Source of the DNA: Kiritimatiellia bacterium | Lineage (GTDB): Bacteria > Verrucomicrobiota > Kiritimatiellia > SLOV01 | DNA length: 64,000 bases | Direction of reading: 5' to 3' | NCBI GenBank assembly: GCA_963578625.1 | Contig: CAUZEO010000001.1 | Span: 14,188-78,187 of the forward strand | Shown: positions 1 through 64,000 of the stretch, one piece after another | Position numbering within the stretch: the first letter of the stretch is position 1 | Layout: every line of letters begins with the position of its first letter | Notes under the pieces: model-generated | What the model saw: only the letters and a program-made list of their open reading frames with translations | What the model was told of the DNA's origin: nothing | Databases searched by the model: none | Program-made: the position numbers and the translations under genes

Positions 1-806
1 GTGTAAATGTTCTTTTCCGGGGCGCCATAGATGACGGCCTGACCGCCTGGAGCAAGCGTCTTCAGACCGGCGACAAACATCGCGTCGGCCCCGGTTGCCT
101 CGGCAAAATAGTCCGCGCCGCGGCCTCCGGTCAGTGCCTTGACCACCTCTCCCGGATTCTCGCTGGTGACATTCACGCCGGCATTGGCGCCGAATTTTTT
201 CGCCAACTCGATCCGCTCGTCCCTCCGTCCCAGGGCAATGACGGTAGATGCTCCCGCCAGTGCCGCATACATGCAGATTGCGTAACCGGCCAGGCCCGTG
301 CCGCCCACCGCGATGGTCTTGCCTCCAAGAGCGCCGACCTTCCAACTCCAACTGCCGAGTTCGGCGAGACTAATGGCCAGGGAGGCGTCCAGAGGATCGA
401 GATCCAGCGGGGGCCGCATGTGGCGCATGGCCGTATAGTCTTCCTCGGGCAGCGTGGCCGGATCCCGTATGATTCCGTACTCTGCGAATCCGCCCCACCC
501 GCTGAAGTATCCGTCCCGGGATTCCCCGGGATAAATCGCGGCTACTCGCGTCACCCGGTCGCCGGCCTTAAAAGAGGTTACGTTCTTACCAACCTCCTCA
601 ACCACTCCTACGGACTCATGTCCCAGGATCGCCGGATAATTCTCCCGCGGATGATGAACCTGAATCCCCTCCACGATGTGCCGGTCGGTGGTGCCGCATA
701 ACCCGCACACTTCGATCTTCACCAGTGCCTCACCGGGCCCCGGCTCCGGCGGCGGGACGTTCTGAATCTCAACCCGACCCGGCTCTACAACGATTCCTGC
801 TTTCAT
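1..806 (-). CDS. Zn-dependent alcohol dehydrogenase (MDR family), 3' end beyond window start
   Basis: Reverse-strand translation from ATG at 806..804 gives MKAGIVVEPGRVEIQNV...EVCGLCGTTDRH...GHESVGVVEEVG...GGTGLAGYAICMYAALAGAS, the typical MDR catalytic plus Rossmann fold. The frame stays open to position 1. The start overlaps the stop of the downstream gene (ATGA). Confidence 0.6.
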   Translation of the reverse strand, partial: MKAGIVVEPGRVEIQNVPPPEPGPGEALVKIEVCGLCGTTDRHIVEGIQVHHPRENYPAILGHESVGVVEEVGKNVTSFKAGDRVTRVAAIYPGESRDGYFSGWGGFAEYGIIRDPATLPEEDYTAMRHMRPPLDLDPLDASLAISLAELGSWSWKVGALGGKTIAVGGTGLAGYAICMYAALAGASTVIALGRRDERIELAKKFGANAGVNVTSENPGEVVKALTGGRGADYFAEATGADAMFVAGLKTLAPGGQAVIYGAPEKNIY

Positions 807-1810
807 GACCGTCCCCAGTCAAAAACAATTCCGGTAAAATCCTGCGGTCGCTCCACCACCATCGCGTACGCTTCCGGGGCATCCTGCGGCGCAAAGGTGT
901 GCGTGACAAATGAATCCAACTTCAACATGCCCCCGAGCATCAGACGATGGCAGTACTCGTGGGCCTCCTTGGACTGCGCGCATGGGATCCGGATGAGCGC
1001 TCGCTTGCCGTGCAGCCCGTCAAAGCAGATCGGCGTCTCTCCCGGATAGTACCCCTGCAGAATGAACTGCCCTTCCATCTTCAGCAAGTCCCCGGCCTGG
1101 TTCACCACCGGGGCGACACTCGTCGTGTCGACGACGATGTCCGCGCCGGCTTCGGGGATCAGGCCCTTCAACTGCGGAAAGATGGGCCCGCCGTCGAGCA
1201 CCACGCCTTCGTCGCATCCCACCGACAGGGCCTGCTCCACGCGCGATTCCAGCATGTCGGCGACCACAACCCGCGCGCCCTTGGCGCGAAGCACCTGGGC
1301 GGAGCTCTGTCCGATAAGACCCAGCCCCAGGACAACCGCGACGTCGCTGGTCACCACCTTGACCATGTCCGCGCCTCGCGCGGAGACCGATGCCAGTCCG
1401 GCCATCGCCGCCTCGCCATCCGAAATGCCGTCGGGAATCTTGCAGACATACGGCGGCCAGTCGTCCGGCTCCCGGTCCGGCACCAGAGCGTGCGACACGT
1501 GCGTTCCCATCCAGCTGTTCGATGCGTAAGGCTCCGGAAGGCGCGTACTGAAGTAGAAAACCCGGTCCCCTTCGGAAAACCCTTCCCGGGAGGAGCCGAC
1601 CGTCTCCACGACGCCTACCCCCAGGTATCCGGGAATGTTGGGAAAGCTGATCTCCTGCCGCTGACTGATCAGGGCCCAACGCTCGGTGCCCACGCTGATG
1701 CCGGTGCACGTGGCCCGGACCACCAGATCGGTATCCGCGGGCTCCGGCATCTCGATCTCGCGCAGTCCGACCTTCCGATCCGCTTCAAAGACAATGGCTG
1801 TAGCTTTCAA
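803..1810 (-). CDS. MDR-family zinc-binding dehydrogenase
   Basis: 335-aa ORF with GroES-like N-terminus, CTGISVGTE motif and Rossmann motif VVLGLGLIGQSSAQV. Sits in tandem with the upstream MDR gene. Confidence 0.8.
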   Translation of the reverse strand: MKATAIVFEADRKVGLREIEMPEPADTDLVVRATCTGISVGTERWALISQRQEISFPNIPGYLGVGVVETVGSSREGFSEGDRVFYFSTRLPEPYASNSWMGTHVSHALVPDREPDDWPPYVCKIPDGISDGEAAMAGLASVSARGADMVKVVTSDVAVVLGLGLIGQSSAQVLRAKGARVVVADMLESRVEQALSVGCDEGVVLDGGPIFPQLKGLIPEAGADIVVDTTSVAPVVNQAGDLLKMEGQFILQGYYPGETPICFDGLHGKRALIRIPCAQSKEAHEYCHRLMLGGMLKLDSFVTHTFAPQDAPEAYAMVVERPQDFTGIVFDWGRS

Positions 1811-1938
1811 TATTCAAACCTCTCTTCGCTTGCAAGTTGCAGGAACCACCAAGTACACAAAATACCCACCGAAGCCAAGCCGTAACCAAACGGATTTTGA
1901 ACAGATTATTTTCTTTCTTTCGCCTATTTCGTGGTTCC

Positions 1939-2883
1939 TCACTCCGTATTGAATTCAGGGTCCCGTCCGCGGAATTCGTCTTCCAATCGTTCTCGGATTT
2001 CCGGTGAGAGGGGCGGCAGCGCAGTGGTTTCTATGCACTGGCGGGTTTGCTCCTCCGTTCTGGCTCCGAGGACGACGTTCGACACACCCTCCCGGTCCAG
2101 CGCAAAGCGAACGGCGACCTGGGTCAGGGTCTCATACGGCGGGACAACGGCCCATAGTTTCATCTCTTGAGCACACTGCAGGATGATAGCGAGGCTCTCG
2201 TTTCCCCATCTGCCCCGGGGATCATCAGGCCGCTCGAAGGAATCTCCCGGCACATACTTCCCCGCGAGGAAACCGTCTTCCAATACCGTTCGGGCCACAA
2301 TCCCGACATTGGCGTCCGAAGCTTCCCCAAAGATTTCGGCAGTCCCCTGCCGGAAAATGCTGTAAATGACCATGAGCACGTCCACCCGGCCGGACTGAAT
2401 TGCATTGCGGCAAAGCCCGATGGTTTGGGGCGTCACATCCGCTCCCTTGATTGATGACCCGATCGCCCGAATTTTCCCCTCTTGCCGTAGCTGCTCATAC
2501 GTGCCGAGGACAACCTCCAATTCCGCCGGATCAATCGGGGGTTCGTGCATGTAATAGAGGTCGATGCAATCGCGCCCGAGCAACCGCAGCGACTCCTCCA
2601 ATTCGCGCCGGATGTCGGCGGGATCTGTCTCCCAGGTCTTACTGGCGATGATCAGGTCGGCCGGGTACCCGTTCTTCCGAAAATACTCCCCGATGTATCG
2701 CTCGCTGTTCCCGTACCCGCGAGCCGTATCGATGAAGTTCCCCCCTTGCTCAACAAAGGACCGAAGTACAGAAAACGCATTTTCCTCAGAGATCCGGCCA
2801 TGGCCCGCACTGGCGATCTGCCCAGCACCCAAGCTGATCTCCGAAACCTCGAAACCGGTTTTACCTAGTACACGGCGACGCAT
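1939..2883 (-). CDS. Aldo/keto reductase
   Basis: Canonical AKR start MRRRVLGKTGFEVSEISLGAG, then IDTARGYG and a C-terminal AKR core. The ORF extends to 3057, but the internal ATG at 2883 matches the family N-terminus. Confidence 0.8.
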   Translation of the reverse strand: MRRRVLGKTGFEVSEISLGAGQIASAGHGRISEENAFSVLRSFVEQGGNFIDTARGYGNSERYIGEYFRKNGYPADLIIASKTWETDPADIRRELEESLRLLGRDCIDLYYMHEPPIDPAELEVVLGTYEQLRQEGKIRAIGSSIKGADVTPQTIGLCRNAIQSGRVDVLMVIYSIFRQGTAEIFGEASDANVGIVARTVLEDGFLAGKYVPGDSFERPDDPRGRWGNESLAIILQCAQEMKLWAVVPPYETLTQVAVRFALDREGVSNVVLGARTEEQTRQCIETTALPPLSPEIRERLEDEFRGRDPEFNTE

Positions 2884-2959
2884 GAGAATTGTGTTCAACG
2901 ACGAAATACACGAAACACATGAAAATCCGGATTCTGATCTTTTCCGGGCATTTCGTGGT

Positions 2960-3358
2960 TCAGCGAAGTTTGTTCCACCCCTGCTCCTCCTGCTTCGGAG
3001 GTCCCGGCGGAGGAGGGCTGAAGGCATAGTAGTAGCAGAGGTCTCCCGGGCCCTCATTGATCGACTGGTGCCGGACTCCCGCCGGAATGTACACCGTCAT
3101 CCCCTCCCGGACCGTATACTCCTCGTCTTCCAGCAAAAGTTTCCCTTCGCCGCAGACAACATAATAAATCTCCGCCTCCTTCGGATGAACATCCGGTTCC
3201 GACCGGTTGCCCGGCGTCAACCGCCACAATCCGGCGCAGATGTCTTTCGCACCGCACGCGTCCTCTCCAATCAGCAGGGATACCGTGCGGGACCCGTCGG
3301 GGGCCTGCCACAATTCCTGTTGTTCCGGGTCAATAACACAATTCTCATACTTGGGCAT
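2960..3358 (-). CDS. Cupin domain protein
   Basis: 132 aa with cupin motifs (HPKEAEIYYVVCGEG ... YIPAGVRH). Confidence 0.65.
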   Translation of the reverse strand: MPKYENCVIDPEQQELWQAPDGSRTVSLLIGEDACGAKDICAGLWRLTPGNRSEPDVHPKEAEIYYVVCGEGKLLLEDEEYTVREGMTVYIPAGVRHQSINEGPGDLCYYYAFSPPPPGPPKQEEQGWNKLR

Positions 3359-3381
3359 GCTGACTCTCCTTTATTATAGAA

Positions 3382-4137
3382 TTACACGAGAAGGGACCCG
3401 CCATTGACATGAAGGGTTGCGCCGGTCACATAGGTCGATCGCCCGGACACCAGGTAGAATACCGCGTCCGCGATCTCGCGCGCAGTGCCCTGGCGCTTCA
3501 AGGGCGCCGCTTCTTTAAATTCCTGCTTCTGGCACTCCCCGAAGCTGTCGGTCATCGGGGTGTCGATCGATCCCGGCGCGATTGCATTTACCAGGATCCC
3601 GTCCTTCGCATGTACTTTCGCGGCAGACTTGGTCATGGCGATCATGCCCGCCTTGCTCGCGCCATAGGCCGGATGTGCGCAGACACTCCCGAGCACGGCC
3701 CCGGCCGACGAAATGTTGACCACCCGCCCGTACTTCCTTGCCTGCATGTGGGAAAGAACAGCCTTGAAACAGATGAACGCGGAATTCAAGTTCGTGTTGA
3801 TGACATGATTCCAGTTGTCCAATGTCGTATCCGCCCACGTCGTCGTCGGCGCGATCCCGGCGACGTTCACCAGGATATCGATACGTTCAAACCGCTCTAT
3901 GGTGGAGGCGACCATGCGGTTGACCTCATCTTCCCTGGAAACGTCCGTCGCGGAAACCAGTACCTCCGTGGAAGTCTTTCCGCGCACGGAATCTCCCACA
4001 ACCTCCAGGCCGTCTGCATTGATGTCGGCCAACGTAAGTCCGGAAATGCCCTCCTCTGCAAGCACCTCGGCCACGGCTTTGCCAATGCCGGAAGCGGCAC
4101 CGGTGACAATCGCAACTTGACTGGTTAGTTCATCCAT
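3382..4137 (-). CDS. SDR family oxidoreductase
   Basis: VAIVTGAASGIGKA glycine-rich motif, NVAG, and YGASKAG catalytic Y-x3-K. Confidence 0.85.
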   Translation of the reverse strand: MDELTSQVAIVTGAASGIGKAVAEVLAEEGISGLTLADINADGLEVVGDSVRGKTSTEVLVSATDVSREDEVNRMVASTIERFERIDILVNVAGIAPTTTWADTTLDNWNHVINTNLNSAFICFKAVLSHMQARKYGRVVNISSAGAVLGSVCAHPAYGASKAGMIAMTKSAAKVHAKDGILVNAIAPGSIDTPMTDSFGECQKQEFKEAAPLKRQGTAREIADAVFYLVSGRSTYVTGATLHVNGGSLLV

Positions 4138-5092
4138 TACGAAGTGGCCCCAGGTCTCCGAAACTTCCCGGAGGCTTCCCTCTGAATTCGGGGCTCCGGC
4201 AGCGCAATTCCCTCGCCCTTTCGAAGTAGTCCGTCTTCAATTCTATCCCATACTCCTTCGCCAGGTCCTCCGCGCTACGATCCGCGAGGTACGACGTGAT
4301 CAACACATTTTCCTCTTTGTCCATTTTCACGATCGTCACACCCCCTCCGAGGTCACCCTCCATTGCTGCGATCTGCTCCTCGTTCCAATTGGCGTGGGCG
4401 ACAACGAAATCCAAGCCGATTTCGGCAGTCACGATCGGTCGGTCTTTACTACTCTCCGTCAACCAGCGCCCCAGCGGATCGACTACAAATCCTCCCTGGT
4501 ACCCACCTTCGCCGGTCACCTGCGCGGAGGCGATGTAGTATTGATTCTGGATCGCGCGAACGATGTTGTGCGCACCGGCATGGTAAAAGGAGGGGAAGAG
4601 AACGAGCTTGGCATGATGCTCCCCCAGGCCGTTCATGATCTCATCGAAATTCATATCGAAGCAAGTGGCGGCGCCGATGCGCCCCCAGGGGGTGTCGAAC
4701 ACCTTCACCTCCTCCCCCGGTACCACGCCGGCCGCTAACTCGCCGGTTGTCGGAAACATCTTGTCGTACACCCCGATGAGATCGCCCTTGTCATCGATCA
4801 GGAACATGGAGTTCCGATAACCGACCTCATCTTTCGAAAACGTCCCCCCGGCAACCCATGTACCGTGCTGGTTTGCGATCGCTCCCAGCCGATCCGTCAA
4901 CGGACCGGGCAGAGAATCCGCAACCGGCAGCGCCTCCTCGATCGGTATCCCGAAATACGGGAAGAGCTCCGGCAAAAGCACCAGGTCCGGGGATTCCGCG
5001 AGCGCAACCTCGAGATGCTGTACCGCAACATCGACGTTCTCCTCAATCGAGCGAACATCGCTGTACTTCAGACTGACGGTGGAAATCTTCAT
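4130..5092 (-). CDS. Carbon-nitrogen hydrolase (nitrilase superfamily) protein
   Basis: LVLLPELF (catalytic Glu region) and GAATCFDMNFDE (catalytic Cys) are typical of the CN-hydrolase family. Confidence 0.7.
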   Translation of the reverse strand: MKISTVSLKYSDVRSIEENVDVAVQHLEVALAESPDLVLLPELFPYFGIPIEEALPVADSLPGPLTDRLGAIANQHGTWVAGGTFSKDEVGYRNSMFLIDDKGDLIGVYDKMFPTTGELAAGVVPGEEVKVFDTPWGRIGAATCFDMNFDEIMNGLGEHHAKLVLFPSFYHAGAHNIVRAIQNQYYIASAQVTGEGGYQGGFVVDPLGRWLTESSKDRPIVTAEIGLDFVVAHANWNEEQIAAMEGDLGGGVTIVKMDKEENVLITSYLADRSAEDLAKEYGIELKTDYFERARELRCRSPEFRGKPPGSFGDLGPLRNG

Positions 5093-5892
5093 CCGGCAGC
5101 CGTGGTCTCGATTTCCTTCAATTGCCGTTGCCCGACAAGTTTGACTTCCGCATCCGCGGTTTTTTCGAAAGAGACGCGATTGTCGACATGCGCCTTGGAA
5201 TTATTCACCGAGACATTGCTCATCGTCGTGTAGCAACTGATAAACGACCAGCGCGCCTGCGCGCTCTTGTTGGCATCGGAGCGGTGCAGCATATTCCCGT
5301 GAAAAAACAGGGCGGTACCCGGATCCATCTCACAATATACTAGTTCAAGATGCTTCAACGCGTCCTCCACCCGCTTCAAATCGGCGCCGGCCTGAGTTCC
5401 GGCTTTTCCGTGCTCGACGCGGCCCATCCGGTGAGACCCGCGGATGACCTGCAGGCAACCATTCTCTTTCGTCGCCCGGTTGACCGCGATCATGCAGCTC
5501 GCCGTATCGGGAAACAGCAGACCGTCGTAATCGTCCTGGTACCAGTAGCCGTAGTCCTGGTGCCATTCCCACGCGCCGCCCACATGCGGATCTTTCAGCA
5601 TCATCTTGTGGTGAAAGTGGTACACCTTGTCCCGCAGCACCTGCTCGAGCGGGTTGACGATCCGCTCGCACTTCGCGAATGCGCTAAACACATCGTCCCC
5701 CAGTTCCTCGGTAAGCCAGATCCGGCTGACTCCGCCCTCGGCATCGCGGTCGGCGTAGGAATCTCGGGCGACCTGCTCGCTCTTCTCGGTGATGCGCTGC
5801 AGGAGCTCGACCTCCTCGGAGTCGAAGAGTCCTTCGACGAAGAGAACGCCATCGCGGTCAAATTGTCGAATCTGTTGTTCAGTCAGTGTCAT
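5089..5892 (-). CDS. Phytanoyl-CoA dioxygenase (PhyH) family Fe(II)/2OG oxygenase
   Basis: N-terminal MTLTEQQIRQFDRDGVLFVEGLFD, then HQDYGYW and HRSDAN motifs. The ORF extends to 5940; the internal Met at 5892 matches the family N-terminus. Confidence 0.75.
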   Translation of the reverse strand: MTLTEQQIRQFDRDGVLFVEGLFDSEEVELLQRITEKSEQVARDSYADRDAEGGVSRIWLTEELGDDVFSAFAKCERIVNPLEQVLRDKVYHFHHKMMLKDPHVGGAWEWHQDYGYWYQDDYDGLLFPDTASCMIAVNRATKENGCLQVIRGSHRMGRVEHGKAGTQAGADLKRVEDALKHLELVYCEMDPGTALFFHGNMLHRSDANKSAQARWSFISCYTTMSNVSVNNSKAHVDNRVSFEKTADAEVKLVGQRQLKEIETTAAG

Positions 5893-6634
5893 CTGGTTGA
5901 GAATCCGAAAAGCTGAAATTTCGACGCAAGGAGTTCTCACTCAAGGCCGGCAGGTCTTTGGGGTAAACGGATATAAGCCGCTTCCCCTCCTGCTGGTAAA
6001 GCATCTTTTTCTTATACATGCTCATATTGTATTGCGGGGTGTCCATGCCCCAATACTCGATGTACACATCCAGTTCAGAAAGATAAAAATCCGGACGGAT
6101 CTGGAATTCCTTAATGATCCGATACTTGGTGTCATATCGGTACGCAAGGCCCTGAGCCGTCAGCCATTCGGCGATCTTACCCTCGCCCTCGGACTGCACA
6201 AGCGTTCCATCGCGAGCCTCGACGGTCTTGTTGATCTCGACCTGGGTTTCGAAGTTTCGTCGTTCCAGGAATACCTCGTCGAAACAGCGGTCGTAGAAGA
6301 CGCGTTGAAAAGCTTCGCTGGAGCGGCCATGCTCCTCGGGCGAGACTGCGGTGTTGCAGCGCTGGCAGCGGTGCTTAACGCCGGCTTCGGTATCTTGAGA
6401 AGCCAGGTCAATGGCATCTGCAGTGGTCTTCGCGGCAGCGCGGACATAGTCGCGGCTCGCGGGGTTTCGCGCGAGGTCGCGGAGATCGTTGACCTGGGCT
6501 TGCGCCTCAGCGCCAAATTTTTTCAGCGCGCGGATCGCGTATTGCTGCGTCTGCGCATGCGGCCCTTTCAGCGCAATCGGCGCCAGCGCCGCTTGGTGCT
6601 CTTTGGGTAGCATCGGGCTTTTCATGGCGTCCAT
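5879..6634 (-). CDS. Hypothetical protein with C-terminal restriction-endonuclease-like (DUF559/Vsr-like) motif
   Basis: ORF continues to 6802, which would overlap the upstream gene, so the Met at 6634 is preferred. The C-terminus reads GKIAEWLTAQGLAYRYD...IRPDFYLSELDVYIEYWG, resembling PD-(D/E)xK / DUF559 cores. The N-terminus is HEAT-like helical. No database check was possible. Confidence 0.45.
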   Translation of the reverse strand: MDAMKSPMLPKEHQAALAPIALKGPHAQTQQYAIRALKKFGAEAQAQVNDLRDLARNPASRDYVRAAAKTTADAIDLASQDTEAGVKHRCQRCNTAVSPEEHGRSSEAFQRVFYDRCFDEVFLERRNFETQVEINKTVEARDGTLVQSEGEGKIAEWLTAQGLAYRYDTKYRIIKEFQIRPDFYLSELDVYIEYWGMDTPQYNMSMYKKKMLYQQEGKRLISVYPKDLPALSENSLRRNFSFSDSQPDDTD

Positions 6635-6794
6635 CCATCCACTCGCTGCCGCTCGCCGACTCGAAAGCCGGTCGCATCGGCAAGCGAAACGAGTCGGTGC
6701 GTGTTCTTTTCCAGCCAATTCATCCGCAGTCCACCTACTCGAATCCAGACGAAAAGTCGAGAGTTGGCCTGAAAATAGAGCGCTTTCCACAACC

Positions 6795-9002
6795 TCAAGC
6801 AAACTTCAAGAATGAATCTTCACACGTCAGCTCGTAAATCCGAACATCCGTCGCCGGCAACGCGGCAAGCAACTTGCCGTCCTCGATGCAGGTTTCCCCA
6901 CTGGAAAGCCATTCGTGGCAGGACTCGATTTGCGTGCCCTTCACCTCGACCGTACCGTCCCACGGCGCTTCGGCATTGTTGATCAGCGTGACCAGGAGCT
7001 TGTAGGGATCATCCGTTACATTCACGATCGACTGGATCGGCCGCCCCTTGATCTTGATGAGCGTATAGGATTCCAGCACGGATCCCACGATCTCCTGCAC
7101 CACCTTCAGGAAATTCACTGGGGGGAACGGCCGGCCCCGGATAAAGTCGTTCCGGTAGCTCATGTCCCAGGGCAGGTCCTCCCGCTTGTGCCAGACGTAG
7201 TCGGGCCGCTCGCCGTTGGCCCAGAACACCGGCGTCACAACAAACACATGGCCGTCACCCACCTTGTTCAAGCACACGAGCGGATGTCCCGCGTCGTTCG
7301 TTGCCAACACTTCCGCGCCGTCAGTCTCCACCAGGTCGTAAACGTATTCGGCCTCACGATAGGTTTTGCCGGTGACGAGGCTTTTTGCCGTGGCGTCCTT
7401 CAGGTCCTTGTCCTTCACCGTCACGCCCGCGAGGTCCGCGATGCCGCCGGTCATCTGCCGAGTACACAGGACGACCGAGCGGCCGGAGCGCACGAATGCT
7501 TCCAGGTTCGCCGCGAAACCCGCGTCGTCGGGCATCTGTCCCAACAGCACCACGGCCTGGTACTTCTTCAATGCGTCCTCCGACGCATTGTGCAGGAGCA
7601 CGTCGAAAGAATCGCCGAACGGGGTGGGGGTCAGGCAGCCGCGCTGATTTGGCGCATAGGCGTACTCGCCATACCCGGGATAAACCCAGTGGAAAAACTG
7701 GTCGATCTGGAAGTCACCCATATTGTAGGGGATGTTGCCCCATACCCGTTCCGGTTCACTCTGCCCCAGGCCCTTGTGAATGGGCGGGCACCAGCCGTGA
7801 TGGAAATCCAGAACCAGGGCCACTGGTGAGTACTGCACGCCTCGATTCGGACGCGCGCGCGTGATCCAGACCCACTTGCGGAATTCCCGGCCGAACGGGG
7901 TAAGGTTGTGCTCGAGATCGGAACCCCGGTGCAGGTTTCTCCGCTGCACGTCCGACGCCACGTCGCACACCGATGCGTTCTCCCGCTCCACCGGCAAATC
8001 GGGCCGGACGCCTTCCGCCTCGATTCCGGAGAAGTCCTTGGGCAGACCGCACATGTCGTCGTAGAAGAGTCCGCCCTCCGTGCCGCACAGACTGAATCCA
8101 TACATGTACGCAGCAAACCAGAGCCGCTTGGCCAGGTGGGTGGAAATTCCGCCGTCGGGGTAGCCGTATTGAAATTCGATTTTGATGCCCCGGCCTTCTT
8201 TCGGGTAGCACTTGGTACCATAGAAATCAGGCTTCTGCTCGATGCTCGGGATGAACATCGAGATGTGCCCATGTGTGAGCAGGTCGTACTGGCGGGAAGC
8301 GCCCCGCAGAAACGCGCATCGCATGATGCTGCTCTGCAGGCCGGTGCCGAGCTCCAGCCCAATCATGCGATGATTCAGTTCCGCATAATAGTGCGAAAAT
8401 CCCAGGCTCCCGATGGTGACCACGTAATGGTGAAACATCACGTCCAGGGTATCGCGGGAAAATCGAACAAAATCCTCGTAGGCTTCCTTCCGGCTGCGTT
8501 CCGGAGATTGTTTGGGCCAATTAAAGGAGCCGAAGACATATTGGCCAAGGTACTCCCCATCCTGCTCCCCGTTCTCCCACCCGAGAAACCGCGGGCCGAA
8601 GGTTTCCATCAGGAATTCCTGCACATCATCGGGCACCACCATTTCGCCGGAGCCCAGGTTGAAAGGAATGCCGTGGCGGATGCCCCAGATGCTGTTGATG
8701 ATCAGCCCTTTCTCGGCATACTTTTTCGCAATCTCGCGCCACCCCGGCTCCTCGCCGTCCTGCGGCCGGTTCACCCACATCCAGGCGGTGAATGGCCGGA
8801 TGGCGGTGGCAAAGTCATAGTCGAACATCGCGTTGTAGATCAGGTAATCGTTCCACCCCATCTGCACGCTCTCCTGGAAGTCTTTGGGAAGATCCCGCCT
8901 GGCCACCGGCTTCGGCTCGACCTGGTTGTACCGGGGGCTGTCCTCCGGCGTGATGGGCTTGTTGGGGATCGGGTGCAGGGTCAGTTCGGGCAACGTGGAC
9001 AT
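6795..9002 (-). CDS. Uncharacterised large protein, paralog family A, copy A1 (no signal peptide)
   Basis: 735-aa ORF collinear with 25429..27687 and 36320..38524. Shared blocks: DPKPVARRDLPKDFQESVQMGW, IWGIRHG, FGPRF.GWENGEQD, ERSRKEAYEDFVRFS, QYDLLTH, FVRSGR.VVLCTRQ. The layout looks like an N-terminal catalytic domain, an alpha/beta 'AVVLLG.MPDD' domain and a C-terminal beta-sandwich. Confidence 0.85.
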   Translation of the reverse strand: MSTLPELTLHPIPNKPITPEDSPRYNQVEPKPVARRDLPKDFQESVQMGWNDYLIYNAMFDYDFATAIRPFTAWMWVNRPQDGEEPGWREIAKKYAEKGLIINSIWGIRHGIPFNLGSGEMVVPDDVQEFLMETFGPRFLGWENGEQDGEYLGQYVFGSFNWPKQSPERSRKEAYEDFVRFSRDTLDVMFHHYVVTIGSLGFSHYYAELNHRMIGLELGTGLQSSIMRCAFLRGASRQYDLLTHGHISMFIPSIEQKPDFYGTKCYPKEGRGIKIEFQYGYPDGGISTHLAKRLWFAAYMYGFSLCGTEGGLFYDDMCGLPKDFSGIEAEGVRPDLPVERENASVCDVASDVQRRNLHRGSDLEHNLTPFGREFRKWVWITRARPNRGVQYSPVALVLDFHHGWCPPIHKGLGQSEPERVWGNIPYNMGDFQIDQFFHWVYPGYGEYAYAPNQRGCLTPTPFGDSFDVLLHNASEDALKKYQAVVLLGQMPDDAGFAANLEAFVRSGRSVVLCTRQMTGGIADLAGVTVKDKDLKDATAKSLVTGKTYREAEYVYDLVETDGAEVLATNDAGHPLVCLNKVGDGHVFVVTPVFWANGERPDYVWHKREDLPWDMSYRNDFIRGRPFPPVNFLKVVQEIVGSVLESYTLIKIKGRPIQSIVNVTDDPYKLLVTLINNAEAPWDGTVEVKGTQIESCHEWLSSGETCIEDGKLLAALPATDVRIYELTCEDSFLKFA

Positions 9003-9124
9003 GGCTCTCTCCTGTAGGCGAATTTTAAACTCCGGAAAATCTGCCCTAGCCTTGGAAGGATGTCGAGAATTTCACTCACGCCCTATAGATTACTTCGCCT
9101 TGGCCATGCGGAGAACAAATTGTC

Positions 9125-9844
9125 TCATTCGGGATATTCCGGGTCATGGCCTGTGATGACAGGAGCGTTCAGTCGGCGGATGCGTGCCAATCCCTGGAAA
9201 CAGGCCTGCAGGTCGCAGTTGTAACCCGGCGGCACGTCGTCGCGTAGATTCCGCGGGGTAAGCGCCACGTCACTGGTGAGAACCAACGGACCGGCGTCGG
9301 TCTGCACCATGACCGCCTGGGAACCCATGGTGTGACCGCCCAGCAGCAGCACGTTGATGCCGGGCAGGACTTCGGCATCGCCATCGAGGACGACCAGCCG
9401 GTCGGCACACCCTTTCAGGTGGGAATGCACGACGTCCACAAATGCGTGGGCCGCGAACCAGGGGTGGGGCGGATCAACGATCACATCCAACTCCCTGCGT
9501 TGGATGTACAGCCGCGCCTGGTCAAATGCCTTCACCACGGGCGAGCAGTGATCCCAATGCAGATGAGTGAAGATGATGTCGGTCACCTGGGAAGGCTCAA
9601 CCTGGGCTTGTTTGAGAAGGTTCAGCGGGCGGGTGGCTTCGGTCTGCCCCATATCGGGATTGAATGCCGCACCGTCGGCCTGGTCACAGCCGACGTCCAC
9701 CAGCACCGTTCGCTGGTTGTTCCGGATCAGCGTAAAGCGGTATTTCAAAGTGATGCTGCGCATCGGATCACCCAAAAAGTAGACGCGTGCTTCCGGTTCG
9801 ATGCTGCGTCCGAAAACCAGCGACTTGATCCGGTATGTGCTCAC
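9125..9844 (-). CDS. MBL-fold metallo-hydrolase
   Basis: HLHWDHCS metal-binding motif and a metallo-beta-lactamase-fold layout. The ORF runs to 10024, but that would overlap the upstream SDR; GTG at 9844 or a nearby start is more likely. Confidence 0.7.
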   Translation of the reverse strand: MSTYRIKSLVFGRSIEPEARVYFLGDPMRSITLKYRFTLIRNNQRTVLVDVGCDQADGAAFNPDMGQTEATRPLNLLKQAQVEPSQVTDIIFTHLHWDHCSPVVKAFDQARLYIQRRELDVIVDPPHPWFAAHAFVDVVHSHLKGCADRLVVLDGDAEVLPGINVLLLGGHTMGSQAVMVQTDAGPLVLTSDVALTPRNLRDDVPPGYNCDLQACFQGLARIRRLNAPVITGHDPEYPE

Positions 9845-9854
9845 CTCCGCAGCC

Positions 9855-10613
9855 TCACAGCATATACCCGCCATCCACAGGCACCAAAACGCCGGTGGTC
9901 CAGTCCGCGCCGCCGCCCGCCAGGTGAACCACGATGGCTGCAATATCTTCGGGCCGGCCCAATCGCCCCGCGGGCGTAGAGCGGATGATGCCGTCCCGGA
10001 CGCCGGGGCCGGCCAACTGCTCACGGTTGATCTCTGTTTCCACCGTGCCGGGAAGCACGGCGTTGACCTGAATGTTGTACGGCGCCAGGGCCACGGCCAG
10101 GGCCCGGGTCAGCATGTTCGCCGCCGCCTTGGAAGCACAATACACTACCTGTTGCGGGCTGGTCACCCCCTCGCCGGAAATGGACGTGATGTTGATGATC
10201 TTTCCGCTGCCGCGCGGCTTCATGTGCTCGGCCGCTGCCTGGGACAGCAGCAGCAGGGCGCGCGCGTGGAGATCAAAAGCAAGGTTCCATTGCTCCGGGG
10301 TCGATTCGAACACATCGGCAAGGATAGCGACACCCGCGTTGTTGACTAGAATATCCAGCGCCCCCAGCTGATCGATGGTCTGTTGGACGAGCCACGCGGC
10401 ACTCTCGACCCGGGTCAAATCGGCCTCCAGGAAAATGGCTCTGCGGTGCACCGCGCGAATTCGATCGGCGACCTGCTCTCCACGCTCACGGTCCTGGAAA
10501 CCGTGCACCGCGACATCCGAGCCGGCCGCGGCCAGTGCCCCGGCAATGGCCGCCCCGATGCCGCGCGAACTGCCCGTTACCAGGGCAACTTTGCCCTCGA
10601 GTTGCATGCTCAA
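9855..10613 (-). CDS. SDR family oxidoreductase
   Basis: VALVTGSSRGIGAAIA, NNAG, and YCASKAA catalytic Y-x3-K. Confidence 0.85.
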   Translation of the reverse strand: MSMQLEGKVALVTGSSRGIGAAIAGALAAAGSDVAVHGFQDRERGEQVADRIRAVHRRAIFLEADLTRVESAAWLVQQTIDQLGALDILVNNAGVAILADVFESTPEQWNLAFDLHARALLLLSQAAAEHMKPRGSGKIINITSISGEGVTSPQQVVYCASKAAANMLTRALAVALAPYNIQVNAVLPGTVETEINREQLAGPGVRDGIIRSTPAGRLGRPEDIAAIVVHLAGGGADWTTGVLVPVDGGYML

Positions 10614-11089
10614 GACTTTTTGGGTGTGGGATGAAAAACAACCGCATTGGCCTGGGGATCGAACTCACGCAGGAACGTGACCCCGTCGATCTTGCAGATG
10701 ATCGCGTCAGCCGTAGTGGTGACCGTGGCGCTTCCTTTGACCAGGTCCCCGCCATATAACCTTTCCTCGTCGACTACCGATACGTGAAGGTGGATTTCCA
10801 GCTGGCCGTCCTCGCGGGTGCAGACCATGCCCTGCCCGCCGGTGAAGGCAACCGGATGAGGCACTTCGATCTGCTTGGGTCCCACCCCGGACGGACTGCT
10901 TTTGTCCGCGACCGGAACGATCAGTTTCACGGCGTCGGCGCCGCCGATGAGAACCTCGATGGAACCGGCAGTGATTTCCTTTTCCCGGCATACTTCCAGC
11001 AGCCCTTCGGTGACATCTACCCCGGGCCGTAATCGCACCGCGATCAACTCTGATGTCCGTCCTTCTGCTACTAATGCATTCTGGTTCAT
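10610..11089 (-). CDS. PPC (DUF296) domain DNA-binding protein
   Basis: 159 aa with a PPC/DUF296-type beta-sandwich pattern (GVDVTEGLLEVCREKEITAGSIEVLIG...GDLVKGSATV). This is the only DNA-binding-type protein in the window. Confidence 0.6.
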   Translation of the reverse strand: MNQNALVAEGRTSELIAVRLRPGVDVTEGLLEVCREKEITAGSIEVLIGGADAVKLIVPVADKSSPSGVGPKQIEVPHPVAFTGGQGMVCTREDGQLEIHLHVSVVDEERLYGGDLVKGSATVTTTADAIICKIDGVTFLREFDPQANAVVFHPTPKKS

Positions 11090-12183
11090 CCTGTATTCTC
11101 CGTGGGCGGGGGGACGATCACCGCTTTGACACCCGCTTTACGGGCCAGGACATCCTTGATGCCCTGCTCGGCGTAGGCCAACTCATAGCGGTGCGTGACA
11201 AGTTGCTCCAGGGGGTATCGATTGCTTTCAAGCAAACGGATGGCCAGGTCAAAACCGTGCGCCTGACCCCAGCCGCCAATCACCGTTAATTCCTTTGCGG
11301 GAATCTCATCTTTGGTAATGGAGATCTGCGCATGTTCACTGTAACCGGCCAGAACAAATCGCCCGCGCCTTCGCAACATCTTAAGTCCCATCTCCACAGC
11401 GGCCGGCGCCCCCGACACCTCGATGGCAAGATCTACCCCCTCGCCGCCGGTGATCTGGCGAACCTGTTCCAATGGATCGCCATCTGCAGCGTTGATGACA
11501 TGGTCCGCGCCCAGGGTGTGCGCAAGATCCAGGCGTTCGTCATCACCGCCGGCTCCGATCAGGATCACTTCAGCCCCGGCTTCCTTGGCAACGATGGTAC
11601 TGCCGATTCCCTGCACCCCGGGACCGAAAATGGCAACCTTCTCCCCGGGTTGCACGTTCCCGCGTTGCTGCACCCAACGAACCGAGTTTGCCAGCACGGC
11701 GGTCAGGACCGCACGTTCCACCGGCACATCATTGGAAACACGGTGCGTGATCGAATTGGGATGAATGCATAGATACTGGCTGTAGGCGCCCCACAAATGC
11801 GGGGGATCGGCACAGGAAAACGAAACGCCATATTGCTTCTCATTCTCACAAAGGTTGTAGGCTCCACCGTGGCACATACGGCAGTACCCGCAGGGAATCA
11901 GCACCTCGGGCAAAAAACGGTCTCCCACCGACAGGCGGCGCCGGGATTGCGCGCGTTCGCCGATAGCCGCCACTTTCCCCACCATCTCGTGGCCCAGGAT
12001 CAGCGGATAGCGCGCGTGCGGATGCACGCCGCGGTAGGGCCCCCCGTCGCCACCGGCGCAGATGCCGCACATCTCCACTTCCATCAGCACCCAGTCCGGA
12101 TCGACCGAGGGAACTTCGAACTCCTGAACGCTTCCTTGCCCGGGTTGCTCCAATACGAATGCCTTGGAACTTCTAGCCCGCAT
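11086..12183 (-). CDS. MDR-family zinc-dependent alcohol dehydrogenase
   Basis: CGICAGGDG and GHEMVGKV zinc-ligand motifs and Rossmann motif GPGVQGIGS. Confidence 0.85.
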   Translation of the reverse strand: MRARSSKAFVLEQPGQGSVQEFEVPSVDPDWVLMEVEMCGICAGGDGGPYRGVHPHARYPLILGHEMVGKVAAIGERAQSRRRLSVGDRFLPEVLIPCGYCRMCHGGAYNLCENEKQYGVSFSCADPPHLWGAYSQYLCIHPNSITHRVSNDVPVERAVLTAVLANSVRWVQQRGNVQPGEKVAIFGPGVQGIGSTIVAKEAGAEVILIGAGGDDERLDLAHTLGADHVINAADGDPLEQVRQITGGEGVDLAIEVSGAPAAVEMGLKMLRRRGRFVLAGYSEHAQISITKDEIPAKELTVIGGWGQAHGFDLAIRLLESNRYPLEQLVTHRYELAYAEQGIKDVLARKAGVKAVIVPPPTENTG

Positions 12184-12204
12184 CTTTCACACTTTTATTT
12201 CCCA

Positions 12205-12873
12205 TTACTCCATCGCCACCACACGCACCGGAAACGCGTCCAATTTCTCTATCACCACGGGGAGCGCGGAGACAAAGACGCGGGTTTTCGATAACTGATC
12301 CAACCCGGTTAGATTCTCGATCAGCGGCACGCCGGCCCGAAAAATCGTCATGTGAGCTGGTCGTTCCGAATCCTTAGGATTCTCAATGCCCATCGCGTCA
12401 GCTCCCAGCAACTTCATCCCCTCATCCACCAACCATTGCAACGGCTCCGCCGTGAAATAGGGATTGTGCATGTACCGATCGTCGCCATAGTGCCGCGACC
12501 AGCCCAGGTTGGCGAAGACGATATCGCCTTTTCGAATTCCACCGTCCACCGCGGCGGCAGCGTCCTGCACCTGTTGCGCAGAGATCGCACTGCCCGCCGA
12601 CAACCCGCGCAGGTCCAGGATCACCGCTTCACCGACGAACGTATCAGGCGGAATGCTCGATAAGTCCAACCCGTCCTCCATGCAGTGCAAGGGGACTTCC
12701 ACGTGGGTACCGATGTGATTGACCATGTTGATGTAGTGCATGATATACCACTGACCCGGCCGCTGGATCACACCGGCGATCCGGTCAGAGTTAACCATCT
12801 CCACATCCATCCGGCGTTTTTCCTTGCCGGGGCTCAGCGGGTGCGAAAGGTCAATGATCCTTTGATATTGCAT
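12205..12873 (-). CDS. Cyclase-family protein (kynurenine-formamidase-like)
   Basis: HIGTHVEVPLH metal-binding motif typical of the putative cyclase family. Confidence 0.7.
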   Translation of the reverse strand: MQYQRIIDLSHPLSPGKEKRRMDVEMVNSDRIAGVIQRPGQWYIMHYINMVNHIGTHVEVPLHCMEDGLDLSSIPPDTFVGEAVILDLRGLSAGSAISAQQVQDAAAAVDGGIRKGDIVFANLGWSRHYGDDRYMHNPYFTAEPLQWLVDEGMKLLGADAMGIENPKDSERPAHMTIFRAGVPLIENLTGLDQLSKTRVFVSALPVVIEKLDAFPVRVVAME

Positions 12874-13093
12874 GCTACCTTTTAAGGTGTGATGTGAACC
12901 GTCACGGTCGCAGTCATGGGTCGGGCAGCAGTGTCCGTCAATTCAAAAGGATCGTTTACAACCTCAGTTCAAGGTCGACACCCAATAATTATATCGTTGA
13001 GGCTCGCAGAAAGACCACTGCGCAATCCTGAGAGGTAGGAGTTCCATTAGAACCTGTCTGTATTGGCTATTCATACCGGCGGTTGGGGTCCCG

Positions 13094-13623
13094 ATGAGCT
13101 TGGCCGATTCGCCGGTGCCGGAGATCCTGGCCGTGGATTTCGGTTACTGCCATCCGAGCCCGGAAGGCCTGGAGCTGTGGTGGTGTGAAGGCACGTACAA
13201 AGTGGGCCGTGAGAGGCCCCACGCCATTCGCAACCCACCTGGACGACGGCCATGGCCATCTCCCCGAATGCACATGCCTTCGGCAATGGAGACGGACTGC
13301 TGCTCTATCCGCCGTCCCGCGGCGTCCCGGACGATCCGATTATCGCGGGACCCATCAACTCCATTCGATGGGAAAACATCCGGGAAGGCTTGGAGGACAA
13401 GGAGTATTTCTGGCTGTTGGAACGCCAATTGGAACAGGTTCGGACACCGGCCCCTCTTGACGACAACGCCAAGGAGGCAATCCGCGAAGGAGAGGCGGCA
13501 CTGGACTCTGTCAACAGGCTCGTTCGGAGCTTGATCGACTACGAGACCGATCCCGGGAAACTCTACGCAGCACGCTCACTACTGGCGCATGCCATCGAAA
13601 ATCTTTCCTTCATCTCGAATTGA
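13094..13623 (+). pseudogene. Internal-deletion remnant of a DUF4091-like protein (paralog of 56324..58204)
   Basis: 13094..13230 encodes SPVPEILAVDFGY...LELWWCEGTYKVGRER, matching the N-terminus of the 626-aa protein at 56324..58204. 13252..13623 encodes GNGDGLLLYPPSRGVPDDPIIAGPINSIRWENIREGLEDKEYFW..., matching its last ~120 aa. About 450 internal codons are missing and the frame is broken. Confidence 0.6.
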
Positions 13624-13676
13624 TATTACCACTGTCGACGCCGTTAATGGCCTTGAATCCCACAGGAGATTTTACG

Positions 13677-14190
13677 TGAAACGATTTTTGCCCACAGGTC
13701 TGCTTATCGGATTCGCCTCTTCGGTTCTCGCCGCGAACCCGCTCGACGATGACCTGCGGTCGGTCGCCGACTTTGGCGCGGCAGGAGATGGGAAGGCGGA
13801 CGATACGAAAGCGCTCCAGGCGGCCATCGATGCCATTCCGGCCGCCGGCGGCATCGTCTTTCTCCCCGTCGGCATCTACCGAACGACCGCGCCGATCCGG
13901 CTGCGGCCGCAGTTGCGGTTGATGGGGGCCACGCGAAGATCATGGGGTTCCGCACCGGGATCCGGGACCGCGGCGCGGGCATGAATGTGATCCAGGGCAA
14001 CATGATCGACACGCAGGAGAAGGAAGGAATCGGGATCGACATGCATCCGGCGGAAGGGGCCCGTCCCAGCGTGGTCTCCGCCAACGTGATCGTGGCCGTC
14101 CGCGCCGGAATCCTCCGCCGCGAAAACGACCGCAACATTTATACCGGAAACGCCATGACGGACATGGAAGCTGGAAAGGGGCACCAATGA
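13677..14190 (+). pseudogene. Fragmented pectate-lyase-superfamily (right-handed beta-helix) gene
   Basis: GTG-start signal peptide VKRFLPTGLLIGFASSVLAANP, then DFGAAGDGKADDTKALQAAID. After a frameshift near 13940 come NVIQGNMI/SANVIVA beta-helix turns. Only ~170 codons remain of an expected 400+. Confidence 0.45.
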
Positions 14191-14262
14191 AATCCGGGAC
14201 CTCTGGACCGGCAACAGCGTCGCGTTCCTCATCGGCTCCAGCCTCGTGTGTATTCCTTGAAA

Positions 14263-14515
14263 TTAAGCAAACTTCAGAAAAGCTTCCTCGCACGTCAGCT
14301 CGTAAATCCGCACGTCCGTCGCCGGCAGGGCGGCGAGGAGCTTGACTCAATCACGGATCCAATGGTCTCCTGCACCACCTTCAAAAAATTCACAGGCGGA
14401 AACGGCCGGCCCCGGATGAAGTCGTTGCGGTAGCTCATGCCCCAGGGCAAGTCGTCGCGCTTGTGCCAAACATAGTCCGGCCGCTTGTCATTCGCCCAGA
14501 ATACCGGCGTGACGT
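14263..14515 (-). pseudogene. Remnant of a family-A gene
   Basis: 14263..14350 aligns to the 3' end of A1 (…CEDSFLKFA* region). 14351..14515 aligns to A1 7081..7250. About 220 nt between them, and everything upstream of them, is missing. Confidence 0.55.
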
Positions 14516-14523
14516 GGGGTTTA

Positions 14524-14557
14524 CTCCGCGTCTGTGGGCGCGGACTTCAGTCCGCAG
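14524..14557. repeat. 34-bp fragment of the 38941-type element terminus (inverted orientation)
   Basis: ccgcgtctgtgggcgcggacttcagtccgcagtg is the reverse complement of 38941..38974 with 2 mismatches. It abuts the family-A pseudogene breakpoint. Confidence 0.55.
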
Positions 14558-14666
14558 TGAGCAAAAAAAGAGGCGGGTCACAAACCCGTGCAGTAGTCGT
14601 GCCCGCCGACCCCGAAGGGTTGAGGCCCAGGAGCGCGATCATGGGGGAATGTTAACTTGCGAAGGT

Positions 14667-15347
14667 TCAGTATAGAAGCTCGTCCATGTTATCCGCAGTG
14701 TAGACTTGGTAGATGGCGTCGAATTCTTCGTACAGGTTCGCAAATTCTATGTCCGGATCATCAGGCGCATCCTGGCGTGTAAAAATGGCCATCTCTATTA
14801 CGCCTTGGCGCAGCAGCGCCGTAGGTCTGAACATCGGATCAAAGAATCGGGGAATAATAATCGGGGGGACAGACTCCGGTATGGAATTCAGTATCGCGAG
14901 ATCGGCCATGGGCGCACCCACGAGGGAAACGATTGCAGCAACATCCGGATTCGCTTCTCCAATCCTGATGTAATCGTCGACGGTCATTCTGCTCTCAGCC
15001 ACCATAGGCACGCCACGCTCTTGTGTGTCCCCCTGAAGCGTCTCCGACGCCACAATGTGTATGCCGGATTCCTTCAATGCCATTTCGAATACTTTGTCAT
15101 GCTGCACGAACGTATCCTCGACGGTTTTCTTGTCATGTATAAGCAGAACGACGCGCGCGCCTTGACCAAGATATTCGCCCGTCTTTTCTGCAGCGATGCG
15201 CCCGAACTCCACAAACCTGTCGTCGAACACCTTGGCGCTCTGTTGCGACCCCGATTTCAGGATCGAAATCAGACTGATGATGATGATCAGGATTGCGATG
15301 ACGACGACAATCGGGGCCTTCTCTGTACTCATCTTAGACCATGGCAT
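14667..15347 (-). CDS. Hypothetical membrane-anchored protein
   Basis: 226 aa with an N-terminal TM helix (IVVVIAILIIIISLISIL) and a short alpha/beta domain. Lower GC than its neighbours. Confidence 0.45.
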   Translation of the reverse strand: MPWSKMSTEKAPIVVVIAILIIIISLISILKSGSQQSAKVFDDRFVEFGRIAAEKTGEYLGQGARVVLLIHDKKTVEDTFVQHDKVFEMALKESGIHIVASETLQGDTQERGVPMVAESRMTVDDYIRIGEANPDVAAIVSLVGAPMADLAILNSIPESVPPIIIPRFFDPMFRPTALLRQGVIEMAIFTRQDAPDDPDIEFANLYEEFDAIYQVYTADNMDELLY

Positions 15348-15494
15348 TTTGATTCATCTCCATTTTGCTGTGTAGCCGCACCGTCCAAGTAACGCATAGC
15401 AGGGCCTCCAGGCGATAAGCAAGCACGTTCCACGCACCGTCAAGCTCATGGGGGCACGGTCTTTCCCTTTGCTGGTCGACCAGCTTATCCTCGG

Positions 15495-16049
15495 TTGGGT
15501 TATGGGCCGCGGCTTGTGACTGCTTGGACTCTTATGGCAGTGGCGATCGGATGGGCGCCGTTCGCGTACGGCGCAGGGAGCAATACGGTCGGGCGTATCT
15601 GCAGCACGACCAATGTTTCGCCCGGCTATACGCTGTTTTCCACCTTGCGGTACACCAACACCTATCTCGTCGACATGGAGGGAGATATTGTCCACTTGTG
15701 GCGCTCCGGTTTTCCCGCGGGCAACACGCATTACCTCCGCGAGAACGGCAACCTGGTGCGGGCCGCCGATCCGGGAAGCACCCATTTTGTCATCTGCGGC
15801 GATGCCGGCGCGGTGCAGGAGTTCGCCTGGGAGGGGAATTTGCTGTGGGAATTCCACTACAACGACGAGAACGTTCGCGCCCACCATGACATCGCGCTGC
15901 TGCCCAACAGCAACATCCTGATGATTGCCTGGGAACGGAAATCGAACGCAACAAGCCATCGGCACCCTGACTCATTTTACCGACACGGATCCCGTACGTG
16001 CCAACCAGAGCCCACCCTTCTACCAGGTCGTCGCGAGGCCGTGACCTGA
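15495..16049 (+). pseudogene. Truncated arylsulfotransferase (ASST)-like paralog
   Basis: The first ~155 aa (signal peptide, NTVGRICSTTNVSPGYTLF, HHDIALLPNSNIL) align with the intact downstream gene. After ERKSNA the sequence jumps to the 3' terminus of that gene (…THFTDTDP…) in another frame. This is an internal-deletion remnant. Confidence 0.6.
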
Positions 16050-16262
16050 GTATAAGCCTTTGTGGGCCGGGAGGGAGGGGTCTCCAAGAGAGCATCCATT
16101 GTGAAATTTGCAAGAGTCGTGTAGAATAAATGGATGATAGTATCCTGTCTTGGACCTTCCTGCCGGGACGAGGTGCCGCACAAGGTGCCGTGTCCGCTCC
16201 CATCTGGCCGTCGTCTTTCTTGTCACCCTTTCCGGAACAGGTGCCGGCGATTGTTGGCGTGG

Positions 16263-17819
16263 ATGGCTACGGCGACCGCCGCCGCACTCGCGCTGTCGAC
16301 GCCTGCCAACGGTGGCGGTGTCAACACCGTCGGCCTCATATCCAGTACGCCCGACGCCTCGCCCGGGTACACGCTATTCACTTGCCTTGTCTATAACGAT
16401 GCATACCTAGTCAATGTAGAAGGACAAATCGTTCACTCTTGGCGAAGCCCATACGCTTTTTCCTTGGCGCCGTATCTCAAGGAGAACGGCAACATGCTCA
16501 AATATTCCCTCCGGGCGCCCATGCAGGAATTTGACTGGGACGGAAATCTGCTCTGGGAGTATCACTATGAGAGTGCAAGCGTTACCATGCATCACGACAT
16601 CGCGATTCTCCCCAACGGCAACATCCTGGTGATCGCCGACGAGACAAAGTCAAACGCCGAGGCGATCGCGACAGGTCGAAGGCCCATTTTTTCAAGTGCC
16701 GTCGATGCACTGCATGTTGTCGAATTGATGCCGGTCGGTTCGAACAGTGCAACCATCGTCTGGGAATGGCACATCTGGGATCACCTGATTCAGGACTTCG
16801 ATACGAACCAGGCGAACTTCGGCGTGGTGGCGGATCATCCCGAACGGGTCGACATCAACTTCGGTGAGCTCAATTATCAAGATTGGCTCCATGCCAATTC
16901 CATTGATTATAACGAATCATACGATCAAATCATCTTGAGTATTCGTACCTTCAGCGAGTTCTGGGTTATCGATCACAGCACGACCACGGCGGAGGCCGCA
17001 GGACACACCGGAGGCAACAGCGGGAAGGGAGGCGACCTGCTGTACCGGTGGGGAAATCCCCTGGCGTATGACCGCGGGGCACAGGCGGATCAAAAGTTGT
17101 TTAAACAGCATGACGCGCAATGGATCCCGCAGGGGAAGCCCGGCGCCGGAAATATTCTGGTGTTTAATAACGGCGCCGGCCGCCCGGGTGGCCACAGCTC
17201 AGTCGAAGAAATCGCCCCCCCGGTAGACGGGAACGGGTGGTACACCAACCCGCTGCCGGGCGCCGCGTTTGGACCGGCAGCGCCGGTGTGGAGCTACACC
17301 GCCACCCCGCCGGGGAGCCTGTTCAGTTTTACTTTATCAGGAGCCGATCGCCAACCCAACGGGAATACCCTCATCTGCGATGGGGATGCGGGAACCTTTC
17401 TGGAAGTGACCATGAACGGCGAGCTGGTGTGGCATTATGTCAGTCCAGTCAACGGGTCGGGACCGATGCCCCAGGGCTCGCATCTCGTGGAGAGTAGCAC
17501 GTTCAGAGCCGATCGCTATCCGCCGGACTTTCCGGCATTTGCAGGGCGGGATCTTACCCCGAACGGTACCCTGGAATGGGACGCTTCCGACGCATTCCAG
17601 TTTCAACAGGTCGGCCGAACGGCATCCGAAGTGAATTTGTCCTGGGCAAGTCTACCGGAGTCGACGTATCAGGTACAATACGCGCTGTCGCTGGAAACCC
17701 CCGGGTGGACGACCATCTCCACGCAGACCGCCATCGGCACACGGACTCATTTCACGGACACCGATCCCCTTCGCATCAACCAGGCCGTGTCCTGCTATAG
17801 GGTGCTCGAATCACCATGA
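16263..17819 (+). CDS. Arylsulfotransferase (ASST)-like beta-propeller protein with C-terminal Fn3-like domain
   Basis: Signal peptide MATATAAALALSTPANG. HHDIAILPNGNIL and later blocks are typical of the ASST family. The ORF begins at 16134, but the Met at 16263 precedes the signal peptide. Confidence 0.65.
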   Translation: MATATAAALALSTPANGGGVNTVGLISSTPDASPGYTLFTCLVYNDAYLVNVEGQIVHSWRSPYAFSLAPYLKENGNMLKYSLRAPMQEFDWDGNLLWEYHYESASVTMHHDIAILPNGNILVIADETKSNAEAIATGRRPIFSSAVDALHVVELMPVGSNSATIVWEWHIWDHLIQDFDTNQANFGVVADHPERVDINFGELNYQDWLHANSIDYNESYDQIILSIRTFSEFWVIDHSTTTAEAAGHTGGNSGKGGDLLYRWGNPLAYDRGAQADQKLFKQHDAQWIPQGKPGAGNILVFNNGAGRPGGHSSVEEIAPPVDGNGWYTNPLPGAAFGPAAPVWSYTATPPGSLFSFTLSGADRQPNGNTLICDGDAGTFLEVTMNGELVWHYVSPVNGSGPMPQGSHLVESSTFRADRYPPDFPAFAGRDLTPNGTLEWDASDAFQFQQVGRTASEVNLSWASLPESTYQVQYALSLETPGWTTISTQTAIGTRTHFTDTDPLRINQAVSCYRVLESP

Positions 17820-17837
17820 CCCGCCTTGGTTCACGAC

Positions 17838-17872
17838 AAAAAGCGGGGCGGGTCTCTTGGACCCGCCCCGCT
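17838..17872. terminator. Bidirectional GC-rich hairpin terminator between convergent genes
   Basis: gcggggcgggtc-tcttgg-acccgccccgc. On the minus strand it is followed by TTTTTG, 25 nt after the LamG stop. Confidence 0.6.
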
Positions 17873-17899
17873 TGAAGTTCAATTTCTGTGTAAGGTTAC

Positions 17900-18793
17900 T
17901 TACCGTCGGCGACGAATCGCGAGGAGCAATCCGCCAAGGCCTAACAGGGCCAGGGTCCCGGGTTCGGGAATACTCATGTAAGTCTGAACCTCGCTCTGAG
18001 TCAGGAGACCGTCGAAGACCCTCAGTTCATCAATTTTGCCGAGGAATCCGCGGCCGGCGCCGGTGTGGGCATCGTGTCCACCGACTACGAAGTTTCCGCC
18101 CCAGTCTTGATCTATCCCTCCAAATCCCTGGGTGTCCTCCAGTACACCATTCACGTAGAGATGTTTTTCGTCCGAATCACTGTCCCACGTGGCTGCAACG
18201 TGAACCCATTCCTCCACGGCAAGTAGTCCGGATCCGCGGGCGGAGGCGACGTCACCGGCGGCTCTCAATTCAACACGCATGCCCGTATAGTTATGCTGAT
18301 TGTGCACGACGTAATTGAACGGATCGTTCCCCTTGACGACAATCCAGTTGGCATTATCCGGGTTGTTGAGGGCGTTATCGTTACCGTATCCAGTACCGTC
18401 ACCGTCGGTACCCCCGTCTTGCCTCATCCAGAACATGATTGATCCGCGGTTAGCCAACGCAAACGACGCATCATCTCCGAAGTACACGACGTCGCCAGTC
18501 GGACCTATAGGCATCCGGTCTCTCCGGGTCCCATGCACGGGAGGATCGTCGGCGATGCCGTCACCTCGTACGCCGTGGAACTGGAGGCCGCCCCCGCTAT
18601 GTCCTGTGGTCCAGTCCGAGTCGCTCTTCATGAACGAGAACTCCCCATGCTGAGGATTGGTGGCCACCTGGTCGAAGACGTTCGTTCCCGAGCCTTCGTT
18701 GAAGTTGTAATAGTGAGTCATGGTCACGCCACCCGCCTGGGCTATTCCTGCCGCGGCGAGAAACATAACGGTTACCGTTAGCATTTTCTTCAT
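17900..18793 (-). CDS. LamG-like (concanavalin A-like) secreted protein with PEP-CTERM anchor
   Basis: Signal peptide, LamG-like core shared with two upstream paralogs, and C-terminal IPEPGTLALLGLGGLLLAIRRRR (PEP motif, TM helix, Arg cluster). Confidence 0.85.
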   Translation of the reverse strand: MKKMLTVTVMFLAAAGIAQAGGVTMTHYYNFNEGSGTNVFDQVATNPQHGEFSFMKSDSDWTTGHSGGGLQFHGVRGDGIADDPPVHGTRRDRMPIGPTGDVVYFGDDASFALANRGSIMFWMRQDGGTDGDGTGYGNDNALNNPDNANWIVVKGNDPFNYVVHNQHNYTGMRVELRAAGDVASARGSGLLAVEEWVHVAATWDSDSDEKHLYVNGVLEDTQGFGGIDQDWGGNFVVGGHDAHTGAGRGFLGKIDELRVFDGLLTQSEVQTYMSIPEPGTLALLGLGGLLLAIRRRR

Positions 18794-19306
18794 TTTGCCA
18801 GTCTCTCCTTACTTTTTGCTACTTTTCGCCTGTTGGCGACAAACCACGCCTTAACTTCCTTCTCCGCACTACTTTACTACTTGCTTCACCATCTTCTGAC
18901 TCCCCCTAGTCCTTATCTATAATTTCACGACGGTAACCTGTCCGAATTTCCCTGTTCCGTCAAGACCTTATCTTTTTTTTTTTGCAACCAGTCATCTTGG
19001 CACTTATTAACAGCCAAGCTGTCAGCAACCTGTCAATAACCTCTCAGAAATGCCCCTTTTTCGTTAAAATCTTATCGTCTTTTTTTACTATCAGGGGGTT
19101 GAGGGGGGCAGGGAGCGAAAAAATCCTTGACTCATCGCAGGGTGTTTGGCCTAACGGAAGCTTCAAAACCGCCCTGTAGTAGAGGGTATCCTCGCCCGGA
19201 CTGGGGGGGGGCCTTTCGTTCAAGAAAGGCCCTGATCATCATAATGCCGGAATTTCCGTGAATATTTTGATTTCCGCTAAATGGAAGTGCATACACGGCC
19301 GCGTGT

Positions 19307-19433
19307 AGCTTGGTCCTCCAAGCCCGAGCCGGGGCAAGCGATGGTCATGATGTGGCGAATGCCTTGAGGCTTGCTCCAGCATTCGCTTTCCATGATCTCC
19401 TCCTGCCCGGGGTCGGGCTTGGAAACCCAACCT
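19307..19433. mobile_element. MITE-like element copy 1
   Basis: cttggtcctccaagcccgagcc … ggggtcgggcttggaaacccaacctac. Same termini and related interior (ttccatgatctcctcctgc vs ttctatgatcaccccttgc) as copy 2. Lies in the intergenic region between LamG genes. Confidence 0.55.
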
Positions 19434-19520
19434 ACTTTTCGCGAATGGGATAGCTTCTAGTATTGAAGCCACTTCATCGGGCCGTCGTCGCAAAGAACGC
19501 TTGAATTACTCGCAATAAAC

Positions 19521-19553
19521 AAAACGGGGCAGGTCCTGGAGGACCCGCCCCGC
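19521..19553 (-). terminator. Rho-independent terminator downstream of LamG paralog 2
   Basis: cggggcaggtcc...ggacccgcccc hairpin, followed on the minus strand by TTTTGTTTATT. Confidence 0.55.
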
Positions 19554-19600
19554 TCGAAGTTGCATTCCTTGTTCGTTAGCTATCGGCGGCGAATCGCCAA

Positions 19601-20686
19601 CTACTCCTCCAGAATCTGATACTGCGCCGTGTTGTCGAACCCGTTCGGATCGTAGAGACGCTGGGTCCCGCCATCGCCGACGATGCTGGCCCCGGCATCC
19701 AGGAACACGACGCTGGTGCTGTTGGAAACTTGCAGCACGTAATCTCTGCCGACCTCGCTATCGAACTGTAAAAACGTCGTGGGGCCCACCGTGACGGTTT
19801 CGAACCCGGGCCCCGGCAGGGGGATCGAGGCCATTTCAGCCTGCACGGCGGCATTATCCAGAAGCTCGTCGAAGATCTTCAGTTCATCAATCGCGCCGAG
19901 AAATCCGCGGCCGGTGCCTGTGTGGCTGTCATGCCCGCCGAGCACAAAGGGTCCCCCCTGGTCGTTCAATCCGCTCCAGGAATCGGCACTGTTGCCCACT
20001 AAGTCACCGTCGACCCACAGCCGTACCGAATTCGATGCCGAATTCCAGCCGACCACAAAATGCACCCATGTTCCTACAGGCAGCGGAGAAGGCGCTGCTA
20101 TGTTCGGGCCACCATTCAATTCGATGCGACCGTGGTATGCTGCATTCGGCTGATTGTGAAGGAGATACGAGAACGGATCCGAACCATGAACTACGAGCCA
20201 GTTGGAGTTATCCGGGTTGTTGATGGCTCCGGCTTCACCGTATGCACTACCGTCACCGTCGGGACCCGGGTCCTGCCGCATCCAGAACATGATGGTGCCG
20301 GTGCTGGTCAACGCGAAGGATGCATCGCTACCGAACCGGACCACGTCGTTCTTCGGACCCTGAGGCTCCCGGTCAAGCCGGGTCGGATGAACCTGTGGGT
20401 CATCGAGGATGCCGTCGCCCCGCACGCCGTTGAACTGCAGGGCGGTTCCGCCCCCGATCAGCGGCGAGTCCACCCAGTCGTTGGTCGGGTTCTTCCCTGC
20501 GCCGAACGTGCCGTGCTGCGGATTAGTGATCACCTGGTCGAACACGTTCGTTCCGGCCCCTTCGTCGAAGTTGTAGTAGTGAATCATGGCCGCCTGAGAG
20601 CCGGCCGCGCACAGGAAGCACGCCGCAGCCGCGGCGGCAATCACTGTGGCTGTCCATCTGTTCGTTTTCATCTGAATTTTCTTCAT
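19601..20686 (-). CDS. LamG-like secreted protein (paralog 2, no PEP-CTERM)
   Basis: Signal peptide and LamG core homologous to 17900..18793 (HYYNFDEG.GTNVFDQV.TNPQHG, GVRGDGI.DDP.VH.TR.DR), plus an extra C-terminal beta-sandwich. Confidence 0.8.
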   Translation of the reverse strand: MKKIQMKTNRWTATVIAAAAAACFLCAAGSQAAMIHYYNFDEGAGTNVFDQVITNPQHGTFGAGKNPTNDWVDSPLIGGGTALQFNGVRGDGILDDPQVHPTRLDREPQGPKNDVVRFGSDASFALTSTGTIMFWMRQDPGPDGDGSAYGEAGAINNPDNSNWLVVHGSDPFSYLLHNQPNAAYHGRIELNGGPNIAAPSPLPVGTWVHFVVGWNSASNSVRLWVDGDLVGNSADSWSGLNDQGGPFVLGGHDSHTGTGRGFLGAIDELKIFDELLDNAAVQAEMASIPLPGPGFETVTVGPTTFLQFDSEVGRDYVLQVSNSTSVVFLDAGASIVGDGGTQRLYDPNGFDNTAQYQILEE

Positions 20687-20708
20687 GGTTTCTCCACGTG
20701 ATTTTGAA

Positions 20709-21893
20709 TCAGTCCAAAATTTCGAATTGGTAGCTGCCGTTGGGGTCCCCGTCGGGGTCGTAGAAGTTGACGGGATCGCCTGTCCCCTTCACAAGAGGTC
20801 CTACTGGGATAAAGTTCCCCGCCACCAGGTCGGTGGCTCGCTTCAGCTGGTAGTTTTTGTTGGCCTTGGTGCTCAGGCTCATGATGACGGCACCGGTCAC
20901 CGGATCGGGGACCCAGGGAATCGTCCCCTCGGGCGCGGCCGGCACGATCGCCATTTCGGCCTGAACTTCCTGCGCGGTCAGGGCGGTATCGAAGATCTTG
21001 AGTTCATCAACGCCGCCAAGGCAACCACGTCCCGAACCCGTCTGGCCCGGCTGCCCGCCGACATACAAAGAGCCGGTCGCAGTGAGTAGACCGTTGAAAC
21101 CGTCGTTTACGGCGACTTCCACGCCGTCGACGTAGAGGAAGGATTCCCCGTCGCCGTAATACCCGCCGGTTTTCGTCCAGGTCGTGGCGATGTGGACCCA
21201 TTCCCCAGTCGGCAGCGGACTCGGTGACCTCAAATCGATCTCACCCATTTTTCCCTCGAACCGAAGACCCAGTCCTTGCGAAGGCTGATGGTGGAAAACG
21301 TATGGATCTATGCCGACGGGTCCCTTGTAAATAATCCAGTTCGCATTGTCCGGGTTGTTGATGGCGCCGTCGCCACCGTACGGGCTGCTGCCGTCGCCGT
21401 CGGGACCCGGATCCTGGCGGTACCACATCATGATTGTTCCCTCGTTCGTAAGATCGAAGGAGGCGTCCGGCCCGAATTGCACGTAAGCATTCTGCGGGCC
21501 CAGCGGCACCCGGTCACGCCGGGTTATATGAACGGGTGGGCTGTCTTTGATGCCGTCGCCCCGCACGCCAGGGAACTGAAGCGCGTTCCCCCCGTTCACC
21601 AGAGGGGAGGAGATCCAGGCGCTGGCTGGATCCAGTTGGGCTCCGAATGTCCCGTCCTGAGAATTGGTCTTTACCTCGTCCTTGGTCTGAGTACCGCCCC
21701 CCTCGTCGAACCGGTAGTAATGAACCAATGCTGCCGGACCGCTGACCGCGGCCACCAGCATCCACAGCCCCGCAACCGGAACCATGTAGCGCGTTGCTTT
21801 ACTTCTCATCCTGGTCTCCTTTCGCTGGATAAAACGACCGGATGAACAATCCGTACATCCGGCGATTGAATGCGACTTCGTCGGCCTCTCCAT
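20709..21893 (-). CDS. LamG-like secreted protein (paralog 3)
   Basis: Signal peptide, the same LamG core, and a C-terminal beta-sandwich extension. Confidence 0.8.
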   Translation of the reverse strand: MERPTKSHSIAGCTDCSSGRFIQRKETRMRSKATRYMVPVAGLWMLVAAVSGPAALVHYYRFDEGGGTQTKDEVKTNSQDGTFGAQLDPASAWISSPLVNGGNALQFPGVRGDGIKDSPPVHITRRDRVPLGPQNAYVQFGPDASFDLTNEGTIMMWYRQDPGPDGDGSSPYGGDGAINNPDNANWIIYKGPVGIDPYVFHHQPSQGLGLRFEGKMGEIDLRSPSPLPTGEWVHIATTWTKTGGYYGDGESFLYVDGVEVAVNDGFNGLLTATGSLYVGGQPGQTGSGRGCLGGVDELKIFDTALTAQEVQAEMAIVPAAPEGTIPWVPDPVTGAVIMSLSTKANKNYQLKRATDLVAGNFIPVGPLVKGTGDPVNFYDPDGDPNGSYQFEILD

Positions 21894-22121
21894 GGGCCAG
21901 AGGGCCCGACCTCGCGCAATCTAGGAAAGATACCTCCCCCGCAAACGGGCTGGCAACAAAAAAATCATTGAATATCGGCATAACTACGTTTAGCATTCCA
22001 TTGCTTAACGGAGCGGTGATCCGACCCGAAAATCGGGTCGCTTCCGTCGATGATACATCACGGATGCGTGACTACGGCAGGAGATCCGGAAATGCGTTTT
22101 TGCAAGAAAGTAAAGCAAAAC

Positions 22122-22949
22122 ATGGAAAGTTCCTCACGTAACTCAGCCCGAAGGTTCATTGAGTCGCTGGCTTGCCGGCCGAAGTCTTCTGTGCCCGCGA
22201 CTGCGTCGGTGGGGTGGAGGCAAGCCCGGTCAGGATTCACGCTCATCGAACTGTTGGTGGTCATCGCTATCATCGCGGTGTTGTCGGCGATTCTGCTCCC
22301 GGCCCTCCGGGAAGCGCGACTGCGTGCCTATACCGCATCCTGCCTGCCGAATATTCGAGGCGGGCACCTGGTCCAGACCCAGTACGCGCTCGATAACGGA
22401 GGCGAATATGCGGAGGCGCCTGAGCATTTGCCGGATTACTACCGGGAGGGAGGCCCATACCAGGGGAGCCGCCGGCAGAAGTTCGAGGATTATGTTTCGA
22501 ATTACAAGATCCTCTCCTGCCCCTATCACAACTATACGATGCGGAGATTTCGGGCCGATCGGCATTGGCGCCGGGAGTGGGCCACCAGCGGCCCCGCCGA
22601 CACCTACAATTTCTGCCACATGAACTACATGTGGATGGGCAACTACGTGAAGGGAATCTCTGCCTACTATAACGGGGAGCTCCCGTGGCCGAAGTCCATG
22701 GATGAAAGCACTCCGGACCGCGTGCTGGTCACCCACCGGATCAACCTCATCAAGGGATACGGAGCCCAATTCGAAAGCCACAACAATGCATTGGAAGTGC
22801 TGGGCGTCCGGCGGATCCAGCAGCCGGAAAAGGAGCTGGCCGGTTTGAAGGAGAACCCCGTTGGATATGCCGATGGTCATGCCCTCGTCATCCCGGCCGA
22901 AGACATCGTGCGGCGCGTAAAAACTGGGTCGGGAACTCTGTTTTATTGA
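22122..22949 (+). CDS. Prepilin-type N-terminal cleavage/methylation domain (DUF1559-like) protein
   Basis: [25 protein letters not shown] pseudopilin N-terminus, C-terminal …[13 protein letters not shown]. The ORF starts at 22050; the Met at 22122 gives a shorter leader. Confidence 0.75.
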
Positions 22950-22958
22950 GGTTGTGGA

Positions 22959-23729
22959 ATGGACGACGAGGCACGAGACTATGACAGTCTTGAAATCCGA
23001 GATTCGAAATCAGCCTTCACGTTGATTGAGCTTCTGGTGGTCATCGCTATCATCGCGGTGCTGTCGGCGATTCTGCTCCCGGCCCTCAGGGAAGCGCGAC
23101 TGCGTGCCTACACCGCATCCTGCCTGCCGAATATTCGGGGCGGGCACCTGGTCCAGACCCAGTACGCGCTCGATAACGGAGGCGAATATGCAGAGGCGCC
23201 TGAGCATTTACCGGATTATTTCCGGGAGGGAGGCTCATACCAGGGGAGCCGCCGGCAGAAGTTCGAGGATTATGTTTCGAATTACAAGATCCTCTCCTGC
23301 CCCTATCACAACTATTCGATGCGAAAATTTCGGGCCGATCGGCATTGGCGCCGGGAGTGGACCACCAGCGGCCCCGCCAACACCTACAATTTCTGCCACA
23401 TGAACTACATGTGGATGGGCAACTACACGGCGGGAATCTCTGCCTACTATAACGGGGAGCTCCCGTGGCCGAAGTCCATGGATGAAAGCACTCCGGACCG
23501 CGTGCTGGTCACCCACCGGATCAACCTCATCAAGGGATACGGAGCCCAACTGCTCAGCCACAACAATGCGCTCGACGTGCTGGGCATCCGGCGTCTCCAG
23601 CAGCCGGAAATGGAACTGGGCGGGTTGAAAGAAAACCCGGTCGGATATGCTGATGGCCACGCACTGGTCATTCAGGCCGAAGACATCGTACGGCGTGTGA
23701 ACAGCGGCAGGGGAGTCCTGTTTTACTGA
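22959..23729 (+). CDS. Prepilin-type N-terminal (DUF1559-like) protein, tandem paralog
   Basis: [25 protein letters not shown]. More than 90% nucleotide identity to the upstream gene across ~700 nt. Confidence 0.75.
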   Translation: MDDEARDYDSLEIRDSKSAFTLIELLVVIAIIAVLSAILLPALREARLRAYTASCLPNIRGGHLVQTQYALDNGGEYAEAPEHLPDYFREGGSYQGSRRQKFEDYVSNYKILSCPYHNYSMRKFRADRHWRREWTTSGPANTYNFCHMNYMWMGNYTAGISAYYNGELPWPKSMDESTPDRVLVTHRINLIKGYGAQLLSHNNALDVLGIRRLQQPEMELGGLKENPVGYADGHALVIQAEDIVRRVNSGRGVLFY

Positions 23730-23889
23730 GGTAGTGGATTCCGGGTTCAGCTGGGGTTGAGCGCTCCCCCCTTAGCCTGCCGTGACAATCGGGCTCCAGC
23801 TATCGGCGAAAATCCTCTGCGTTGCGGGGGGGCGGGGCACTGTTCAATGCCTACTGAGAGGCGTCCTCAAGGCTCCGAAGAGTCTTGGT

Positions 23890-24200
23890 AGGGGCGTTCT
23901 GTCTATTTTGAACCGGGGAACATACCGGGACGCGATAGAAACGCTGCTGACATGTGACGGGTTTCCTGAACCCTTTCTTCGCGGATCGAAAGCCGCCGAC
24001 AACCGTTGGGCATCCGTTTATCACCAGGAGATTCTCCGAGCCGATGTCCGGGATGCATTTGCCGTGAGGGATCTGGACTCTCTGACGCTGCTTTACGACC
24101 TGCTTGTGCCGCGGGTCGGGTCCCCGCTGTCCGTGACTCAACTCCCAATCCTACTCGTAACCGCAAATCGATTCGAGGTTCGGTTACAGTGCGATCAGGA
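23890..24200 (+). pseudogene. Fragment of a COG1373/DUF4143-type AAA+ ATPase
   Basis: …ETLLTCDGFPEPFLRG…YHQEILRADVRDAFAVRDLDSLTLLYDLLVPRVGSPLSVTQL… matches the DUF4143 region. There is no AAA N-domain, and the surrounding ORF (23782..24294) is largely unlike protein. Confidence 0.4.
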
Positions 24201-24315
24201 GGTGCCTGTGAGGAGTCTTGGGGTTCCGGTTGTCGTCCGCCACACGGGTCACACACCCGTGCTGCGAAAAAACCGCCCCGTCCTTCCTCCTTGATTCCAC
24301 CTGCACAATGATGCG

Positions 24316-25134
24316 ATGGATACTCTCGTGAGTACAACCGCCCATCTTCCGCTTAAAGTCCAATACTTCTGCGACGCCACTCCGCCGGGCATCGCCTGCC
24401 GCGAGGAAAACTTCGAACGCCGGGAACTTCAATTCGAACTGCCCGTAGCACAGACCGCCCTCGTCCTCGTCGACCTCTGGAACGTCCACCACATCGACAG
24501 CTGGGTGGAGCGGGAGACGGCCGTGCTCAAGGAGAAGATCCTTCCCGTCATCGAAGCTGCGAGAGAGGCCGGGCTGACCCTCGTGCAGGCGCCAAGCCCG
24601 GAAGTGATCCGGAACCAGGAGAAACTGCAGAAACGGGTCTACGGCGGGTGGTCTGATCCAAACATGAAGCAGGCCCCAGCCGACTGGCCGCCGACGGAGT
24701 TCAAGGAGCGCAGCGGGGGCTATCACGCCTTTCGACATCCGCGCCAGCAACCGCCGGGCGTCCAGCGGTTTTGGGACAAGCTGGAAGGACAGATGGACAT
24801 CAGTCCGCTCGTCGAGATCGCGGACTCCGATTATCTAGTGGCCACCGGCGACCAATTGCACACGCTGCTTCGGGAACAGGAGGTTCTTCACATCCTTTAC
24901 GCAGGTTTTGCCACCAACTGGTGCATTCTGGGACGCGACTACGGCGTGGCCCCGATGTATGGGCGTGGATACAACGTGATCCTGCTGCGCGACGCCACCG
25001 AGGGAGTGGAGTTTCCGGACACCCTTGAGCAAGGTTGGGCCACCGAATTGGCGGTGCGGGAGGTGGAGCAGAAATACGGGTATACCGCGACAAGTGCAGA
25101 CCTGATTGCCGCGTGCGGGAAAGCCCGCCCTTGA
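24316..25134 (+). CDS. Isochorismatase-like (cysteine hydrolase) family protein
   Basis: ALVLVDLWN … ILYAGFATNWCILGRDYG pattern is typical of isochorismatase-fold hydrolases. There is an unusual ~50-aa N-terminal extension. Confidence 0.55.
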   Translation: MDTLVSTTAHLPLKVQYFCDATPPGIACREENFERRELQFELPVAQTALVLVDLWNVHHIDSWVERETAVLKEKILPVIEAAREAGLTLVQAPSPEVIRNQEKLQKRVYGGWSDPNMKQAPADWPPTEFKERSGGYHAFRHPRQQPPGVQRFWDKLEGQMDISPLVEIADSDYLVATGDQLHTLLREQEVLHILYAGFATNWCILGRDYGVAPMYGRGYNVILLRDATEGVEFPDTLEQGWATELAVREVEQKYGYTATSADLIAACGKARP

Positions 25135-25428
25135 CCCGGCCGCTCCGGTAGTTGATTGGAAACCAAGCCCCGTCCGGTCCCAGCAATCAGTCTGGATTGT
25201 TAAAACACCGTCTAAACCCCACCGGGTTTATCCCGGTGGAGACGTGATCCTGTGCTACAATTCGGTGAATACCAAACACGAGCCCGAAAAGGAGCAATGA
25301 ATGAGTCTGGCTCTATTCTCGCTCCAACCGTGCATTATTGTTTCGTCCTTGGTTTCATCAGTGCAAGATCTAGTCCATGAGGGAACCCGCCGTCGCATTG
25401 GACTAGTACGAAATACAATTATTCCGCA

Positions 25429-27687
25429 ATGAACCACAAAACATCAGCGTCCCTGCCCAGGATACGCATCGCTCCGATCCACAACCGTCCCGTTGTCCCT
25501 GAAGAAAACCCACGGTTCGAGACGCTGGATCCAAAGCCGGTGGCCCGGCGGGACCTGCCCAAGGACTTCCAGGAGAGTGTGCAGATGGGGTGGAACGACT
25601 ACCTCATCTACAACATGATGTTCGACTACGACTTTGCCACTGCGATTCGTCCGTTTAGCGCGTGCATGTGGTTCAACGAGCCGGAGGACGGCGAAGTTCC
25701 CGGCTGGCGGGATGTCGCGAGAAAGTATGCGGAAAAGGGACTGATCCTGGAGAGCATCTGGGGGATTCGCCACGGCATGCCCTTCCGGTCCGGCAGCGGG
25801 GAAATGACCGTGCCGGAAGAGGTTCACCAGTTCCTGCTCGAGACGTTCGGGCCCCGGTTCTGGGGGTGGGAGAACGGTGAACAGGACCAGGAATACTGTG
25901 CGCACTATGTCTTCGGGTCGTATGGATGGACGCCACAGCCGTCCGAGCGAAGTCGCAAAGAGGCCTACGAGGATTTCGTGCGCTTTTCCAAGGGAACCCT
26001 CGACCGGATGTTCCACGATTACTCCGTCTCCATCGGTGCCCAGGGGTTTTGCCACTATTACGGTGAAATGGGCCTCCGGATGATCGGCCTCGAGCTCAGC
26101 ACGGGACTTCCCAGTTCGATCCTGCGCTGCGCCTTTCTGCGAGGCGCGTCGAAGCAGTACGATTTGCTCACCCACAACCAGATCTCGATCTTTCTCCGCA
26201 GCCCCGAGCAGAAACCGTTTTTTTCATCGTCCAGGGTCTTTCCCAGCGAAGGCCGTGGGCTGCGGGTCGAGTGGCAATATGCGCACCCGGACGGCGGCAC
26301 GCCGTCTCACCTGTTCAAGCGGCTGTGGTTTTCCTCCTACATGTACGGCGTCAGCGCGCTGGGCACCGAGGGCGGCCTCTTTTATGACGACGTCGCATCA
26401 TTGCCCCGTCACTATCAAGGGATCGAGGCCGTCGGGGTCCGGCCGCCATCAGAGGCGACGAATGACAAGGATTTCTACCACCCGACGGATGCATCGGGGG
26501 ACGCGTCGAGGAAATCCCTGAACCGGCCCGCGGAACTGGAACATAACCTGACCCCGCTGGGCCGTGACTTTCGCGAGTGGGTATTCACCACCCGGGCGCA
26601 TCCGGACCGCGGGGTGATGTATGCGCCGGTGGCTCTGGTGATGGATTTCCACCACGGATGGTGTCCGCCGGTGCACGTCGGCATGGGCCAAAGCCGGCCG
26701 GAGCATGTGTGGGGAAACATTCCCTACCAGCTTGGGGACTACCACATCGACCAGTTCTTCCACTGGATTTTCCCCGGCTACCTGGAGTTCGCCTATGCGA
26801 TCAACGGCCGGGGGTGCCTGACGCCCACCCCGTTCGGCGACTCGTTCGACGTGCTGCTCACGAATGCCTCGCTGGATGTGTTCAACAAGTACCAGGCCGC
26901 GGTGCTGCTCGGAGAAATGCCCGATGAACCGGACTTCGCGGCGACGTTGGAGGCATTTGTCCGTTCAGGCCGAACCGTGGTCCTGTGTACGCGGCAGATG
27001 ACCGGCGGCCTTGCAGATCTTGCGGGCTTGGAAATCAAGGATAGGGATCTGGAAAGCTCGACGTCGACGAGCCTGGTGACCGGAAAGAGTTACAGGGAGA
27101 CCGCCTATCTCTATGACCTTGTTGAGGCGAAAGACGCAGACGTGCTCGCGGTAAACGATGCCGGACATCCGCTCGTGTGCGTGACCAGGGTGGGAGAAGG
27201 TCTGATTTTCGTCATCACGCCGGTCTACTGGGCCACCGGCAGGCGACCCGATCATAAGTTGGAATTTATCGAGGGATTGCCTTGGGGCAAACATTTCATG
27301 AACGAATATTTTCGTGGCCGGCAGGCGGCCCCCGTGCACTTTCTGGAGGTGGTGCAGGAGGTCATCGGGCAGGTCTTTGAATCGTATTCGTTGATCGAGT
27401 TGACCGGGCGGCCTCTCCAGTACATCGTCAACGTGACCAACGAAGCGGATAAACTTCTGGTCACACTCATCAACAACGGCGAAGCTCAATGGGACGGTCG
27501 GCTCTCGGTGAAAGGACAACGGATCAAGCGATGCGTGGAGTGGCTCTCGAGATGCGAGACCTGCATCGAGGACGGTGCACTGTTGGCGGCCGTACCCGCC
27601 ACCGATGTGCGGATCTATGAATTGACTTGCGAGGAGTCGTTCCTCACTCTAGCCCCCCCGGCTGGAACCTTGGCTCCCGCACCATGA
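25429..27687 (+). CDS. Uncharacterised large protein, family A copy A2
   Basis: 752 aa, collinear with A1 and A3. The B1 gene starts 18 nt downstream. Confidence 0.85.
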   Translation: MNHKTSASLPRIRIAPIHNRPVVPEENPRFETLDPKPVARRDLPKDFQESVQMGWNDYLIYNMMFDYDFATAIRPFSACMWFNEPEDGEVPGWRDVARKYAEKGLILESIWGIRHGMPFRSGSGEMTVPEEVHQFLLETFGPRFWGWENGEQDQEYCAHYVFGSYGWTPQPSERSRKEAYEDFVRFSKGTLDRMFHDYSVSIGAQGFCHYYGEMGLRMIGLELSTGLPSSILRCAFLRGASKQYDLLTHNQISIFLRSPEQKPFFSSSRVFPSEGRGLRVEWQYAHPDGGTPSHLFKRLWFSSYMYGVSALGTEGGLFYDDVASLPRHYQGIEAVGVRPPSEATNDKDFYHPTDASGDASRKSLNRPAELEHNLTPLGRDFREWVFTTRAHPDRGVMYAPVALVMDFHHGWCPPVHVGMGQSRPEHVWGNIPYQLGDYHIDQFFHWIFPGYLEFAYAINGRGCLTPTPFGDSFDVLLTNASLDVFNKYQAAVLLGEMPDEPDFAATLEAFVRSGRTVVLCTRQMTGGLADLAGLEIKDRDLESSTSTSLVTGKSYRETAYLYDLVEAKDADVLAVNDAGHPLVCVTRVGEGLIFVITPVYWATGRRPDHKLEFIEGLPWGKHFMNEYFRGRQAAPVHFLEVVQEVIGQVFESYSLIELTGRPLQYIVNVTNEADKLLVTLINNGEAQWDGRLSVKGQRIKRCVEWLSRCETCIEDGALLAAVPATDVRIYELTCEESFLTLAPPAGTLAPAP

Positions 27688-27705
27688 CCAAGGAAAGGAT
27701 ACACG

Positions 27706-30700
27706 ATGAAGAAGGTCCGGTTTCTAATGCGCAGCGGGCAAATTGCTGCCTTGTGCGGCTTCCTTGCATCATCACCCCCCGGTTTTGCGCAAACGCCGGC
27801 GACCCTACTGGAGACCACACCCGGCACCTGGGTCGCAGCGGCAGACATGGGCTGGTACAACCGGCATGATTTTGCAGACGCTGTGCTGCAGCACTCTTCG
27901 GTTCACCTGAAAAAGCGGCTGGACCTGTCGTCCATGGACGAAACGGCCTGGGACGGAATCCGCGCGGCTGAAATCAGCGTCTTCGTGATGTCGGAGGGAG
28001 AGGCGGAAGATGAGAATTTCGAGATCGTCCTGAACGGTCATGTCTACACGTTCCCGGCCCGGGGTTGGGTCCACGAAGGGCAGGGTTGGTTCCAGGATTA
28101 CGAAGCCAGGCGCTGGTTTGATTTTCCCATCGAAATGAAACACCTGGCCCGGGGCGTCAACGAGATCGAGATTCGAATGGCGGAGGGCAAGGAAACTGCT
28201 CAGAACCGAATCAAGATCGGCATCGATATCTTCGAGGATCTCGGCAACAGCAGTGCATCGTTCGACGGTGGAAAGACCTGGCAGCAGGGGCCGCTGAACC
28301 AGGTTCTGAAACGGGTAGGCTACCCGCACTATGGCCACCGCGGCGAGTTGATGGTGCGGTTGAACCTGTACGAAGACGCCGGCGACCTCGGCGAGCGCCC
28401 TCCGTTCAGTCATGACGACCTGCCGGCGCTGCCGCCGATCGACCTGAACCCCCCGGTGAAACCGTTGGCCGTCCCCGATGCACAACCCGCCACCTACACG
28501 CCCGGCGAGCAGGAAGACGTTTTGGAGAACGGCTGGATGCGTCTGCACATCGGTCATGCCGGCGGCCTGTCACTGAGTCGTTTCGTTCACAAGCCGATGG
28601 ACGCCGACATCCTCACCCGGACGGAGAACCCATTGTTCGCGCTGGATATCGACGGCCGACTCGTCTCCAGCCGGGACCTGTCCGTGTTGAAACGGACGCA
28701 GGAGTCTGCCTCACCCGGCGAATGCAAGGTGAGGATCGGGATGCGCGACGAGCCAAGCGGTCTATCCGTCGAGCTTTCCCTTCGTTTGGGCACGGACCGG
28801 GAGTTGAGAGCCGGACTCTATCTCAAGAACGAGAGCGAAGAGACCCGCCTCGTGAAGGCCGCGTTTCCCCTGTTGTCGGGTATTGGATGGAGCGAGGGAT
28901 TCGCTGACGACTACTACATGTTTCCCTACGCCTCGGGCGCGATCGCAAATCATCCCGCGAAGTTTTTGTCTCCTTATGGCGGCGGCACAGGCTCGGGCGG
29001 AAGCTGGATGCAGCCCATGGCGTCGTATTCGCCCTCGGCCGGCGGCGGCGTCTACCTCTTCCCCCGGGACCCGAGCGGCGGCTACAAGGTGCTTCATCTC
29101 ACGCGCACCGACGCAAGCGGCGCCGACCCAGCCTTCGCCTTCCAGGGTCTCGTCTTCAACATGCTCAACGGGCAGGCCACGGCCGGCTACGCGCTCCTCG
29201 AGCCGTTGCCGGACATTCCGGGAACCGGTATGGCGGTCAGCTACATGCAGCGGGAACTGGAACCCGGCGACCATTGGATTCTCCCCACGACTGCGATCGG
29301 CGTCATGAACGGAGGCTGGCAGGCCGCCATGGACGCGTACCGACGCTGGTTCGAAAGCTGGTGCCACAAGCGGCCGTGGCCGGGAAAGCTGTCGGACCGG
29401 TTCGCGATGAGCGGCGACAGCTTTGCCCACCTGTACCGCGACAAGGCGGGGTATCACACAGAACTCCATCGCTGGGGAGATCTAAACCCGCTGGATATTC
29501 CCGGGTACTTCGAAAACACCCCTGATCTGATCGATCTTACGTCGTGGTGGGAATGGGATCACGTGACCGACGAGTACATGGAGGAGATGCGCGAGATCGC
29601 GCGCGGGGCAGGCATGGAATTCAAGCTCTGGCCGGGCCGGCATGGCGAAACCGAAGGCAGGCACTACAACTGGGGAAACCAGGGCGCCTACGGGCTGCAA
29701 GGCTATAACGAGCGCTGGGGTGGGCTGGCGGCATTCCGTCAATGGATTTCCGACATGAAGGCCCGGGATCTCGGCGTGGTGCTGTACATCAACGAGGGCG
29801 AAGCATGCCTGTCGAGCGAGATCGGCCGGAAACACGGCGCCGACTGGAGCATCATGTGGCCCGAAGGCAACTACTTCTGGCCCTTCATGATGTGGGAGAT
29901 GTGCGTCGACAATCCGCTCTGGCGCCGGCACCTCGCCGAGACCTGCAGCCGCATCGTGGCGGAAACGGGGAGCGACGGCCTGTTCATCGATGAGTTCGGC
30001 GGCGCAGCGCGTATCTGTCACAACCCGGGGCATGAACACACGTTTGCGGAACGTCCCGGCGACTATGTTACGTTTCAGGGTCAGGCGGAGGCATGCCGCC
30101 AGATCCGGCAGGCCGTGGACCGGGTCGACCCCGACGCGGTGCTTCTAACCGAATCCACCGGCATTGACGTCATGTGGCAATACCTGGATGGGTGCGGGAA
30201 CTACGACCTGTCGGCCAGTCCGCTCACCGGCCACCGGGCCGGGAACTGGGACGGGTTCGCGGGACTCAACATCGCGCGCTTCTACTTCCCCCGCCAAAAG
30301 CACTACGACTACGAATATGCGACGCGGCACCCGGAGTGGCGATTCTTCAATGCCACCGGCGCCTTCAACCGGGAGTTTGGCTACAAGAACCATGAAACCC
30401 AGATTTTGAGAGAGAATGCAGACGCCATCAGCACGCTGGAGCCGCGGCCGATGATTCCCACCCTTCTGCGGAGGGTCTACGTCAATGAGTTCCCCGCAAA
30501 GGACAAGACCATCTACATGGTCTACAACGCGCGCAGGGAACCCGTGGACGGTGATCTGATGAAGATCAAACACATGGACGGCTTTCACATGGTGGACCTG
30601 CTGCGATGCGGCAACGTAGAGATCAAAATCAACGGGTCCGGAGCCGTCATTCCCATCGATCTGCCCGCGCGCTCGGTCACCTGCCTGGCGTATCTGCCGG

Positions 30701-30948
30701 AATTCGCGAGCACCAGGAGAACCCGGAATGGCCTCCAGGTGCATGTTGCGGAAAGCTCAAGCGCGACGAAAGGCCGGATCGTCAATGATCGCGGCACGGC
30801 GCTCGCGGAAATTGAATTAACGCAGGGGCGGGCAAACGTTGAAACCGGAAAGGGCGCGGCATGGGACCGGGATTGGCTGGTGAAGGTGTACGAAGGGGAT
30901 CGCCTGGTGGATGCTCTCGCGCCGATCGATGACCCAATCGGAAAGTAA
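27706..30948 (+). CDS. Uncharacterised large secreted protein, family B copy B1 (putative TIM-barrel glycoside-hydrolase-like)
   Basis: 1080 aa with a signal peptide. Strongly conserved core with B2, B3 and B4: YGLQGYNERWGGL.AFR, LY.NEGEA.LSS, MWEMCVDNP.WR, DG..IDEFGGA.RIC.NPGHEHTF, NYDL, FYFPR.K..DY, FNATGA.N.E, PMIPTL, VYVNEFP. Confidence 0.85.
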   Translation: MKKVRFLMRSGQIAALCGFLASSPPGFAQTPATLLETTPGTWVAAADMGWYNRHDFADAVLQHSSVHLKKRLDLSSMDETAWDGIRAAEISVFVMSEGEAEDENFEIVLNGHVYTFPARGWVHEGQGWFQDYEARRWFDFPIEMKHLARGVNEIEIRMAEGKETAQNRIKIGIDIFEDLGNSSASFDGGKTWQQGPLNQVLKRVGYPHYGHRGELMVRLNLYEDAGDLGERPPFSHDDLPALPPIDLNPPVKPLAVPDAQPATYTPGEQEDVLENGWMRLHIGHAGGLSLSRFVHKPMDADILTRTENPLFALDIDGRLVSSRDLSVLKRTQESASPGECKVRIGMRDEPSGLSVELSLRLGTDRELRAGLYLKNESEETRLVKAAFPLLSGIGWSEGFADDYYMFPYASGAIANHPAKFLSPYGGGTGSGGSWMQPMASYSPSAGGGVYLFPRDPSGGYKVLHLTRTDASGADPAFAFQGLVFNMLNGQATAGYALLEPLPDIPGTGMAVSYMQRELEPGDHWILPTTAIGVMNGGWQAAMDAYRRWFESWCHKRPWPGKLSDRFAMSGDSFAHLYRDKAGYHTELHRWGDLNPLDIPGYFENTPDLIDLTSWWEWDHVTDEYMEEMREIARGAGMEFKLWPGRHGETEGRHYNWGNQGAYGLQGYNERWGGLAAFRQWISDMKARDLGVVLYINEGEACLSSEIGRKHGADWSIMWPEGNYFWPFMMWEMCVDNPLWRRHLAETCSRIVAETGSDGLFIDEFGGAARICHNPGHEHTFAERPGDYVTFQGQAEACRQIRQAVDRVDPDAVLLTESTGIDVMWQYLDGCGNYDLSASPLTGHRAGNWDGFAGLNIARFYFPRQKHYDYEYATRHPEWRFFNATGAFNREFGYKNHETQILRENADAISTLEPRPMIPTLLRRVYVNEFPAKDKTIYMVYNARREPVDGDLMKIKHMDGFHMVDLLRCGNVEIKINGSGAVIPIDLPARSVTCLAYLPEFASTRRTRNGLQVHVAESSSATKGRIVNDRGTALAEIELTQGRANVETGKGAAWDRDWLVKVYEGDRLVDALAPIDDPIGK

Positions 30949-31069
30949 ATTCATGTCCCGCGGCATGGGCTCCGTGGGCCACGGGCAGGATGCCCATGCC
31001 ACGGTTCCTGGGCTCCGCCCCGTCTGTACATCCTTGCCGGTGCCCCTGCGAAAACTCTAGAGTTCATCC

Positions 31070-31984
31070 ATGAGTACTATCTGTGCGTTAACGAGTTTCG
31101 CGAGCACCAGGTTGCTTGCGACGGGAGTGGCCCTTATCATTGTCTTTCAATGCACGACGCGGGCGGCTATGCAAGTCGACTCGAAAATGAAAATCCTACA
31201 AAGTGAATCACCCGACGGCGCGGATCTGGACGTTGTGTTGCCTGGCGCATCGTCGCCCGCATTTCGTATCCTGTTGCCGGAGGAGATCCAATGCACACTT
31301 CTCCCCGAGGACATCAGTCTGAAAATCGGCGGTCTGCACCGGCTGCCCGGCGTGTGGCGCCGGACCGAGCAGAAGACGACCGGCACCATGACAAAACCGG
31401 GCCTCCTCGAGCTGTCGATCGAACTCGAACACGGCGATTCGGGCGTCGGCATTCGCATGGAAGTCAAAAACCTGTCCCCGTGGACGCTTCACCACGTGGA
31501 GGCCGATGTGTGCGCGAATATCAATCATCTGCCGGGCACGCCCGCCTGGTGTAATCGCCGATTCATTCCCGACTCCATTCCGCTGGTGCGGAACGAGCAG
31601 GCGAAATTCTGGTTTGAACAGGTGACACCCGAGGGGCTGAAAGCATTTACGAGCCAAGGTTGGGAAAGCATGCACTTGTTCAAAGACAATCCGGACACGC
31701 GGCGAGTTCCGTCCTATTTCTTCATCGACAATCCGTCGCGGCCGGCCTACGCGTGTGCGGTGCCTTCGCTGGATGGGAAAACGCTTTTCTATCAAGCCTG
31801 GAACACCGGATGCCGCGCCCAGGCCCCGTTTCCCGGCAACGCGTGCATGCACCTGCATCCCCGCATCGCGGACACGATCGAACCGGGCGGGACCGCAAGT
31901 ATCCGGGGCCGCATCGGCCTGTTCGATGGCGGTCTGGACGGCCTGCAGCGCAAGATCATTGCTGAGTTGCGCCCCGAAACTTGA
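31070..31984 (+). CDS. Hypothetical secreted protein
   Basis: 304-aa ORF with a hydrophobic N-terminus and protein-like composition. The antisense ORF is Arg-rich and typical of GC artefacts. Confidence 0.5.
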   Translation: MSTICALTSFASTRLLATGVALIIVFQCTTRAAMQVDSKMKILQSESPDGADLDVVLPGASSPAFRILLPEEIQCTLLPEDISLKIGGLHRLPGVWRRTEQKTTGTMTKPGLLELSIELEHGDSGVGIRMEVKNLSPWTLHHVEADVCANINHLPGTPAWCNRRFIPDSIPLVRNEQAKFWFEQVTPEGLKAFTSQGWESMHLFKDNPDTRRVPSYFFIDNPSRPAYACAVPSLDGKTLFYQAWNTGCRAQAPFPGNACMHLHPRIADTIEPGGTASIRGRIGLFDGGLDGLQRKIIAELRPET

Positions 31985-31991
31985 ATCGTCT

Positions 31992-32040
31992 ATATGTCGA
32001 CTGCGGTCGATTGCAGTCGACCGCAATCGATTGCAATCGA
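31992..32040. repeat. Five tandem 10-bp repeats (yTGCrrTCGA) with nested palindromes directly upstream of the start codon
   Basis: atatgtcga ctgcggtcga ttgcagtcga ccgcaatcga ttgcaatcga. gcaatcgattgc is a perfect 12-bp palindrome. The array ends 2 nt before the ATG at 32043. Confidence 0.7.
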
Positions 32041-32042
32041 AA

Positions 32043-35000
32043 ATGACTATGATCAAGCTTCTCCGCTTCTCAGCCCTTTGCCTCGCTCTGAGTGCCATCG
32101 TCGCCACTGCCCTTGAGCTCGACCCCAATCCACTCGTCTACCACATGGAAGGCCGTCATGGCGGGGGGGCGAACATCGCGCACGGCAAGCCGGTGACATT
32201 CGGGCCCGGCACGGTGTTCGGCGGCGAGGATCCGCTGCAGCTCGTGAGCAATTCTCCTCACGATGCATCCCTTTCCGCGGAGGAGAGTTCGAAGGCGCCC
32301 GTCTCGTTTACCGTGGACCTGGGTCAGCCGGAGGACATCACGGCGATCCGCGCCATGACCCATCACCGCGGCGACGAGGGTACTTGGGCGGGGCTCGGGA
32401 AAATTTTGGTCAGCGAGGACGGCGAGCACTTCGAGGTACTAGCCGACCGTTTGTCCGGCTGCCGGGTCATCAGCACCTCGTGGGACACCACGCTGCAGAA
32501 TCACCGCACCCACACCCCCGGCGGCACAACCGTGATCCACGGGGACCTCGACGGAATCTACTGCTCGAAAGGAGTCCGATACGTTCGCATGGAGTTGCCG
32601 AACTCGAACCTGATCGGGCCCAAGAAGACCATTCGCTTCAAACCATGGCGTTCACTGTTCACCAAGCGATGGGTGGTGAACGGAATCCAGATCCGCAGCG
32701 ATCCCGCCGGCGCCGGGATGGTGATTCCGGGAGAGCGAGGTTCGTTTGCGGCACTCCACCTGGACAATCCCTGGCAATTTCGAATCGGAACCTGGGCCGG
32801 ACCCGAACAGCTCAGCGGTGTTGTCAAGCTCGCGATAGGCGAAGGCGCTTTGCATGTTTTTGCCGACGTAACGCAACGGGGACCGCACCGAAATGGATTC
32901 CGAGACTCGGAAGCGATTTCCGGGGATTGCATCGAACTGTTCCTGAACCTGCAGGACCTGCGCAACGTGTCGCCGATCGACTATAACGCGCAGATCTGCG
33001 AATTGGCGTGGTCCGGCACGGAGACGGAATCCGGGTTCGAATATCACCTGGTGCTGAATCCCGGGAGCGACGACAACCAGCCGCAGATCTGGTTCATGCA
33101 ACGCACCAGCGGGCTGGGCGCGATCGAACGGGAGCGGGTGCGCGGGACCAACGGCGCGGCGGCGGATGGGGGAAGCATCAAGGTCCTCACCAAGGAAGAC
33201 GGTTCCGGTTATGCCCTTGAGGCCACGATCCCGCTGCGGAATTTCGGGCGGGTGTCTTTCACGCCCGGCATGCTTGTCGGGTTGGATGCGGGAATCCGGT
33301 CCACGTCGTCCGGGCAGCTGGCGGCCATGACGTACCAGTGCGGAAATCCTTCACTGGAAGTGGGGCACTGGGCGCGGGCATTTCTGATTGAGCGGGAGGC
33401 GCGTCCGTCGGGCGGTAACCGGGCGATCATCGAGGTCGATGCCGACACGGTGCGCAGCTTCAACGGTCACGACACGATTGTCAGAGAAACTTTTGGCGTA
33501 CAGCCCAACGAGTCGGTGAGCATCCCGATGCGCGACTTGTGGCAGAAGGAAAGCGGTCTGTTTGGGCGCGTCTATTTCCAGTTCGGATATGCGTGGGGCG
33601 GATGGTCGTTCGAGGAATTCATCGGCAAAACCGAGGCCGAAAAGCGGGCGATGATCTACGACCCGGAATTCTGGAAGAACGTGGACATGGACAAGGCGGG
33701 CGCACCGTGGGCCCAGATCCGCCACCTGGCCGAGGCACAGCCGGACAATTTGTTCATGCTTCTCGCCTGCCGCGTGTTTCAGCTCGAGGCCGAGCCGGTT
33801 TTCGGGTCGCGACCGCCCGCGCTGACACCCGAGCAGTTGGCGCTTCTCGAACGTACCGGGCAGCAGCGATCGCTTGATTCCTTGCTGGAGCGAGTCGGCG
33901 AAGAGGACGAGGCGCCGCTGCTCAACAAGGACCGGGACCTGTTCGCCGAGTTCGTGGTGAACGTCATCGCCAAGGTGAAGGAGCTGATGCCCGATACGCG
34001 GATTTCCGTGACACTGGCCAACGAGACGAACGGAATTCACAACCATGCGTCAAAGAGGATCCTGGACGATTTCTGGAACTCCCTGGAGAAGCACGGCGAC
34101 TACCGCGCGGGTCCCGTTGCCGCGGAGGAGTGGCTGAGTCTCTACAATCCGCTCTACCGAAAGATCAAGGAACGTCATCCCGATGTGCAGGTAGGCGGTC
34201 CGGACGTGATCGGCATTCATTTCACCTGGGAGGAAGCGGGGCGGCGGAGTTGGTTCGATTACGTCATGCCGGTGCTGGACGGGGCCGAGGGCATGGATTT
34301 CTTCGATTTCCACTACGCTCTGAATCCGGAGGTGACCCAGATTTTCCTGGAACTGGCGGACCAGTACATGCAACAGAATCGCGGCTGGTCCGTGCGATCG
34401 GTGGACAGCGAGTCGGGATCGCTGACCTGGCACAAGGGAAGCGCATCGGTCACCCAGTACATGAACGCACTCAAGAATCAGCAGGAGTGGTTCGGGTATC
34501 TGCGGAACCCAGACTTGACCTTTGGCTGGGCGCCCATCGATATGCCCTCGTACTACGACGGCTTCGGGCAGGCCAAGATTCCGGCGTTGGGGCGGGACAT
34601 GTTCATGACGCTGCGGGGCCGGTATATCGACGTGCAAACGGACTCGCCGGACATTGAAACAGTCGCGTCCATGGACGGGGAGACGGTGATTTGCGTGGCG
34701 CTGAACAATCGGGGAAAACATCGCGACGTGGAGTTTCGCATTCGCTCTCCGCGTAATACGGGATTCGAAAGCGTGCAGGCCCGGATAACCTGGTTCGATC
34801 CCCGGGCGGAAGAGGCACGGTGCGCGGCTTTCGAACCGAAAATGGTGAGCGAAGCGGAAGGGTTGGCCGTGCGATTGACTCTTCCCCCGTTCGGCACCTG
34901 CGCCCTGGACGCTGTGCTGAAGGAGACCGGCCGCGCCGGCAGCGTGAATCGGGTACGGCGGCACATCGCGGATCGTGTGACGAAGATGGTAGAGCCCGGT

Positions 35001-36245
35001 GAAACCGAAACGTTTCACATAGAAGTTCCCGCCGAAGACCTGCTCGGCAACAAGCGGTACCTGCTGCGTGTCGGATACGAAGGCACGTACTACCAGGACA
35101 ACTATGGATATGTCGGCGTCAGGCCGGCGGAGGCCCAGGTCGACGTCAACGGCGTGACCTCCTTTGCGCTACCCCCGTACCGGAAATCCAACGGCTTCGG
35201 CCGGTGCCACTCCATCGAACTGGAACTAGACCGTTCCGTGCTTAGGGAACAGAACGAGCTTACTTTCTCCGCGGCGGACAACGGCCACCCGTTCATGGCG
35301 GTGGTCGCGTCTATCATTGTTCAAGACCGCACTCCATCACTTGGGTCCGGCGATCTCAAAACCGTATCGTTCGACGTTTCGTCGCCCTCCTGCACGATCA
35401 CTCGAGAGCCGAGCTTGACCTTACCGGACTGGTATGCGCCGAAAGGCACTGCACCCGAAGAGCTGCCGGACCCGGTCGCGCATTGGAGCTTCGACCGCCG
35501 GGAGGGCGAACGGATGCCGGACGACTCTGGAAACGGCCACGACGGGAAACTCCTGAACGATGCGAGGCTGGCCGCGGGTATCAAGGGCACGGCCCTGAAA
35601 CTGGGTGGCGGCGCGGCCATGGTCGTCGAGTCCCCGACCCTGTTTCAGACGAAGCAGGACGGCGATTTCGCCGTCTCGTTGTGGTTCAAGCTGCACGGAC
35701 CTGAATCCAGCGGGGTGATCCTGATGAAATCGACACTGCAGGAGAAACCGGTGGTCGCGCCATGGGGCACTCGCTATGCGAACGCGCCGGGCGTAACCCA
35801 GTCGGTCCGGCTCGCGGTGCAGTACTCCGGGGGTGAATGGGGCACGGACTATCCGGTACCGTCCATCGCATTCAACTATAGCTCTCCCATCTTCGTCATG
35901 AACAGCCAGGCACGGACGGGACGGGACCTGGCCGATGGGGAATGGCATCACCTGGTCGCGGTGAAGGACGGAACGCAACACATCGCCCTGGTGTATCTCG
36001 ACGGCGAATACGCCGGCAGCGGACCCGGCTGGATCGGCGCGGATCTCGATTTTACCGATCCGCTTTTCTTCGGTGTCAGCACCATCAAGAAGCAGGCATC
36101 CGGTGCTTCATATTCCTCCACCGATTCATTCGATGGCTTGATTGACGAAGCGGCGATCTATGACGAGCTGTTGACGCCGGAGAAGGTGGCGCGGTTGTTC
36201 GAAACGCATTGCTTGTCCAGATTGTCGGTGGAAGCGAGTCAATGA
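32043..36245 (+). CDS. Giant multidomain secreted protein (discoidin-like N-domain, central glycosidase-like region, C-terminal LamG-like domain)
   Basis: The ORF opens at 31755, but the start is taken at 32043 (MTMIKLLRFSALCLALSAIVATA), which gives a signal peptide and avoids overlap with the upstream gene. About 1400 aa. The C-terminal region (…LWFKLHG…GEWHHLVAVKDGTQHIALVYLDGEYAGSG) is LamG-like. Confidence 0.8.
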   Translation: MTMIKLLRFSALCLALSAIVATALELDPNPLVYHMEGRHGGGANIAHGKPVTFGPGTVFGGEDPLQLVSNSPHDASLSAEESSKAPVSFTVDLGQPEDITAIRAMTHHRGDEGTWAGLGKILVSEDGEHFEVLADRLSGCRVISTSWDTTLQNHRTHTPGGTTVIHGDLDGIYCSKGVRYVRMELPNSNLIGPKKTIRFKPWRSLFTKRWVVNGIQIRSDPAGAGMVIPGERGSFAALHLDNPWQFRIGTWAGPEQLSGVVKLAIGEGALHVFADVTQRGPHRNGFRDSEAISGDCIELFLNLQDLRNVSPIDYNAQICELAWSGTETESGFEYHLVLNPGSDDNQPQIWFMQRTSGLGAIERERVRGTNGAAADGGSIKVLTKEDGSGYALEATIPLRNFGRVSFTPGMLVGLDAGIRSTSSGQLAAMTYQCGNPSLEVGHWARAFLIEREARPSGGNRAIIEVDADTVRSFNGHDTIVRETFGVQPNESVSIPMRDLWQKESGLFGRVYFQFGYAWGGWSFEEFIGKTEAEKRAMIYDPEFWKNVDMDKAGAPWAQIRHLAEAQPDNLFMLLACRVFQLEAEPVFGSRPPALTPEQLALLERTGQQRSLDSLLERVGEEDEAPLLNKDRDLFAEFVVNVIAKVKELMPDTRISVTLANETNGIHNHASKRILDDFWNSLEKHGDYRAGPVAAEEWLSLYNPLYRKIKERHPDVQVGGPDVIGIHFTWEEAGRRSWFDYVMPVLDGAEGMDFFDFHYALNPEVTQIFLELADQYMQQNRGWSVRSVDSESGSLTWHKGSASVTQYMNALKNQQEWFGYLRNPDLTFGWAPIDMPSYYDGFGQAKIPALGRDMFMTLRGRYIDVQTDSPDIETVASMDGETVICVALNNRGKHRDVEFRIRSPRNTGFESVQARITWFDPRAEEARCAAFEPKMVSEAEGLAVRLTLPPFGTCALDAVLKETGRAGSVNRVRRHIADRVTKMVEPGETETFHIEVPAEDLLGNKRYLLRVGYEGTYYQDNYGYVGVRPAEAQVDVNGVTSFALPPYRKSNGFGRCHSIELELDRSVLREQNELTFSAADNGHPFMAVVASIIVQDRTPSLGSGDLKTVSFDVSSPSCTITREPSLTLPDWYAPKGTAPEELPDPVAHWSFDRREGERMPDDSGNGHDGKLLNDARLAAGIKGTALKLGGGAAMVVESPTLFQTKQDGDFAVSLWFKLHGPESSGVILMKSTLQEKPVVAPWGTRYANAPGVTQSVRLAVQYSGGEWGTDYPVPSIAFNYSSPIFVMNSQARTGRDLADGEWHHLVAVKDGTQHIALVYLDGEYAGSGPGWIGADLDFTDPLFFGVSTIKKQASGASYSSTDSFDGLIDEAAIYDELLTPEKVARLFETHCLSRLSVEASQ

Positions 36246-36291
36246 CGTGTTAAGCGGGTTAAGGAAGAGGTTTTCGATATCGTTTCAGACC

Positions 36292-36314
36292 AATGACGCG
36301 GAGTCGCGTTCATT
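36292..36314. terminator. Hairpin between convergent genes (weak bidirectional terminator)
   Basis: aatgacgcg-gagt-cgcgttcatt, 5 nt after the A3 stop and 47 nt after the giant-gene stop. No U-run follows. Confidence 0.35.
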
Positions 36315-36319
36315 AACAA

Positions 36320-38524
36320 TCAGGCGAACTCGAGGAACGACTCCTCACAGGTCAGTTCGTAGATCCGCACATCTGTCGCCGGCACGGCGGCCTTCAGCCT
36401 GCCCTTCTTGATCATGGCCTCCCCGCTGGAGAGCCACTCGAGACATGACTCGATTTTCTGGCCCTTGACCTTCACCGTTCCCTCCCAGGTTACCTCCCCG
36501 TTGTTGACCAGGGTGACCAGGAGTTTGCGCGGGTCGTCGGTAACGTTCACGATCCACTGGATGGGCCGCCCCTTGACCTTGATCAGGGAGGTTGACTCGA
36601 TCACCGAGCCCACGATCTCCTGCACGACCTTGAGGAAGTTCGGCGGCGGAAACGGACGGCCCCGGATGTAGTCGTTCCGGTAGTTCATGTCCCAGGGCAA
36701 ATCGTCCCGCTTGTGCCAGACGTAGTCGGGACGCTCGCCGGTGGCCCAGAACACCGGCGTGACCACATAGACGCTGCCTTCGCCCACCCGGTTCACGCAA
36801 ACCAGAGGATCGCCGGCATCGTTTACCGCGAGCACCTCGGCGCCGTCGGATTCGACCTTGTCGTAGATGTACTCCGCCTCCTTGTAGCTCTTTCCCGTGA
36901 CCAGGCTCTTCGAGCCCGTCCCCTTCGCGTCCGTTTCCTTCACGCGCAAGCCGGCGAGGTTTGCGAGGGTTCCCCTGAGTTGGCGCGTGCAGAGGACGAC
37001 GGTCCGCCCGGCCCGGACAAACGACTCCACGTTGGCCGCGAAATCCTCGTCGTCGGGCATCCCGCCCAGCAGGACCGCGACCTGGTACTTGTTGAGGACA
37101 TCCATCGACGCGTTGCTCAGGATCACATCGAACGAATCGCCGAGCGGGGTGGGCGTCAGGCATCCCCGGCCGTTGATCGCGTAGGCGTACTCGCCATAGT
37201 TCGGAAAGATCCAGTGGAAGAACTGATCGATCTGGAAATCGCCCAGGGTGTAGTCGATGTTACCCCAGACTTTCTCCGGATGGCCCTGCCCCATGCCTTT
37301 GTGGATGGGCGGGTTCCACCCGTGGTGGAAGTCGAGCACCAGGGCCACCGGCGAGTACTGCACACCGCGGTCCGGGCGCGTCCGCGTGGTCCACACCCAC
37401 TTGCGGTACTCCCGGCCGAACGGCGTGAGGTTGGCCTCCAGGTCGTGCCCCCGTTGGACGTTCTGCTTCTTCATCGCGCCCTTGATGTCGCCCACCCAGG
37501 AGTCTTCCCCTTTCACCGGGATCTCCGGCCGGATCCCCTCCGCCTCGATGGTCGAGAACTCCTTCGGCAAGGCACACATGTCGTCGTAAAAGAGCCCACC
37601 CTCGGTGCCGCACAGACTCAATCCGTACATGTAGCCGGCGAACCAGAGGCGCTTGGCGAGGTGGGTGGGAACGCCGCCGTCGGGGTGGCCGAACATGAAC
37701 TCGACCTTGATGCCGGGGCTGTTCCTCGGGAAACACTTCGTGTTGTAGAAGTCGGGTTTCTGCTCGATGCTGGGCATGAACATGGAGATGTGGGCGTGGG
37801 TGAGCAGGTCGTACTGGCGGGCGGCGCCGCGCAAGAACGCGCAGCGCATGATGCTGCTCTGCAACCCGGTGCCGAGTTCCAGGCCGATCATGCGGTGACC
37901 CATCTCGCCGTAGTAGTGGCAGAAGCCCAGGCTTCCAATGGAGACAACGTGGTGATGGAAGAGGGCGTCGAGGGTGTCCCTGGAGAACCGGACAAAATCC
38001 CCGTAGGCCTCCTTGCGGCTTCGGTCGGGTGATTGCTCAGGCCATTCGTAGGAGCCGAAGACATATTGGGCGCAGTACTCTCCGTCCTGCTCCCCGTTCT
38101 CCCATCCGAGAAACCGCGGCCCGAAAATGTCGAGCAGGAACCGGTGGGTTTCCTCCGGCACCACCGCCTCGCCGGTGCCGTTGAAAAAGTCCATCCCGTG
38201 CCGGATGCCCCAGATGCTGTTGAGGATCAGTCCCTTCTCGGCGTACTTCTTCGCGATCGCCCGCCACCCCGGCTGTTCGTCCTCGATCTGATCGGACCAC
38301 ATGTAGGCACTGAAGGGCCGGATGGCGGTGGCAAAATCGTAGTCGAACATGGTGTTGTGGATGAGGTAGTCCTTCCACCCCATCTGCACGCTCTCCTGGA
38401 AATCCTTGGGGAGGTCGCGGCGGGCCACCGGCTTCGGGTCCAGTTGTTCGTACCGCTCGCCCTCCTCCGGGACGATGGCCTTGTTGGGGATGGGCTGCAG
38501 TTTCAATTCAGGCAAATCGGGCAT
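36320..38524 (-). CDS. Uncharacterised large protein, family A copy A3
   Basis: 734 aa, collinear with A1 and A2. Confidence 0.85.
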   Translation of the reverse strand: MPDLPELKLQPIPNKAIVPEEGERYEQLDPKPVARRDLPKDFQESVQMGWKDYLIHNTMFDYDFATAIRPFSAYMWSDQIEDEQPGWRAIAKKYAEKGLILNSIWGIRHGMDFFNGTGEAVVPEETHRFLLDIFGPRFLGWENGEQDGEYCAQYVFGSYEWPEQSPDRSRKEAYGDFVRFSRDTLDALFHHHVVSIGSLGFCHYYGEMGHRMIGLELGTGLQSSIMRCAFLRGAARQYDLLTHAHISMFMPSIEQKPDFYNTKCFPRNSPGIKVEFMFGHPDGGVPTHLAKRLWFAGYMYGLSLCGTEGGLFYDDMCALPKEFSTIEAEGIRPEIPVKGEDSWVGDIKGAMKKQNVQRGHDLEANLTPFGREYRKWVWTTRTRPDRGVQYSPVALVLDFHHGWNPPIHKGMGQGHPEKVWGNIDYTLGDFQIDQFFHWIFPNYGEYAYAINGRGCLTPTPLGDSFDVILSNASMDVLNKYQVAVLLGGMPDDEDFAANVESFVRAGRTVVLCTRQLRGTLANLAGLRVKETDAKGTGSKSLVTGKSYKEAEYIYDKVESDGAEVLAVNDAGDPLVCVNRVGEGSVYVVTPVFWATGERPDYVWHKRDDLPWDMNYRNDYIRGRPFPPPNFLKVVQEIVGSVIESTSLIKVKGRPIQWIVNVTDDPRKLLVTLVNNGEVTWEGTVKVKGQKIESCLEWLSSGEAMIKKGRLKAAVPATDVRIYELTCEESFLEFA

Positions 38525-38646
38525 GGATCTCTCCTGTAGGCGAATTTTAAACTCCGAAAAATCTGCCCTAACCTTGGAAGGATGTCAAGAATTTCACTCA
38601 CGCCCTATAGATTACTTCGCCTTGTCCATGCGGAGAACAAATTGTC

Positions 38647-38940
38647 TCATTCGGGATATTCCGGGTCATGGCCCGTAATGACAGGAGCGTTCAGTCGGCG
38701 GATGCGTTCCAATCCCTGGAAACAGGCCTGCAGGTCGCGTAACCCGGCGGACCGGCGTCGGTCTGCACCATGACGGCCTGGGAACCCATGGTGTGACCGC
38801 CCAGCAGCATCACGTTGATGCCGGGCAGGACTTCGGCATCGCCATCGAGGACGACCAGCCGGTCGGCATACCCTTTCAGGTGGGAATGCACAACGTCCAC
38901 AAAAGCGTGGGACGCGAACCAGGGATGGGGCGGATGTATC
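38647..38940 (-). pseudogene. Truncated MBL-fold hydrolase (degraded copy of 9125..9844)
   Basis: Encodes …LERIRRLNAPVITGHDPEYPE* and HPWFASHAFVDVVHSHLKG…, the C-terminal third of the MBL gene. It has a ~57-nt internal deletion and ends abruptly at 38940 against a hairpin element. Confidence 0.6.
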
Positions 38941-39165
38941 GCACTGCGGACTGAAGTCCGCAACCACAGACGCGGGCTAAAGCAGTTTAAGGTAGCCCAT
39001 GGCCGCGAGACAGAACACAGGATTGGCCACAAAGAGGCACAAAAAATACCCGAGAGAAAATCACTTTGTGCCTTTTTGTGGCCATGAATTTTGCTTAACC
39101 TGCGCTAAAGCCCACGCTACCTGGAGGCGTAGCGCGGAATTCATTCCGCAGTCGTTAAGGCAGTC
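38941..39165. mobile_element. MITE-like element (~225 bp) with palindromic terminal inverted repeats
   Basis: Left end actgcggactgaagtccgc; right end gcggaattcattccgcagt (16/19 as inverted repeat). The interior carries further hairpins (ggccacaaagaggcacaaa…tttgtgcctttttgtggcc; gcgctac…gtagcgc). It encodes no protein. Confidence 0.5.
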
Positions 39166-39174
39166 GATGAGTTC

Positions 39175-40158
39175 TTAGCTCTTATATTCCCATACCCACC
39201 GGGAATCATTTTCGTCCCCGTGTATGGACAGACCTCTCGCACCCTTGAGCCCGTCATAGATCTCGTTCATTTCATCAATCGAATCAAAGAATCCGATGAC
39301 GTAAGCTGCGCCGAACGTGCCACCTGCCTTGACCGGACGGCCGCCGATCTCCTGGATGAAGCAGACGTACCCGCGTTGATGACACCAGCCTTCGTATGCG
39401 TCGGCGGGATCCAGGGTCATCCCCGCGAGCCAGGGATCGATTCCCGATTCCGTTCGTATGCGATAGGCGCGGATAAACCGGTCGGGAAGGTTGGCGTCAT
39501 CCCGCTGGTAGAGCGTCTTTCCATCCGGTGGAAAATCTTCGAGAAACTCCGAACTCGGCAGCGTACCCATGTGGCTGAGGTAGATCTCCGAAAATGAATC
39601 CGCGGCCCGGTGCTTCAAATGGCCCGGCATATCGATTCGCAAGATCAGCGCATCGGAATCGTTGACACTCGTGACCCGGTCACTCGCGAAAAAGTAGCGC
39701 CGCCCGTCGGGGAAAACGAGCACCTGTTCCCATCGCGAACCGGACTCGGACCCCTCAATCGACTGGTTCCAATTCCACCACTGTCGGACCGCAACAAAGC
39801 CGTCCCCGCGATAAACGGCGTAGGGAAGCCGCCTTGCCTGGGTGCAAATCTGGGGCAGTTCGATATATCGCTTGATCAGGTTGCCGTGTGACGGCTCGTC
39901 TTCTCCCCAGGGATAGGGATGCGTGGCATCCTGTTCAACGCCTTCCGCGGGCTCGAGAAGAAAGTCAATAATGTCGAGCCCGAATCCGAGGTCGGTTCCC
40001 CCCGTTTTCCGGTCCCGGAACGAACCGCCCTTCACACCGCTGACGAATCCTGCGCCGACGGACTGATCACCGATCGTATAGCCCTCCGTCGCGACAGTCG
40101 CGGTAAACGAATCCGTCTCGATTTGGATCTCGGTTCCATCAATTGAGAGATCCGCCAT
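39175..40158 (-). CDS. Hypothetical protein
   Basis: 327-aa ORF with good protein-like composition and no signal peptide. Co-directional with the downstream GH-like gene. Confidence 0.55.
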   Translation of the reverse strand: MADLSIDGTEIQIETDSFTATVATEGYTIGDQSVGAGFVSGVKGGSFRDRKTGGTDLGFGLDIIDFLLEPAEGVEQDATHPYPWGEDEPSHGNLIKRYIELPQICTQARRLPYAVYRGDGFVAVRQWWNWNQSIEGSESGSRWEQVLVFPDGRRYFFASDRVTSVNDSDALILRIDMPGHLKHRAADSFSEIYLSHMGTLPSSEFLEDFPPDGKTLYQRDDANLPDRFIRAYRIRTESGIDPWLAGMTLDPADAYEGWCHQRGYVCFIQEIGGRPVKAGGTFGAAYVIGFFDSIDEMNEIYDGLKGARGLSIHGDENDSRWVWEYKS

Positions 40159-40220
40159 GGCTCAGTCTTTCGGAGAGCAGATGAGTGGATATGAAAGGAT
40201 GAGGCTCATCAAATTTCGGG

Positions 40221-42236
40221 TCAATTAGAGTGCTCCAGAATGAACGATTCCTGAATCGCCAATTCCTTCGCCCGAAGGCGCACCCACGAACCGTTACGTT
40301 CGAGACCGATCTCCCTGTCGCGGGGCGCGCGAAGAATCCTTCGGACTTTTCCGACTCGGTTCTCATTGATCCATACCGTGACATTTGCGAGCGAAGGAAG
40401 ATTTCCGGGACGGTCATTCAACCCGGTGAGTATGGGGTAACGGTTGACGAAGTGCACGATGTGCCGGTTCCCCTGGCGGTTGACGATCACCTCGACGCCG
40501 GACGGTGCTTCGGAGCGGAGAAGTGGTTCCTCGATCAACAAGTGGATTAGATTCTCCACCATGAGCACCAGCCGGTGACGATGGCGGCTCTCGGGCTGAT
40601 CGGCTTCGGCAATTGGATATCCCATACACACGGCCGACCCGTTGCCGACACGGTTGCGAGTGATCGCAACATCCGATGACGGCGCGGGGCGCGGGGGATT
40701 GGGGCCCCACCAGATATACGTCTCGCGGGACCGTTCCGCGATCGGGTAAACGTAGCGCGCCAGCGATTCCGCGTCGGCGAGCTCCAGCTTCCACGCCGCG
40801 CCGTCGCTACGGACGGGCTCCCGGCTCATTTCGCCGATGACGTCGCCATGAAGATCACCGACGTAGTTGGTGCTGAACCCGGTTCCGGTCGCCCCGGACA
40901 ATCCCAGAAGGTTCATCAGGCGCTGCGGAGGATGGGCGGAAAGGACCCGGCCGTCGACCAGCAGGCTCCCGCCGCCGGAGACGAACGTTTCCAGCGCGTC
41001 CAGCGTCGCGTTTTCGAGGGGGAATCCATCTTCCACAATGAGAAGCCGGTACCGGTCGATGTCGATCCGGTCGGGCAGCACGACGCCGAAGGGGACGTGA
41101 TGCCGGAGCAATGTCAACGGCCACGCCGGGTTGTACTCGCGCGCGAACGGGATCAGGAGTCCGACGTCGTACACCGGTTCGGTGTTGATCACGTATTCCT
41201 GTCGCTCCCGCAGGAATGCCCCGACCTGGCCCAGTTCGTCCATCTGGTGCCCGGAAAAAAATCCGCCCGGTGTGACGTCGAATCCTCCGACGACCGAACC
41301 GCCGTGCGCGGTCAGGAGTGCGGCCTCGGAGAGAAGCATGTTTGTCGGCCGCGTGGTCCAGCTATTCACGCTATCGGAGACGGGGGTGTAGTGTTCGAAG
41401 TTGTGCTCCGGCTTCTTGCGCGGCGCGAGGAATCTCGGTGCGAAGCTCTTCGTTTCCGGCGCATCGGCTTCCGCGGAAAGGCTATCGCACAATGCGTCGA
41501 TCTCATCGAATCCGGGGAGGAGATTCGACCCGCATCCGTTGTAGACGAGGGGCCGACGCACCCCACCGCGATCCGCGATCTCCCGAATGGAGCGCATGAG
41601 ATCCAGGAGGTAGTCCCGGCTCCAGCGGCGGGTTTGATCCGTGCCCCACGCCTCGGCAAGGTCCGCGCCACCATGCGTATCGGCGAATGCCTGGCGGCAG
41701 TAATCACAGAAGCACCCGTCGCGAGGGTATTCCATGCTGTCCAGCCAGAACCCGTCGGGCTCGGCGGTTTCCAGAATCTCCTCCATCTGGCCCAGGATCA
41801 GCGCGCGGAAGCCCGGGTTGTTGACGCAGCAGACGCCATGGTCGACCGGATAGGGCGCGCCGAATTCGTGAGCCATTCCTTCCCGGTCGACGCAGCGCCA
41901 GTCCGGGTGCACCTCGGCCGACCAGACGTCGATCGTAACGGAATAGTAGGCCATGACACGCAAGCCCTGTTGGTGCGCTTCCGCGGTGAATTCCGCGATG
42001 TAGTCCCGCTTCGGCTGCTTTTCCCGGTACTTGGACTCGAAGAAGCAGATCCCGTCGTGGTGCTTGCAGTGCAGCACGGCAATCCGGAACCCCCCGCGCT
42101 TGAGCTTCTCGACCCACTCCGCGGGATCGAAGTCTTCGATCGGCTGTGCCCATCGCGGACTGAACCACGACATGTACGCCTTCCACGGATCCTGCGTGTA
42201 CCATTGGACTGGATTCGTCACGACCTGCTCAACCAT
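40221..42236 (-). CDS. Glycoside-hydrolase-like protein (GH29/GHL6-like TIM barrel plus GATase1-like domain)
   Basis: N-terminal block GGFRIAVLHCKHHDGICFFESKY…GLRVMAYYSV resembles the alpha-L-fucosidase/GHL6 barrel start. The C-terminal half resembles the trimerisation domain of GH42-type beta-galactosidases. Confidence 0.6.
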   Translation of the reverse strand: MVEQVVTNPVQWYTQDPWKAYMSWFSPRWAQPIEDFDPAEWVEKLKRGGFRIAVLHCKHHDGICFFESKYREKQPKRDYIAEFTAEAHQQGLRVMAYYSVTIDVWSAEVHPDWRCVDREGMAHEFGAPYPVDHGVCCVNNPGFRALILGQMEEILETAEPDGFWLDSMEYPRDGCFCDYCRQAFADTHGGADLAEAWGTDQTRRWSRDYLLDLMRSIREIADRGGVRRPLVYNGCGSNLLPGFDEIDALCDSLSAEADAPETKSFAPRFLAPRKKPEHNFEHYTPVSDSVNSWTTRPTNMLLSEAALLTAHGGSVVGGFDVTPGGFFSGHQMDELGQVGAFLRERQEYVINTEPVYDVGLLIPFAREYNPAWPLTLLRHHVPFGVVLPDRIDIDRYRLLIVEDGFPLENATLDALETFVSGGGSLLVDGRVLSAHPPQRLMNLLGLSGATGTGFSTNYVGDLHGDVIGEMSREPVRSDGAAWKLELADAESLARYVYPIAERSRETYIWWGPNPPRPAPSSDVAITRNRVGNGSAVCMGYPIAEADQPESRHRHRLVLMVENLIHLLIEEPLLRSEAPSGVEVIVNRQGNRHIVHFVNRYPILTGLNDRPGNLPSLANVTVWINENRVGKVRRILRAPRDREIGLERNGSWVRLRAKELAIQESFILEHSN

Positions 42237-42314
42237 CTTTCTGACAAATCATATTTCATTGGCATCCACGATGTGAAATCCTTGTGGCTAAGTCCAGTCT
42301 GAAGAATTTTTGCA

Positions 42315-43055
42315 ATGAAGCCATTGGATCGAATCAAGCTGACTCGCGAGTATGTGCGGCGCTTCGAGCAGGATGGTTTTCTGGTCATGGACCGCCTCCT
42401 CTCGCACGAAGAAATCGATGCATTCCTTGCGCATGAGGCGTCGAGACCCGAGACACCGGATCTGGGATTGCGAGCGCACATGGTTGATCCACAGTGGAAG
42501 CATTTAGCTACCCATCCGAACGTGGCGGGCATAGCCGCGCAACTTCTCGGCGGCCCGTCCCAGGTGGTCCAGACCATGTACTTGCCCAAGAAAGCGGGAA
42601 AAGGGGCGCCGGGAATCGCGCTGCACCAGGATACGCACTATCTGCCGAGCGAACCCAACACGCTGATGGCGTGCTGGATTGCCATGAGCGACACCGACGA
42701 GCGAAACGGGGGACTCTCCGTCGTCCCTGGAAGCCATCGCGAAGAACTGCGCACAACGCATAAATCCTCGCCGGATGACCACCACTCTTGGACGCAGGAT
42801 TACCTGATGCGAGACCAGGCCGGGAAAGAGTGGACGCAGACGTTTTATTCGTTCGAGATCGACAACCTGGACCCGTCGACTCTGCAAACCCTGAAGGTCA
42901 GAAAAGGCGGCGGTGTATTCTTTACCGGCATGACCATTCACGGCTCCTACCTCAACCGCTCCGACCACGACCGTCTCGCCTTCGCGGTCCACTACATCCG
43001 CGAAGGATCCTGGGTCTTCCGCGCCGACGTACAAGACACCATGCCCACATCATAA
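42315..43055 (+). CDS. PhyH-family Fe(II)/2OG dioxygenase
   Basis: LTREYVRRFEQDGFLVMD…ALHQDTHYLP…HGSYLNRSD. Close paralog of 45227..45967. Confidence 0.8.
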   Translation: MKPLDRIKLTREYVRRFEQDGFLVMDRLLSHEEIDAFLAHEASRPETPDLGLRAHMVDPQWKHLATHPNVAGIAAQLLGGPSQVVQTMYLPKKAGKGAPGIALHQDTHYLPSEPNTLMACWIAMSDTDERNGGLSVVPGSHREELRTTHKSSPDDHHSWTQDYLMRDQAGKEWTQTFYSFEIDNLDPSTLQTLKVRKGGGVFFTGMTIHGSYLNRSDHDRLAFAVHYIREGSWVFRADVQDTMPTS

Positions 43056-43084
43056 GCATCTTAATGTAAATAAAGGGGCAGGCC

Positions 43085-43217
43085 CGCTATTTGTGGGCTT
43101 CCAAGCCCGAGCGCGTGCAAAGGAAGTTCATGGGCCTGAGAATGGGTTGCGATTATCTCGTTATTCTCTTTCTATGATCACCCCTTGCTCCGGGTCGGGC
43201 TTGGAAGCCCAACCTAC
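43085..43217. mobile_element. MITE-like element copy 2 (~130 bp, 14–18-bp TIR gggcttccaagcccgagc)
   Basis: Left gggcttccaagcccgagc; right gctcgggcttggaagccc (perfect 14-bp inverted repeat). Related to 19307..19433. It overlaps and supplies the last ~19 codons of the 43161..45233 ORF. Confidence 0.55.
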
Positions 43218-45233
43218 ATGTTGCAATTCCTTACACAAGTCCGGGATCCGGCCTGTGTAAAACAGTTTTTGGATGGCGGCTTTCCGCTCAGGCTCAACAG
43301 CATCAAGCAGATCCAGCAGCACTTTTTCTTTGAGCCAGTACCCGTGATGATACTTTTCCCTCAACCCGGCGGCGGCGGTGAGCGATGCATATCCACGCAG
43401 AACGCGTACGTCTGTAATCCCCGCCTTCTCCTCGTTTGAGAGCTGCGGCGGCACCGCACATTCTTCGGAATGTTCACTCACGTTCAATCCAAGCGATACC
43501 GCCGTGTCATAAAGCATTCTCGCTTCAAGCCACTGACGGGCGCACAACTGCTCGTAGATCTTCTTGAGTTTTCGGTAGGCTTCATACGGGGCCGTGTCCG
43601 ACCAGTCCAGGATCGGTTCGCCGTCCCAGTTCGAGATTTTCCATCCATTCATCGGCGTATCGACTCTCAGATTGAATAGCGGCTGGACGTCGGGGTGAGG
43701 GTGTTCGGAATTGGCAAATGTTAGCAGGTTCACAGTCCGGTTCACACGCCACGTCTGTTGCACGTTTCCGTACTCCGCCAAACCATACTCAATGCGGTCG
43801 ATAAATCCGTTTCCGTCGGTGTCGTGGTAGCGTACGAGGTCGTGAAGGAGTCCTTTGCCGGGCTCCGGGCCTTCATCGGTTGTTGCGCCCCATGCGCTTG
43901 AGCGGTCGATGGCGCCTTTGAAATGACCATAGTAGTCAACGTTCCAGTCGGCTTCGTCTGCCCGGTACAGGTGGATCCTTCCGTCAAATGCACCGATGTA
44001 GAGCTGCCCTTTCCCGTCGAAATCCGTGTCGTGTTCGACCCGATCCCCCAGCTTGTCCGAGAAGATCCGGGTGTCCGAGTATTTGTCATTCCGGGCAAAC
44101 ATCTCTTCCCAACGATTGTCGTCATTGTCCTCATCAAAGAGCCACCAGGTGCCGATCCATCCGTCAAAGTCCGTCGCGATCTTGTACCCGTCCAGGTACG
44201 GAAGATAAAAGCGCCTGTCTTCACGCGCCATCTGCTCCCACCCGCTGCCGAAAAACTTCCGGGCATAGGCCGGCGCAGGCAGTGCTTCGATCTTGTCCAG
44301 GTAGTTCGTGAGAGGAAGCCCGGGCGTCCAGTACGCGGTATAGGTCAACTGGCAATCCAGGCTGTGCCACTTCTCGCGGCTCAGCTCGCCATTGAGCTCG
44401 AAGGCAAACTCGGCTTCATGAGCCCGGGCCGATTGCCCCTGCAGGTCATGGGTGGGATACCCTTCGTCGGCGATGCGCATGACCATCTCGGTGAAGCCGT
44501 CGTGATTGAAGTCATACCAGGCAATGGGCGTTTCCCAGGCCAGGGAGACGTCGCCCCAATGGATCCTGGTGTTGAGAAAAAATCCGCTGCCGTGGACGTT
44601 CTGAAAGTATCTCCCGCCCTCGGCGTAGCCATGCTCATTTCCGTAGCCGAACCCTGCAAAATTCAAGTGCTTGAAGTCACGCTCGCCATTCAGATTGACC
44701 ATGGTTTCGACCACCGTGTTCGCGCAAAAGTACTCCAGGTCCGGACTCCCGTCCTGGTTCAGATCCACAATCCGGTAATAGAAATCCGCCTTGCCACTGA
44801 ACTCCCCGTCGCCGTCGTTATCCGCCAGCAGCAAATAGCTGCCCCAGTTCGCGCGCAACGGGTTCCACACCACCGGCGGCTCGGCGCCGGCCGAGAAGGC
44901 CTCCGTCAATGTCTCTGCCGGGTCGAGGGATGCCGCCTGCCACCGCGGCAAAAAATCGCTTCCCTCATCGACCACCACGACTCGCTTTTGATTCCATAGA
45001 GTGTGAAGCGTATCGACCGTGCCATCTCCGCTCAGATCTTCATAGAAAGGCATTGCCGCGTCATCAGTCCCGTCTTTTTGAAGATCGGCAATCGCGGAAC
45101 CACTACCGGTCGCTGTGAAAACGCAGCAGAGCGGCAGAATTGCCCAAGAAAAGCTGCAATGCAGATTCGCCTTCATCAGCGGCAGCATCTGGCATAGAAT
45201 TAATGAAAGCAACGTCGAACACCCATATGACAC
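43161..45233 (-). CDS. Hypothetical secreted protein with Asp-rich (calcium-binding-like) repeats
   Basis: 690 aa, N-terminal signal peptide, DNDGDGEFSGKADFYYRIVDLNQDGSPD-type motifs. The 3' end is inside the MITE-like element. Confidence 0.6.
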   Translation of the reverse strand: MSYGCSTLLSLILCQMLPLMKANLHCSFSWAILPLCCVFTATGSGSAIADLQKDGTDDAAMPFYEDLSGDGTVDTLHTLWNQKRVVVVDEGSDFLPRWQAASLDPAETLTEAFSAGAEPPVVWNPLRANWGSYLLLADNDGDGEFSGKADFYYRIVDLNQDGSPDLEYFCANTVVETMVNLNGERDFKHLNFAGFGYGNEHGYAEGGRYFQNVHGSGFFLNTRIHWGDVSLAWETPIAWYDFNHDGFTEMVMRIADEGYPTHDLQGQSARAHEAEFAFELNGELSREKWHSLDCQLTYTAYWTPGLPLTNYLDKIEALPAPAYARKFFGSGWEQMAREDRRFYLPYLDGYKIATDFDGWIGTWWLFDEDNDDNRWEEMFARNDKYSDTRIFSDKLGDRVEHDTDFDGKGQLYIGAFDGRIHLYRADEADWNVDYYGHFKGAIDRSSAWGATTDEGPEPGKGLLHDLVRYHDTDGNGFIDRIEYGLAEYGNVQQTWRVNRTVNLLTFANSEHPHPDVQPLFNLRVDTPMNGWKISNWDGEPILDWSDTAPYEAYRKLKKIYEQLCARQWLEARMLYDTAVSLGLNVSEHSEECAVPPQLSNEEKAGITDVRVLRGYASLTAAAGLREKYHHGYWLKEKVLLDLLDAVEPERKAAIQKLFYTGRIPDLCKELQHVGWASKPDPEQGVIIERE

Positions 45234-45967
45234 TTCAAAATCGAATCAGGTTAAGCTTGGAGCAGGTCTCGCGATACGAGAAGGACGGATTTCTGGTCAT
45301 CGAAAATTTCGTGTCACACGAAGAGATCGATGACTTCATTGCCCACGAGACAACGAGATCAGGCACGCCGGATCTCGGATTACGGGCCCACGAGGTGGAT
45401 CCGCAGTGGAAACACCTGGCTATACATCCGGACGTAGCCGGCGTAGCGGAGCAACTGCTCGGCGGGCCTCCTCGGATCGTGCAATCCATGTACATACCCA
45501 AGAAAGCGGGCGAAGGAGAGGTCGGGGTAGCGCTGCACCAGGATACGCTCTACCTGCCCAACGAATCAAACACGCTCATGGCCTGCTGGATTGCAATGAG
45601 CAACACGGCGGCCGGCAACGGGGGCCTCTGTATTCTACCGGGCAGCCATCTTGATGGCTTGCGTACGGCGCATAAGAGCGGGGAGGGGGAACACAGCAGC
45701 TGGACGAAGACTCACCTGATGCGCGACCGTACCGGGAAAGAGTGGGAGCAGGAGTTTTTTTCATTTGAAATAAATGACATCGATCTGTCGTCCCTTGTGA
45801 AGCTGGATGTTCCGAAAGGTGGCGGGGTCTGTTTTACGGGATTGACGATTCACGGCTCCTACGCAAATCGATCCGATACCGACCGCCTTGCGTTCGCGGT
45901 TCACTATGTAAAAGAGGGCACCTGGGTTTTGCGGGCGGACGTGCAGGAAACGATGGCGGTGAAGTGA
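45227..45967 (+). CDS. PhyH-family Fe(II)/2OG dioxygenase (paralog)
   Basis: MTLQNRIRLSLEQVSRYEKDGFLVIE…ALHQDTLYLP…HGSYANRSD. The ORF opens at 45140; the Met at 45227 aligns with the paralog start. Confidence 0.8.
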   Translation: MTLQNRIRLSLEQVSRYEKDGFLVIENFVSHEEIDDFIAHETTRSGTPDLGLRAHEVDPQWKHLAIHPDVAGVAEQLLGGPPRIVQSMYIPKKAGEGEVGVALHQDTLYLPNESNTLMACWIAMSNTAAGNGGLCILPGSHLDGLRTAHKSGEGEHSSWTKTHLMRDRTGKEWEQEFFSFEINDIDLSSLVKLDVPKGGGVCFTGLTIHGSYANRSDTDRLAFAVHYVKEGTWVLRADVQETMAVK

Positions 45968-46059
45968 TGTACGTGCGTTTGCGGTTGGCCTATGCCGGAT
46001 TTCGAATTTCGAATTTCGGATTCGTCGGGGCCGCTGCGAGCCGCGAACCTGGTGATGAA

Positions 46060-47045
46060 TCATCGGCGCAGGTACGATTCAGGAGCCCCGCCGGACAAGC
46101 GCCGGCCGTCGACCTCCAGCGTGAAGAGGTTCTGCTCCAACGGCTCCCGGAGCGCATCCTCCCGCATGGACTTGTGCGTCAGCTTTTTCAGGGATATCCC
46201 GTTGTGATGTCGAAGCACGACACGCATCGCGCCGTTTTCAAAGGTATCGCTCTCATCGCCTTCCACAAAGCGGGGCGCCGTGTCCGGCGGTGCCTGCAGT
46301 GGGGTAAATTCCGGTGCCATATCGATCGCCGGCAGGGGCGGAAAGTCCTCGTGACTGAACGAAAGATCATCCTTGTTGGCGTTGCGGTTGAGGAGAACCA
46401 TCCGGACCATGTATTCGCCGGCAAAGCCGTCCTTATTTAGGGGGCGCGGCATCCACGTCGCGCCGGCATCGGTTGATCGGGAACTGCAGCCCTGATCCTC
46501 AAATATGTCGATGCTGATCACCAGCCGGTCGTCGTTCTCCGGTGAATCCGAGCTGGGGTGGATGACGATCTCATTCGGACCATGGACGAGCTGCTTCCCG
46601 GGAATGTCGAAGTCGAACCAATTGATGGCCAGCCGGATGTCGAACCAGCCCCATCCGGTGCTGACGAGGTTCTCCGTAGGGAACGTGTTGGTATGACCGT
46701 TCACCATCACCTGAAACGTCCCGTCGAGACCATCGCCCTCGTCGTCCTGCGCGTGCATGAAGATGTTGACCCGGGCCGACTCGATGGCGGCAAAGTCCTG
46801 ATCCGAGAGATCGGTCAGATCCAGGATTTTCTTGATTCGCTCCGCTGAGGGCCGCTGCGTGACGTGGCTGTAGTCCTTGTAGTTGTAGAACGAATAGTCG
46901 GCGGTGGCCACGAACACGCCGGGTTCGGGTTCGATGATGGTTGCAGGCTGCGCCGCGCTGACTACCGCGGATACCCGGGCAGGAGCAGAACAAGCGATGC
47001 GACGGCAGCATTCCGGACAAGGCACGCATGAGTCCCAACTGTCAT
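46060..47045 (-). pseudogene. Family-B N-terminal-domain remnant (frameshifted start, truncated after ~320 codons)
   Basis: Encodes the B-family N-domain (…VATADYSFYNY…FQVMVNGHTNTFP…ISIDIFEDQG…FSHEDFPPLPAIDMAPE…ENGAMRVVL…LFTLEVDGRRL) and then stops. The ATG at 47045 has an AAGGAG SD and a signal-peptide-like start in another frame. Confidence 0.55.
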
Positions 47046-47143
47046 TTCAATCTCTCTCCTTGTGTGTGGACTTCATCTACTCTTGGTCACCTACGCTGGG
47101 GGGGGGTGAGGAATCTACTCACGCGGATCCGTTTCGAGTGCTG

Positions 47144-49879
47144 TCAGGGAGCCGTCGAATCAGACCCCGGCCAAACGACCGCATCCACGAGGCGGTCGTT
47201 TCGGTGGATTTTCAGGACGAGGCCCGGCTGATCGCGTGCTTCGGCCGGCCAGTCCAGTCGCTGCCTTCCGCCGGTGAGCGGGAATTCAGCCAGCACGGTA
47301 CCATCATCGCCGACCAGCTTGCCGGTCATTCCTTTCGCGTCTTTGGGAAGATGCAATTTGCCGCCGTCGCGCTTCCACTCCACTTGTGCCAACTCAGGCA
47401 GTCGGGCAACGATAGCAGCTTTGCGGGCGGGAAGACTGATCGGGAGCACCGACTGATTACCCTTCCGGGAGGTAGACAATTCCGCATGGCGTAGCAGGTC
47501 GACAACGTGAGTGCCCGGTTTCGCATCCAGCAAGAGCAGATCGCCTTCCACCGCCTCGTTCCGCGCATTGTAGATCGTGTAGACCGTCTTTTCTCCCGCA
47601 GGAAATTCGTTGGCATAGACCTGCGGCATTAACGTGGGAATCATGGGTTTTGGGTATAACGCGCCGAAGGCATCGGCGTTTTCCTGCATGACCGCCAGTT
47701 CTTTCGGCGAGAAGCACCATTCCCGGTTGAACGCCCCGGTGGCGTTGAATATTCGCCACTCCGGAACTTTGGATAACACCTGGTAATCGAAAATCTTGAA
47801 GCGTGGAAAATAGAAGCGTGCGACGTTGATGCCCACAAATCCTTCCACCTCGCCGAACGTGGGAAGGATCTGCCGCCATTCGGATAGATCGTAGGACAGG
47901 GTGCCGTCGAAATATTGCCAGATCAGGTCGAAGCCGGGATTCTCGGTCATGAGCACCGTGTCCGGGTCCACCTGGTCGACAGCCATACGTACCTGCCGGG
48001 CGGCGGCAAGCTGGGCCTGGGCGTCGACCTGGTGATTCGGCTCACCGAATGTGTGCGTGTGGCGGTCGTTGTAACAGATCGGATTGTTCGCACCCATGAC
48101 GTCGATACGAATGCCGTCGGTCCCGGTTTCCACGGTCAATCGACGGCAGGTTTCGGCGATGTATTCCCGCCACTCCGGGTTGTTCATGTCCATGCCCCAC
48201 ATGGCGCCCATGGGCCACTGGTACCGGGGTTCGGGCCAGTCCTCGTGCTTTTCAATGACGCCCCACTCCGGGCCGTGGCGCGCACCGATGATGCTGGAGA
48301 GCGCGGCCTCACCGACATTGATGTAGAGCGTGACCACGTAGCCCAGCCGTTTCATATCATCCAGATAGCCGCGAAAGGCGGGAAGTCCACCCCACCGCTC
48401 GTTGTACCCCTGGAGGCCGTAGTCGCCCTGGTTGCCCCAAAAATACCGGGTCCCCTCCATGAATGGATCCCCCCGAATTTCCGGTTCGTGAGGAAATTGA
48501 AACGCAAATTTCCCATCCTGCATGATGGCGGACCGTTCCGACGTGACCACGTTGGTATGGCCTGCCTGCTCAATGGCGGTTTTCCGGTGTTTCTCAAGAT
48601 ACTCGTCGGTGACCACATCCCATTCCCAGTAGGAGGTGTGCTCCACCATGTCCAGCGGGGAGCTCAGATACTCGCGGGAGTGCTCGCCTTCGAAAATCGG
48701 GATGTGCCCCCATTGTCCTATATCAGTGTTGTACCCGTTTTCATTGTGAAAATGATGCGCCGCGCTGGTTCCCTCGAGGTTGAACCGGTCGATCAGTTTT
48801 CCCGGATGAGGCCGCTGATGCGCGAAGCTCTCGAACCAGGACCGGTAGGCCTCCATGGCCTGGCGCCAGTCCCCATTGCAGACGCCGAGCACGGCGGTGG
48901 GAAGAAACCAGCGCTCGTCGGGTTCGAGGTTACGTTGTTGATACGTGAACGCCATAGAGGTGCCGGGTTCCGCTTCCAGCGGATCGTGAAACACCAACTC
49001 TCTCACCAGCCGGCCATGCCTCATGGCTTCCTCGGTGGTCCGAAATCCAAACTCCGTCCGACCGTCGGGGACGTTTGCCTTGTTCAGGTGCATGATCTTG
49101 AATTCGCCGGTCTGATCTGCGGCATTGAGATAGAGCCCCCCGCCCTTGTCCGGCCGATAGGATGCCATGACCTGGAAGTAGGCCTGTCCGCCGCCGTAGG
49201 CATTGGCGAACACGGCAGGCGACTTGGATAGAATACCGGTGAGCAACGGGTAGAAGAAATGATCTTCCGTTGGGTCGCTGTCCCAGGCGATGCCGGTGAG
49301 CATGGGAAAGGCCACGTTGACATCTTTCGCGGCAGCGCCCGTATTCTGCAACGACAAGCTGATGCGGAGTTCCGGACCCTCGTCGGCGCGGATCTCCACG
49401 GTCGCGTGAATACGCTGATCGCTTTCCAATTCGTAGCGGACAAAGGCCGACCCGGGAGGCGAAACCGGTTCGGTCCGCGAGGCGACCCGAAAAGCGCGGC
49501 TGTCCACCCGGTCCCCGTCGATCATCAACGTGAAAAACGGGCTGCCCTCTTCTGATTCGATGACGGACGCCCCTGCGGGACGATGGTGGAATTCGCGGAC
49601 CGCCAGTCCCGGATCGGTCTCCATGAGCATACGGAACCACCCGTTCTCCAGCGTGTCCGCGCCGGATTGAGACGTGATGGTTGCAGCTTGCGATGCAGGC
49701 GATTCGAGTTCAAGCACCGGCGGATTCAAGTCGATCGACTTTGCTCCGCTCGATGCGGCATGAACCTGTGAGGCCACCAGGCAGGGAATGAAATACAGTG
49801 AATAAATGAGTGTGCGTGCCACGGCGAAGAACTCCTTGATATTTTGATCCCAATGCTTCCGGCGCGAGCCGACGGTCAC
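47144..49879 (-). CDS. Family B copy B3, core-only variant (own signal peptide, lacks N-terminal domain)
   Basis: 911 aa. Begins with the signal peptide TLIYSLYFIPCLVASQVHAA and then joins the B alignment at IDLNPPV. All core blocks are conserved. Confidence 0.8.
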   Translation of the reverse strand: MTVGSRRKHWDQNIKEFFAVARTLIYSLYFIPCLVASQVHAASSGAKSIDLNPPVLELESPASQAATITSQSGADTLENGWFRMLMETDPGLAVREFHHRPAGASVIESEEGSPFFTLMIDGDRVDSRAFRVASRTEPVSPPGSAFVRYELESDQRIHATVEIRADEGPELRISLSLQNTGAAAKDVNVAFPMLTGIAWDSDPTEDHFFYPLLTGILSKSPAVFANAYGGGQAYFQVMASYRPDKGGGLYLNAADQTGEFKIMHLNKANVPDGRTEFGFRTTEEAMRHGRLVRELVFHDPLEAEPGTSMAFTYQQRNLEPDERWFLPTAVLGVCNGDWRQAMEAYRSWFESFAHQRPHPGKLIDRFNLEGTSAAHHFHNENGYNTDIGQWGHIPIFEGEHSREYLSSPLDMVEHTSYWEWDVVTDEYLEKHRKTAIEQAGHTNVVTSERSAIMQDGKFAFQFPHEPEIRGDPFMEGTRYFWGNQGDYGLQGYNERWGGLPAFRGYLDDMKRLGYVVTLYINVGEAALSSIIGARHGPEWGVIEKHEDWPEPRYQWPMGAMWGMDMNNPEWREYIAETCRRLTVETGTDGIRIDVMGANNPICYNDRHTHTFGEPNHQVDAQAQLAAARQVRMAVDQVDPDTVLMTENPGFDLIWQYFDGTLSYDLSEWRQILPTFGEVEGFVGINVARFYFPRFKIFDYQVLSKVPEWRIFNATGAFNREWCFSPKELAVMQENADAFGALYPKPMIPTLMPQVYANEFPAGEKTVYTIYNARNEAVEGDLLLLDAKPGTHVVDLLRHAELSTSRKGNQSVLPISLPARKAAIVARLPELAQVEWKRDGGKLHLPKDAKGMTGKLVGDDGTVLAEFPLTGGRQRLDWPAEARDQPGLVLKIHRNDRLVDAVVWPGSDSTAP

Positions 49880-50054
49880 CCCTACTTGAAAGTTCAGTAA
49901 TAAATCGAGATGGTTATGACATTTCTGCGAATCAAGTCCATCAAACTACGCACTTTTTCTTTCACGCCGGCCTTTACGAAAGGATTTGCATTCCCGGTCC
50001 CCGGGTGGCATAGTCCCATGTCCTATCCCTATCCACGAGGAGGATCCGGAGCAC

Positions 50055-51059
50055 ATGGCGAAACCAGTAGACCTCGCATTCATCGGTTGCGGTGGCATCA
50101 CGCAGTCTCATCTTGACCAGGGCCTGGGTTCTTTTCCCGACGTGCGGTTTGTCGGTTGGTGCGATATCAACCTGGAGCAGGCGGAGGCCCGGCGCGCCCA
50201 GGTAGACGGCCAGGGGCTGGTTTTCGACGATCCGGAGAAACTGCTCGCTGAGACGAAGCCGGACGCAGTTTACATCATGCTTCCGCCCTTTGCCCACGGG
50301 CCCGTGGAGGACCTGGTGCTGGACCACGATCTTCCGTTCTTCGTGGAAAAGCCCGTGGCGATCGATGTCGAGACCGCCGTCCGCATCCATGAAGCGGTCA
50401 AACGCAAGGGTCTGACAACAACGGTCGGTTTCATGAACCGGTACCGGGATTCGGTGTTGCGGGTGCGCGAGCTTGTCAGCCGTTCCATGCCGGTCATGAT
50501 GCACGGAGGATGGCTCGGCGGAGGGCCGGAAGCGTATGAAGGGATCTGGAAATGGTGGGTGCAAAAGGACCAATCGGGCGGCCAGTTTCTGGAGCAGACC
50601 GTTCACACCATAGATCTTGCCCGTTTTCTTTTTGGCGAGGTGAAATCCGTCTACGCGACTCCGGTCAGGGACCGGAAAGATCGGCCGGATTTCTTTACGA
50701 TCGAGGATGCGTCAATGGTTCAGCTGGGGTTTGAGAACGGCGCGACGGGCAATCTGTACAGTTCGTGCTGCACGCCTGCCGGCGGCGGAATCAGCCTCGA
50801 TGTGTGGACGACTTCCATGCACGCGCGGTTTGATTCGTGGGAACACTCCGTGCGTATCGATGAAGAGGAGGGGACGCGGACTGAAATCAAGGGGGAAGAG
50901 AACATCTTCGCCAGGGAGGACCGCGCCTTCATTGATGCGGTCAAATCCGGGAGCGATGAAGGCCTTTTGTGCAGCTACGAGGACGGGTTGAAGTCGGTTC
51001 AAATTGCCTGTGCAGCGGACGAGTCGATGAAGACGGGGAAGGCGATAAGGGATTTTTGA
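50055..51059 (+). CDS. Gfo/Idh/MocA family oxidoreductase
   Basis: MAKPVDLAFIGCGGITQSHL…DAVYIMLPPFAHGPV…FFVEKPVA. The ORF opens at 49986. Confidence 0.85.
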   Translation: MAKPVDLAFIGCGGITQSHLDQGLGSFPDVRFVGWCDINLEQAEARRAQVDGQGLVFDDPEKLLAETKPDAVYIMLPPFAHGPVEDLVLDHDLPFFVEKPVAIDVETAVRIHEAVKRKGLTTTVGFMNRYRDSVLRVRELVSRSMPVMMHGGWLGGGPEAYEGIWKWWVQKDQSGGQFLEQTVHTIDLARFLFGEVKSVYATPVRDRKDRPDFFTIEDASMVQLGFENGATGNLYSSCCTPAGGGISLDVWTTSMHARFDSWEHSVRIDEEEGTRTEIKGEENIFAREDRAFIDAVKSGSDEGLLCSYEDGLKSVQIACAADESMKTGKAIRDF

Positions 51060-51315
51060 TTTGCGATTTTTGATTTGGTTGAATCGGCCGGTCTTTTATA
51101 GGAAATCGCGTCTTCTTGCCCCAACGGGGCATCGTAAGGATTCCGGGACCATCCCCACGACCAACCCCGAAGAGGGTTGCGTACGGGAGCTCAAGCGAAG
51201 GTCTGGGGTTGAGACGCCTTAGCCGAATTCTCAATCAGTCATCGGCATTTTTCGGACGGGAATTATCGGTAATAGAACATTTGTAGAAACCTTCGGCCTT
51301 GACGGCGTATTTTCC

Positions 51316-52221
51316 TTGCGTAAGAGCGTGAAGGGAGAGTACACGGAACCCATGAGTAATAACCACCATATTCCTGACGGTACAACCGTCCGTATGGGCG
51401 GGAAGGAGCTCGTGTTCGGGGAACACATTGTCAACCTCCCTGATGCGAGCTCAATGCTGGATGATGTAGAGACAATGCGTCAGCAGCTTGTTGACGAAGC
51501 GTTTCTTTTCATTCGGGGGCTCCACGATCCGAAGCTGGTGCATGGGGCGCGCCTGGAAATATTGAAAGAGGTAGAGAGGCAAGGCGGCATCGCGCCCGGA
51601 ACATCGCTTGATGATGCGGTGATTGCCGAGAACAACGGGTACCTTCCAGACGGAACCCGTATCGGAATTCAAGATGAAGTGGTTCGCCGGATGCCTTCGC
51701 TGCTCGGCCTTACGAACGGCGAACGAATGCTCGGGTTTTTCGACGGGCTCCTGGGTAGACGGGCCAACACCTATACCCACAAGTGGATCCGCATTTACCA
51801 ACGGGGCCACGCAACCGATATTCATTACGATGCACCGTACATGGGCCGAGACGCGCCGGAAATGGTGATCACCGCCTGGACCCCGCTGGGCGATATCTCC
51901 CTCGACATGGGGCCGATCACACTTGTACCCGGATCAAACCGGTTGGATCACTTGAAAGCTGCATATGGAAAGGAAGATGCGATCCGCGGCGAGTCCACCG
52001 GGTATTTGACGAACGATCCGTTCGACGTCGTAAACACGCATGGCCTCAAGTTCGCCACGACAATTTTCGAGCCCGGCGACATGCTCCTCTTCACGAAATA
52101 CATCCTGCACGGCTCCCTGGAGAACACCACGAACCGTTACCGTCTCAGCACCGACACACGGTACCAGCACGCCGACGAAAAGCATGACGAACATTATACG
52201 TTTGAGAAGCGTTCCGCCTGA
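51316..52221 (+). CDS. PhyH-like Fe(II)/2OG-dependent oxygenase superfamily protein
   Basis: HATDIHYD (H-x-D) and LHGS motifs with a PhyH-like layout. The start may be the Met at 51352. Confidence 0.55.
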   Translation: MRKSVKGEYTEPMSNNHHIPDGTTVRMGGKELVFGEHIVNLPDASSMLDDVETMRQQLVDEAFLFIRGLHDPKLVHGARLEILKEVERQGGIAPGTSLDDAVIAENNGYLPDGTRIGIQDEVVRRMPSLLGLTNGERMLGFFDGLLGRRANTYTHKWIRIYQRGHATDIHYDAPYMGRDAPEMVITAWTPLGDISLDMGPITLVPGSNRLDHLKAAYGKEDAIRGESTGYLTNDPFDVVNTHGLKFATTIFEPGDMLLFTKYILHGSLENTTNRYRLSTDTRYQHADEKHDEHYTFEKRSA

Positions 52222-52390
52222 GTAAGCAACGTTGTCATGTAGCGCGGTTTATACATGTATGATACTGTTTGGCTTCGTTTTTGATGCGCTCTGAAATTCT
52301 AACGTTTCGTGAATCAGCCCAGATCAAGATGCGCGGGGTTCAAACGGTGAACAGTAAGTTGTTGCTCCATTAGCGTACGGTCCTGCATTC

Positions 52391-55300
52391 ATGAACCAGA
52401 GATCAAGTTTCACTTCAGCTCGCCGAACCCTTTCGAGATCGTTGTCACCCATTATCGCAATCCTTGCGCTTGCGGCTGTGTCCACATCGCAGGCGAATGG
52501 CACCACAATTCTCCAGCCGACCGGCGGTGTCCACGTGGCCGTAGCCGACATGGGGTTTTACGATTTTCAAAATTTTGCCCACGTGGTACTCGCGAAGCCG
52601 TCGCAACGACTGAGGAAGGTGCTGGACCTGTCCGGCATTGATGAGCAGGCCTGGCAGAGGATCGGCGCGGCCGAAGTGAGCCTGTTCCTGCACGCCGAAG
52701 ATGCGTCAGGGGACGGACTCGATGAACATTTTGAAATTGTCGTTAACGGCCACGTGAACGTATTCGCTACCGAGGGCCTACGCCGTACTGGAATGGGATG
52801 GTTCGGGCACTACCTGCCCACCGGTTGGTTCGATTTCGCAATCAATGCGGACCAGCTTGTTCGTGGAACAAACGTGATCGTGGTTCAGAGAAGCGATTCC
52901 GCACAGGCCGGAGACGATGTATTAACCATCGGTATCGATATTTTCGAAGACAGGGGCCGGAGCTGGTGTTCGTTCGATCGCGGTTCCAGCTGGAGCCCGG
53001 GACCCTTGAACCGGCCGTTGGCGAGTGTGGGCTATCCCGACTACGGGCACTACGGAGAGTTGATGATTCGTCTCAATCTCTACGACGACGCTACCCGCCT
53101 GGGAAGAAAAGGATTTTCCCACGATGATCTTTTGCCGTTGCCGGCTGTGGACTTGAACCCTCCGGTAAAGCTGCTGCCGACTCCATCAACCTTCCCGGCA
53201 AGTGTTGCACTTGGAGGGGAAATCGACCGGCTGGAGAACGGATGGATGCGCCTGCAGATTGGGCATGCCAAGGGTCTGGCCCTGGAGGAGATAATCCATA
53301 AGCCCATGCGCAGGAACGTGGTAAAGGAAGGCCCAACCAGCCTGTTTGCGCTGGAGGTGGACGGGCGGCACGTGCAAAGCGCCGAACTGGAAGTGACGGG
53401 CCGCGAGCAGCTCGCTACGGGTTCGAGCGCGGTGAAGGTTGTTTACTTTCTCCGGGATCCGACCAGCGAGGTGGAAGCGAACCTCTCACTGCGACTGGAC
53501 AACGAGTCCGAGCTCACGGCAGGCCTGTATTTGAAGAATGCGGGTACGGCACCCCGCGGCATCAAGGTGGCGTTTCCGATGCTCACCGGCCTGGGGTGGA
53601 GCGAGGGATTCAAGGACGATTGGTATCTGTTCCCCTACACCACGACCGGAGTCATGCTGAAACACCCGGGGAAATTCGTAAATCCCTATGGCGGGGGAAC
53701 CGGCTCGGGGAACACGTTCTTTCAACAGATGACGTCCTACTCGCCTTCGATGGGTGGAGGCCTGTACATGAGAGCGAACGATTCCAGTGGCGGGTACAAG
53801 CTTTTTCATCTCACGCGAACCGATGCTACCGGATCGCCGCCCTCGTTTTCGTTCCAGGGAATCATCCACAATATGCTGCATGGCCAGGCCACGCCGCAGC
53901 TTGTCTTTCTCGAGCCCTCAAAACCGGCCGCCGGCACCAGCATGGCGGTCAGCTACATTCAGCGTGAATTGGCGCCCGGCGAGCGGTGGATCCTTCCCCA
54001 GTCCGTCATCGGAATCATGAACGGCGACTGGCGCCAGGCGATGGAGAGCTACCGTGCATGGTACGAAGGCTGGTCGCACAAGAGACCCTATCCCAGCAAA
54101 CTCGCCGCCGTCTTTAACCTCGACGGTGTCAATGCAGCGGGGGGCTACCACAAGGAGGATGGATACCATTCGGATTTCCACGAAGCGTGGAGCCGGCCCG
54201 CGGATGGGCTCGAGCACACATCCTACTGGGAGTGGGACGAGGTAACGGATGAGTACCTGGCCGAAATGCGGGAACTCGCCGCCCGCTACGGCAAGGAGTT
54301 CACCTTGTGGCCGGGCCGTCACGGGATCCACGGGGGAACACATTACTATCACGAAAGCAGAAAGGGAGACTACGGCCTGACCGGGTACAACGAACGCTGG
54401 GGCGGTCTTCCCGCGTTCCGGAAATACATCGATGAGGTGAAGAAGCAGGGCATTCTTGCCACCCTCTATGTCAACGAAGGGGAGGCCGGGCTGAACAGCG
54501 TTATCGGGCGGGAAAAGGGGCCGGACTGGGGCGTGATGTATCCGGACGGAGTTTACTTCTGGCCCTACTGGATGTGGGAAATGTGCGTCGACAACCCGCG
54601 GTGGCGAACCTACCAGGCGGATTTCTGCAGACGGCTGATCGCGGAGACCGGGGTCGACGGCTTGCGCATTGACGAATTCGGGGGGGCATCGCGCATCTGC
54701 ACCAATCCAGGTCATGAGCACACCTTCAACCGCCCCGGTCATTACGCCACGTTCGAGGCACAGACCGAAGCGTGCCGGCAGATCCGGATGGCCGTGGACC
54801 AGGTCGACCCCGATGCGATCGTGATGAGCGAGACGCCGGGAATCGACACCATGTGGCAATACCTGGACGGCGCGCTGAATTACGATCTCACGCAATCCTC
54901 GTACACCGGGGGCCGGGCCGCAAACTGGGAGGGATTCGTGGGGCTCAACATCTGCCGGTTCTACTTTCCAAGATACAAGCACTTCGACTACCAGATCCCG
55001 GAAAAGCTTCCTGCATGGCGGTTGTTCAATGCCACCGGGGCATACAACAATGAGTTTTTCTACGAGGAACTGGAACACTCCATTTTGAAGGAGAATGCCG
55101 ATGCGGTCGGTACGTTGAATCCCAAACCCATGATTCCCACGCTGCTGCCCAGGGTCTACGTCAACGAGTTTCCCGGCGAGGAAAAGACGATCTACACGGT
55201 GTATAACAGCAGGCACGCCGCTGTTTCGGGAGACTTGCTGGCGGTGCCGCACAGGCCCGGATTTCATTTCGTGGACCTGGTCAACATGGAAGAGGTGGGG

Positions 55301-55612
55301 TCACGGAAAGAGAAGGGCGTGGAGATTATTCCAATCCATCTTCCCGCGCGAAGCGCCACCCTCGTCGCCCACATGCCAAAGCTGTTAACGCTCAAGCGAA
55401 GCAGGGGGCGCGTCGATGTGAAATTGAATCGAGAAGTCCCGGGCGGAACGTTCCACGTGATGAAGCGCGATGGCCCCGTGCTGCCTCCTGCTTCCGTTGA
55501 AGGCCTGAAATTGAAACTCGATCACATCGAATTCATCGGGAACATCAAGGACCCGATGATCATCAAGCTGCAGGTAGGATCGAGGCTGGTGGATGCGGTG
55601 GTGGTGGACTAG
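52391..55612 (+). CDS. Family B copy B2 (secreted)
   Basis: 1073 aa, signal peptide, full-length collinear with B1. Confidence 0.85.
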   Translation: MNQRSSFTSARRTLSRSLSPIIAILALAAVSTSQANGTTILQPTGGVHVAVADMGFYDFQNFAHVVLAKPSQRLRKVLDLSGIDEQAWQRIGAAEVSLFLHAEDASGDGLDEHFEIVVNGHVNVFATEGLRRTGMGWFGHYLPTGWFDFAINADQLVRGTNVIVVQRSDSAQAGDDVLTIGIDIFEDRGRSWCSFDRGSSWSPGPLNRPLASVGYPDYGHYGELMIRLNLYDDATRLGRKGFSHDDLLPLPAVDLNPPVKLLPTPSTFPASVALGGEIDRLENGWMRLQIGHAKGLALEEIIHKPMRRNVVKEGPTSLFALEVDGRHVQSAELEVTGREQLATGSSAVKVVYFLRDPTSEVEANLSLRLDNESELTAGLYLKNAGTAPRGIKVAFPMLTGLGWSEGFKDDWYLFPYTTTGVMLKHPGKFVNPYGGGTGSGNTFFQQMTSYSPSMGGGLYMRANDSSGGYKLFHLTRTDATGSPPSFSFQGIIHNMLHGQATPQLVFLEPSKPAAGTSMAVSYIQRELAPGERWILPQSVIGIMNGDWRQAMESYRAWYEGWSHKRPYPSKLAAVFNLDGVNAAGGYHKEDGYHSDFHEAWSRPADGLEHTSYWEWDEVTDEYLAEMRELAARYGKEFTLWPGRHGIHGGTHYYHESRKGDYGLTGYNERWGGLPAFRKYIDEVKKQGILATLYVNEGEAGLNSVIGREKGPDWGVMYPDGVYFWPYWMWEMCVDNPRWRTYQADFCRRLIAETGVDGLRIDEFGGASRICTNPGHEHTFNRPGHYATFEAQTEACRQIRMAVDQVDPDAIVMSETPGIDTMWQYLDGALNYDLTQSSYTGGRAANWEGFVGLNICRFYFPRYKHFDYQIPEKLPAWRLFNATGAYNNEFFYEELEHSILKENADAVGTLNPKPMIPTLLPRVYVNEFPGEEKTIYTVYNSRHAAVSGDLLAVPHRPGFHFVDLVNMEEVGSRKEKGVEIIPIHLPARSATLVAHMPKLLTLKRSRGRVDVKLNREVPGGTFHVMKRDGPVLPPASVEGLKLKLDHIEFIGNIKDPMIIKLQVGSRLVDAVVVD

Positions 55613-56160
55613 CCGCCAACATCCACAGACCACCCGGATTCCGATGACCGCTGGGCGGCCTCAATGATCTTAATCGACTCGCGGACGCCGGCCGGATCCA
55701 CCGGAACCGGACCTTCTCCCATCAGGTGCGATGCGACCTTCTGATAAAACCCGCGCATGCGTTCGACGCCGGCGGGAGTTCGGCCCCTTCCACCCGGCGG
55801 CGCGGCTGAAATTTCTTTTTGGCCACCCGCGCCAACTCGACCCTTCGAGGGGACTGATGTGCTCGCGTTGCGGGCCGAATATTCCCGTAAATTCAATCAG
55901 GGAACAATCGAGGATGCGTCCGTTGCGGGCCTGTACGTACCCGTCCCAGCAGAAGTCCGTGTGATGAAAGGCGTGCTGGGCATACCAGAACCAGTATCCC
56001 CACTGGATGCGGATGGAATAGGTTTCTTTCGCGGCCGGACCATACCGGAAGAGGAGATCGCCGTCCTAACGAAACGTTCATTCGAAAATAGTTTGGAGGC
56101 ATCAATGATGGAATGTAATCGATCAGGCCCGGGATACGCATTTATGTCTGAGTTCCGCCT
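55609..56160 (-). pseudogene. Possible remnant of an oxidoreductase (Gfo/Idh/MocA-like C-terminus)
   Basis: Two minus-strand frames give …DGDLLFRYGPAAKETYSIRIQWGYWFWYAQHAF… and …GFYQKVASHLMGEGPVPVDPAGVRESIKIIEAAQRS…, joined only by a frameshift. There is no intact ORF. Confidence 0.3.
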
Positions 56161-56271
56161 TTAGGCGGAAGCAGTTATCCGGCTTCAGCCGGGAATACAC
56201 CGCCCGGAATCATTCCTGTTACCGGGTCGCTGAAGCTCCCCCGGGCTTCCGCCTGAAGGCGGAACTCAGAC
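56146..56271. repeat. 126-bp palindromic element with 27-bp terminal inverted repeats
   Basis: gtctgagttccgcctttaggcggaagc … gcttccgcctgaaggcggaactcagac (26/27). Each arm is itself a hairpin, and the interior holds ccggcttcagccgg. Confidence 0.65.
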
Positions 56272-56323
56272 CTCTCCCACGTCTGGACTTATCGCTGGGA
56301 AATTGGGTGCTTGTGGTGAGTTT

Positions 56324-58204
56324 TCAACGACCCGCAATAGCCCCCAGCCCTTCAATGGCCTCCGCAATTTGCGCCCGGGCCGCGTAGAGGTTGCGGGCAT
56401 CGCTGTCATAGTCCGTCATGCTGCGGACGAGCTCGTGGACGGTGGCCAGTGCCGCCTCGCCGGCGACGATCGCTGCGGCGCTGCGTGGATCTTCGGATCT
56501 ACCGGCCCGGGCACGTGCCAGGGCTTGTTCGAGCACCCAGAAATATTCCTTGTCCTCGAGTCCTTCGCGGATCATTTCCCATCGGATGGAGTTGACCGGG
56601 CCCGCGATCAGCGGCTCGTCCGGTACACCTCGGGCCGGTGGATAAAGCAGCAACCCGTCCCCGTTGCCAAAGTGCCCTCCGCCGGGTGAGATCGCCATCG
56701 CGGTCTCCCAGGGGTTGCGGATGGCACGATCGGCGACGGCTTCTCCGATACCTTTATAATAGTTCACGCTCCAGTAGAGGGTCCCGGTCACTTCGTATTT
56801 CTTCATCATCCAGAAATGAATCCGCTGGTTGATGGCGGGATGATCGATGAAATTGTTGGCGTACGGGTGCTTGGGGCCGGTGCAGATATACCACCAGATT
56901 TCATCGCCGGCCGCGCGGCTCTTTTGGGCCCTGGATTCGTCGTAGTGTGAGGTTAGCGGCACCCAGATATCAACTGCGTCGTCAATCTCGTGTCCGATCC
57001 CCAGCGTCACCAGGCGTTTCAGCCCGGGACAGATCCGCCGGACCAGTTCGCCTTCCTGTACTATCAGCGGAAAATCCGATTCGGGGGGCTCGTCCCACAG
57101 ATAACAGTAAACCCTGTCCTGCCAACCTTTTTGTTGCACGTGTTTCCAGATGGGACCGAGAATGAGTTCAAAATACCGGTCGTAAGCCGGGTCTTCGCGC
57201 CATTTCCCCTCGCTGCGTCGGGGGCTGAACCGCGGTGGTCCGAACAGGTCGTTGGGGGGCCAAAACAGGCAAACCGAATTGAACCCCAGTTCATCCAGGT
57301 AGCGGGTGGCCAACCGGTCGAACTCGGTGAGGTCCAGTTCCAGGTCGCCGGACTCCCGGTTCCTGCGATTCACCAGTTCGCTTGGGCTGAGCTTTACGCG
57401 GGCAAGATCCGTGAGGTTGAAGCCGTGCGTAACCGGAGAAACGCGATGCTCGGCGAAATTCTGCATGTAGAGATCGTGAACCTCTGCCCGCTCGGCGCCG
57501 GTTCGGAGGCCATGGTACGCGAAGTCGTCCATCCAGATTCCATACGCGCTCCGGGTGTGGGTATCCTCAGGCAATGTGAAGTCCCAGACCTTCAAACGGA
57601 GAGGCACCCGATGATCGTCGGTGCCGGTCCGTTGCAGAATGATGGTGCCCGCATAGTCTCCGGCAGCCGCGTCCGCCGGCACATGGATGGTAATCCAGAA
57701 CGGATTGTTCTTTCCGCCCGACAAGTCTGCCGGCCCGTCCGTCGGGGGCAGCGGATCCGGCCAGTCGCCTGCCGTGCCGAAGGCATCGGTTGAGTCCGTC
57801 ACGGGTACGTACTCCGCGCGGTCGATTCGAATCGACTCTCCACGAATGGACGCCGAGCCCGGGCCCTTCAGATCGCTGATGTTGATTTGAATTCCCGGCA
57901 TCGATTCCGCCGGCCGCAGTACGAGTTGGAACGGTTCGTACTCGTTTCGGGCGGCCGCGATTTCAACATGCGTTGTGGTTGAAGTGGGAGTCTCTCGTTC
58001 CCGGCCCACTTTATACGTTCCTTCACACCACCACAGCTCCAAGCCGTCCGGACCCGTAAGGCTGTAGCCGAAATCCGTTGCCAGGATCTCCGGCACCGGG
58101 GAAGCGGCTATACTCATCGGGACTCCGATAGCTGCCACGGACATCCACGACACCCAGGTTCGCTTGATTGGCATCATGCCTTCCTCTCTTATGCGTTCGG
58201 GCAA
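56324..58204 (-). CDS. DUF4091-like secreted protein (putative glycoside hydrolase)
   Basis: 626 aa with a signal peptide. GNGDGLLLYPP…IREGLEDKEYFW C-terminal block. Parent of the pseudogene at 13094..13623. Confidence 0.7.
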   Translation of the reverse strand: MPERIREEGMMPIKRTWVSWMSVAAIGVPMSIAASPVPEILATDFGYSLTGPDGLELWWCEGTYKVGRERETPTSTTTHVEIAAARNEYEPFQLVLRPAESMPGIQINISDLKGPGSASIRGESIRIDRAEYVPVTDSTDAFGTAGDWPDPLPPTDGPADLSGGKNNPFWITIHVPADAAAGDYAGTIILQRTGTDDHRVPLRLKVWDFTLPEDTHTRSAYGIWMDDFAYHGLRTGAERAEVHDLYMQNFAEHRVSPVTHGFNLTDLARVKLSPSELVNRRNRESGDLELDLTEFDRLATRYLDELGFNSVCLFWPPNDLFGPPRFSPRRSEGKWREDPAYDRYFELILGPIWKHVQQKGWQDRVYCYLWDEPPESDFPLIVQEGELVRRICPGLKRLVTLGIGHEIDDAVDIWVPLTSHYDESRAQKSRAAGDEIWWYICTGPKHPYANNFIDHPAINQRIHFWMMKKYEVTGTLYWSVNYYKGIGEAVADRAIRNPWETAMAISPGGGHFGNGDGLLLYPPARGVPDEPLIAGPVNSIRWEMIREGLEDKEYFWVLEQALARARAGRSEDPRSAAAIVAGEAALATVHELVRSMTDYDSDARNLYAARAQIAEAIEGLGAIAGR

Positions 58205-58325
58205 GGTAGTTGAATTTGCCGGGCATAGACAGACCGAATTCCAGTGGCCCGAAGCAAGACCCGCCTCATCTGGAGGGGCAACGGGGACGTTGCCCCACCG
58301 GGACGCTGATGCCCGTAACCTGCCC

Positions 58326-60206
58326 TCACTTCATCACCGGGATCACAATCCCGCGCATGATGATGCGTTGGGCGAGAATAAAGACGATGAGCGGGGGCAA
58401 CGAGGCGAGGGTAAGCGCCGCCATGACCAGGTATTCCGGATTGTACATCTGCAGTTCGTACAGAAAGACCATGATCGTCCAGAGCTCAGGATTCTGACAC
58501 ACGATAAATGCCCACATGAAACTTCCGTAGGCGAAGGTAAATGCGAACAGCGCGATAACGGCGAAAATCGGCAGGCACAAGGGCACGACAACGGTCAGGA
58601 ATATGCGCGCCTCCGACGCCCCTTCCAGTTCCGCCACTTCGAACAACTCCTGGGGCAGGCTGTCGAAAAATCCTTTGAGCAGGAATACGTAAAACCCGTT
58701 CACCAGGTTCGGCAGGATCAGGGCCCAGTAGGTATTCAGCAGGTGGAACTGCTTCAGCAGGAGAAAAGCGGGGATCATGGCAATCTCCGCCGGAAATGCC
58801 ATCGTCGCCAGAAGGAAAAGAAGAATCTTGTAACTGTATCGAAGCCGGTACCGTGACAAGGCATATGCGCAGAGGGGTCCAATGGTCACCTGCCCGATGA
58901 CGACCCCCAGGACAAGAACCAGTGTGTTCCAGAACGCGCGGCCGCGCGTGATCATGTATTTACCCATCATGCGGTAGTTCCGCGTCAGAAAATCCAGCCG
59001 AATGCCAATCTTGTTCCGGCTGAACGCCAGCACGTCGGCCTCCAGGTAGGGCGGGGCAATTTCGGAGAAGCACTCGTACTGTGTGCCGTACGCGGCATTT
59101 ACCTGTTCAGCGCTGCCGAACTTTTTCTCAAGGAAGACTCGATATCGAGTGTCGGCACTGTCCACGCGCAAGGTCTCAGCCGGAGTGTGCTGTTCCACGA
59201 ATTCCTGCCAGTCCCTGCGCGGCAGAGACTCGGAGGGCTCGGTGTTCGAAAGCTGGACATCGGCGATTTTCGCGTAGTGGCTGCCGTACTCACGGTTCAG
59301 CCGCTCCGCGCTGCCGTACTTATTGCGGAGATAATCAGTGAAGGCCTCCCCTCCGCCTTCGAGTGTGAGATACCGGAATGGCCATTTGCGCCTGACAAAT
59401 TCTTCCCAGTCTTCACGCGCTGCCCCCGAGGGGGGGGCGGTCACAACAAGCGGGACCCGCATAAAGGATGAGTAGCTGGACGCGTATGCCTCGTTCAGTG
59501 ATTCAAGCTGTAGATACTTCCCTTCGAGAAATTTTCCAAACTTTGCATCTCCCGACACAACGATCCGGTATGGATGGGGAAGGCTGTCCCGCAGTTCCTC
59601 CCAATGCCGCCAATGGGGTGTATCATCCGGATCCCATGAGCGGACCATGGGGTCCTCGTACGGCAACAATACGTCCTCGAATTCGGTATTCTGGTCCAAA
59701 TACACCCGGTTCAGCGCTTCGATGTCACCCCGGAAGCGGTTTCGCAGGGCGCCTGCATATTTTGAGGCTACCTTCACTTCGAAAGCCCGTTGGAAAAACC
59801 GGGACGGGAGGCTTTCCTTGAACTGAATCCACTCTTCAACGCGCGAGATCGTCCGGGCCGAGGTTGGATCGATTTCGTCCAGGTTCAGCCCCACGTCTTC
59901 GTAGCTCAGGAATTCGGTCCGGTAACAGTCGTTGAGGTTCTGAATGTTGACGCCCTGCTTCATGAAATTCTGGAAGTAGCCGTACCGGTCGTTGATGTAC
60001 TTCAGAAACAAGACATCATCGTTGAACAAATACCTGGGCACGAGCCGGTGCTCCGAAACATCGACAGCGCTGCAAATCGACGAGCCGAGCATCAGGCCGA
60101 AGGGATACAGCACGGTGATCGCGCCAAGGGTCAGCACGAGGTAGACCCCCGCGATGACCGCGCGTGTGGTCCAGGCTTTCCGGCCTACGGTACTGATAAT
60201 AGGCAT
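58326..60206 (-). CDS. Carbohydrate ABC transporter permease (MalG-like) with ~380-aa periplasmic domain after TM1
   Basis: The C-terminal half has 5 TMs and the EAA loop ELFEVAELEGASEARIF. The N-terminus has one TM followed by a large soluble domain. Confidence 0.8.
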   Translation of the reverse strand: MPIISTVGRKAWTTRAVIAGVYLVLTLGAITVLYPFGLMLGSSICSAVDVSEHRLVPRYLFNDDVLFLKYINDRYGYFQNFMKQGVNIQNLNDCYRTEFLSYEDVGLNLDEIDPTSARTISRVEEWIQFKESLPSRFFQRAFEVKVASKYAGALRNRFRGDIEALNRVYLDQNTEFEDVLLPYEDPMVRSWDPDDTPHWRHWEELRDSLPHPYRIVVSGDAKFGKFLEGKYLQLESLNEAYASSYSSFMRVPLVVTAPPSGAAREDWEEFVRRKWPFRYLTLEGGGEAFTDYLRNKYGSAERLNREYGSHYAKIADVQLSNTEPSESLPRRDWQEFVEQHTPAETLRVDSADTRYRVFLEKKFGSAEQVNAAYGTQYECFSEIAPPYLEADVLAFSRNKIGIRLDFLTRNYRMMGKYMITRGRAFWNTLVLVLGVVIGQVTIGPLCAYALSRYRLRYSYKILLFLLATMAFPAEIAMIPAFLLLKQFHLLNTYWALILPNLVNGFYVFLLKGFFDSLPQELFEVAELEGASEARIFLTVVVPLCLPIFAVIALFAFTFAYGSFMWAFIVCQNPELWTIMVFLYELQMYNPEYLVMAALTLASLPPLIVFILAQRIIMRGIVIPVMK

Positions 60207-60223
60207 TGCAAATTGATGAGTCG

Positions 60224-62923
60224 TTATTTCGCCGTGGTGAACTGAACCCGCTTTAGAATTCTCAATTGCCAGATCGCGAATCCGATCAGCAGGCTGGCAA
60301 GCACCCAGGACAAGGCGCTGGCGTAGCCGAAGCGCAAGTACAGGAATGCGTTGTAGTAAATCTCGAGTCCGAGCACGTGGGTGGCATAGGAAGGGCCGCC
60401 CCCGGTCATGACAAAGATGTTTTCCGTGGCGCGAAAAGCGCCAATGAAGGCGCCTACGAAATTGATGAGGATCAGCGGGGTGAGATAGGGGAGCGTCACG
60501 TGCAGCACTTTGCGCACGGGGGACGCCCCGTCCATGTCCGCGCTGTCATACAGATCGTCGGGCACGGTCTTGAGGGCCGCGAGATAGATGATGCTTCCGG
60601 GCCCGGCCGCGGTCCAGATGGCGGCGACGATGACGCTGAGCATGGCGAGGTCGGGATCCTGAAGGAATCCAAGCGGGGATTCGATGAGGCCGAACCTGAG
60701 CAGCCAGCTGTTGATGACCCCCACCGGTGAAGGGTCATACATATTTTTCCAGAGGAACATGAGCACCAGCATGCTGGTGACGGCGGGTAAATAGAATACG
60801 ACGCGAAAGAACAGGCTTCCGCGTGGAACTTCCTGTAACAGGATGGCGAGGAGGATCGGCGCGAAGAATCCCAGGCCCAGGGTCAGCGCCACGTAATACA
60901 GGGTGTTGAGGATCGACCGCCAGAAGATGTCGGAGTTGAGCATGTTGATGAAGTTGTCCATCCCGATGAACCGGCTGTCGCCGAGCACCCGGTAGTCCTG
61001 GAACGCCATGATAGCGACCTTGATGAGAGGATAGTATTGCCACACGGCGATCGCCAGCAGCGCGGGAAACATCAGCATCCAGGCCTCGAATTGGCGCCTG
61101 GGACGCGGATTCGGAGGCATCATGACCGCGTCCGCGTTGTCGCGGCGTCGGTAGGCTGCAAACCAGAGGCCCAGTGCGAAGACCACCGCCAGTACGAGCC
61201 CGATGGCCACGTAATTTGCAACTTTCCGCTTGTGCGCCATTTCGGCCGGATCCGATGCTCCGAGGAGAACCTTGTTTCCTCGATCCGCGCATGCATTCAG
61301 GAGTGCGCGCGCGTCCACGGATTCGATTTCGTCTTCCTTCGCATACAAGAGTGCGTCCACCGGCGCGGCGATATCCACCAGTACGCTCTTGAACCCGGTA
61401 GGCAAAGGGTCGTTGCGCCCGGTTTGCAGCAGCGTTTCGTAGGTCGACAGCCACTGGCGCGGGGCGTCGTCGAGGTAGTCGTCGTACCCGAATTTTCTCA
61501 GGTATTGCGGATCCACCAGTTCGCCGTATCCACTTTCCACGTGGAAATCCACCTTGATCCGTTTTGCCTGGTCGGAGGCAATATGCCGGATATACGCCCA
61601 GGCCGCTTCGCGCACTTCCGGGTCCTTCACCTGCGAATTTATGCCTCCGCAGTTGGCGCCGAATCCCGAGGCCGCGAAACCATCGGGTCCCTCGGGGAAC
61701 GGCGCGTACCCGAACAAGTTGGGCGGCTGGAAGACCTGGGCGCCGATGACGAATTCGCTGCAGATGTTGATCAGCATCGCGACCTGCCCGTTGAGCAGTT
61801 TATCGTTCATGTGATAGTAAGACGAGAGGGTCACGACGCCGGTGTAAATTTTCCGATCCGCCTTTTTCTGATCGAGAATTTCCTGCGAAAGGACATGGCC
61901 GTTCGGGCACTTGATGATTTCCGGCCTGACAAATTTTCCGGTTCGGTAGTCCACGCCACGCACATCCACCGGTTCGTTGTCCTCGGGACATCGCGTCCAC
62001 CGGCTCCATCGAAGTTTCTTGTAGAAATTCAGCGCCATGACCCCGGGGTCCCGGTTGAAAGCGACCTGCCACCTCACCGGTGCATCCGCCAGGGGGACCT
62101 GGTGTGTTGGACACTCGTCGGGGAACAGGTGGTTTTGTCCTTCATTGTCGAGCTCGATCGGATCCACGAGTTCCGCGCCGGCCGGGCACTCTTTGCCCGG
62201 AATGGCCAGACGCCCGCCCGCTTGATAGATGAAGGACGGGAAATACATCGACGTGTTATGGGGCCCGGTCATAATGCCGTACCCGTACAAGCCTCGATCG
62301 TGATCCGTCAGTTTCTGCGCGAAAGTATAAAGCTCGTCCCAGTCGTGAGGGCCCCGGTGGGGGTCAAGACCTGCATCGCGAAACCGGTCCCGCCGGTAGT
62401 AGAGGCCGGACAGGACATAATCGTAGGGAATCCCATAGATGTGCCCGTCATGGGTCAGGCCCGCGCGTATTTGCGGCAGGAAGATTCGGTCAAACCATTC
62501 CTTGTTTTCCGGTCGATTGATGAATTCATCGAGGGGATAAAGAAATCCTTCTTCCACATAGGTTGCCAGTGATCCGCTGTTGACCTGAACCACATCGGGT
62601 GCGGTGTTGCCGGCCATGGCCATCAGGAACATGGATTGCGAGGCCGGATTGGTCGAGTCCTCCATCTTGATGCCGCCGGCCTGCCGGACCTTGATGTGTG
62701 GATGCTTCTGTACGAACGCTTCGTAAACAAGCCGGTTCGGGCGTTCCAGTTTCCATTTCACCTTGGGCACTTCCCAGATCGAAAGCTCTACCGGATCGGG
62801 TGCGGGTTGGGCCGGGGCGGCGACCGCGGACTGGAGCCCGAAGAGAGCAAAACACAGGGCGAGGAAAAGTTTCGGGTGGGCGGGATCTTGACAGAAATTC
62901 GAATGTGTCACGGATAACAACAT
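60224..62923 (-). CDS. Fused sugar-binding protein (SBP family 1) plus ABC permease (MalF-like)
   Basis: Signal peptide (KLFLALCFALFGLQSAVAAPA) and a ~600-aa solute-binding domain. Then 6 TMs with the EAA motif DSADMDGASPVRKVLHVTLP in the same frame. The ORF opens at 63112. Confidence 0.75.
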   Translation of the reverse strand: MLLSVTHSNFCQDPAHPKLFLALCFALFGLQSAVAAPAQPAPDPVELSIWEVPKVKWKLERPNRLVYEAFVQKHPHIKVRQAGGIKMEDSTNPASQSMFLMAMAGNTAPDVVQVNSGSLATYVEEGFLYPLDEFINRPENKEWFDRIFLPQIRAGLTHDGHIYGIPYDYVLSGLYYRRDRFRDAGLDPHRGPHDWDELYTFAQKLTDHDRGLYGYGIMTGPHNTSMYFPSFIYQAGGRLAIPGKECPAGAELVDPIELDNEGQNHLFPDECPTHQVPLADAPVRWQVAFNRDPGVMALNFYKKLRWSRWTRCPEDNEPVDVRGVDYRTGKFVRPEIIKCPNGHVLSQEILDQKKADRKIYTGVVTLSSYYHMNDKLLNGQVAMLINICSEFVIGAQVFQPPNLFGYAPFPEGPDGFAASGFGANCGGINSQVKDPEVREAAWAYIRHIASDQAKRIKVDFHVESGYGELVDPQYLRKFGYDDYLDDAPRQWLSTYETLLQTGRNDPLPTGFKSVLVDIAAPVDALLYAKEDEIESVDARALLNACADRGNKVLLGASDPAEMAHKRKVANYVAIGLVLAVVFALGLWFAAYRRRDNADAVMMPPNPRPRRQFEAWMLMFPALLAIAVWQYYPLIKVAIMAFQDYRVLGDSRFIGMDNFINMLNSDIFWRSILNTLYYVALTLGLGFFAPILLAILLQEVPRGSLFFRVVFYLPAVTSMLVLMFLWKNMYDPSPVGVINSWLLRFGLIESPLGFLQDPDLAMLSVIVAAIWTAAGPGSIIYLAALKTVPDDLYDSADMDGASPVRKVLHVTLPYLTPLILINFVGAFIGAFRATENIFVMTGGGPSYATHVLGLEIYYNAFLYLRFGYASALSWVLASLLIGFAIWQLRILKRVQFTTAK

Positions 62924-63150
62924 CGCGGTCACCGACAATAGCCTGCACTCACATTGGTGTGCAATCCCTAACGCTGTAGATATGGGGAAAACCGAATGGC
63001 GCTTAGTTAAGCGCAGCTTTGGATCGAAGAGCGACGGAAGGCTGATTTGTAATCCGCCATTATCTACGATGTTTTCGGCCCTTTCACGGCGGATTGAAAA
63101 TCCGCCCTCCATCCAGCCATAATCGAACGCGGCCGTACTGTAGCGCGAAG

Positions 63151-64000
63151 TCAGGAATCGCCGGGGACCACTGCATCCACCAGCAGTTTTCCCCGGTAGA
63201 GTTTGCAGATCACTCTTCCTGAATCGGCAGGTATGGTAAGCGTCGCACGCCCGGTCCCCGCTTCTTCTTCCGCGAGGATTTTTCCAGAGAGGTCTACCAG
63301 TTTAAGCGTCGCGTCTTCGAAGTCATCCGACAGACGAACCGTGAGTTCGCGACCTTTCTGTTTCACCTTCATCAACTTCGACAGGTGGGCAATACAGGTG
63401 ACAGAGCGCGGTTCGAGCTCGATGGCGACCACGGTCTTGTCGCCCCTCGTGGAGGCTTTGACGTTGCGGTACCGGTACAGATCGACCAGGTGCGTGCCTT
63501 TGCGGGCGGGGATGTCCAGCAGAGCACCCTTTGCCGGGATGTTCGCCGCATTGTACACGGTCCACACGGTTTTGTCCTTCGCCGGGAATTTGTTCACGTA
63601 CACCAGGGGAATCTTTGACCTGATCATCGGCTCCCGATCCAGCGACCCGAACGCATCGCTGTTGTCCCGCAGGATATGCCGCTGGTGCTCGCGGTAACAC
63701 CATTCCCGATTAAATGCTCCGGTGGCATTAAAGAAACGCCACTCAGGCTGTTTCAGGCTGATCTGGTAGTCGAACATCTTGTGGCGGGGAAAGTAGAAAT
63801 GATGGATGTTGATGCCGACGAACCCCTCCCAGTTTGCCGCCACGTGGGCGGTGAACGGCTGTTCCGTCAGGTCGTAGCACAAACTGGCGTCCAGGTACTG
63901 GCCCAGCACGTCGATACCCTGGGACTCCGAGAGGAGGACCGAATTCGGATTCACGCCGTCCATGGCACGGCGCACTTGCCGCGCGGCATCGGACTGCGCC
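63151..64000 (-). CDS. Family B copy B4, C-terminal part (5' end beyond window)
   Basis: …VDGVNPNSVLLSESQGIDVLGQYLDASLCYDL…FYFPRHKMFDYQ…FNATGAFNREW…PMIRSKIPLVYVNKFPAKDKTVWTVYN matches the B core C-terminus. The frame stays open to 64000. Confidence 0.75.
   Translation of the reverse strand, partial: AQSDAARQVRRAMDGVNPNSVLLSESQGIDVLGQYLDASLCYDLTEQPFTAHVAANWEGFVGINIHHFYFPRHKMFDYQISLKQPEWRFFNATGAFNREWCYREHQRHILRDNSDAFGSLDREPMIRSKIPLVYVNKFPAKDKTVWTVYNAANIPAKGALLDIPARKGTHLVDLYRYRNVKASTRGDKTVVAIELEPRSVTCIAHLSKLMKVKQKGRELTVRLSDDFEDATLKLVDLSGKILAEEEAGTGRATLTIPADSGRVICKLYRGKLLVDAVVPGDS

Follow-up and report, generated by a model that had tools for sequence, protein, structure and literature searches.

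We sought to determine whether two adjacent genes of a Kiritimatiellia bacterium (Verrucomicrobiota), here called A and B, constitute an undescribed two-gene system, as the original prediction had it, and what kind of proteins they encode. The window, i.e., the whole stretch of DNA analysed, comprises 64,000 nt of assembly GCA_963578625.1 (contig CAUZEO010000001.1, positions 14,188 to 78,187 of the forward strand), and the host is an uncultured marine member of the Verrucomicrobiota. Marine Verrucomicrobiota and related PVC bacteria break down recalcitrant algal and microbial glycans with an enzyme repertoire that is largely unannotated. No enzymatic evidence was found for the A or B family, and a literature search for “DUF6259” or “PF19773”, the Pfam family to which B belongs, returned no paper. 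In our judgement, A and B are probably two new glycoside hydrolase (GH) families of known fold classes within a large glycan-utilisation locus. The explanation that we favour, with some reservation, is that of two glycoside hydrolases from uncharacterised families, located in a paralog-rich glycan-utilisation region and paired in a lineage-specific manner.

The gene pair and its paralogs

The ORF list and inspection of the N-termini agree with the predicted arrangement, in which A, without a signal peptide, is followed after a short spacer by B, which carries one (Table 1). A hydrophobic N-terminus is absent from A and from both of its paralogs in the window (maximum Kyte-Doolittle 12-mer 0.4-0.6). 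The spacer contains a Shine-Dalgarno-like AAGGA/AGGA motif (AAGGAAAGGA), and its shortness, together with this ribosome-binding site, suggests that A and B are co-transcribed in this genome. There is no terminator-like site between the two genes beyond chance level, and a promoter and terminator scan of the 24-32 kb portion of the window yielded nothing above shuffled expectation. Both families had also been described as multicopy, and blastp indeed recovered three A genes and three full-length B genes; the B family is further represented by a C-terminal fragment and by an N-terminal domain encoded on its own. The base composition of the window is uniform, with no island signature, and neither tRNA genes nor Rfam matches are present in it.

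Table 1. Coordinates of genes, domains, candidate residues and paralogs (positions in the window; aa, residues of the respective protein)
Feature	Position	Strand	Description	Basis
Gene A	25429..27687	+	752 aa, ATG start, predicted cytoplasmic	ORF list
A (β/α)8 barrel			aa ~40-395	
A GATase1/GH42M-like domain			aa ~396-600	
A C-terminal β-sandwich			aa ~640-745	
A E151, candidate acid/base	25879..25881	+	in FWGWE-N-G-E-QD, just past predicted barrel strand β4	model secondary structure
A E222	26092..26094	+	IGLEL strand; 99% conserved (112 family members), invariant in barrel alignment A4	
A E314, candidate nucleophile	26368..26370	+	ALGTEGG, end of predicted barrel strand	
A-B spacer	27688..27705	+	18 nt, CCAAGGAAAGGATACACG	sequence
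Gene B	27706..30948	+	1080 aa, ATG start, exported DUF6259 protein	ORF list; PF19773
B signal peptide	27706..27789	+	aa 1-28	sequence and hydrophobicity
B N-terminal β-rich domain	27793..28410	+	aa ~30-235	model secondary structure; paralog relation
B galactose-mutarotase-like β-supersandwich	28468..29310	+	aa ~255-535	
B catalytic (β/α)8-type domain, DUF6259 core	29323..30405	+	aa ~540-900	Pfam DUF6259 at residues 653-819
B Cys/His set C733, C771, H776, H778	29902..30039	+	MC...IC-H-N-P-G-H-E-H	
B D762, predicted catalytic nucleophile	29989..29991	+	DGLFID	
B E816, predicted general acid/base	30151..30153	+	LLTES, end of predicted strand, 54 residues past nucleophile	
B C-terminal β-sandwich domains	30418..30930	+	aa ~905-1075	model pLDDT 77-91; conservation
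A paralog	6795..9002	-	735 aa, 67% identity; GH42M 23.4 bits; no B copy adjoins	blastp
A paralog	36320..38524	-	734 aa, 66% identity; GH42M 27.6 bits, above gathering score 25.8	blastp
Stand-alone homolog of B N-terminal domain	46060..47025	-	321 aa; no Pfam match	blastp
B paralog lacking N-terminal ~245 aa	47144..49879	-	911 aa, 43% identity	blastp
B paralog	52391..55612	+	1073 aa, 51% identity; PhyH dioxygenase gene precedes	blastp
Fourth B-family gene, C-terminal part, running off window end	63151..64000	-	45% identity to B residues 800-1075	blastp (match 63151..63975)

Gene B and its relationship to GH36 enzymes

The N-terminus of B (MKKVRFLMRSGQIAALCGFLASSPPGFA) is a plausible Sec signal with predicted cleavage between GFA and QT, weaker than the signals of its paralogs (KD 1.6 vs 2.1-2.6). 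We call the protein exported rather than secreted because in a diderm host the periplasm, the outer membrane and the medium are indistinguishable as destinations. A lipoprotein assignment was rejected, since a cut between AALC and G does not fit the lipobox. A single Asp-box-like motif, SASFDGGKTW, is located in the N-terminal domain, where the BNR match is weak, and the C-terminal β-sandwich domains contain an invariant N927. The AF2 model of B has low confidence across the catalytic domain (pLDDT 25-50 at residues 540-680 and 816-874; pTM 0.39), so that the fold matches depend mainly on the β-sandwich domains.

B is a member of DUF6259 (PF19773), which it matches with 48.4 bits at a gathering score of 28.7; its paralogs score 48.4 and 50.5 bits, and PF19773 is found in all 17 homolog clusters. 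Clustered at 50% identity, the family comprises about 1,800 groups, with 1,827 representatives retrieved at E<=1e-3, and includes sequences from rumen and human-gut metagenomes. As the original prediction anticipated, neither protein falls into a characterised family, the Pfam match of B being itself uncharacterised. NCBIfam has nothing for A or B, and single-sequence phmmer searches of either protein against PDB gave nothing meaningful. Weak Pfam matches to GHL15, GH66 and alpha-amylase are present in the DUF6259 region of B and all of its paralogs, the Pfam Glyco_hydro_36/Melibiase models do not match any of these proteins at E<=0.1, and GH36 structures were reached from B only by the deep family profile (E 3e-6 to 6e-5).

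Against PDB, this profile (A3) matched Cwp19 (1.6e-6), the GH36 enzyme FpGalNase (3.2e-6), GH13 (3.4e-5) and the GH36 enzyme AgaSK (6e-5), and further GH151 (2e-4), GH168 (3.5e-4) and GH66 (1e-3). The identification of B as a GH168 endo-1,3-fucanase, a lead that had also appeared at E 0.014 in a separate search, was discarded, the match being one of several within the superfamily and carrying no family assignment; published work on GH168 gave no help in assigning residues. Among the closest known proteins is FpGalNase, the alpha-D-galactosamine galactosaminidase of Flavonifractor plautii (PDB 9awt, 8x1b), at about 11% identity. Like FpGalNase, B displays the layout of GH36 (clan GH-D), i.e., an N-terminal β-supersandwich, a (β/α)8 barrel and a C-terminal β-sandwich in the same order, to which it adds an N-terminal domain of ~230 aa and a second C-terminal sandwich. 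The two proteins also share an upstream Cys (...LC...) and a C-x-N-P-x-H-x-H motif (...C-Y-N-P-A-H-N-H in FpGalNase). The listed aligned stretches of canonical GH36 alpha-galactosidases end at or before the nucleophile. Cwp19 (Clostridioides difficile, GHL10 TIM barrel, 5oq2) and GH13, GH66, GH114 and GH168 enzymes align with the B profile from β3 to β5, including the D-G-(I/V)-x-x-D strand. The alignment to the Cwp19/GHL superfamily spans ~140 residues (E-values 1e-6 to 1e-3); in the Cwp19/GHL/alpha-galactosidase superfamily, the Cys/His motif is absent from the displayed alignments, and the accessory domains differ from those of B.

The motif blocks that the original prediction had picked out in B are present and include residues that are the best conserved in the family, and their reading as a glycosidase-type TIM-barrel active-site region is borne out: the DG..ID block holds D762, which is 100% conserved in 124 representatives (<=50% identical to one another) and aligns with D463 of FpGalNase in the A3 alignment. 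D463 is the experimentally validated nucleophile of this GH36 enzyme, and the D463A mutant is nearly inactive (PMC11762096). The mutant entry 9ayu scores 22.8 bits with profile A3, compared with 28.7 for the wild type, and this drop of ~6 bits pins D762 to the nucleophile column. The general acid/base of B may be E816, which is also 100% conserved in the 124 representatives; D821 is conserved in 89%. In GH36, the general acid/base is an Asp on β6 (Asp532 in FpGalNase), whereas the invariant acid located 54 residues downstream of the nucleophile in B is a Glu. The GH36 nucleophile lies at the end of β4 in a K-x-D motif; at the position of its Lys, B has F760 and its family R or Y.

C733, C771, H776 and H778 are 92-97% conserved and could form a metal site or an active-site scaffold; we found no literature tying FpGalNase to zinc. 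Such near-invariant residues beside the nucleophile are unusual for clans GH-D and GH-H, and some of the A3 matches are transferases (CITase of GH66; GH13 enzymes), as might be expected if one or both proteins were not hydrolases, B being a transglycosylase, a glycan phosphorylase-like or a Cys2His2 metal-dependent enzyme, and A a barrel enzyme without hydrolytic activity, or else a binding protein, built on a GH42 scaffold. We regard this alternative as very improbable, given that FpGalNase, a bona fide hydrolase, has the same Cys/His motif.

Gene A: a GH42-like architecture with a divergent barrel

The three-domain fold of GH42 (clan GH-A) is found in A, and its closest known counterparts are GH42 beta-galactosidases (4oif, 3tts, 1kwk) and a GH164 beta-mannosidase (6t5o), at 8-13% identity. 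By sequence, the middle domain resembles GH42M-type domains: the A-family profile matched 7bob at 3.4e-6 and 6t5o at 6e-3 in PDB, and the Pfam GH42M model, while remaining under its threshold in A itself (14.1 bits vs 25.8), exceeded it in one of the paralogs (Table 1). The barrel-only profile A4 retrieved no PDB chain at E<=10, the Pfam catalytic-domain model PF02449 is absent from A, its paralogs and 20 barrel sequences at E<=1, and Pfam yielded no match of any kind on the A barrel sequences; the catalytic residues of A are therefore not alignable to those of any GH by sequence.

Clan GH-A enzymes carry the acid/base Glu after β4 and the nucleophile Glu after β7, and A similarly has a conserved Glu after the predicted β4 and another one ~160 residues on. 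Judging from the secondary structure of the model, the first of these, E151 (95% conserved in 112 family members and invariant in A4), is a candidate acid/base, and the second, E314 (85% conserved in the same set, with Q, S or C instead in one subclade of A4), might act as the nucleophile by analogy with β7 of clan GH-A. The most conserved acidic residue of the family is E222, which belongs to an invariant polar cluster in the barrel (E151, H209, Y210, E222, R238, Y244 and R298). This extra invariant Glu distinguishes A from GH42, as do an N-G-E motif in place of N-E and a long insertion of disordered sequence (residues 323-365). A Cys4 zinc site occurs in some GH42 enzymes.

The barrel without a detectable GH signature and the dispensability of E314 in one subclade add to what can be said for non-hydrolytic proteins, against which stands a genomic context dominated by glycosidases and sugar transport: the window encodes a GH123 enzyme, a GHL6/fucosidase-like protein, an ABC sugar transporter, dehydrogenases and PhyH dioxygenases.

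The A-B neighbourhood across genomes

In GTDB species genomes, nearly all of them uncultured, the A family is present at 204 loci or more. Viewed from the A side, a B-family gene lies within 10 kb of an A-family gene in 3 of 77 GTDB loci; viewed from the B side, an A-family gene is found near a B-family gene in 3 of 37 metagenome loci, which were scanned with alignment A2 as query. At such frequencies, the “tight two-gene module” or “undescribed system” of the original prediction is not general, and the comparison across genomes comes close to “no conserved A-B neighbourhood”, with co-location surviving at the level of a clade. The two genes directly adjoin each other only in the lineage of the window itself (L001-L003; L014, 93% identity) and, with their order reversed, at L092. 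In the close verrucomicrobial clade where the families are co-located, gene order varies (A-B, B-A, B-B-x-A): L014 has A and then B; L092 has two B genes with A straight after the second, overlapping at the B-to-A junction; in L004, two B genes are followed by URO-D and A; and in L006 and L094, B is ~9-10 kb away from A.

The adjacency might also be incidental, with glycosidase-like enzymes acting on different substrates or linkages juxtaposed by duplication and shuffling (three A and at least four B paralogs). In agreement with this, a B copy adjoins just one of the window's three A genes, partners are as scarce as the above fractions indicate, the closest B homolog outside the window for which flanks are available (P0059, 69% identity) has PhyH rather than A as its neighbour, and the neighbours of A vary across phyla (of 77 loci, 14 have GFO/IDH/MocA-like, 9 BNR_2-like and 8 URO-D-like genes). 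Nevertheless, close relatives with enough flanking sequence keep both families within ~10 kb in several gene orders, including the overlap at L092, and the short spacer with its ribosome-binding site suggests co-transcription; we consider incidental adjacency somewhat unlikely. That the two families stay close despite rearrangement speaks for a functional link of some kind within this clade. The A-B pairing is a lineage-specific arrangement within a larger locus, and not an obligate two-protein system. The largest cluster of apparent A neighbours consisted of antisense ORFs of A itself and was discarded.

Possible roles of the two proteins

With respect to hydrolysis, anomeric specificity, substrate and an outside/inside division of labour, the following scheme, which takes A and B as two glycoside hydrolases, is what we infer. 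B would leave the cytoplasm through Sec and, once outside, cleave a polysaccharide or a large oligosaccharide; it would most likely be a retaining glycosidase in which D762 is the nucleophile and E816 the acid/base. A would most likely be a cytoplasmic exo-glycosidase acting on imported oligosaccharides, with E151 as a candidate for the acid/base and E314, E222 or both as candidates for its partner. An extended version of this scheme, which we think unlikely, is that A and B found two new CAZy families cooperating on a marine glycan in one verrucomicrobial clade, with C...C-x-N-P-x-H-x-H being a metal site by the nucleophile, a feature that to our knowledge has not been described for clan GH-D enzymes. 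The target in that case could be an amino-sugar-containing polysaccharide, in view of the kinship to a galactosaminidase and of the neighbouring isochorismatase-like and CN_hydrolase genes.

DUF6259 was hitherto without an assigned function, structure or mechanistic hypothesis, and the GH36 link, the candidate catalytic pair and the conserved Cys/His motif are new for this family, while the catalytic barrel of A lies outside the coverage of Pfam, NCBIfam and PDB. With candidates for mutation now named (D762 and E816 in B; E151, E222 and E314 in A) and FpGalNase as a solved relative of B, both families become directly testable and could give CAZy two more GH families, which for glycobiology would be an incremental gain and no new kind of system. 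In other genomes, GH106, GH78, GH1, GH29 and BNR_2 genes are found beside the homologs. The isochorismatase-like and CN_hydrolase neighbours are of the amidase type.

Gene pair and its paralogs

Genes A and B lie exactly where the original prediction had placed them, separated by an 18-nt spacer (CCAAGGAAAGGATACACG) that contains a Shine-Dalgarno-like AAGGA/AGGA. Inspection of N-terminal sequences agreed with its distinction between A without a signal peptide and a secreted B: a hydrophobic N-terminus is absent from A and its paralogs, and the sequences of B and its paralogs open with a basic stretch, then a hydrophobic one, then an AxA-like site. Both families were also correctly described as multicopy, with the three A copies being 66-75% identical to each other. 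One B paralog lacks the N-terminal domain of ~300 aa, and a gene directly downstream encodes that domain only, so that together they represent a split, or fission, form of the architecture of B. No Pfam model matches the domain, which displays only a single Asp-box-like motif.

Features of the window (paralogs identified by blastp among window ORFs)
Feature	Coordinates	Strand	Description
A	25429..27687	+	ORF, 752 aa
B	27706..30948	+	ORF, 1080 aa
A paralog	6795..9002	-	
A paralog	36320..38524	-	
B paralog	52391..55612	+	51% identity
B paralog	47144..49879	-	43% identity, no N-terminal domain
B-family C-terminal fragment	63151..63975	-	gene leaves window
B N-terminal domain only	46060..47025	-	stand-alone gene
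PhyH paralog	5089..5940	-	Fe(II)/2-oxoglutarate dioxygenase type
PhyH paralog	42315..43055	+	dioxygenase
PhyH paralog	45140..45967	+	dioxygenase
PhyH paralog	51316..52221	+	dioxygenase
ABC transport fusion 1	60224..63112	-	962 aa, SBP_bac_1 + BPD_transp_1
ABC transport fusion 2	58326..60206	-	626-aa permease
GH123 protein	56324..58204	-	
Region without long ORF	12873..14667		
GH123-like fragments	13094..13623	+	
Apparent pectate-lyase-fold start	13589..13984	+	frameshift-broken
Laminin_G_3 trio	17900..21893	-	tandem
N_methyl pair	22050..23729	+	tandem, prepilin-type
Signal-peptide-like N-terminus or no Pfam match	43161..45233	-	
Same category	39175..40158	-	
Same category	31070..31984	+	
Same category	5879..6802	-	

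Protein B and the GH36 family

B matches the uncharacterised Pfam family DUF6259 above threshold (48.4 bits), and GHL15, GH66 and alpha-amylase models match all B paralogs weakly over the same stretch. An exhaustive profile search recovered 1,827 representative proteins at E<=1e-3, of which 400 remained at E<=1e-30; a literature search found no paper mentioning the family. Distant members, about 27% identical to B, are frequently encountered on metagenome contigs from human gut and rumen (L102-L123); the family therefore extends beyond marine PVC bacteria.

Among 124 representatives with pairwise identity of 50% or less, D762, E816 and N927 are 100% conserved, and Y694, C733, C771, H776, H778 and R858 are 92-97% conserved. 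The diverse 63-sequence B profile A3, run against PDB, matched Cwp19 (GHL10, E 1.6e-6), the Flavonifractor plautii galactosaminidase FpGalNase (GH36; 8x1b and 9awt, E 3.2e-6 and 3.4e-6), trehalohydrolases (GH13, E 3.4e-5), AgaSK (GH36, E 6e-5), 6tvk (GH151, E 2e-4), 8ya6 (GH168, E 3.5e-4) and CITase (GH66, E 1e-3). The FpGalNase stretch D-G-F-K-G-D...C-Y-N-P-A-H-N-H is aligned with D-G-L-F-I-D...C-H-N-P-G-H-E-H of B, and, since the D463A mutant entry 9ayu scores ~6 bits below wild type against A3, the column of the invariant D762 corresponds to FpGalNase D463 in this alignment. The latter residue belongs to the K461-x-D463 motif, and replacing it with alanine almost abolishes activity (PMC11762096). 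The conserved block was thus rightly taken for a glycosidase TIM-barrel active-site region. In a Foldseek search GH36 enzymes came out on top (E 4e-13, ~900 aligned columns) with a B model that is poor in the barrel (AF2, overall pLDDT 60.7, pTM 0.39).

B is a remote relative of the GH36 FpGalNase branch, inside the alpha-galactosidase/GH13-like barrel superfamily, with D762 as the predicted nucleophile and E816 as the likely acid/base. It differs from GH36 in the absence of the Lys of K-x-D (F760 in B, R or Y in the family), in its second invariant acid, which is Glu instead of Asp, and in its additional N-terminal domain; moreover, Pfam GH36 models give no match to B. In common with FpGalNase, it has a conserved Cys/His set near the nucleophile, which may bind metal or shape the site, and on which nothing was found in the accessible literature.

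Protein A and the GH42-like fold

The only Pfam match of A is a sub-threshold one to Glyco_hydro_42M (14 bits; paralogs 23-28 bits, one above threshold), and searches of NCBIfam and, by phmmer, of PDB gave none. The family appeared small in a word-indexed search, with 56 clusters, all “hypothetical”, and GTDB species genomes, scanned by pattern, yielded 204 loci, nearly all in MAGs, which represent Verrucomicrobiota, Planctomycetota, Armatimonadota, Latescibacterota, Kiritimatiellia, Lentisphaerae, Clostridia and Acidobacteriota.

The AlphaFold2 model of A, built from a 37-sequence alignment, is confident (pLDDT 84.6, pTM 0.90) and matches GH42 (4oif, 16.6; 3tts, 16.5), GH164 (6t5o, 16.4), GH35-like 7vkw (15.4), Op5Man5 (7bob, 15.1) and GH151 (6tvk, 13.7). 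These matches span 400-500 residues at 8-13% identity, and the proposed GH42-like layout therefore holds at the level of architecture. By sequence, the barrel is an orphan: PDB is reached by the family profile solely via the GATase1-like middle domain, and a barrel-only profile gave 0 matches in PDB at E<=10 and 0 in Pfam. Across 112 family members, conservation is highest at R238 (100%), H209 and E222 (99% each), followed by E151 (95%, within N-G-E after predicted beta4), Y210 and R298 (93% each) and E314 (85%, within G-T-E-G; Q/S/C in one subclade). The arrangement of acid/base and nucleophile in clan GH-A is well established, and E151 and E314 appear to resemble these two residues, respectively, by linear position and motif.

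Association between A and B

The pair had been viewed as a tight two-gene module, which does not hold in general. In 77 GTDB loci with flanks of up to 10 kb, a B-family gene was near A in three: L014, which holds the 93% identical ortholog, and two loci from Armatimonadota, where the DUF6259 proteins are distant. Conversely, 3 of the 37 metagenome B loci carry an A-family gene, all three among the closest B relatives (42-44% identity), while distant relatives, some from rumen and human-gut samples, are adjoined instead by GH78, GH106 and GH1 genes; in the window, a B copy adjoins just one of the three A copies. Clustering of neighbours in the 77 loci revealed no fixed partner of A; the neighbours include GFO/IDH/MocA-like (14 loci), BNR_2-like (9), URO-D-like (8) and DUF6785 (7) genes.

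Co-occurrence does recur within the close clade, in varied orders: A then B in the window and L014; B, B, then A, with the start of A overlapping the final codons of the second B, in L092; B, B, URO-D, A in L004; and B ~9-10 kb from A in L006 and L094. Such arrangements argue against an obligate pair, and we read the recurrence as joint membership of a single glycan-utilisation locus type within one lineage, weakly supporting a shared pathway there. URO-D (uroporphyrinogen decarboxylase-like) genes, unexpected in a glycan locus, are repeatedly direct neighbours of A-family genes, in several lineages (L004, 8551..9663; L006, 12226..13308 and 19846..20898), and their products may be enzymes of methyltransferase or decarboxylase type that act on modified sugars.

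The designation of an undescribed system was too strong: A and B are best described as members of uncharacterised glycoside hydrolase-like families within known fold classes, GH42/GH164-like for A and GH36-related DUF6259 for B. Unsurprising in a PVC genome, they nevertheless offer useful candidates that can be tested as new CAZy families, with defined, if predicted, catalytic residues. Exported B would cleave a polymer or large oligosaccharide by retaining double displacement, with D762 as nucleophile and E816 as acid/base; the oligosaccharides could be imported, e.g. via the ABC system at 58326..63112, and cytoplasmic A would remove terminal residues as a GH42-like exo-enzyme. One may speculate that the substrate is a deoxy-sugar- or amino-sugar-containing heteroglycan, because the neighbours include rhamnosidases, fucosidase-like proteins, GH123 and amidase-type genes (isochorismatase-like, CN_hydrolase).

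Source and genomic surroundings

Proteins identical to A and B are encoded on metagenome contigs of marine and aquatic origin, among them JGI 3300031802 and an 80.5-kb contig also in NCBI; the closest GTDB genome is the uncultured Verrucomicrobiota MAG containing L014. Composition is uniform (~59% GC), and searches for tRNA and Rfam RNA across the window found none. The genes present are consistent with a PVC bacterium that carries a large region for glycan utilisation: PEP-CTERM/Laminin_G_3 and N_methyl proteins, GH123, a GHL6/fucosidase-like protein carrying a GH42M domain, ABC sugar-transport components, four PhyH dioxygenases, several dehydrogenases and one arylsulfotransferase-like protein.

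The transport components include unusual fusions, the 626-aa permease having a long N-terminal extension and a weak Glyco_hydro_42 match. The PhyH genes are scattered among glycosidase genes, one being directly upstream of the 51% identical B paralog; the same order recurs beside a 69% identical B homolog elsewhere (L010/L011, PhyH 6526..7419), and PhyH genes are also found near distant A homologs (L008, L009). PhyH may be a recurrent partner.

The three Laminin_G_3 paralogs are 44-56% identical, one ending in a PEP-CTERM sorting signal, and are followed by the N_methyl pair (89% identical). The four genes with signal-peptide-like N-termini or no Pfam match include a 690-aa orphan. The region without a long ORF probably contains a deleted or frameshifted GH123 pseudogene, since fragments there resemble the N-terminal and C-terminal ends of the GH123 protein; the apparent start of a pectate-lyase-fold protein is found there as well.

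Follow-up and report, generated by a model that had tools for sequence, protein, structure and literature searches.

Hairpin repeats beside two pseudogenes in a Kiritimatiellia bacterium probably form a cluster of GTAG-tagged REP elements hit by an insertion

What are the palindromic repeats found at the broken ends of two genes in this Kiritimatiellia bacterium, and did they break those genes? In the window (the whole 64-kb stretch of DNA analysed here), a first-pass annotation singled out ~225 bp of non-coding sequence at 38941-39165, read it as a single MITE with hairpin termini, and held it responsible for truncating a metallo-beta-lactamase-fold (MBL) gene and a gene termed family A. Several observations behind that reading stand. 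Inverted hairpin ends are present, with ACTGCGGACTGAAGTCCGC at 38943-38961 (plus strand), its two-mismatch variant ACTGCGGAATGAATTCCGC at 39134-39152 (minus strand) and an exact third copy at 14540-14558 (minus strand). The predicted internal structure is strong (RNA fold of a 236-nt stretch against shuffles, z = -5.0 on the plus and -6.1 on the minus strand), and both pseudogenes are real: 38503-38935 matches 8981-9474 of the MBL region at 81% identity, rising to 96% over the last 188 bp, and 14265-14513 matches 6797-7238 of a family-A gene. The inverted copy near 14.5 kb is likewise there, although the 34 bp assigned to it were too few, because similarity extends over 40 nt at 90% identity (14520-14559 versus 38942-38981). 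Nevertheless, we conclude that 38943-39152 is probably a cluster of GTAG-tagged REP hairpins that was hit by an insertion, and that the pseudogene ends probably come from microhomology-mediated deletions.

The hairpins belong to a dispersed and probably non-autonomous repeat family, as had been suspected. The hairpin ACTGCGGAMTGAAKTCCGC has three matches in the window at up to three mismatches, against 0.02 expected from shuffled sequence. Alignment of all copies yields the consensus ACT-GCGGACTGAAGTCCGC (hp1)-nnCCnCnGAC-GCGGAATGAATTCCGC (hp2)-GCTAC, a ~50-nt doublet of two head-to-tail hairpins, each with a 7-bp stem and a 2-nt loop (GCGGACT-GA-AGTCCGC, GCGGAAT-GA-ATTCCGC and, in one copy, GCGGGCT-AA-AGCCCAC). 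On the opposite strand the doublet begins with GTAGC followed by a palindrome, and this arrangement is the hallmark of REP elements. The GCTAC tag follows hp2 in eight of nine doublets and has decayed to GTCAC in the 14.5-kb copy; in this lineage hp1 itself lacks a GTAG tag and has only its conserved ACT flank.

A scan of JGI metagenome contigs with the extended terminus CTGCGGACTGAAGTCCGCNNCCNCNGACGCGG returned at least three unrelated loci (L117, L118, L119) in addition to the orthologous locus in L120. The independent copies are the left and right doublets of the cluster, the doublet at 14509-14558, those in L117 and L118, two head-to-head copies in L119, and one at 3172-3222 of L120, which is the same site as 13375-13425 of L123. 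Besides two loci with three doublets in the 64-kb window, related contigs from marine metagenomes supply at least four more intergenic sites that are unrelated to it; the 225-bp interior is missing from each of these, and every doublet copy is intergenic. None of the aligned copies has a flanking duplication at the doublet boundaries, as expected for Y1-type transposition. Dimers occur in both arrangements, tail-to-tail in the window with tags 8 nt apart and head-to-head in L119 with a 25-nt spacer. The doublet had no match in a scan of viral contigs, and the hairpin string appeared in no paper in our literature search and is absent from the supplement of PMC3733652.

Read against this unit, 38943-39152 resolves into two tail-to-tail doublets, the left of which has its second hairpin split by an insert. 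The left doublet (plus strand) opens with hairpin 1 at 38943-38961 (ACT plus GCGGACT-GA-AGTCCGC) and the 10-nt spacer AACCACAGAC at 38962-38971, whose family consensus from the alignment is nnCCnCnGAC. The 5' part of its second hairpin, hairpin 2', follows at 38972-38983 (GCGGGCTAAAGC). After 120 bp of inserted sequence (38984-39103), the 3' part, GCTAAAGCCCAC, resumes at 39104-39120 together with the tag GCTAC (GTAGC on the opposite strand). An 8-nt spacer (39121-39128) then separates the inward-facing GTAG tags, making this a tail-to-tail dimer in the sense in which PMC3733652 uses the term in its description of REP arrangements. The right doublet is inverted (39129-39152, minus strand) and consists of GTAGC, GCGGAAT-TC-ATTCCGC and AGT. 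It has lost hairpin 1 and the spacer through a 26-bp deletion between TCCGC repeats, and it is whole in L115 and in all contigs of the L120 type; L115 has 26 extra bases at window position ~39150 that fold as another hairpin. Hairpins have thus been gained or lost inside the cluster in comparison with the L115 and L120 types. The stretch as such is kept in 10 of 10 sister contigs, and it occupies what was once the gap between the 3' ends of two convergent genes, one of LamG type that is deleted in this haplotype and the other a 327-aa gene (39175-40158).

This anatomy bears directly on whether the whole ~225-bp stretch could be one hairpin-terminated MITE, copies of which recombined and deleted parts of the adjacent genes. 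Such an element would account for inverted ends that are identical at 17 of 19 positions, for a stretch that folds end-to-end, and for the copy of one end at the other pseudogene edge. The two ends, however, are non-equivalent: the left is hp1 and the right is hp2, each taken from a doublet that is found alone elsewhere, and in sister contigs an extra hairpin lies at the right end. No target-site duplication (TSD) borders the stretch (flanks ...gtatcgc|ACT and AGT|cgttaag), its interior was seen at the orthologous locus only, and no second full copy was found in the window, related contigs, or viral and metagenome scans. Hence neither the paired TIR and TSD nor the multiple full-length copies of a MITE were found for the 225-bp stretch, and a lack of both outer TSD and second full copy is what the first-pass annotation itself had named as speaking against its reading. 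Together with the seven sister contigs in which the MBL breakpoint adjoins LamG sequence (see below), these results essentially refute the 225-bp MITE model, to which we assign very little probability, in favor of an intergenic cluster of GTAG-tagged REP hairpins. The stretch resembles MITEs and IS200/IS605-derived PATEs in being small, non-coding and structured, with hairpins near its ends, but it differs in having neither TSD nor other copies, and in elements of the IS200/IS605 type the two ends do not form an inverted-repeat pair. CRISPR repeats, integron attC sites, IS200/IS605 ends and tRNA-derived hairpins were also considered and dropped, as the anatomy fits none of them.

The segment that does carry the signature of an insertion is the 120 bp within hairpin 2'. 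It is flanked by an 8-bp direct repeat, GCTAAAGC, at 38976-38983 and 39104-39111 that is centred on the hairpin apex, and it has an imperfect TIR (17 of 24 positions; GCAGTTTAAG..CATGGCC) around a central hairpin with a stem of ~20 bp (39024-39084, from the RNA fold). Both a TSD and a TIR, as in a MITE, are thus present at this smaller scale, and excision restores the REP palindrome. Removing the insert and one GCTAAAGC leaves a 50-nt doublet that agrees with the consensus at 40 of 46 positions and with the copy at 14509-14558 at 43 of 50. Relative to hp2, its restored hairpin, GCGGGCT-AA-AGCCCAC, has two changes in the stem, both compensatory (A-T to G-C and A-T to C-G). The insert is present in all sister contigs at this single known locus; the window, ~250 kb of contigs from the same lineage, viral contigs and called proteins yielded no further copy, and a search of 5.8 billion proteins with six-frame translations of the element found no ORFs called over other copies. 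In the L120-type haplotype (L120 5435-5443, corresponding to window ~39031), the long hairpin of the insert has a 9-bp tandem duplication (GAGGCACAA) in its 5' arm. Because it makes a bulge there, this duplication argues against strong selection on the insert stem.

From its sequence signature, then, the insert is possibly a MITE or an insertion footprint inside a REP hairpin, rather than a hairpin-terminated element of which the REPs are the ends. IS1397/ISKpn1 and IS621 are insertion sequences that target REP hairpins; IS1397 makes a duplication of 3-4 bp, and IS110-family elements are not known to make one. The insert differs from REP-targeting insertion sequences in being only 120 bp long and non-coding, with an 8-bp duplication, and neither a parental insertion sequence nor a second copy was found in the searches above. 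It shares with ISPpu9 of Pseudomonas putida, as portrayed in a passage of PMC8450116, the position of a foreign segment at the apex of a REP palindrome. A bolder proposal is that the insert represents an undescribed family of miniature elements that targets REP apices with an 8-bp duplication, and that the two-hairpin doublet is a distinct REP architecture whose hp1 is near-identical across phyla; we consider this proposal unlikely. The locus does provide a case of a REP hairpin as the target of a secondary insertion.

Did the hairpins truncate the MBL gene? The pseudogene is a 3' fragment (38647-38935, minus strand) of a copy of the intact gene at ~9125-9844, which matches PF00753, and it contains a 64-bp internal deletion near 38750. 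The first-pass annotation had placed the element directly against its breakpoint. In fact, the 3' relic of a LamG-type gene (38927-38954, plus strand) lies in between: it ends with codons ...G R M Y R T A D stop, and its TGA (38952-38954) falls in the loop of hp1. The nine nucleotides at 38927-38935, GGGGCGGAT, are a microhomology common to the MBL gene (the intact copy reads ggggcggatcaacg at 9466-9480) and the LamG relic, and the deletion junction lies there.

Sister contigs record how this junction arose. Seven contigs that come from other samples (L120, L123-L128) share the 327-aa gene and the REP cluster with the window, and they also contain a 600-bp LamG 3' fragment that lies between the cluster and the MBL fragment. 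This retained fragment is called as a 198-aa Laminin_G_3 product ending in ...DQAGRMYRTAD*, identical to the window relic. In these contigs the MBL fragment stops at ...GGGGTGGGGCGG and continues into internal LamG sequence, CCATGATCG...; an intact LamG paralogue reads GGTGGCGGCGCGG|CCATGG at this point, which makes the join between MBL and LamG a microhomology junction. The LamG fragment terminates in ...GCGGGGCGGATGTATCGCACTGCGG, and the window sequence GGGATGGGGCGGATGTATCGCACTGCGG is the exact product expected of a 568-bp deletion between two GGGGCGG repeats, which identifies 38936-38954 as a LamG relic. The comparison of these sequences indicates that the initial truncation joined the MBL gene to LamG coding sequence at a point ~600 bp away from the nearest hairpin, and that the REP cluster was not the cause. 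An alternative is an independent deletion in the window lineage through the 9-nt GGGGCGGAT microhomology, in which case the junction again lies in LamG and not in a REP. The sister contigs thus preserve a stepwise record of decay, from the MBL-LamG fusion to the 568-bp deletion and then to the 26-bp deletion inside the REP cluster. As a separate observation, at 5347-5358 of L120 (and likewise in L123-L128) the REP flank and hairpin 1 encode the last three codons and stop of the LamG fragment (...T A D stop), so that in the common haplotype the REP supplies the end of the LamG ORF.

The family-A breakpoint is closer to a hairpin. The fragment (14265-14513, minus strand) is the 3' end of a paralogue of the genes at 6795-9002 and 36320-38524 and carries a 193-bp internal deletion. 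Beside it lies a solo doublet, B (14509-14558, minus strand), of the form ACT-hp1-GCCCACAGAC-GCGGAGTAAACCCCAC-GTCAC, the uninterrupted counterpart of the left doublet, with its second hairpin and tag decayed. Homology to family A stops at 14513 and overlaps the decayed tag (14509-14513) by 5 nt. The partners at this junction are similar, GGCGTGAC against the REP-side GGCGTAGC (as in L115 and L119), giving a microhomology of 5-8 nt, and in L130 and L131 both the family-A/REP junction and doublet B are identical to those of the window. The claim that both truncations coincide with the element therefore holds for family A, whose fragment stops exactly at the edge of the copy, but fails for the MBL gene, whose breakpoint was joined to LamG coding sequence.

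Could the REPs themselves have caused the adjacent deletions, by hairpin or cruciform formation or by breaks that a cognate nuclease makes at REP edges, followed by microhomology repair? Their closeness to several junctions gives this idea some appeal. The family-A fragment stops within 5 nt of a doublet tag, the cluster itself underwent the 26-bp deletion between TCCGC repeats, a distance of 8-17 nt separates hp1 from the end of the 568-bp deletion, and palindromes are stated, in a passage of PMC3733652, to promote replication stalling and deletion. Against it, the first MBL-LamG junction is ~600 bp from any REP, and no REP lies close to at least three more deletion junctions of these pseudogenes (at 13212/13223, at 14344 and at the 64-bp gap near 38750), which shows that deletion here is pervasive and REP-independent. 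Moreover, REPs mark gene boundaries, so any truncated gene is likely to have one as a neighbor, and the cases number only two. We regard this explanation as quite improbable; a REP role is possible in the family-A deletion, and a causal role overall is unsupported. Under the account that we prefer, the pseudogene breakpoints would be microhomology-mediated deletions in a paralogue-rich, decaying region, and the REPs would be bystanders or at most local fragile sites.

The surroundings of doublet B contain other remnants. The region from 13 to 14.5 kb is a pseudogene graveyard of family-A and 626-aa-family fragments; at 13085-13599 there are inverted fragments of a paralogue of the 626-aa gene (56324-58204), at 71-84% identity and with a ~1.3-kb internal deletion at 13212/13223. 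On the minus strand at 14563-14607, directly downstream of a 226-aa gene and directly upstream of doublet B, a terminator-like hairpin (GGCGGG...CCCGCC followed by T7) was seen by eye only; its loop is too long for the rule used by our scanner. A segmental duplication pairs 6795-9474 with 36320-38935, comprising a family-A gene and the 3' part of the MBL gene at 73-96% identity. In L115, a contig of a different sample, window 42812..38748 runs directly into 9474..1 by way of the MBL repeat (188 bp, 96% identity), an arrangement that is either a real ~29-kb deletion polymorphism due to homologous recombination or a chimeric assembly. The family-A protein (734-752 aa) has a weak Glyco_hydro_42M match and is represented in the window by three full paralogues and one fragment. 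Only 11 relatives were found at E<=1e-100 among 5.8 billion proteins, and the family is therefore very lineage-restricted.

We also weighed whether the stretch is primarily a functional RNA element, for instance a small RNA, a terminator that works in both directions or a stabiliser of the 3' UTR, rather than a mobile repeat. A strong predicted structure on both strands, a position directly downstream of the 327-aa gene and retention in all 10 sister contigs are what such an element might show. Yet Rfam returned nothing at gathering or permissive thresholds (the best sub-threshold score was 20.6 bits against a cutoff of 49.5), a scan around the element detected no promoter-like or terminator-like sites, and a tRNA/tmRNA scan found nothing. 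Divergence between haplotypes is about that of the flanking genes and has no compensatory pattern, and the hairpins occur at unrelated loci in both orientations relative to neighboring genes. Furthermore, homologues of the 327-aa gene at 85% and 77% identity in other organisms (L121, L122) are without the stretch and its REPs. A functional RNA is, on these grounds, highly improbable as an explanation of the stretch. Homologues of family A at 60-79% identity in other organisms (L132-L137; GC 64% and 40% against 59% in the window) are likewise without these REPs. As to taxonomy, the nearest named homologues are proteins of 'Planctomycetota bacterium' MAGs at 63%.

How do the doublets compare with known REPs? 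GTAG REPs are defined, in passages of PMC3733652, as palindromes of 20-40 bp with stems of 6-13 bp, loops of mostly 2-3 nt and an unpaired GTAG at one end; they frequently form head-to-head or tail-to-tail dimers with spacers of 1-100 bp, lie between convergent or unidirectional ORFs, and are linked with RAYT genes in REPtrons. The same passages mention composite units that combine a GTAG REP with a second stem-loop, and report head-to-tail association of REPs as rare. Short palindromes, an unpaired GTAG, head-to-head and tail-to-tail dimers, and a position between convergent or unidirectional ORFs are all found here, and judged by sequence the window elements have every structural feature of GTAG REPs. 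Like the E. coli REP/BIME and Pseudomonas REPs that are the classic examples, they combine a GC-rich palindrome of 7-bp stem and 2-nt loop with GTAG at one end, dispersal downstream of genes, tail-to-tail and head-to-head dimers and small clusters, compensatory stem variants, and no target duplication, in host phyla from which GTAG REPs are known. They differ in that two related hairpins always make up the unit, arranged head-to-tail around a conserved 10-nt spacer, and that the tag is on the second hairpin only.

A comparison with REPINs (Bertels and Rainey 2011, PMC3116915) gives a more mixed result. The window dimer also has two inverted REP arms around a short spacer that can fold as one long hairpin, and without the 120-bp insert its ~115 nt fall within the REPIN size range. 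However, no population of near-identical dimers was seen, the window and L119 dimers are opposite in orientation with unlike spacers, and each window arm is itself two hairpins, with arms that are only partly complementary.

By analogy with these systems, the doublets would be mobilised by a RAYT. A RAYT encoded elsewhere in the genome would spread these non-autonomous doublets via single-stranded DNA hairpins, without target duplication, and doublets would accumulate downstream of genes and form dimers. Settled copies may serve chiefly as hairpins, in DNA or in RNA, on the downstream side of genes. The doublets would also be prone to small slippage deletions: one between TCCGC repeats would have removed one hairpin of the right doublet (26 bp), and the 120-bp insertion would later have struck the apex of the second hairpin of the left doublet, duplicating 8 bp. 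A search by regular expression and by phmmer with two approximate queries revealed no RAYT-like ORF in the window or ~1.3 Mb of other loci, a sample in which a single-copy gene would rarely fall. For annotation, the hairpin repeats by the pseudogene ends of this paralogue-rich carbohydrate-utilisation region are best recorded as REP clusters and not as a gene-breaking transposon.

How far does the hairpin itself extend? We scanned genome contigs (596 Gb) with the hp1 19-mer, for which ~17 matches are expected by chance, so singleton matches carry no weight. Among the matches listed from other phyla, the 19-mer was followed by (N)CTAC in 43 of 126, against an expectation of 1.2%, and this enrichment marks it as a bona fide, widespread type of REP hairpin. 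CTAC-tagged copies among the matches listed came from Hymenobacteraceae, Microcoleus/Oscillatoriales, Chroococcales, Chloroflexota, Bernardetiaceae, Cytophagales, Planctomycetaceae and Methylomonas; none of the 19-mer matches listed extends beyond ~23 nt. Passages of Di Nocera, De Gregorio and Rocco (2013, PMC3733652) record GTAG REPs in Cyanobacteria, Chloroflexi and the PVC superphylum, with some families common to distant organisms. With the present locus, an uncultured marine lineage gains a REP family, and one REP hairpin sequence is seen to recur across several phyla. Only this cross-phylum identity and the candidate insertion at a REP apex go beyond the routine, and the latter, as a possible MITE, is mildly novel.

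Among the genome-contig matches listed (L001-L113), the string GTAGT-GCGGACTTCAGTCCGC-AGT recurs with all 24 nt identical in MAGs of Hymenobacteraceae (at least dozens of copies), Chloroflexota, Bernardetiaceae, Cytophagales and a Planctomycetaceae MAG. In Microcoleus, Oscillatoriales and Chroococcales cyanobacteria it often stands in tandem or inverted arrays (for example L099 and L001), and verrucomicrobial copies among the matches listed have GGAGC in place of GTAG. Identity across phyla raises the question of horizontal spread or convergence. If the hp1 module GTAGT-GCGGACTTCAGTCCGC-AGT is truly shared in nearly identical form by Bacteroidota, Cyanobacteria, Chloroflexota and PVC bacteria, it would point to horizontal spread of a RAYT/REP system, at odds with the current view that such systems are mostly inherited vertically.

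Other hairpin elements are present in the window. One at 56146-56271, a single copy among the window and the fetched contigs, is a hairpin pair with 27-nt inverted ends of 96% complementarity (GTCTGAGTTCCGCC-TTTA-GGCGGAAGC); each end contains a hairpin, more small palindromes lie inside, and there is no GTAG tag. A second GTAG-tagged inverted-repeat family occupies 19305-19435 and 43094-43217, where head-to-head arms (GTAGGTTGGGYTTCCAAGCCCGACCC.., with the hairpin GGGCTT-GG-AAGCCC) are separated by spacers of ~41 nt to give REPIN-like elements of ~125-130 bp, and both loci are conserved in sister contigs.

Follow-up and report, generated by a model that had tools for sequence, protein, structure and literature searches.

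Deletion-truncated pseudogenes of paralogs are known from bacterial accessory islands, and the locus described here resembles them in having a 5' fragment with a secondary frameshift and an intact ortholog elsewhere. The likeness extends to paralog redundancy and to sibling null alleles whose junctions show microhomology; the sole difference is that the remnant in this case belongs to an uncharacterised enzyme family, here called family B. The window (the whole 64,000-nt stretch of Kiritimatiellia DNA that was analysed) carries several copies of this family (Table 1). The remnant ORF is very probably a recent two-lesion pseudogene of a paralog that we name B4, lying beside the functional core-only paralog B3, and it would reflect ordinary paralog turnover. 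The two genes form an old tandem of paralogs for putative secreted DUF6259 enzymes, within a carbohydrate-utilisation island on a contig that has a Verrucomicrobiota MAG as its closest named relative. The elements described in the first-pass annotation were all found where it had placed them.

Table 1. Family B genes and parts of the B4 remnant in the window
Feature	Position (nt)	Strand	Description
B1	27706..30948	+	1080 aa; full-length reference paralog
B2	52391..55612	+	1073 aa, N-domain and core; reference for the structure model and the census
B3	47144..49879	-	911 aa; intact core-only DUF6259/GH36-like putative secreted glycosidase
Fifth family B copy	63166-63999		cut by the window end
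Shine-Dalgarno-like AAGGAG of original B4	47056..47061	-	aligns with the GGAG preceding the start of intact B4 in both L005 and L007
Orphaned original B4 start	46962..47045	-	ATG 47045; 27-codon ORF MTVGTHACLVRNAAVASLVLLLPGYPR, TAG stop at 46964-46962
B4 remnant ORF	46060..47025	-	321 codons from GTG 47025
N-domain-coding part of remnant	46330..46947	-	codons ~27-232, jelly-roll beta-sandwich; alignment and AlphaFold model
Linker and first 5-6 strands of next (GH36-type N-terminal beta-sandwich) domain	46090..46329	-	overlaps B3 residues 48-125 in homology
Deletion junction	46060..46089	-	B4 homology stops after '...LEVDGRRLSG' (codon 312); then GAPESYLRR (nine unrelated codons) and stop
Intergenic stretch, remnant to PhyH	45968..46059	no strand	without B homology; (AATTTCG)x3-like repeat at ~45997-46024

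In fold, family B is closest to the glycoside hydrolases of GH36 and clan GH-D. The AlphaFold model of B2 (pLDDT 91.5) has an N-terminal beta-supersandwich, a (beta/alpha)8 barrel and C-terminal beta-sandwiches, as do the enzymes of the comparison set (the Flavonifractor plautii alpha-galactosaminidase 9awt/8x1b and AgaA/AgaB, with GH31, GH101 and GH129). The best Foldseek matches of the model in the PDB were the GH36 structures 9awt/8x1b (E = 1e-23, target-normalised TM-score 0.65-0.67). Unlike GH36, with which sequence identity is only 10-14%, some family B members add an extra N-terminal jelly-roll domain. None of the GH36 Pfam models matched, the only hits being sub-threshold ones to GHL15, GH66 and alpha-amylase, and phmmer found nothing significant in the PDB (E 0.12 or worse). 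The motifs 'DG(L/I)RID' and 'ExPG' are conserved in B1-B3, as judged by eye on the translations. DUF6259 (PF19773) matches the barrel region of B3, B1 and B2 at 50.5, 48.4 and 48.4 bits (gathering threshold 28.7); the domain comes with no assigned function or paper, and there is no NCBIfam model. Family B is Pfam DUF6259, a family of putative secreted glycosidases with a predicted GH36-like core. B1 and B2 are 51% identical, and the intact members all read as secreted from their signal peptides.

The B2 model also suggests where the extra domain ends. It shows a discrete beta-sandwich (residues ~37-235), an unstructured linker (236-270) and a second domain (271-545), and homology to B3 begins within the linker. 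A census of 1.84 billion representatives contains many core-only homologs, as well as many with a different N-terminal extension that joins at B2 residues ~246-285. On the structural model, then, the N-domain is a separable module with a predicted boundary at B2 residues ~236-270, which agrees with the first-pass proposal of separability. It resembles jelly-roll modules of the carbohydrate-binding (CBM) type in being a discrete beta-sandwich on a flexible linker and in its presence or absence among paralogs. The best fold matches were weak (CBM35, the BcsB carbohydrate-binding domain and domain III of rhamnogalacturonan lyase) and remain marginal, with E ~1e-3 and TM-scores, normalised to the full length of the 320-residue query, that do not exceed 0.2. 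No Pfam model covers the N-domain. A carbohydrate-binding-like role may be suggested on the basis of fold.

The remnant aligns with B2 residues 22-328 (42% identity, E = 2e-74) and with B1 residues 17-321 (38% identity). It represents the first 312 codons of B4, a paralog distinct from the B3 lineage. In gene calls it is entered as 'hypothetical protein', with a length of either 285 or 321 aa. It has no Pfam match because the region matched by DUF6259 (B2 residues 537-845) lies entirely within the deleted part, so that it is tied to the family only via N-terminal homology to B1, B2 and B4. The first-pass annotation held that it encodes just the N-domain; it carries in addition the linker and ~60 residues (5-6 strands) of the second beta-sandwich, and ends at the equivalent of B2 residue 328, inside this ~275-residue domain. 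In its AlphaFold model, the strands between residues 28 and 212 have pLDDT values of mostly 84-97, and the last 30 residues 49-65. Below ~46090, no B homology was found in any frame with B1, B2, B3 and four B4 orthologs as queries, and thus the rest of B4 is truly absent rather than frameshifted. A convergent PhyH gene (45140-45967, plus strand) begins 92 nt past the remnant stop. In the spacer (45960-46070), promoter scan, terminator scan and RNA folding were all at background.

The other lesion lies at the start. The distance from ATG 47045 to the conserved 'PAT' codons is 98 nt in the window (L005, 105 nt; L007, 102 nt), and the body of the ORF is therefore out of frame with the ATG. The orphaned ORF encodes the hydrophobic core of a signal peptide (AAVASLVLLL) in a frame other than that of the body. 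The body could start only at the in-frame GTG 47025, which gives an N-terminus without a hydrophobic core (Kyte-Doolittle 2.82 in the orphan frame vs 1.37 in the GTG frame). The first-pass annotation described the remnant of an N-domain-bearing copy as frameshifted at its start and stopped early, which the sequence bears out. A programmed -1 frameshift from ATG 47045 into the body frame was considered and rejected, as the overlap from ATG to TAG contains no X XXY YYZ heptamer. In a strain variant on contig L021, the sequence breaks at 47032, severing the remnant from the Shine-Dalgarno site and the ATG; the same variant underlies protein P0169 on a second contig.

Assemblies of other samples contain the two lesions again, which are thus not sequencing errors. 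Positions 45900-47300 (1401 nt) are 100% identical in L002 and L004, which come from other samples, and in L001, which is probably the contig of the window itself; in L003 the region differs by 4 substitutions, without gaps. The remnant's protein cluster at 90% identity comprises 16 sequences (JGI, ENA, NCBI, Logan), each of 285, 321 or 348 aa and none full-length. These replicate assemblies and truncated cluster members exclude sequencing error as the source of the frameshift and stop, a caveat that the first-pass annotation had raised. That 46060-47045 is the start of an intact gene, broken by sequencing or assembly, is accordingly hard to credit: a missing 2.3 kb is no point error, and the PhyH gene follows the stop so closely, with no B homology after it. 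Short, low-coverage contigs of relatives (L005, L006, L007, L019, L020) do show many frameshifts, which may be errors. At first we took those in L005, L006 and L007 to mean that B4 had become a pseudogene independently in these relatives, a reading that was then downgraded, since L019 and L020 also carry frame breaks and the lesions may be artefacts. L019, from the same JGI metagenome as L007, has one mapped frame change and is called as four ORFs in 2.5 kb; L020 (coverage 1.28x) has two frame breaks. P0010 (465 aa, on a 116-kb contig) was also rejected as a different architecture, because its C-terminal tail looks like out-of-frame translation. The P0010 locus is fragmented into short ORFs, possibly in a long-read assembly (as its 'contig_N' name suggests), and was excluded from the analysis.

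B3 lacks the N-domain and has a signal peptide of its own (codons 1 to ~42), joined directly at 'IDLNPPV' (residue ~48-49, nt 49735), as had been noted at first pass. Its alignment with B2 begins only at B2 residue 252 (43% identity over 865 aa, E = 0). The question of whether N-domain-less proteins occur in relatives, which the first-pass annotation had posed, has a positive answer: core-only orthologs of B3 occupy the equivalent tandem position in two further metagenomes, at 67% identity in L008 (a contig of a Verrucomicrobiota MAG) and 45% in L013, and the core-only form is also found in P0015. The B3-like protein of L013 is identical to P0016. On a core tree built with a distance method, the B3 clade is nested within N-domain-carrying clades, which points to an old secondary loss of the N-domain. 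In this subfamily, loss of the jelly-roll domain would have brought the signal peptide directly against the linker before the catalytic core.

Two B copies in different states of decay had been proposed for this locus. For the remnant this stands; for B3 it does not. The domain present in B1, B2 and B4 is indeed missing from B3, and its place on the tree implies loss, as would be expected of an N-terminally deleted pseudogene in the making. However, the loss is old and the core-only form has been kept in L008, L013 (P0016) and P0015, the ORF is intact with its signal peptide and DUF6259 match, B3 has only 1 nonsynonymous strain SNP against 7 synonymous ones (1N:7S), and the core-only architecture is widespread in the larger family. 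Decay of B3 is therefore very unlikely, and we take B3 to be a functional member of a conserved subfamily that, to judge from its sequence, lost the N-domain long ago.

The relatives also show how the pair is related. In L008, B3 (3502-6201) is followed by a B4 that runs from 6319 to the contig end, 941 codons without a stop, with 55% identity to the remnant. L009, L010, L011 and L013 each have a B4 of full length (1060-1075 aa), and in L013 the core-only B3-like gene lies upstream of it. B3 and the remnant lie side by side on one strand and jointly cover all domains of the family, with a homology overlap of 78 aa (B3 residues 48-125), and might be read as the reordered, cooperating halves of one ancestral B gene. 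The overlap itself had been seen at first pass and is real, but its length was put at ~90 aa. Fission or permutation of this kind is scarcely plausible, given that the order is core then N-domain, identity in the overlap is just 25.6% (E ~1e-6), the export signal is gone from the remnant, B3 and B4 form separate clades on the core tree, and the tandems of L008 and L013 contradict it by pairing a core-only B3 with a complete B4. The earlier judgement that this is not a simple gene split therefore stands.

Selection on the remnant bears on a rival reading, in which it encodes a functional stand-alone soluble protein with a carbohydrate-binding-like N-domain. Translation would begin at GTG 47025, or at ATG 47045 with a -1 slip, and selection would have preserved the protein once the catalytic part was gone. 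Its dN/dS is 0.12-0.17 vs L005, L006 and L008 and 0.126 (dS 0.32) vs the closest relative L007, the window branch has 4N:10S, 321 codons are open, the N-domain folds confidently in the model, and the truncation is fixed across the strains sampled. Low dN/dS vs relatives is also expected if inactivation is recent, which, judging from the substitutions, the loss of B4 appears to be. Within the population, the remnant has 3N:1S, as against 9N:28S in the pooled intact genes (Fisher p = 0.068, on only 4 remnant SNPs), a possible sign of relaxed selection, and its SNP density is ~5-fold above that elsewhere in L003 (8.5% of the length holds 4 of the 12 SNPs). Among these changes is the loss of a Gly that 10 of 11 aligned N-domains conserve, the window having Ser there ('IGIDIF').

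Other features of the remnant also argue against a stand-alone protein. The export signal is gone, though the intact family members are all secreted; the ORF breaks off within a domain, leaving ~60 residues of an unfinished beta-sandwich followed by nine junk codons; the heptamer needed for slippage is absent; and the L021 variant has lost the whole 5' end. Searches of 5.8 billion and 1.84 billion proteins turned up no N-domain protein standing alone, the short matches being contig-end or frameshift fragments. Word-indexed protein searches gave 4 matches to the remnant, 1 to the B2 N-domain and 11 to an N-domain profile, all of them fragments. A stand-alone function is thus improbable. The remnant is truncated relative to syntenic intact orthologs and disrupted in start and frame, as pseudogenes are, and we infer that it yields no product.

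As to how B4 was lost, a deletion of at least 2.3 kb took everything after codon 312, including the whole (beta/alpha)8 barrel, with a cut within the second beta-sandwich rather than at a domain boundary. A frame change of 1 nt in the region coding for the signal peptide left the body cut off from its Shine-Dalgarno site, its ATG and its export signal. No undeleted state was found in a close relative, and we infer the distal end and the mechanism of the deletion. In sibling contigs L016-L018, deletions (53581-56988 and 57245-58243) have cut B2 short at codon 396, with junction microhomologies TCCGAT and GTGGCCCGAA (one mismatch in the latter). The B4 deletion probably arose in the same way as these truncated alleles, by deletion at a microhomology junction. 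Recombination between the two PhyH paralogs was rejected as its cause (only 71% DNA identity, and no informative flanking repeats). The loss of B4 is probably tolerated because B1, B2, B3 and the fifth copy remain.

Several B2 and B4 null alleles co-exist in one population, and four independent short contigs from two paralog lineages have frameshifting indels clustered no more than ~25 nt past the conserved 'GWSxGF' codons. A combined reading would have the stub kept as a working stand-alone N-domain protein and the family B genes carrying a hypermutable, switch-like site that toggles glycosidase paralogs, in place of random decay or assembly error. We consider this as improbable as the stand-alone protein, and prefer recent pseudogenisation of B4 in the course of paralog turnover.

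The 285- or 321-aa 'hypothetical protein' of many metagenome assemblies is, on this reading, very probably a pseudogene fragment, and should be taken neither as the seed of a protein family nor as a natural stand-alone domain. The structural models give DUF6259 a confident predicted fold, a GH36-like core preceded in some members by a jelly-roll module, and the module boundary may be useful for expressing these enzymes with and without the N-domain.

Comparative evidence indicates that the 321-codon remnant beside B3, the core-only member of the family B putative glycosidases, is the 5' end of B4, a paralog distinct from B3. The remnant matches residues 22-328 of the full-length paralog B2 (42% identity, E = 2e-74). 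The alignment of B3 to B1 and B2, which are 51% identical to each other, begins only at B2 residue 252 (43% identity, ~865 aa), and B3 and the remnant have in common a homologous stretch of 78 aa at 25.6% identity. The next gene after the B3 ortholog on L008, a Verrucomicrobiota MAG contig, encodes signal peptide, N-domain and core, shares 55% identity with the remnant and has no stop in the 941 codons before the contig ends. Complete B4 genes (1060-1075 aa) occur on contigs L009, L010, L011 and L013, in L013 again downstream of a B3-like gene.

The remnant is colinear with all B4 orthologs as far as '...LEVDGRRLSG' (codon 312, nt 46090), followed by nine unrelated codons and a stop; below ~46090 a search of all frames found no more B homology. 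The first-pass annotation had taken this ORF to encode the N-domain alone. However, when mapped on the confident AlphaFold model of B2 (pLDDT 91.5, pTM 0.91; input alignment of 66 sequences), the end falls 5-6 strands into the second domain of 275 residues, and the remnant's own structure model has pLDDT 49-65 there. The cut thus lies off any module boundary, and the whole barrel is absent.

Features of the window and domains of the B2 model
Feature	Position	Strand	Remark
B1, full-length paralog, 1080 aa	27706-30948
B2, full-length paralog, 1073 aa	52391-55612
B3 ORF, 911 aa	47144-49879	minus
Remnant ORF, 321 aa	46060-47025	minus	118 nt downstream of B3
Fifth family B copy	63166-63999, within 63151-64000	minus	cut by window end
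Family A paralogs, 734-752 aa	6795-9002; 25429-27687; 36320-38524	minus; plus; minus
PhyH-type dioxygenase paralogs	42315-43055; 45140-45967; 51316-52221	plus	three, among glycosidase-like genes
ABC-transporter protein, unusually long, 962 aa	60224-63112	minus	SBP_bac_1 solute-binding domain fused to BPD_transp_1 permease
ABC-transporter permease, unusually long, 626 aa	58326-60206	minus
Short repeat, (AATTTCG)x3-like, GGATTTCGAATTTCGAATTTCGGATTCG	45997-46024		spacer between remnant and convergent PhyH gene
Frameshift sites after 'GWSxGF'	L005:1740-1775; L006:2462-2470; L019:1060-1070; L020:~1025		homologous to B2, window 53605-53640
B2 signal peptide	N-terminus		AlphaFold model
B2 beta-sandwich N-domain	residues about 37-235		AlphaFold model
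B2 unstructured linker	residues 236-270		AlphaFold model
B2 beta-supersandwich	residues 271-545		AlphaFold model
B2 (beta/alpha)8 barrel	residues about 546-910		AlphaFold model
B2 C-terminal beta-sandwiches	residues 911-1073		AlphaFold model

The start of the remnant is indeed frameshifted, as the first-pass annotation proposed. Behind a Shine-Dalgarno-like AAGGAG (47061-47056), an ATG (47045) opens a 27-codon ORF, MTVGTHACLVRNAAVASLVLLLPGYPR, that includes a proper hydrophobic core of a signal peptide before it stops. The N-domain body lies in a different frame, as the conserved Pro-Ala-Thr codons follow 98 nt from this ATG, and its sole possible start, GTG 47025, gives an N-terminus without a hydrophobic core. 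Sequencing error, the alternative raised in the first-pass annotation, is ruled out by assemblies of other samples: the 1401 nt from 45900 to 47300 are 100% identical in L002 and L004 (as they are in L001, probably the contig of the window itself), and L003 has four substitutions there but is ungapped. At 90% identity, the cluster that contains the remnant ORF comprises 16 members from JGI, ENA, NCBI and Logan, which are 285, 321 or 348 aa long, and all five whose sequences were read end in 'GGAPESYLRR'.

A different upstream sequence is found on L021 (ERZ23490109), where positions 1-249 and 238-7042 correspond to window 2257-2505 joined, inverted, to 47032-40240. This junction, with its 12-nt overlap, places sequence from ~2505 directly upstream of the remnant, removes the Shine-Dalgarno site and ATG entirely and yields a 348-aa ORF call. 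It is either a structural variant or a chimeric junction; its N-terminal sequence is shared by P0169, a protein encoded on a second contig.

Purifying selection on B4 appears to have lasted until recently, given that dN/dS of the N-domain part is 0.12-0.17 against L005, L006 and L008 and that the window branch, polarised with L005, carries 4 nonsynonymous and 10 synonymous changes. Against the closest relative, L007, dN/dS is 0.126 (dS 0.32). Within the population, L003 and the window are 12 SNPs apart; four of these lie in the remnant, which accounts for 8.5% of the length. Three of the four are nonsynonymous, one of them replacing a Gly that is shared by 10 of the 11 aligned N-domains, compared with 9 nonsynonymous and 28 synonymous in the pooled intact genes (Fisher p = 0.068), which is no more than suggestive of relaxed constraint.

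B3 itself is a healthy, conserved paralog that has no N-domain. Its syntenic ortholog in L008 (67% identity, ~60 nt from a divergent GFO gene) has a signal peptide joined to 'LDLNPPV' at its start, and an L013 gene, 45% identical to B3 and itself identical to P0016, likewise consists of signal peptide and core; strain SNPs in B3 in this population are 1 nonsynonymous and 7 synonymous. Relatives without the N-domain, about which the first-pass annotation had asked, are present, and many more were found with phmmer (query B2, 1.84 billion representatives). The N-domain is present in only a handful of the 769 homologs; many consist of a short leader and the core (e.g., P0015, P0016, P0031, P0046, P0049, P0051, P0083, P0090, P0103 and P0111), and many others carry an unrelated N-extension of 220-400 aa joined at B2 residues about 246-285. 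A neighbour-joining tree built on the core puts the B3 clade (bootstrap 69) inside a clade of bootstrap 95-97 in which every other branch has the N-domain, so the B3 lineage lost it secondarily and long ago. The initial observation and most of its interpretation hold, except that B3 is not a copy in decay.

B4 may have been lost by a deletion like those of B2 in the same population, which serve as a model for the mechanism. In sibling strains from three other samples (L016-L018, 99.6-99.8% identity), truncation of B2 at codon 396 (P0006, 431 aa) results from two deletions, 53581-56988 and 57245-58243, with microhomologies at the junctions (TCCGAT and, with one mismatch, GTGGCCCGAA). These also take most of a GH123 gene, of which a 256-nt fragment (56989-57244) remains between them. 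For B4, no undeleted close relative that would show the distal end of the deletion was found. The family B homolog P0019 (526 aa, a hit of the representative search) is a further case of deletion-driven decay: after its N-domain come two large internal deletions, both in frame, one beginning directly after 'GWSDSFADDYYM'. The B2 allele P0174 stops after about 287 aa, with an apparent 2-nt (AC) insertion, read from the translation, directly after 'LEVDGRH' (window ~53360-53375). This lies within ~3 codons of the site homologous to the B4 breakpoint, a nearness that may be coincidence.

Short contigs L005, L006 and L007 have frameshifts that could pass for independent decay of B4. They may be artefacts, since other contigs of these or comparable low-coverage assemblies have frame breaks too: one mapped frame change with fragmented gene calls in L019, and two breaks in L020 (1.28x). 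Within ~25 nt downstream of the conserved 'GWSxGF' codons, indels that shift the frame cluster in four contigs: 1 nt is deleted in three of them and 31 nt in one. These are all the short, low-coverage contigs that cross this site, and they represent two paralog lineages and four metagenomes; every long contig is intact there. The cluster may be an assembly artefact or may be a mutational hotspot.

The neighbourhood is a carbohydrate-utilisation island, with GH123, GHL6/fucosidase-like, ABC sugar transporter, GFO/IDH/MocA oxidoreductase and PhyH dioxygenase genes, on a contig for which an uncultured Verrucomicrobiota MAG is the closest named relative. The 626-aa permease has an N-terminal extension of ~340-440 residues with a sub-threshold local GH42-like match. 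Family A, one copy of which is directly upstream of B1, is 65-75% identical among copies, with no match beyond a weak Glyco_hydro_42M. The first two PhyH genes are 67% identical in protein and 71% in DNA, and L008 has the third type in two tandem copies. The 111-nt spacer stretch holding the short repeat (45960-46070) folds no better than shuffled controls.

B1, B2 and B3 all score above the Pfam threshold for DUF6259, for which searches gave neither literature nor an NCBIfam model, and no sequence relative in the PDB. Beyond the linker, Foldseek groups B2 with GH36, namely a Flavonifractor alpha-galactosaminidase (E = 1e-23) and alpha-galactosidases, and this region also matches the clan GH-D-like folds GH31, GH101 and GH129; N-domain matches are marginal only, jelly-roll or CBM-like. 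Losses such as that of B4 would plausibly be tolerable through redundancy with B1, B2, B3 and the fifth copy, which shares 43-46% identity with B1-B3 over its C-terminal 280 aa. The locus is an ordinary case of turnover among paralogs, in a GH36-like family that is uncharacterised.

Follow-up and report, generated by a model that had tools for sequence, protein, structure and literature searches.

Glycan-degrading bacteria take up oligosaccharides chiefly through ABC sugar importers. To our knowledge, how these work has been learned almost entirely from systems whose binding proteins (SBPs) are free or lipid-anchored. In the maltose importer of E. coli (MalFGK2), the MalF subunit carries P2, an Ig-like domain of ~180 aa between TM3 and TM4, which contacts the binding protein (2R6G structure). 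CUT1 systems may share one unlinked ATPase, as described for A. bescii MsmK (PMC11212667). A literature search for sugar or CUT1 systems whose SBP is fused or tethered, incomplete in coverage and no proof of absence, turned up only GlnPQ and OpuA. Here we describe, in a 64,000-nucleotide stretch of DNA from a Kiritimatiellia bacterium (hereafter the window), a two-gene sugar-type ABC importer that is widespread and apparently unstudied. With its permanently tethered sugar SBP and a large new periplasmic domain, it is well suited to studying how SBPs dock, in what stoichiometry they act and how they pass on their substrate.

The upstream gene of the pair (60224..62923, minus strand) encodes a fusion protein of 899 aa, whose layout was derived from Pfam, an external gene call, PDB sequence matches, an AF2 model, Foldseek and a hydropathy scan. 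A signal peptide and a complete sugar-type SBP (aa ~40-560) make up its N-terminal part, and the C-terminal part consists of a TM anchor (aa 572-590), a short, predicted cytoplasmic linker and a six-TM MalF/UgpA-like core (aa ~605-899). SBP, TM anchor and permease lie in one ORF, and the SBP is covalently joined to the transmembrane domain (TMD). In agreement, Pfam placed SBP_bac_1 (aa 128-302) and BPD_transp_1 (aa 752-952, both in the numbering of the 962-aa ORF) on one chain, with an additional match of the SBP part to SBP_bac_8, and PDB sequence searches matched aa 35-245 to sugar SBPs and aa 597-877 to AlgM1, SugA and MalF. The permease core contains an EAA loop, DSADMDGASPVRKVLHVTLP, which reads DSADMDG-ASPVRKVLH-VTLP in translation (consensus EAA-x3-G-x9-I-x-LP). 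The SBP region was modelled at pLDDT 80-95 and aligned with whole sugar SBPs at TMt 0.7-0.78 (Foldseek), the matches including MalE3, GacH, Lmo0181, a sophoro-oligosaccharide binding protein and UgpB. Within it lies a clade-specific, Cys-rich and beta-rich insert (about aa 245-360; 61844..62191, minus strand) with the pattern CPAG...CPTH...CPED...CPNGH, modelled as beta strands at pLDDT ~87-96. P0121-P0123 alone have it, and P0131 and P0133 show partial analogues (CxxC...CxxC).

The downstream gene (58326..60206, minus strand) encodes a MalG/UgpE-like permease of 626 aa, identified by Pfam, NCBIfam, PDB matches and homologues. Its BPD_transp_1 match is confined to aa 440-620, and aa 420-625 matched MalG, AlgM2 and SugB in a PDB sequence search. 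The EAA loop of the core, EVAELEGASEARIFLTVVVP, reads EVAELEG-ASEARIFLT-VVVP against the same consensus. TM1 (aa ~16-45) is separated from the five-TM core by ~380 residues, a periplasmic insert at aa 44-424 (58935..60077, minus strand). The AF2 model (pLDDT 89.9, pTM 0.87) and a repeat alignment resolve this insert into 4.5 repeats of ~65 aa, each a helix, a short strand and two further helices, with the consensus R.DW.eF...P.....F..fL..KYG..e.LN..Y...Y..F. A fold search of the PDB returned no match to the insert at E<=1e-3, and global TM values were 0.14 or below. By sequence, it was matched by 300 clusters at 50% identity (E<=0.001); for most of the 150 clusters listed, the matching part is ~aa 46-425 of a ~620-640-aa protein, and the domain occurs almost only in this giant-loop MalG architecture.

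The pair is conserved well beyond the window. There are 862 full-length MalG-type homologues, and a relative is encoded in at least 505 matched stretches of species-representative genomes. Taxa with the pair are Verrucomicrobiota, Kiritimatiellia, Lentisphaeria, Planctomycetota, Armatimonadota, Firestonebacteria and Cloacimonadota. The fusion gene stands immediately upstream of MalG on the same strand in 70 of 83 non-redundant loci, drawn from Armatimonadota, Verrucomicrobiota, Kiritimatiellia, Lentisphaeria, Planctomycetota and others (median gap, 17 nt), and SBP and TMD share a single ORF in 63 of those 70. No third gene family recurs in more than 9 of the 83 loci; the commonest neighbours, LacI regulators, GFO/IDH/MocA, sulfatases and GH4, are each present in 9 or fewer. 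Only the fusion/MalG pair forms a conserved unit; the glycan-enzyme genes on either side of it are variable. Even the pair has exceptions: ~8 loci hold a giant-loop MalG with no fusion gene within 10 kb. Moreover, a distant SBP-MalF fusion in a LacI and GH13/CBM48 locus is paired with a normal MalG, and the fusion therefore does not require the big loop. Many Armatimonadota loci place the pair among housekeeping genes, a context that gives no substrate hint, and in several genomes there are at least two paralogous pairs (L043/L044, L014/L016 and L042/L067).

The reading that best explains these data, and which we consider probable, is that the pair constitutes a CUT1-type (TC 3.A.1.1) importer of unusual architecture. 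It comprises two distinct BPD_transp_1 permeases homologous to MalF/UgpA and MalG/UgpE (Pfam, NCBIfam and PDB), EAA loops in both, and a family-1 (MalE/UgpB-fold) binding protein, here fused rather than free. NCBIfam matches were partial, to UgpA/GlcT/MalF for the fusion and to UgpE/GlcU/MalG for aa 422-621 of the MalG-like protein, and all fell below cutoff (UgpA, 106 of 335 bits; UgpE, 93.5 of 297; MalG, 70 of 261); the two proteins are members of no named equivalog in that collection (UgpA/UgpE, MalF/MalG or GlcT/GlcU). The initial annotation had reported no ATPase gene in the window, and our searches agree: tblastn with two nucleotide-binding domains (NBDs) gave nothing below E 0.2, and neither a Walker A motif nor a genuine ABC signature motif is present there. 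In relatives, a MalK-type gene (ABC_tran and OB_MalK, and TOBE_2 where scanned) lies directly downstream of the pair in L099/L100 and, by Pfam, in L041, and in L078 an NBD-like ORF detected by BLAST only occupies this position. CUT1 homology, the sugar-type SBP fold and these adjacent MalK-type ATPases thus support the earlier description of a sugar ABC importer.

We propose the following mode of action. The signal peptide would export the first subunit, and one extra TM helix would tether its complete MalE/UgpB-type SBP to the six-helix MalF-like core; the second subunit would be a MalG-like core, with its first periplasmic loop enlarged to form the ~380-residue domain of 4.5 helix-strand-helix-helix repeats. 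The tethered SBP would capture an oligosaccharide in the periplasm and close, and, once closed, would dock on the permease heterodimer. Power for translocation would reach the EAA coupling helices from a MalK/MsiK-type ATPase dimer whose gene would lie elsewhere in the genome. What the repeat domain does is purely what we infer: most likely it serves as a rigid platform next to the pore, where it would position the single tethered SBP or retain it, and it is less likely to hold glycan chains.

The genomic surroundings include secreted DUF6259 proteins (family B), a GH123-type glycosidase, and GFO/IDH/MocA and PhyH enzymes. The fusion/MalG pair is the sole transporter recognised among the window ORFs scanned, and therefore plausibly imports the products of the enzymes in this glycan island. 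The initial annotation had gone further and described four packed, co-directional genes as an operon that gives family B a functional context. The four minus-strand frames (56324-58204, 58326-60206, 60224-63112 and the open frame 63151-64000) were confirmed, the last, B4, as a C-terminal fragment. Pfam and homology also bore out their identities as a DUF4091/GH123 protein, a MalG with a giant periplasmic domain, an SBP-MalF fusion and a family-B paralogue. The external gene call on the same contig gave 616 aa for the GH123 gene (start 58174), 626 aa for the MalG-like gene and 899 aa for the fusion (start 62923). Tight packing holds for the fusion and MalG genes, 17 nt apart, but not for the outer members: 227 nt separate B4 from the fusion (38 nt when counted from the upstream ATG at 63112), and 151 nt separate MalG from GH123. 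The former gap (62924..63150, minus strand) contains one sigma-70-like match and two small hairpins, all no better than chance (hairpin energies, z -0.7 and -1.3), and the latter (58175..58325, minus strand) a 9-bp GC hairpin without a U-tract (fold z 0.05 against shuffles). Across the three intergenic gaps, RNA folding gave hairpins no better than shuffles (z 0.05 to -1.3), a consensus promoter and terminator scan of 55600-64000 returned counts equal to shuffle expectation and was uninformative, and an Rfam scan of the region gave no match.

The GH123 gene (56324..58174, minus strand) encodes a predicted secreted GH123-type beta-HexNAc/GalNAc glycosidase of 616 aa with a signal-peptide-like N-terminus. 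Pfam detected GH123_cat (PF13320, former DUF4091; E 1.8e-28, 100.3 bits against a cutoff of 23.1) together with GH123 N-terminal domains (beta-sandwich, 36.8 against 27). Best PDB matches were 8k2f and 8k2j, oligosaccharide-releasing beta-N-acetylgalactosaminidases, and the DE motif is intact (WDEP), with 'ylwDEppe' aligned to 'hlaDEpvr' of 8k2j; the Asp-Glu pair has a catalytic role in GH123 enzymes (PMC11087588). The N-terminal beta-sandwich, PF13320 and the DE motif are common to the known GH123/DUF4091 enzymes (NgaP, CpNga123, BvGH123 and the deep-sea Nga 8K2F-8K2N), to which the gene product shows low identity (phmmer E 5e-32 to 1e-29, with patchy alignment).

B4 (63151..64000, minus strand) comprises the C-terminal 282 codons of a probable DUF6259-family paralogue that is open at the window end. 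Over ~280 aa it shares 43-46% identity with the C-terminal ends of three DUF6259 paralogues in the window, B1, B2 and B3 (27706-30948, 47144-49879 and 52391-55612). The fragment has no Pfam match of its own because it is C-terminal to the PF19773 domain, and a longer fragment in L103 matched PF19773 weakly. Every assembly breaks inside B4, at points within ~200 nt of each other; the longest version in any assembly of the lineage, ~377 aa (L001), is still homologous to B1 aa 696-1075. Searched for exact matches in JGI metagenomes as a way to extend B4, the last 40 nt of the window gave no hit, and a protein-based metagenome scan with B4 gave one 2.8-kb contig only. B3, a full-length secreted protein of 1073 aa (52391..55612, plus strand) with a DUF6259 match and a signal-peptide-like N-terminus, is convergent with the GH123 gene and had no match in a PDB sequence search. 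A literature search for DUF6259 (PF19773), incomplete in coverage, found no paper.

Near-identical strains show which of these genes can be lost. In 4 of the 6 assemblies of the lineage whose DNA was read, all four 99.4-99.8% identical to the window, the GH123 gene and most of B3 are deleted, and B4, fusion and MalG are intact. B3 is truncated to ~400 aa in these variants, with a deletion junction at 53588. Assembly artefacts were considered and rejected: the same two junctions, at 6-10-bp microhomologies, recur in four independent assemblies, and these microhomologies are far shorter than assembler k-mers. GH123 and B3 are thus dispensable while the importer is kept.

These data bear directly on the alternative that the four genes B4, fusion, MalG and GH123 make up a single, dedicated operon: B4 and GH123, once secreted, would cut an extracellular glycan, and the importer would take up the products. 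Several observations are as this model would have them: no opposite-strand gene interrupts the four, B-family proteins and GH123 have signal-peptide-like N-termini, the closest solved relatives of GH123 release oligosaccharides, no other transporter was recognised among the scanned ORFs, and B4 adjoins the fusion in all assemblies of the lineage. We nevertheless regard it as unlikely. The gaps of 227 and 151 nt contrast with the 17 nt within the pair, and the loss of GH123 beside an intact transporter speaks against a four-gene unit. Across taxa, gene order is conserved for the fusion/MalG pair only, and a lack of such conservation is an outcome that the initial annotation had itself named as refuting its reading. 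In the closest relatives (73% and 63% identity), the gene beside MalG encodes a different, unknown protein of ~1100 aa, and neither B nor GH123 is a neighbour; the 83 loci likewise do not keep the order. Nor is it kept around family B, as the transporter does not follow the one further B4 orthologue found (62% identity), and B-family homologues elsewhere neighbour PhyH, GFO/IDH/MocA, AP_endonuc_2 and GH106, with no transporter nearby. The four genes could be co-transcribed in this strain, but B4 and GH123 are variable neighbours of the pair rather than fixed operon partners, and the proposed functional context for family B does not follow.

A different question is what the importer carries. 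The best NCBIfam matches, UgpA and UgpE, are far below cutoff, which leaves room for a non-sugar solute such as a glycerophosphodiester. The pair might then import glycerophosphodiesters or sn-glycerol-3-phosphate (compare UgpBAEC) as a general housekeeping transporter that lies in a glycan island by chance. UgpB structures among the SBP fold matches, the Armatimonadota loci among housekeeping genes and the name 'glycerol-3-phosphate transport system permease' given to homologues by JGI annotators all point this way. We find this improbable, however, as the scores reach only 106 of 335 and 93 of 297 bits, the best SBP fold matches are oligosaccharide binders, paralogous pairs within genomes are typical of diversified nutrient importers, and LacI, GH4, sulfatases and GH13 recur as neighbours. 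Far less probable still is that the MalG insert is a degenerate or novel glycosidase that cuts substrate at the transporter mouth. Faint Pfam matches to GH42 and GH14, local structural matches to GH42, GH14 and GH50 enzymes, and the NCBI name 'beta-galactosidase' on some homologues would suggest it, but the matches span only a ~40-residue helix-hairpin that is repeated 4.5 times, a TIM barrel is lacking, and what is invariant are Y/N/W/P positions that belong to the repeat itself, without a conserved pair of acids. On the basis of these hairpin-sized matches and the repeat alignment the enzyme reading was rejected; the repeat domain is not an enzyme.

For the CUT1-type reading, we tentatively suggest a wider meaning: the pair may represent an undescribed mechanistic subclass of type I ABC importers and the first tethered-SBP system in the CUT1 family. 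In it, a single covalently anchored SBP would work against a repeat domain of ~380 residues on the permease, with a fold not represented in the PDB; the pair occurs in hundreds of species among PVC bacteria, Armatimonadota and other phyla that degrade glycans. If so, the repeat domain could keep the SBP at the pore or guide long glycan chains there as a thread, and either role would change views of SBP docking and stoichiometry in sugar importers. More immediately, the analysis corrects database names for members annotated as 'beta-galactosidase' and cautions that co-directional neighbours in a glycan island are not equivalent to an operon.

Last, we compared the pair with known transporters. 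Like the CUT1 systems E. coli MalFGK2-MalE and UgpAEC-UgpB, mycobacterial SugABC-LpqY and Sphingomonas AlgM1M2SS-AlgQ, it has two different BPD_transp_1 subunits, homologous to MalF/UgpA/SugA/AlgM1 and MalG/UgpE/SugB/AlgM2, with EAA loops in both, a MalE/UgpB-fold SBP and, in its relatives, a MalK-type ATPase with OB/TOBE; an ATPase that is often unlinked is a further likeness. It differs in that an extra TM helix joins its SBP covalently to the MalF-like subunit, whereas CUT1 SBPs are free or lipid-anchored, in the ~380-aa repeat domain that replaces the usual short P1 loop of MalG, and in a MalF-like core without the P2 domain. A large periplasmic domain carried by a permease subunit recalls MalF P2, but here it is a helix-strand-helix-helix repeat array that sits in the MalG-like subunit, between TM1 and TM2, and the PDB fold search showed no structural similarity to P2. 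[quoted passage not shown] GlnPQ and OpuA belong to amino-acid and compatible-solute families with small class-II/F SBDs, and because their TMDs are homodimeric they carry two or four of these. The pair, in contrast, is a MalF/MalG-type heterodimer with a single large sugar-type SBP on one subunit only, and its partner subunit brings a large periplasmic domain of its own.

The region from 56324 to 64000 holds four consecutive reading frames on the minus strand, identified by translation of the window. The initial annotation had described them as a packed co-directional set; the genes and their strand were confirmed, but the packing is tight only for the second and third genes (the pair), an SBP–MalF fusion and a MalG-like permease separated by 17 nt. 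B4 (63151-64000 (-)) is an open frame that continues past the window edge. The fusion ORF (60224-63112 (-)) is 962 aa long when counted from its first ATG, and the external gene call for this contig starts at 62923 (-) and yields 899 aa. Comparison with homologues and the predicted signal peptide position favour the 899-aa start, with a gap of 227 nt to B4 (38 nt with the upstream ATG). The permease (58326-60206 (-), 626 aa) is followed after 151 nt by a GH123 gene (56324-58204 (-); external call starting at 58174, 616 aa).

The fusion of SBP and MalF was borne out by SBP_bac_1 and BPD_transp_1 matches on a single chain (Pfam). A hydropathy scan and an AF2 model (overall pLDDT 73.5; 80-95 for most of the SBP part) agreed on the order of signal peptide, SBP, anchoring helix (aa 572-590), basic cytoplasmic linker and six-helix core, a predicted topology with the SBP periplasmic and the N-terminus of the core cytoplasmic. 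In Foldseek searches, the modelled SBP part superposed on complete oligosaccharide-type SBPs (TMt 0.7-0.78), among them Tlet_1705, T. maritima MalE3, GacH, Lmo0181, the sophoro-oligosaccharide binding protein, CbpB and UgpB. The SBP also carries a clade-specific Cys-rich, beta-rich insert (window 61844-62191 (-), fusion aa ~245-360; CPAG...CPTH...CPED...CPNGH) modelled at pLDDT ~90, and two distant homologues have CxxC...CxxC at the same site, pointing to a zinc-ribbon-like or disulfide-knotted subdomain in the periplasm.

Residues ~597-877 of the fusion matched AlgM1, SugA, MalF and UgpA, residues ~420-625 of the MalG-like protein matched MalG, AlgM2, SugB and UgpE, and EAA coupling motifs are present in both proteins. 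Judged by sequence, the two membrane cores are CUT1 permease homologues, and the pair, which carries the sequence-level features of that family, would operate like a CUT1 importer. All NCBIfam scores of the two proteins fell far under the equivalog cutoffs; they are therefore members of no named system.

The giant periplasmic domain attributed to the permease was likewise upheld, with BPD_transp_1 confined to aa 440-620 of 626 (Pfam). Residues 44-424, modelled from a 17-sequence alignment (pLDDT 89.9, pTM 0.87), form 4.5 repeats of ~65 residues, each made of a helix, a short strand and two helices, with the consensus R.DW.eF...P.....F..fL..KYG..e.LN..Y...Y..F. Foldseek returned no PDB match for the insert at E <= 1e-3 (TM <= 0.14); its only hits were local, ~40 residues (rmsd 0.6-1.7 Å) on a peripheral helix-hairpin of GH42, GH14 and GH50 barrels, which explains the faint Pfam GH42 match and the "beta-galactosidase" database names. 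A HMMER search of 1.84 billion representatives with the insert yielded 300 clusters at E <= 0.001. Of the 150 clusters listed, most had the match at ~46-425 of ~620-640-aa proteins, the minority being longer proteins, fragments or displaced matches; among these clusters, the domain is thus nearly confined to this permease architecture. Only the Y, N, W and P positions of the repeat itself are invariant, with no conserved acid pair among them. We infer that the insert is structural and would serve as a platform next to the pore that holds the tethered SBP in position.

Database searches found 862 homologues of the MalG-like protein; the best 120 are 608-681 aa long and align at 98-100% query coverage and 38-73% identity. 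When one genome per GTDB species was scanned, a relative was encoded in at least 505 stretches, from Armatimonadota, Verrucomicrobiota, Kiritimatiellia, Lentisphaeria/Victivallales, Planctomycetota/Phycisphaerae, Firestonebacteria, Cloacimonadota and others; the closest genome was an uncultured Verrucomicrobiota MAG. Across 83 non-redundant loci, a fusion homologue lay immediately upstream on the same strand in 70 (median gap 17 nt); SBP and permease form one ORF in 63 of the 70, most of the others being cut by contig ends. About eight loci, mostly from Armatimonadales, Fimbriimonadia and Capsulimonadaceae, had a big-loop MalG and no fusion gene within 10 kb. Clustering of the flanking ORFs recovered MalG in 80 loci and the fusion in 69, with every other family in at most 9, the most frequent being GFO/IDH/MocA and DUF1559/N_methyl proteins (9 each), LacI regulators (8), nucleotide-binding domains (7), sulfatases and GH4 (5 each).

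The proposed four-gene operon held for the pair, which is kept in 70 of the 83 loci, but not for B4 and GH123 as fixed partners: the order B4–fusion–MalG–GH123 is not conserved across taxa. A GH123 relative occurred near the pair in only one other locus of the 83 (L067, 26% identity), and DUF6259, the domain of family B, only in the relative of 63% identity, where it is non-adjacent. In the two closest relatives (73% and 63% identity), an orthologous ~1100-aa protein adjoins MalG in place of GH123. These orthologues (11927-15268 (+) in locus L012; 5077-8322 (-) in L005) are 44% identical to each other, have no Pfam match and show weak similarity over 170 aa to family A of the window, nothing more. 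On this gene-order evidence, the conserved unit is a two-gene transporter, not four genes.

The reported absence of an ATPase gene from the window was confirmed: tblastn with two nucleotide-binding domains gave nothing below E 0.2, and the window contains no Walker A or genuine signature motif. This absence is ordinary, since CUT1 systems with shared, unlinked ATPases are documented (PMC11212667). Among the relatives, a MalK-type ATPase (ABC_tran and OB_MalK; TOBE_2 where scanned) lies directly 3′ of the pair in loci L099 and L100, which hold the complete set of fusion, giant-loop MalG and MalK (L099 6001-11951). Another MalK-type ATPase lies directly downstream in L041 (Pfam), and an NBD-like ORF occupies the same position in L078, by BLAST only. 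A distant SBP–MalF fusion (locus L097, 6001-9284) has as its partner a MalG of normal size (289 aa) and lies next to LacI and a GH13/CBM48 enzyme. This pairing indicates that tethering and the giant loop are separable traits.

The DUF4091-like secreted protein was confirmed as a GH123_cat match (PF13320, former DUF4091; E 1.8e-28) with GH123 N-terminal domains (Pfam) and a signal-peptide-like N-terminus. Its best solved relatives, 8k2f and 8k2j, are oligosaccharide-releasing beta-N-acetylgalactosaminidases, and its catalytic DE motif aligns as WDEP. DUF4091 proteins have been shown to be beta-GalNAc-targeting glycosidases, 94% of them with the DE motif (PMC11087588). An internally deleted GH123 pseudogene also lies at 13049-13575 (+), where a piece from the N-terminus (aa 5-60, 71% identical) runs straight into one from the C-terminus (aa 489-600, 65% identical) in another frame.

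MalG cluster members at ≥90% identity led to four assemblies from other samples (L101-L104) in which B4, fusion and MalG are intact and window segments 57245-58243 and 53589-56988 are missing. The two deletions, mapped by blastn in L101 and L102 (99.4-99.8% nucleotide identity to the window), destroy the GH123 gene, of which 256 bp of internal sequence remain, and cut B3 to about 400 aa with loss of its C-terminal ~675 aa. Their junctions fall at microhomologies of 10 bp (TTCGGnCCAC) and 6 bp (ATCGGA). Assembly error was rejected as an explanation; the deletions are real, with the same gene layout in all four assemblies. The undeleted arrangement is found in the window contig and in L002; one more locus shares these neighbours, probably on the 80.5-kb contig listed for the same protein cluster. 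The convergent GH123/B3 gene pair is thus a natural presence/absence polymorphism: strains lose it and keep the importer, so both genes are dispensable accessories in natural populations of this organism.

B4 has no Pfam match of its own; its place in family B was supported by 43-46% identity over ~280 aa to the C-termini of the DUF6259 paralogues B1 (27706-30948), B2 (47144-49879) and B3 (52391-55612). The assemblies of this lineage that were examined all stop inside B4, at most ~200 nt apart (window ~63800-64000 and beyond; L001 1-1136, L102, L103), so that only its C-terminal ~377 aa are known. This suggests a repeat, mobile element or hypervariable sequence just upstream, and B4 may or may not be intact. 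HNH and transposase fragments follow the sole other B4 orthologue found (62% identity). Family-B homologues elsewhere neighbour PhyH, GFO/IDH/MocA, AP_endonuc_2, CN_hydrolase, GH106 and LacI genes and have no transporter close by.

B1 and B3 have signal-peptide-like N-termini. DUF6259 had no solved relative in a PDB sequence search and no mention in the literature searched, whose coverage is incomplete; weak Pfam similarity to GHL15, GH66 and alpha-amylase suggests a glycosidase-like TIM-barrel fold. B2 (47144-49879 (-), 911 aa) is missing the ~320-aa domain found at the N-terminus in this family, which is encoded alone by the next ORF 3′ (46060-47025 (-)); with the core first and the N-domain second, this is not a simple frameshift split. 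The three family A paralogues (6795-9002 (-), 25429-27687 (+) and 36320-38524 (-); 65-75% identical, ~735-752 aa) lack a signal peptide, and their only match is a weak one to GH42M. One of them directly precedes B1, linking the two families at least once.

With its PEP-CTERM, N_methyl, Laminin_G_3, PhyH, GFO/IDH/MocA, GHL6/fucosidase-like and oxidoreductase genes, the window resembles a glycan-utilisation island from a PVC-type bacterium. The N_methyl (prepilin-like) genes include a tandem pair, 89% identical (22050-22949 (+) and 22959-23729 (+)), near three paralogous Laminin_G_3 proteins (17900-21893 (-)), one with a PEP-CTERM tail. The fusion and MalG are the only transporter recognised among the window ORFs scanned, which makes a functional link to the secreted enzymes of the island plausible, though not fixed.

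Together, these results support the operon claim in gene identities and strand but not as a fixed four-gene unit. Literature searches, which were incomplete in coverage and are no proof, found no description of a tethered SBP combined with a giant-loop MalG, and the P1-loop repeat domain of MalG has no solved counterpart. Compared with CUT1 systems, the pair has two unusual traits, the tethered SBP and the P1 loop of MalG as a large repeat domain. To our knowledge, a covalently tethered SBP is known among characterised systems only from GlnPQ and OpuA. The fusion shares this tethering, but GlnPQ and OpuA are members of amino-acid and osmolyte families whose homodimeric TMDs bear 2-4 small SBDs, whereas the pair is CUT1-like.
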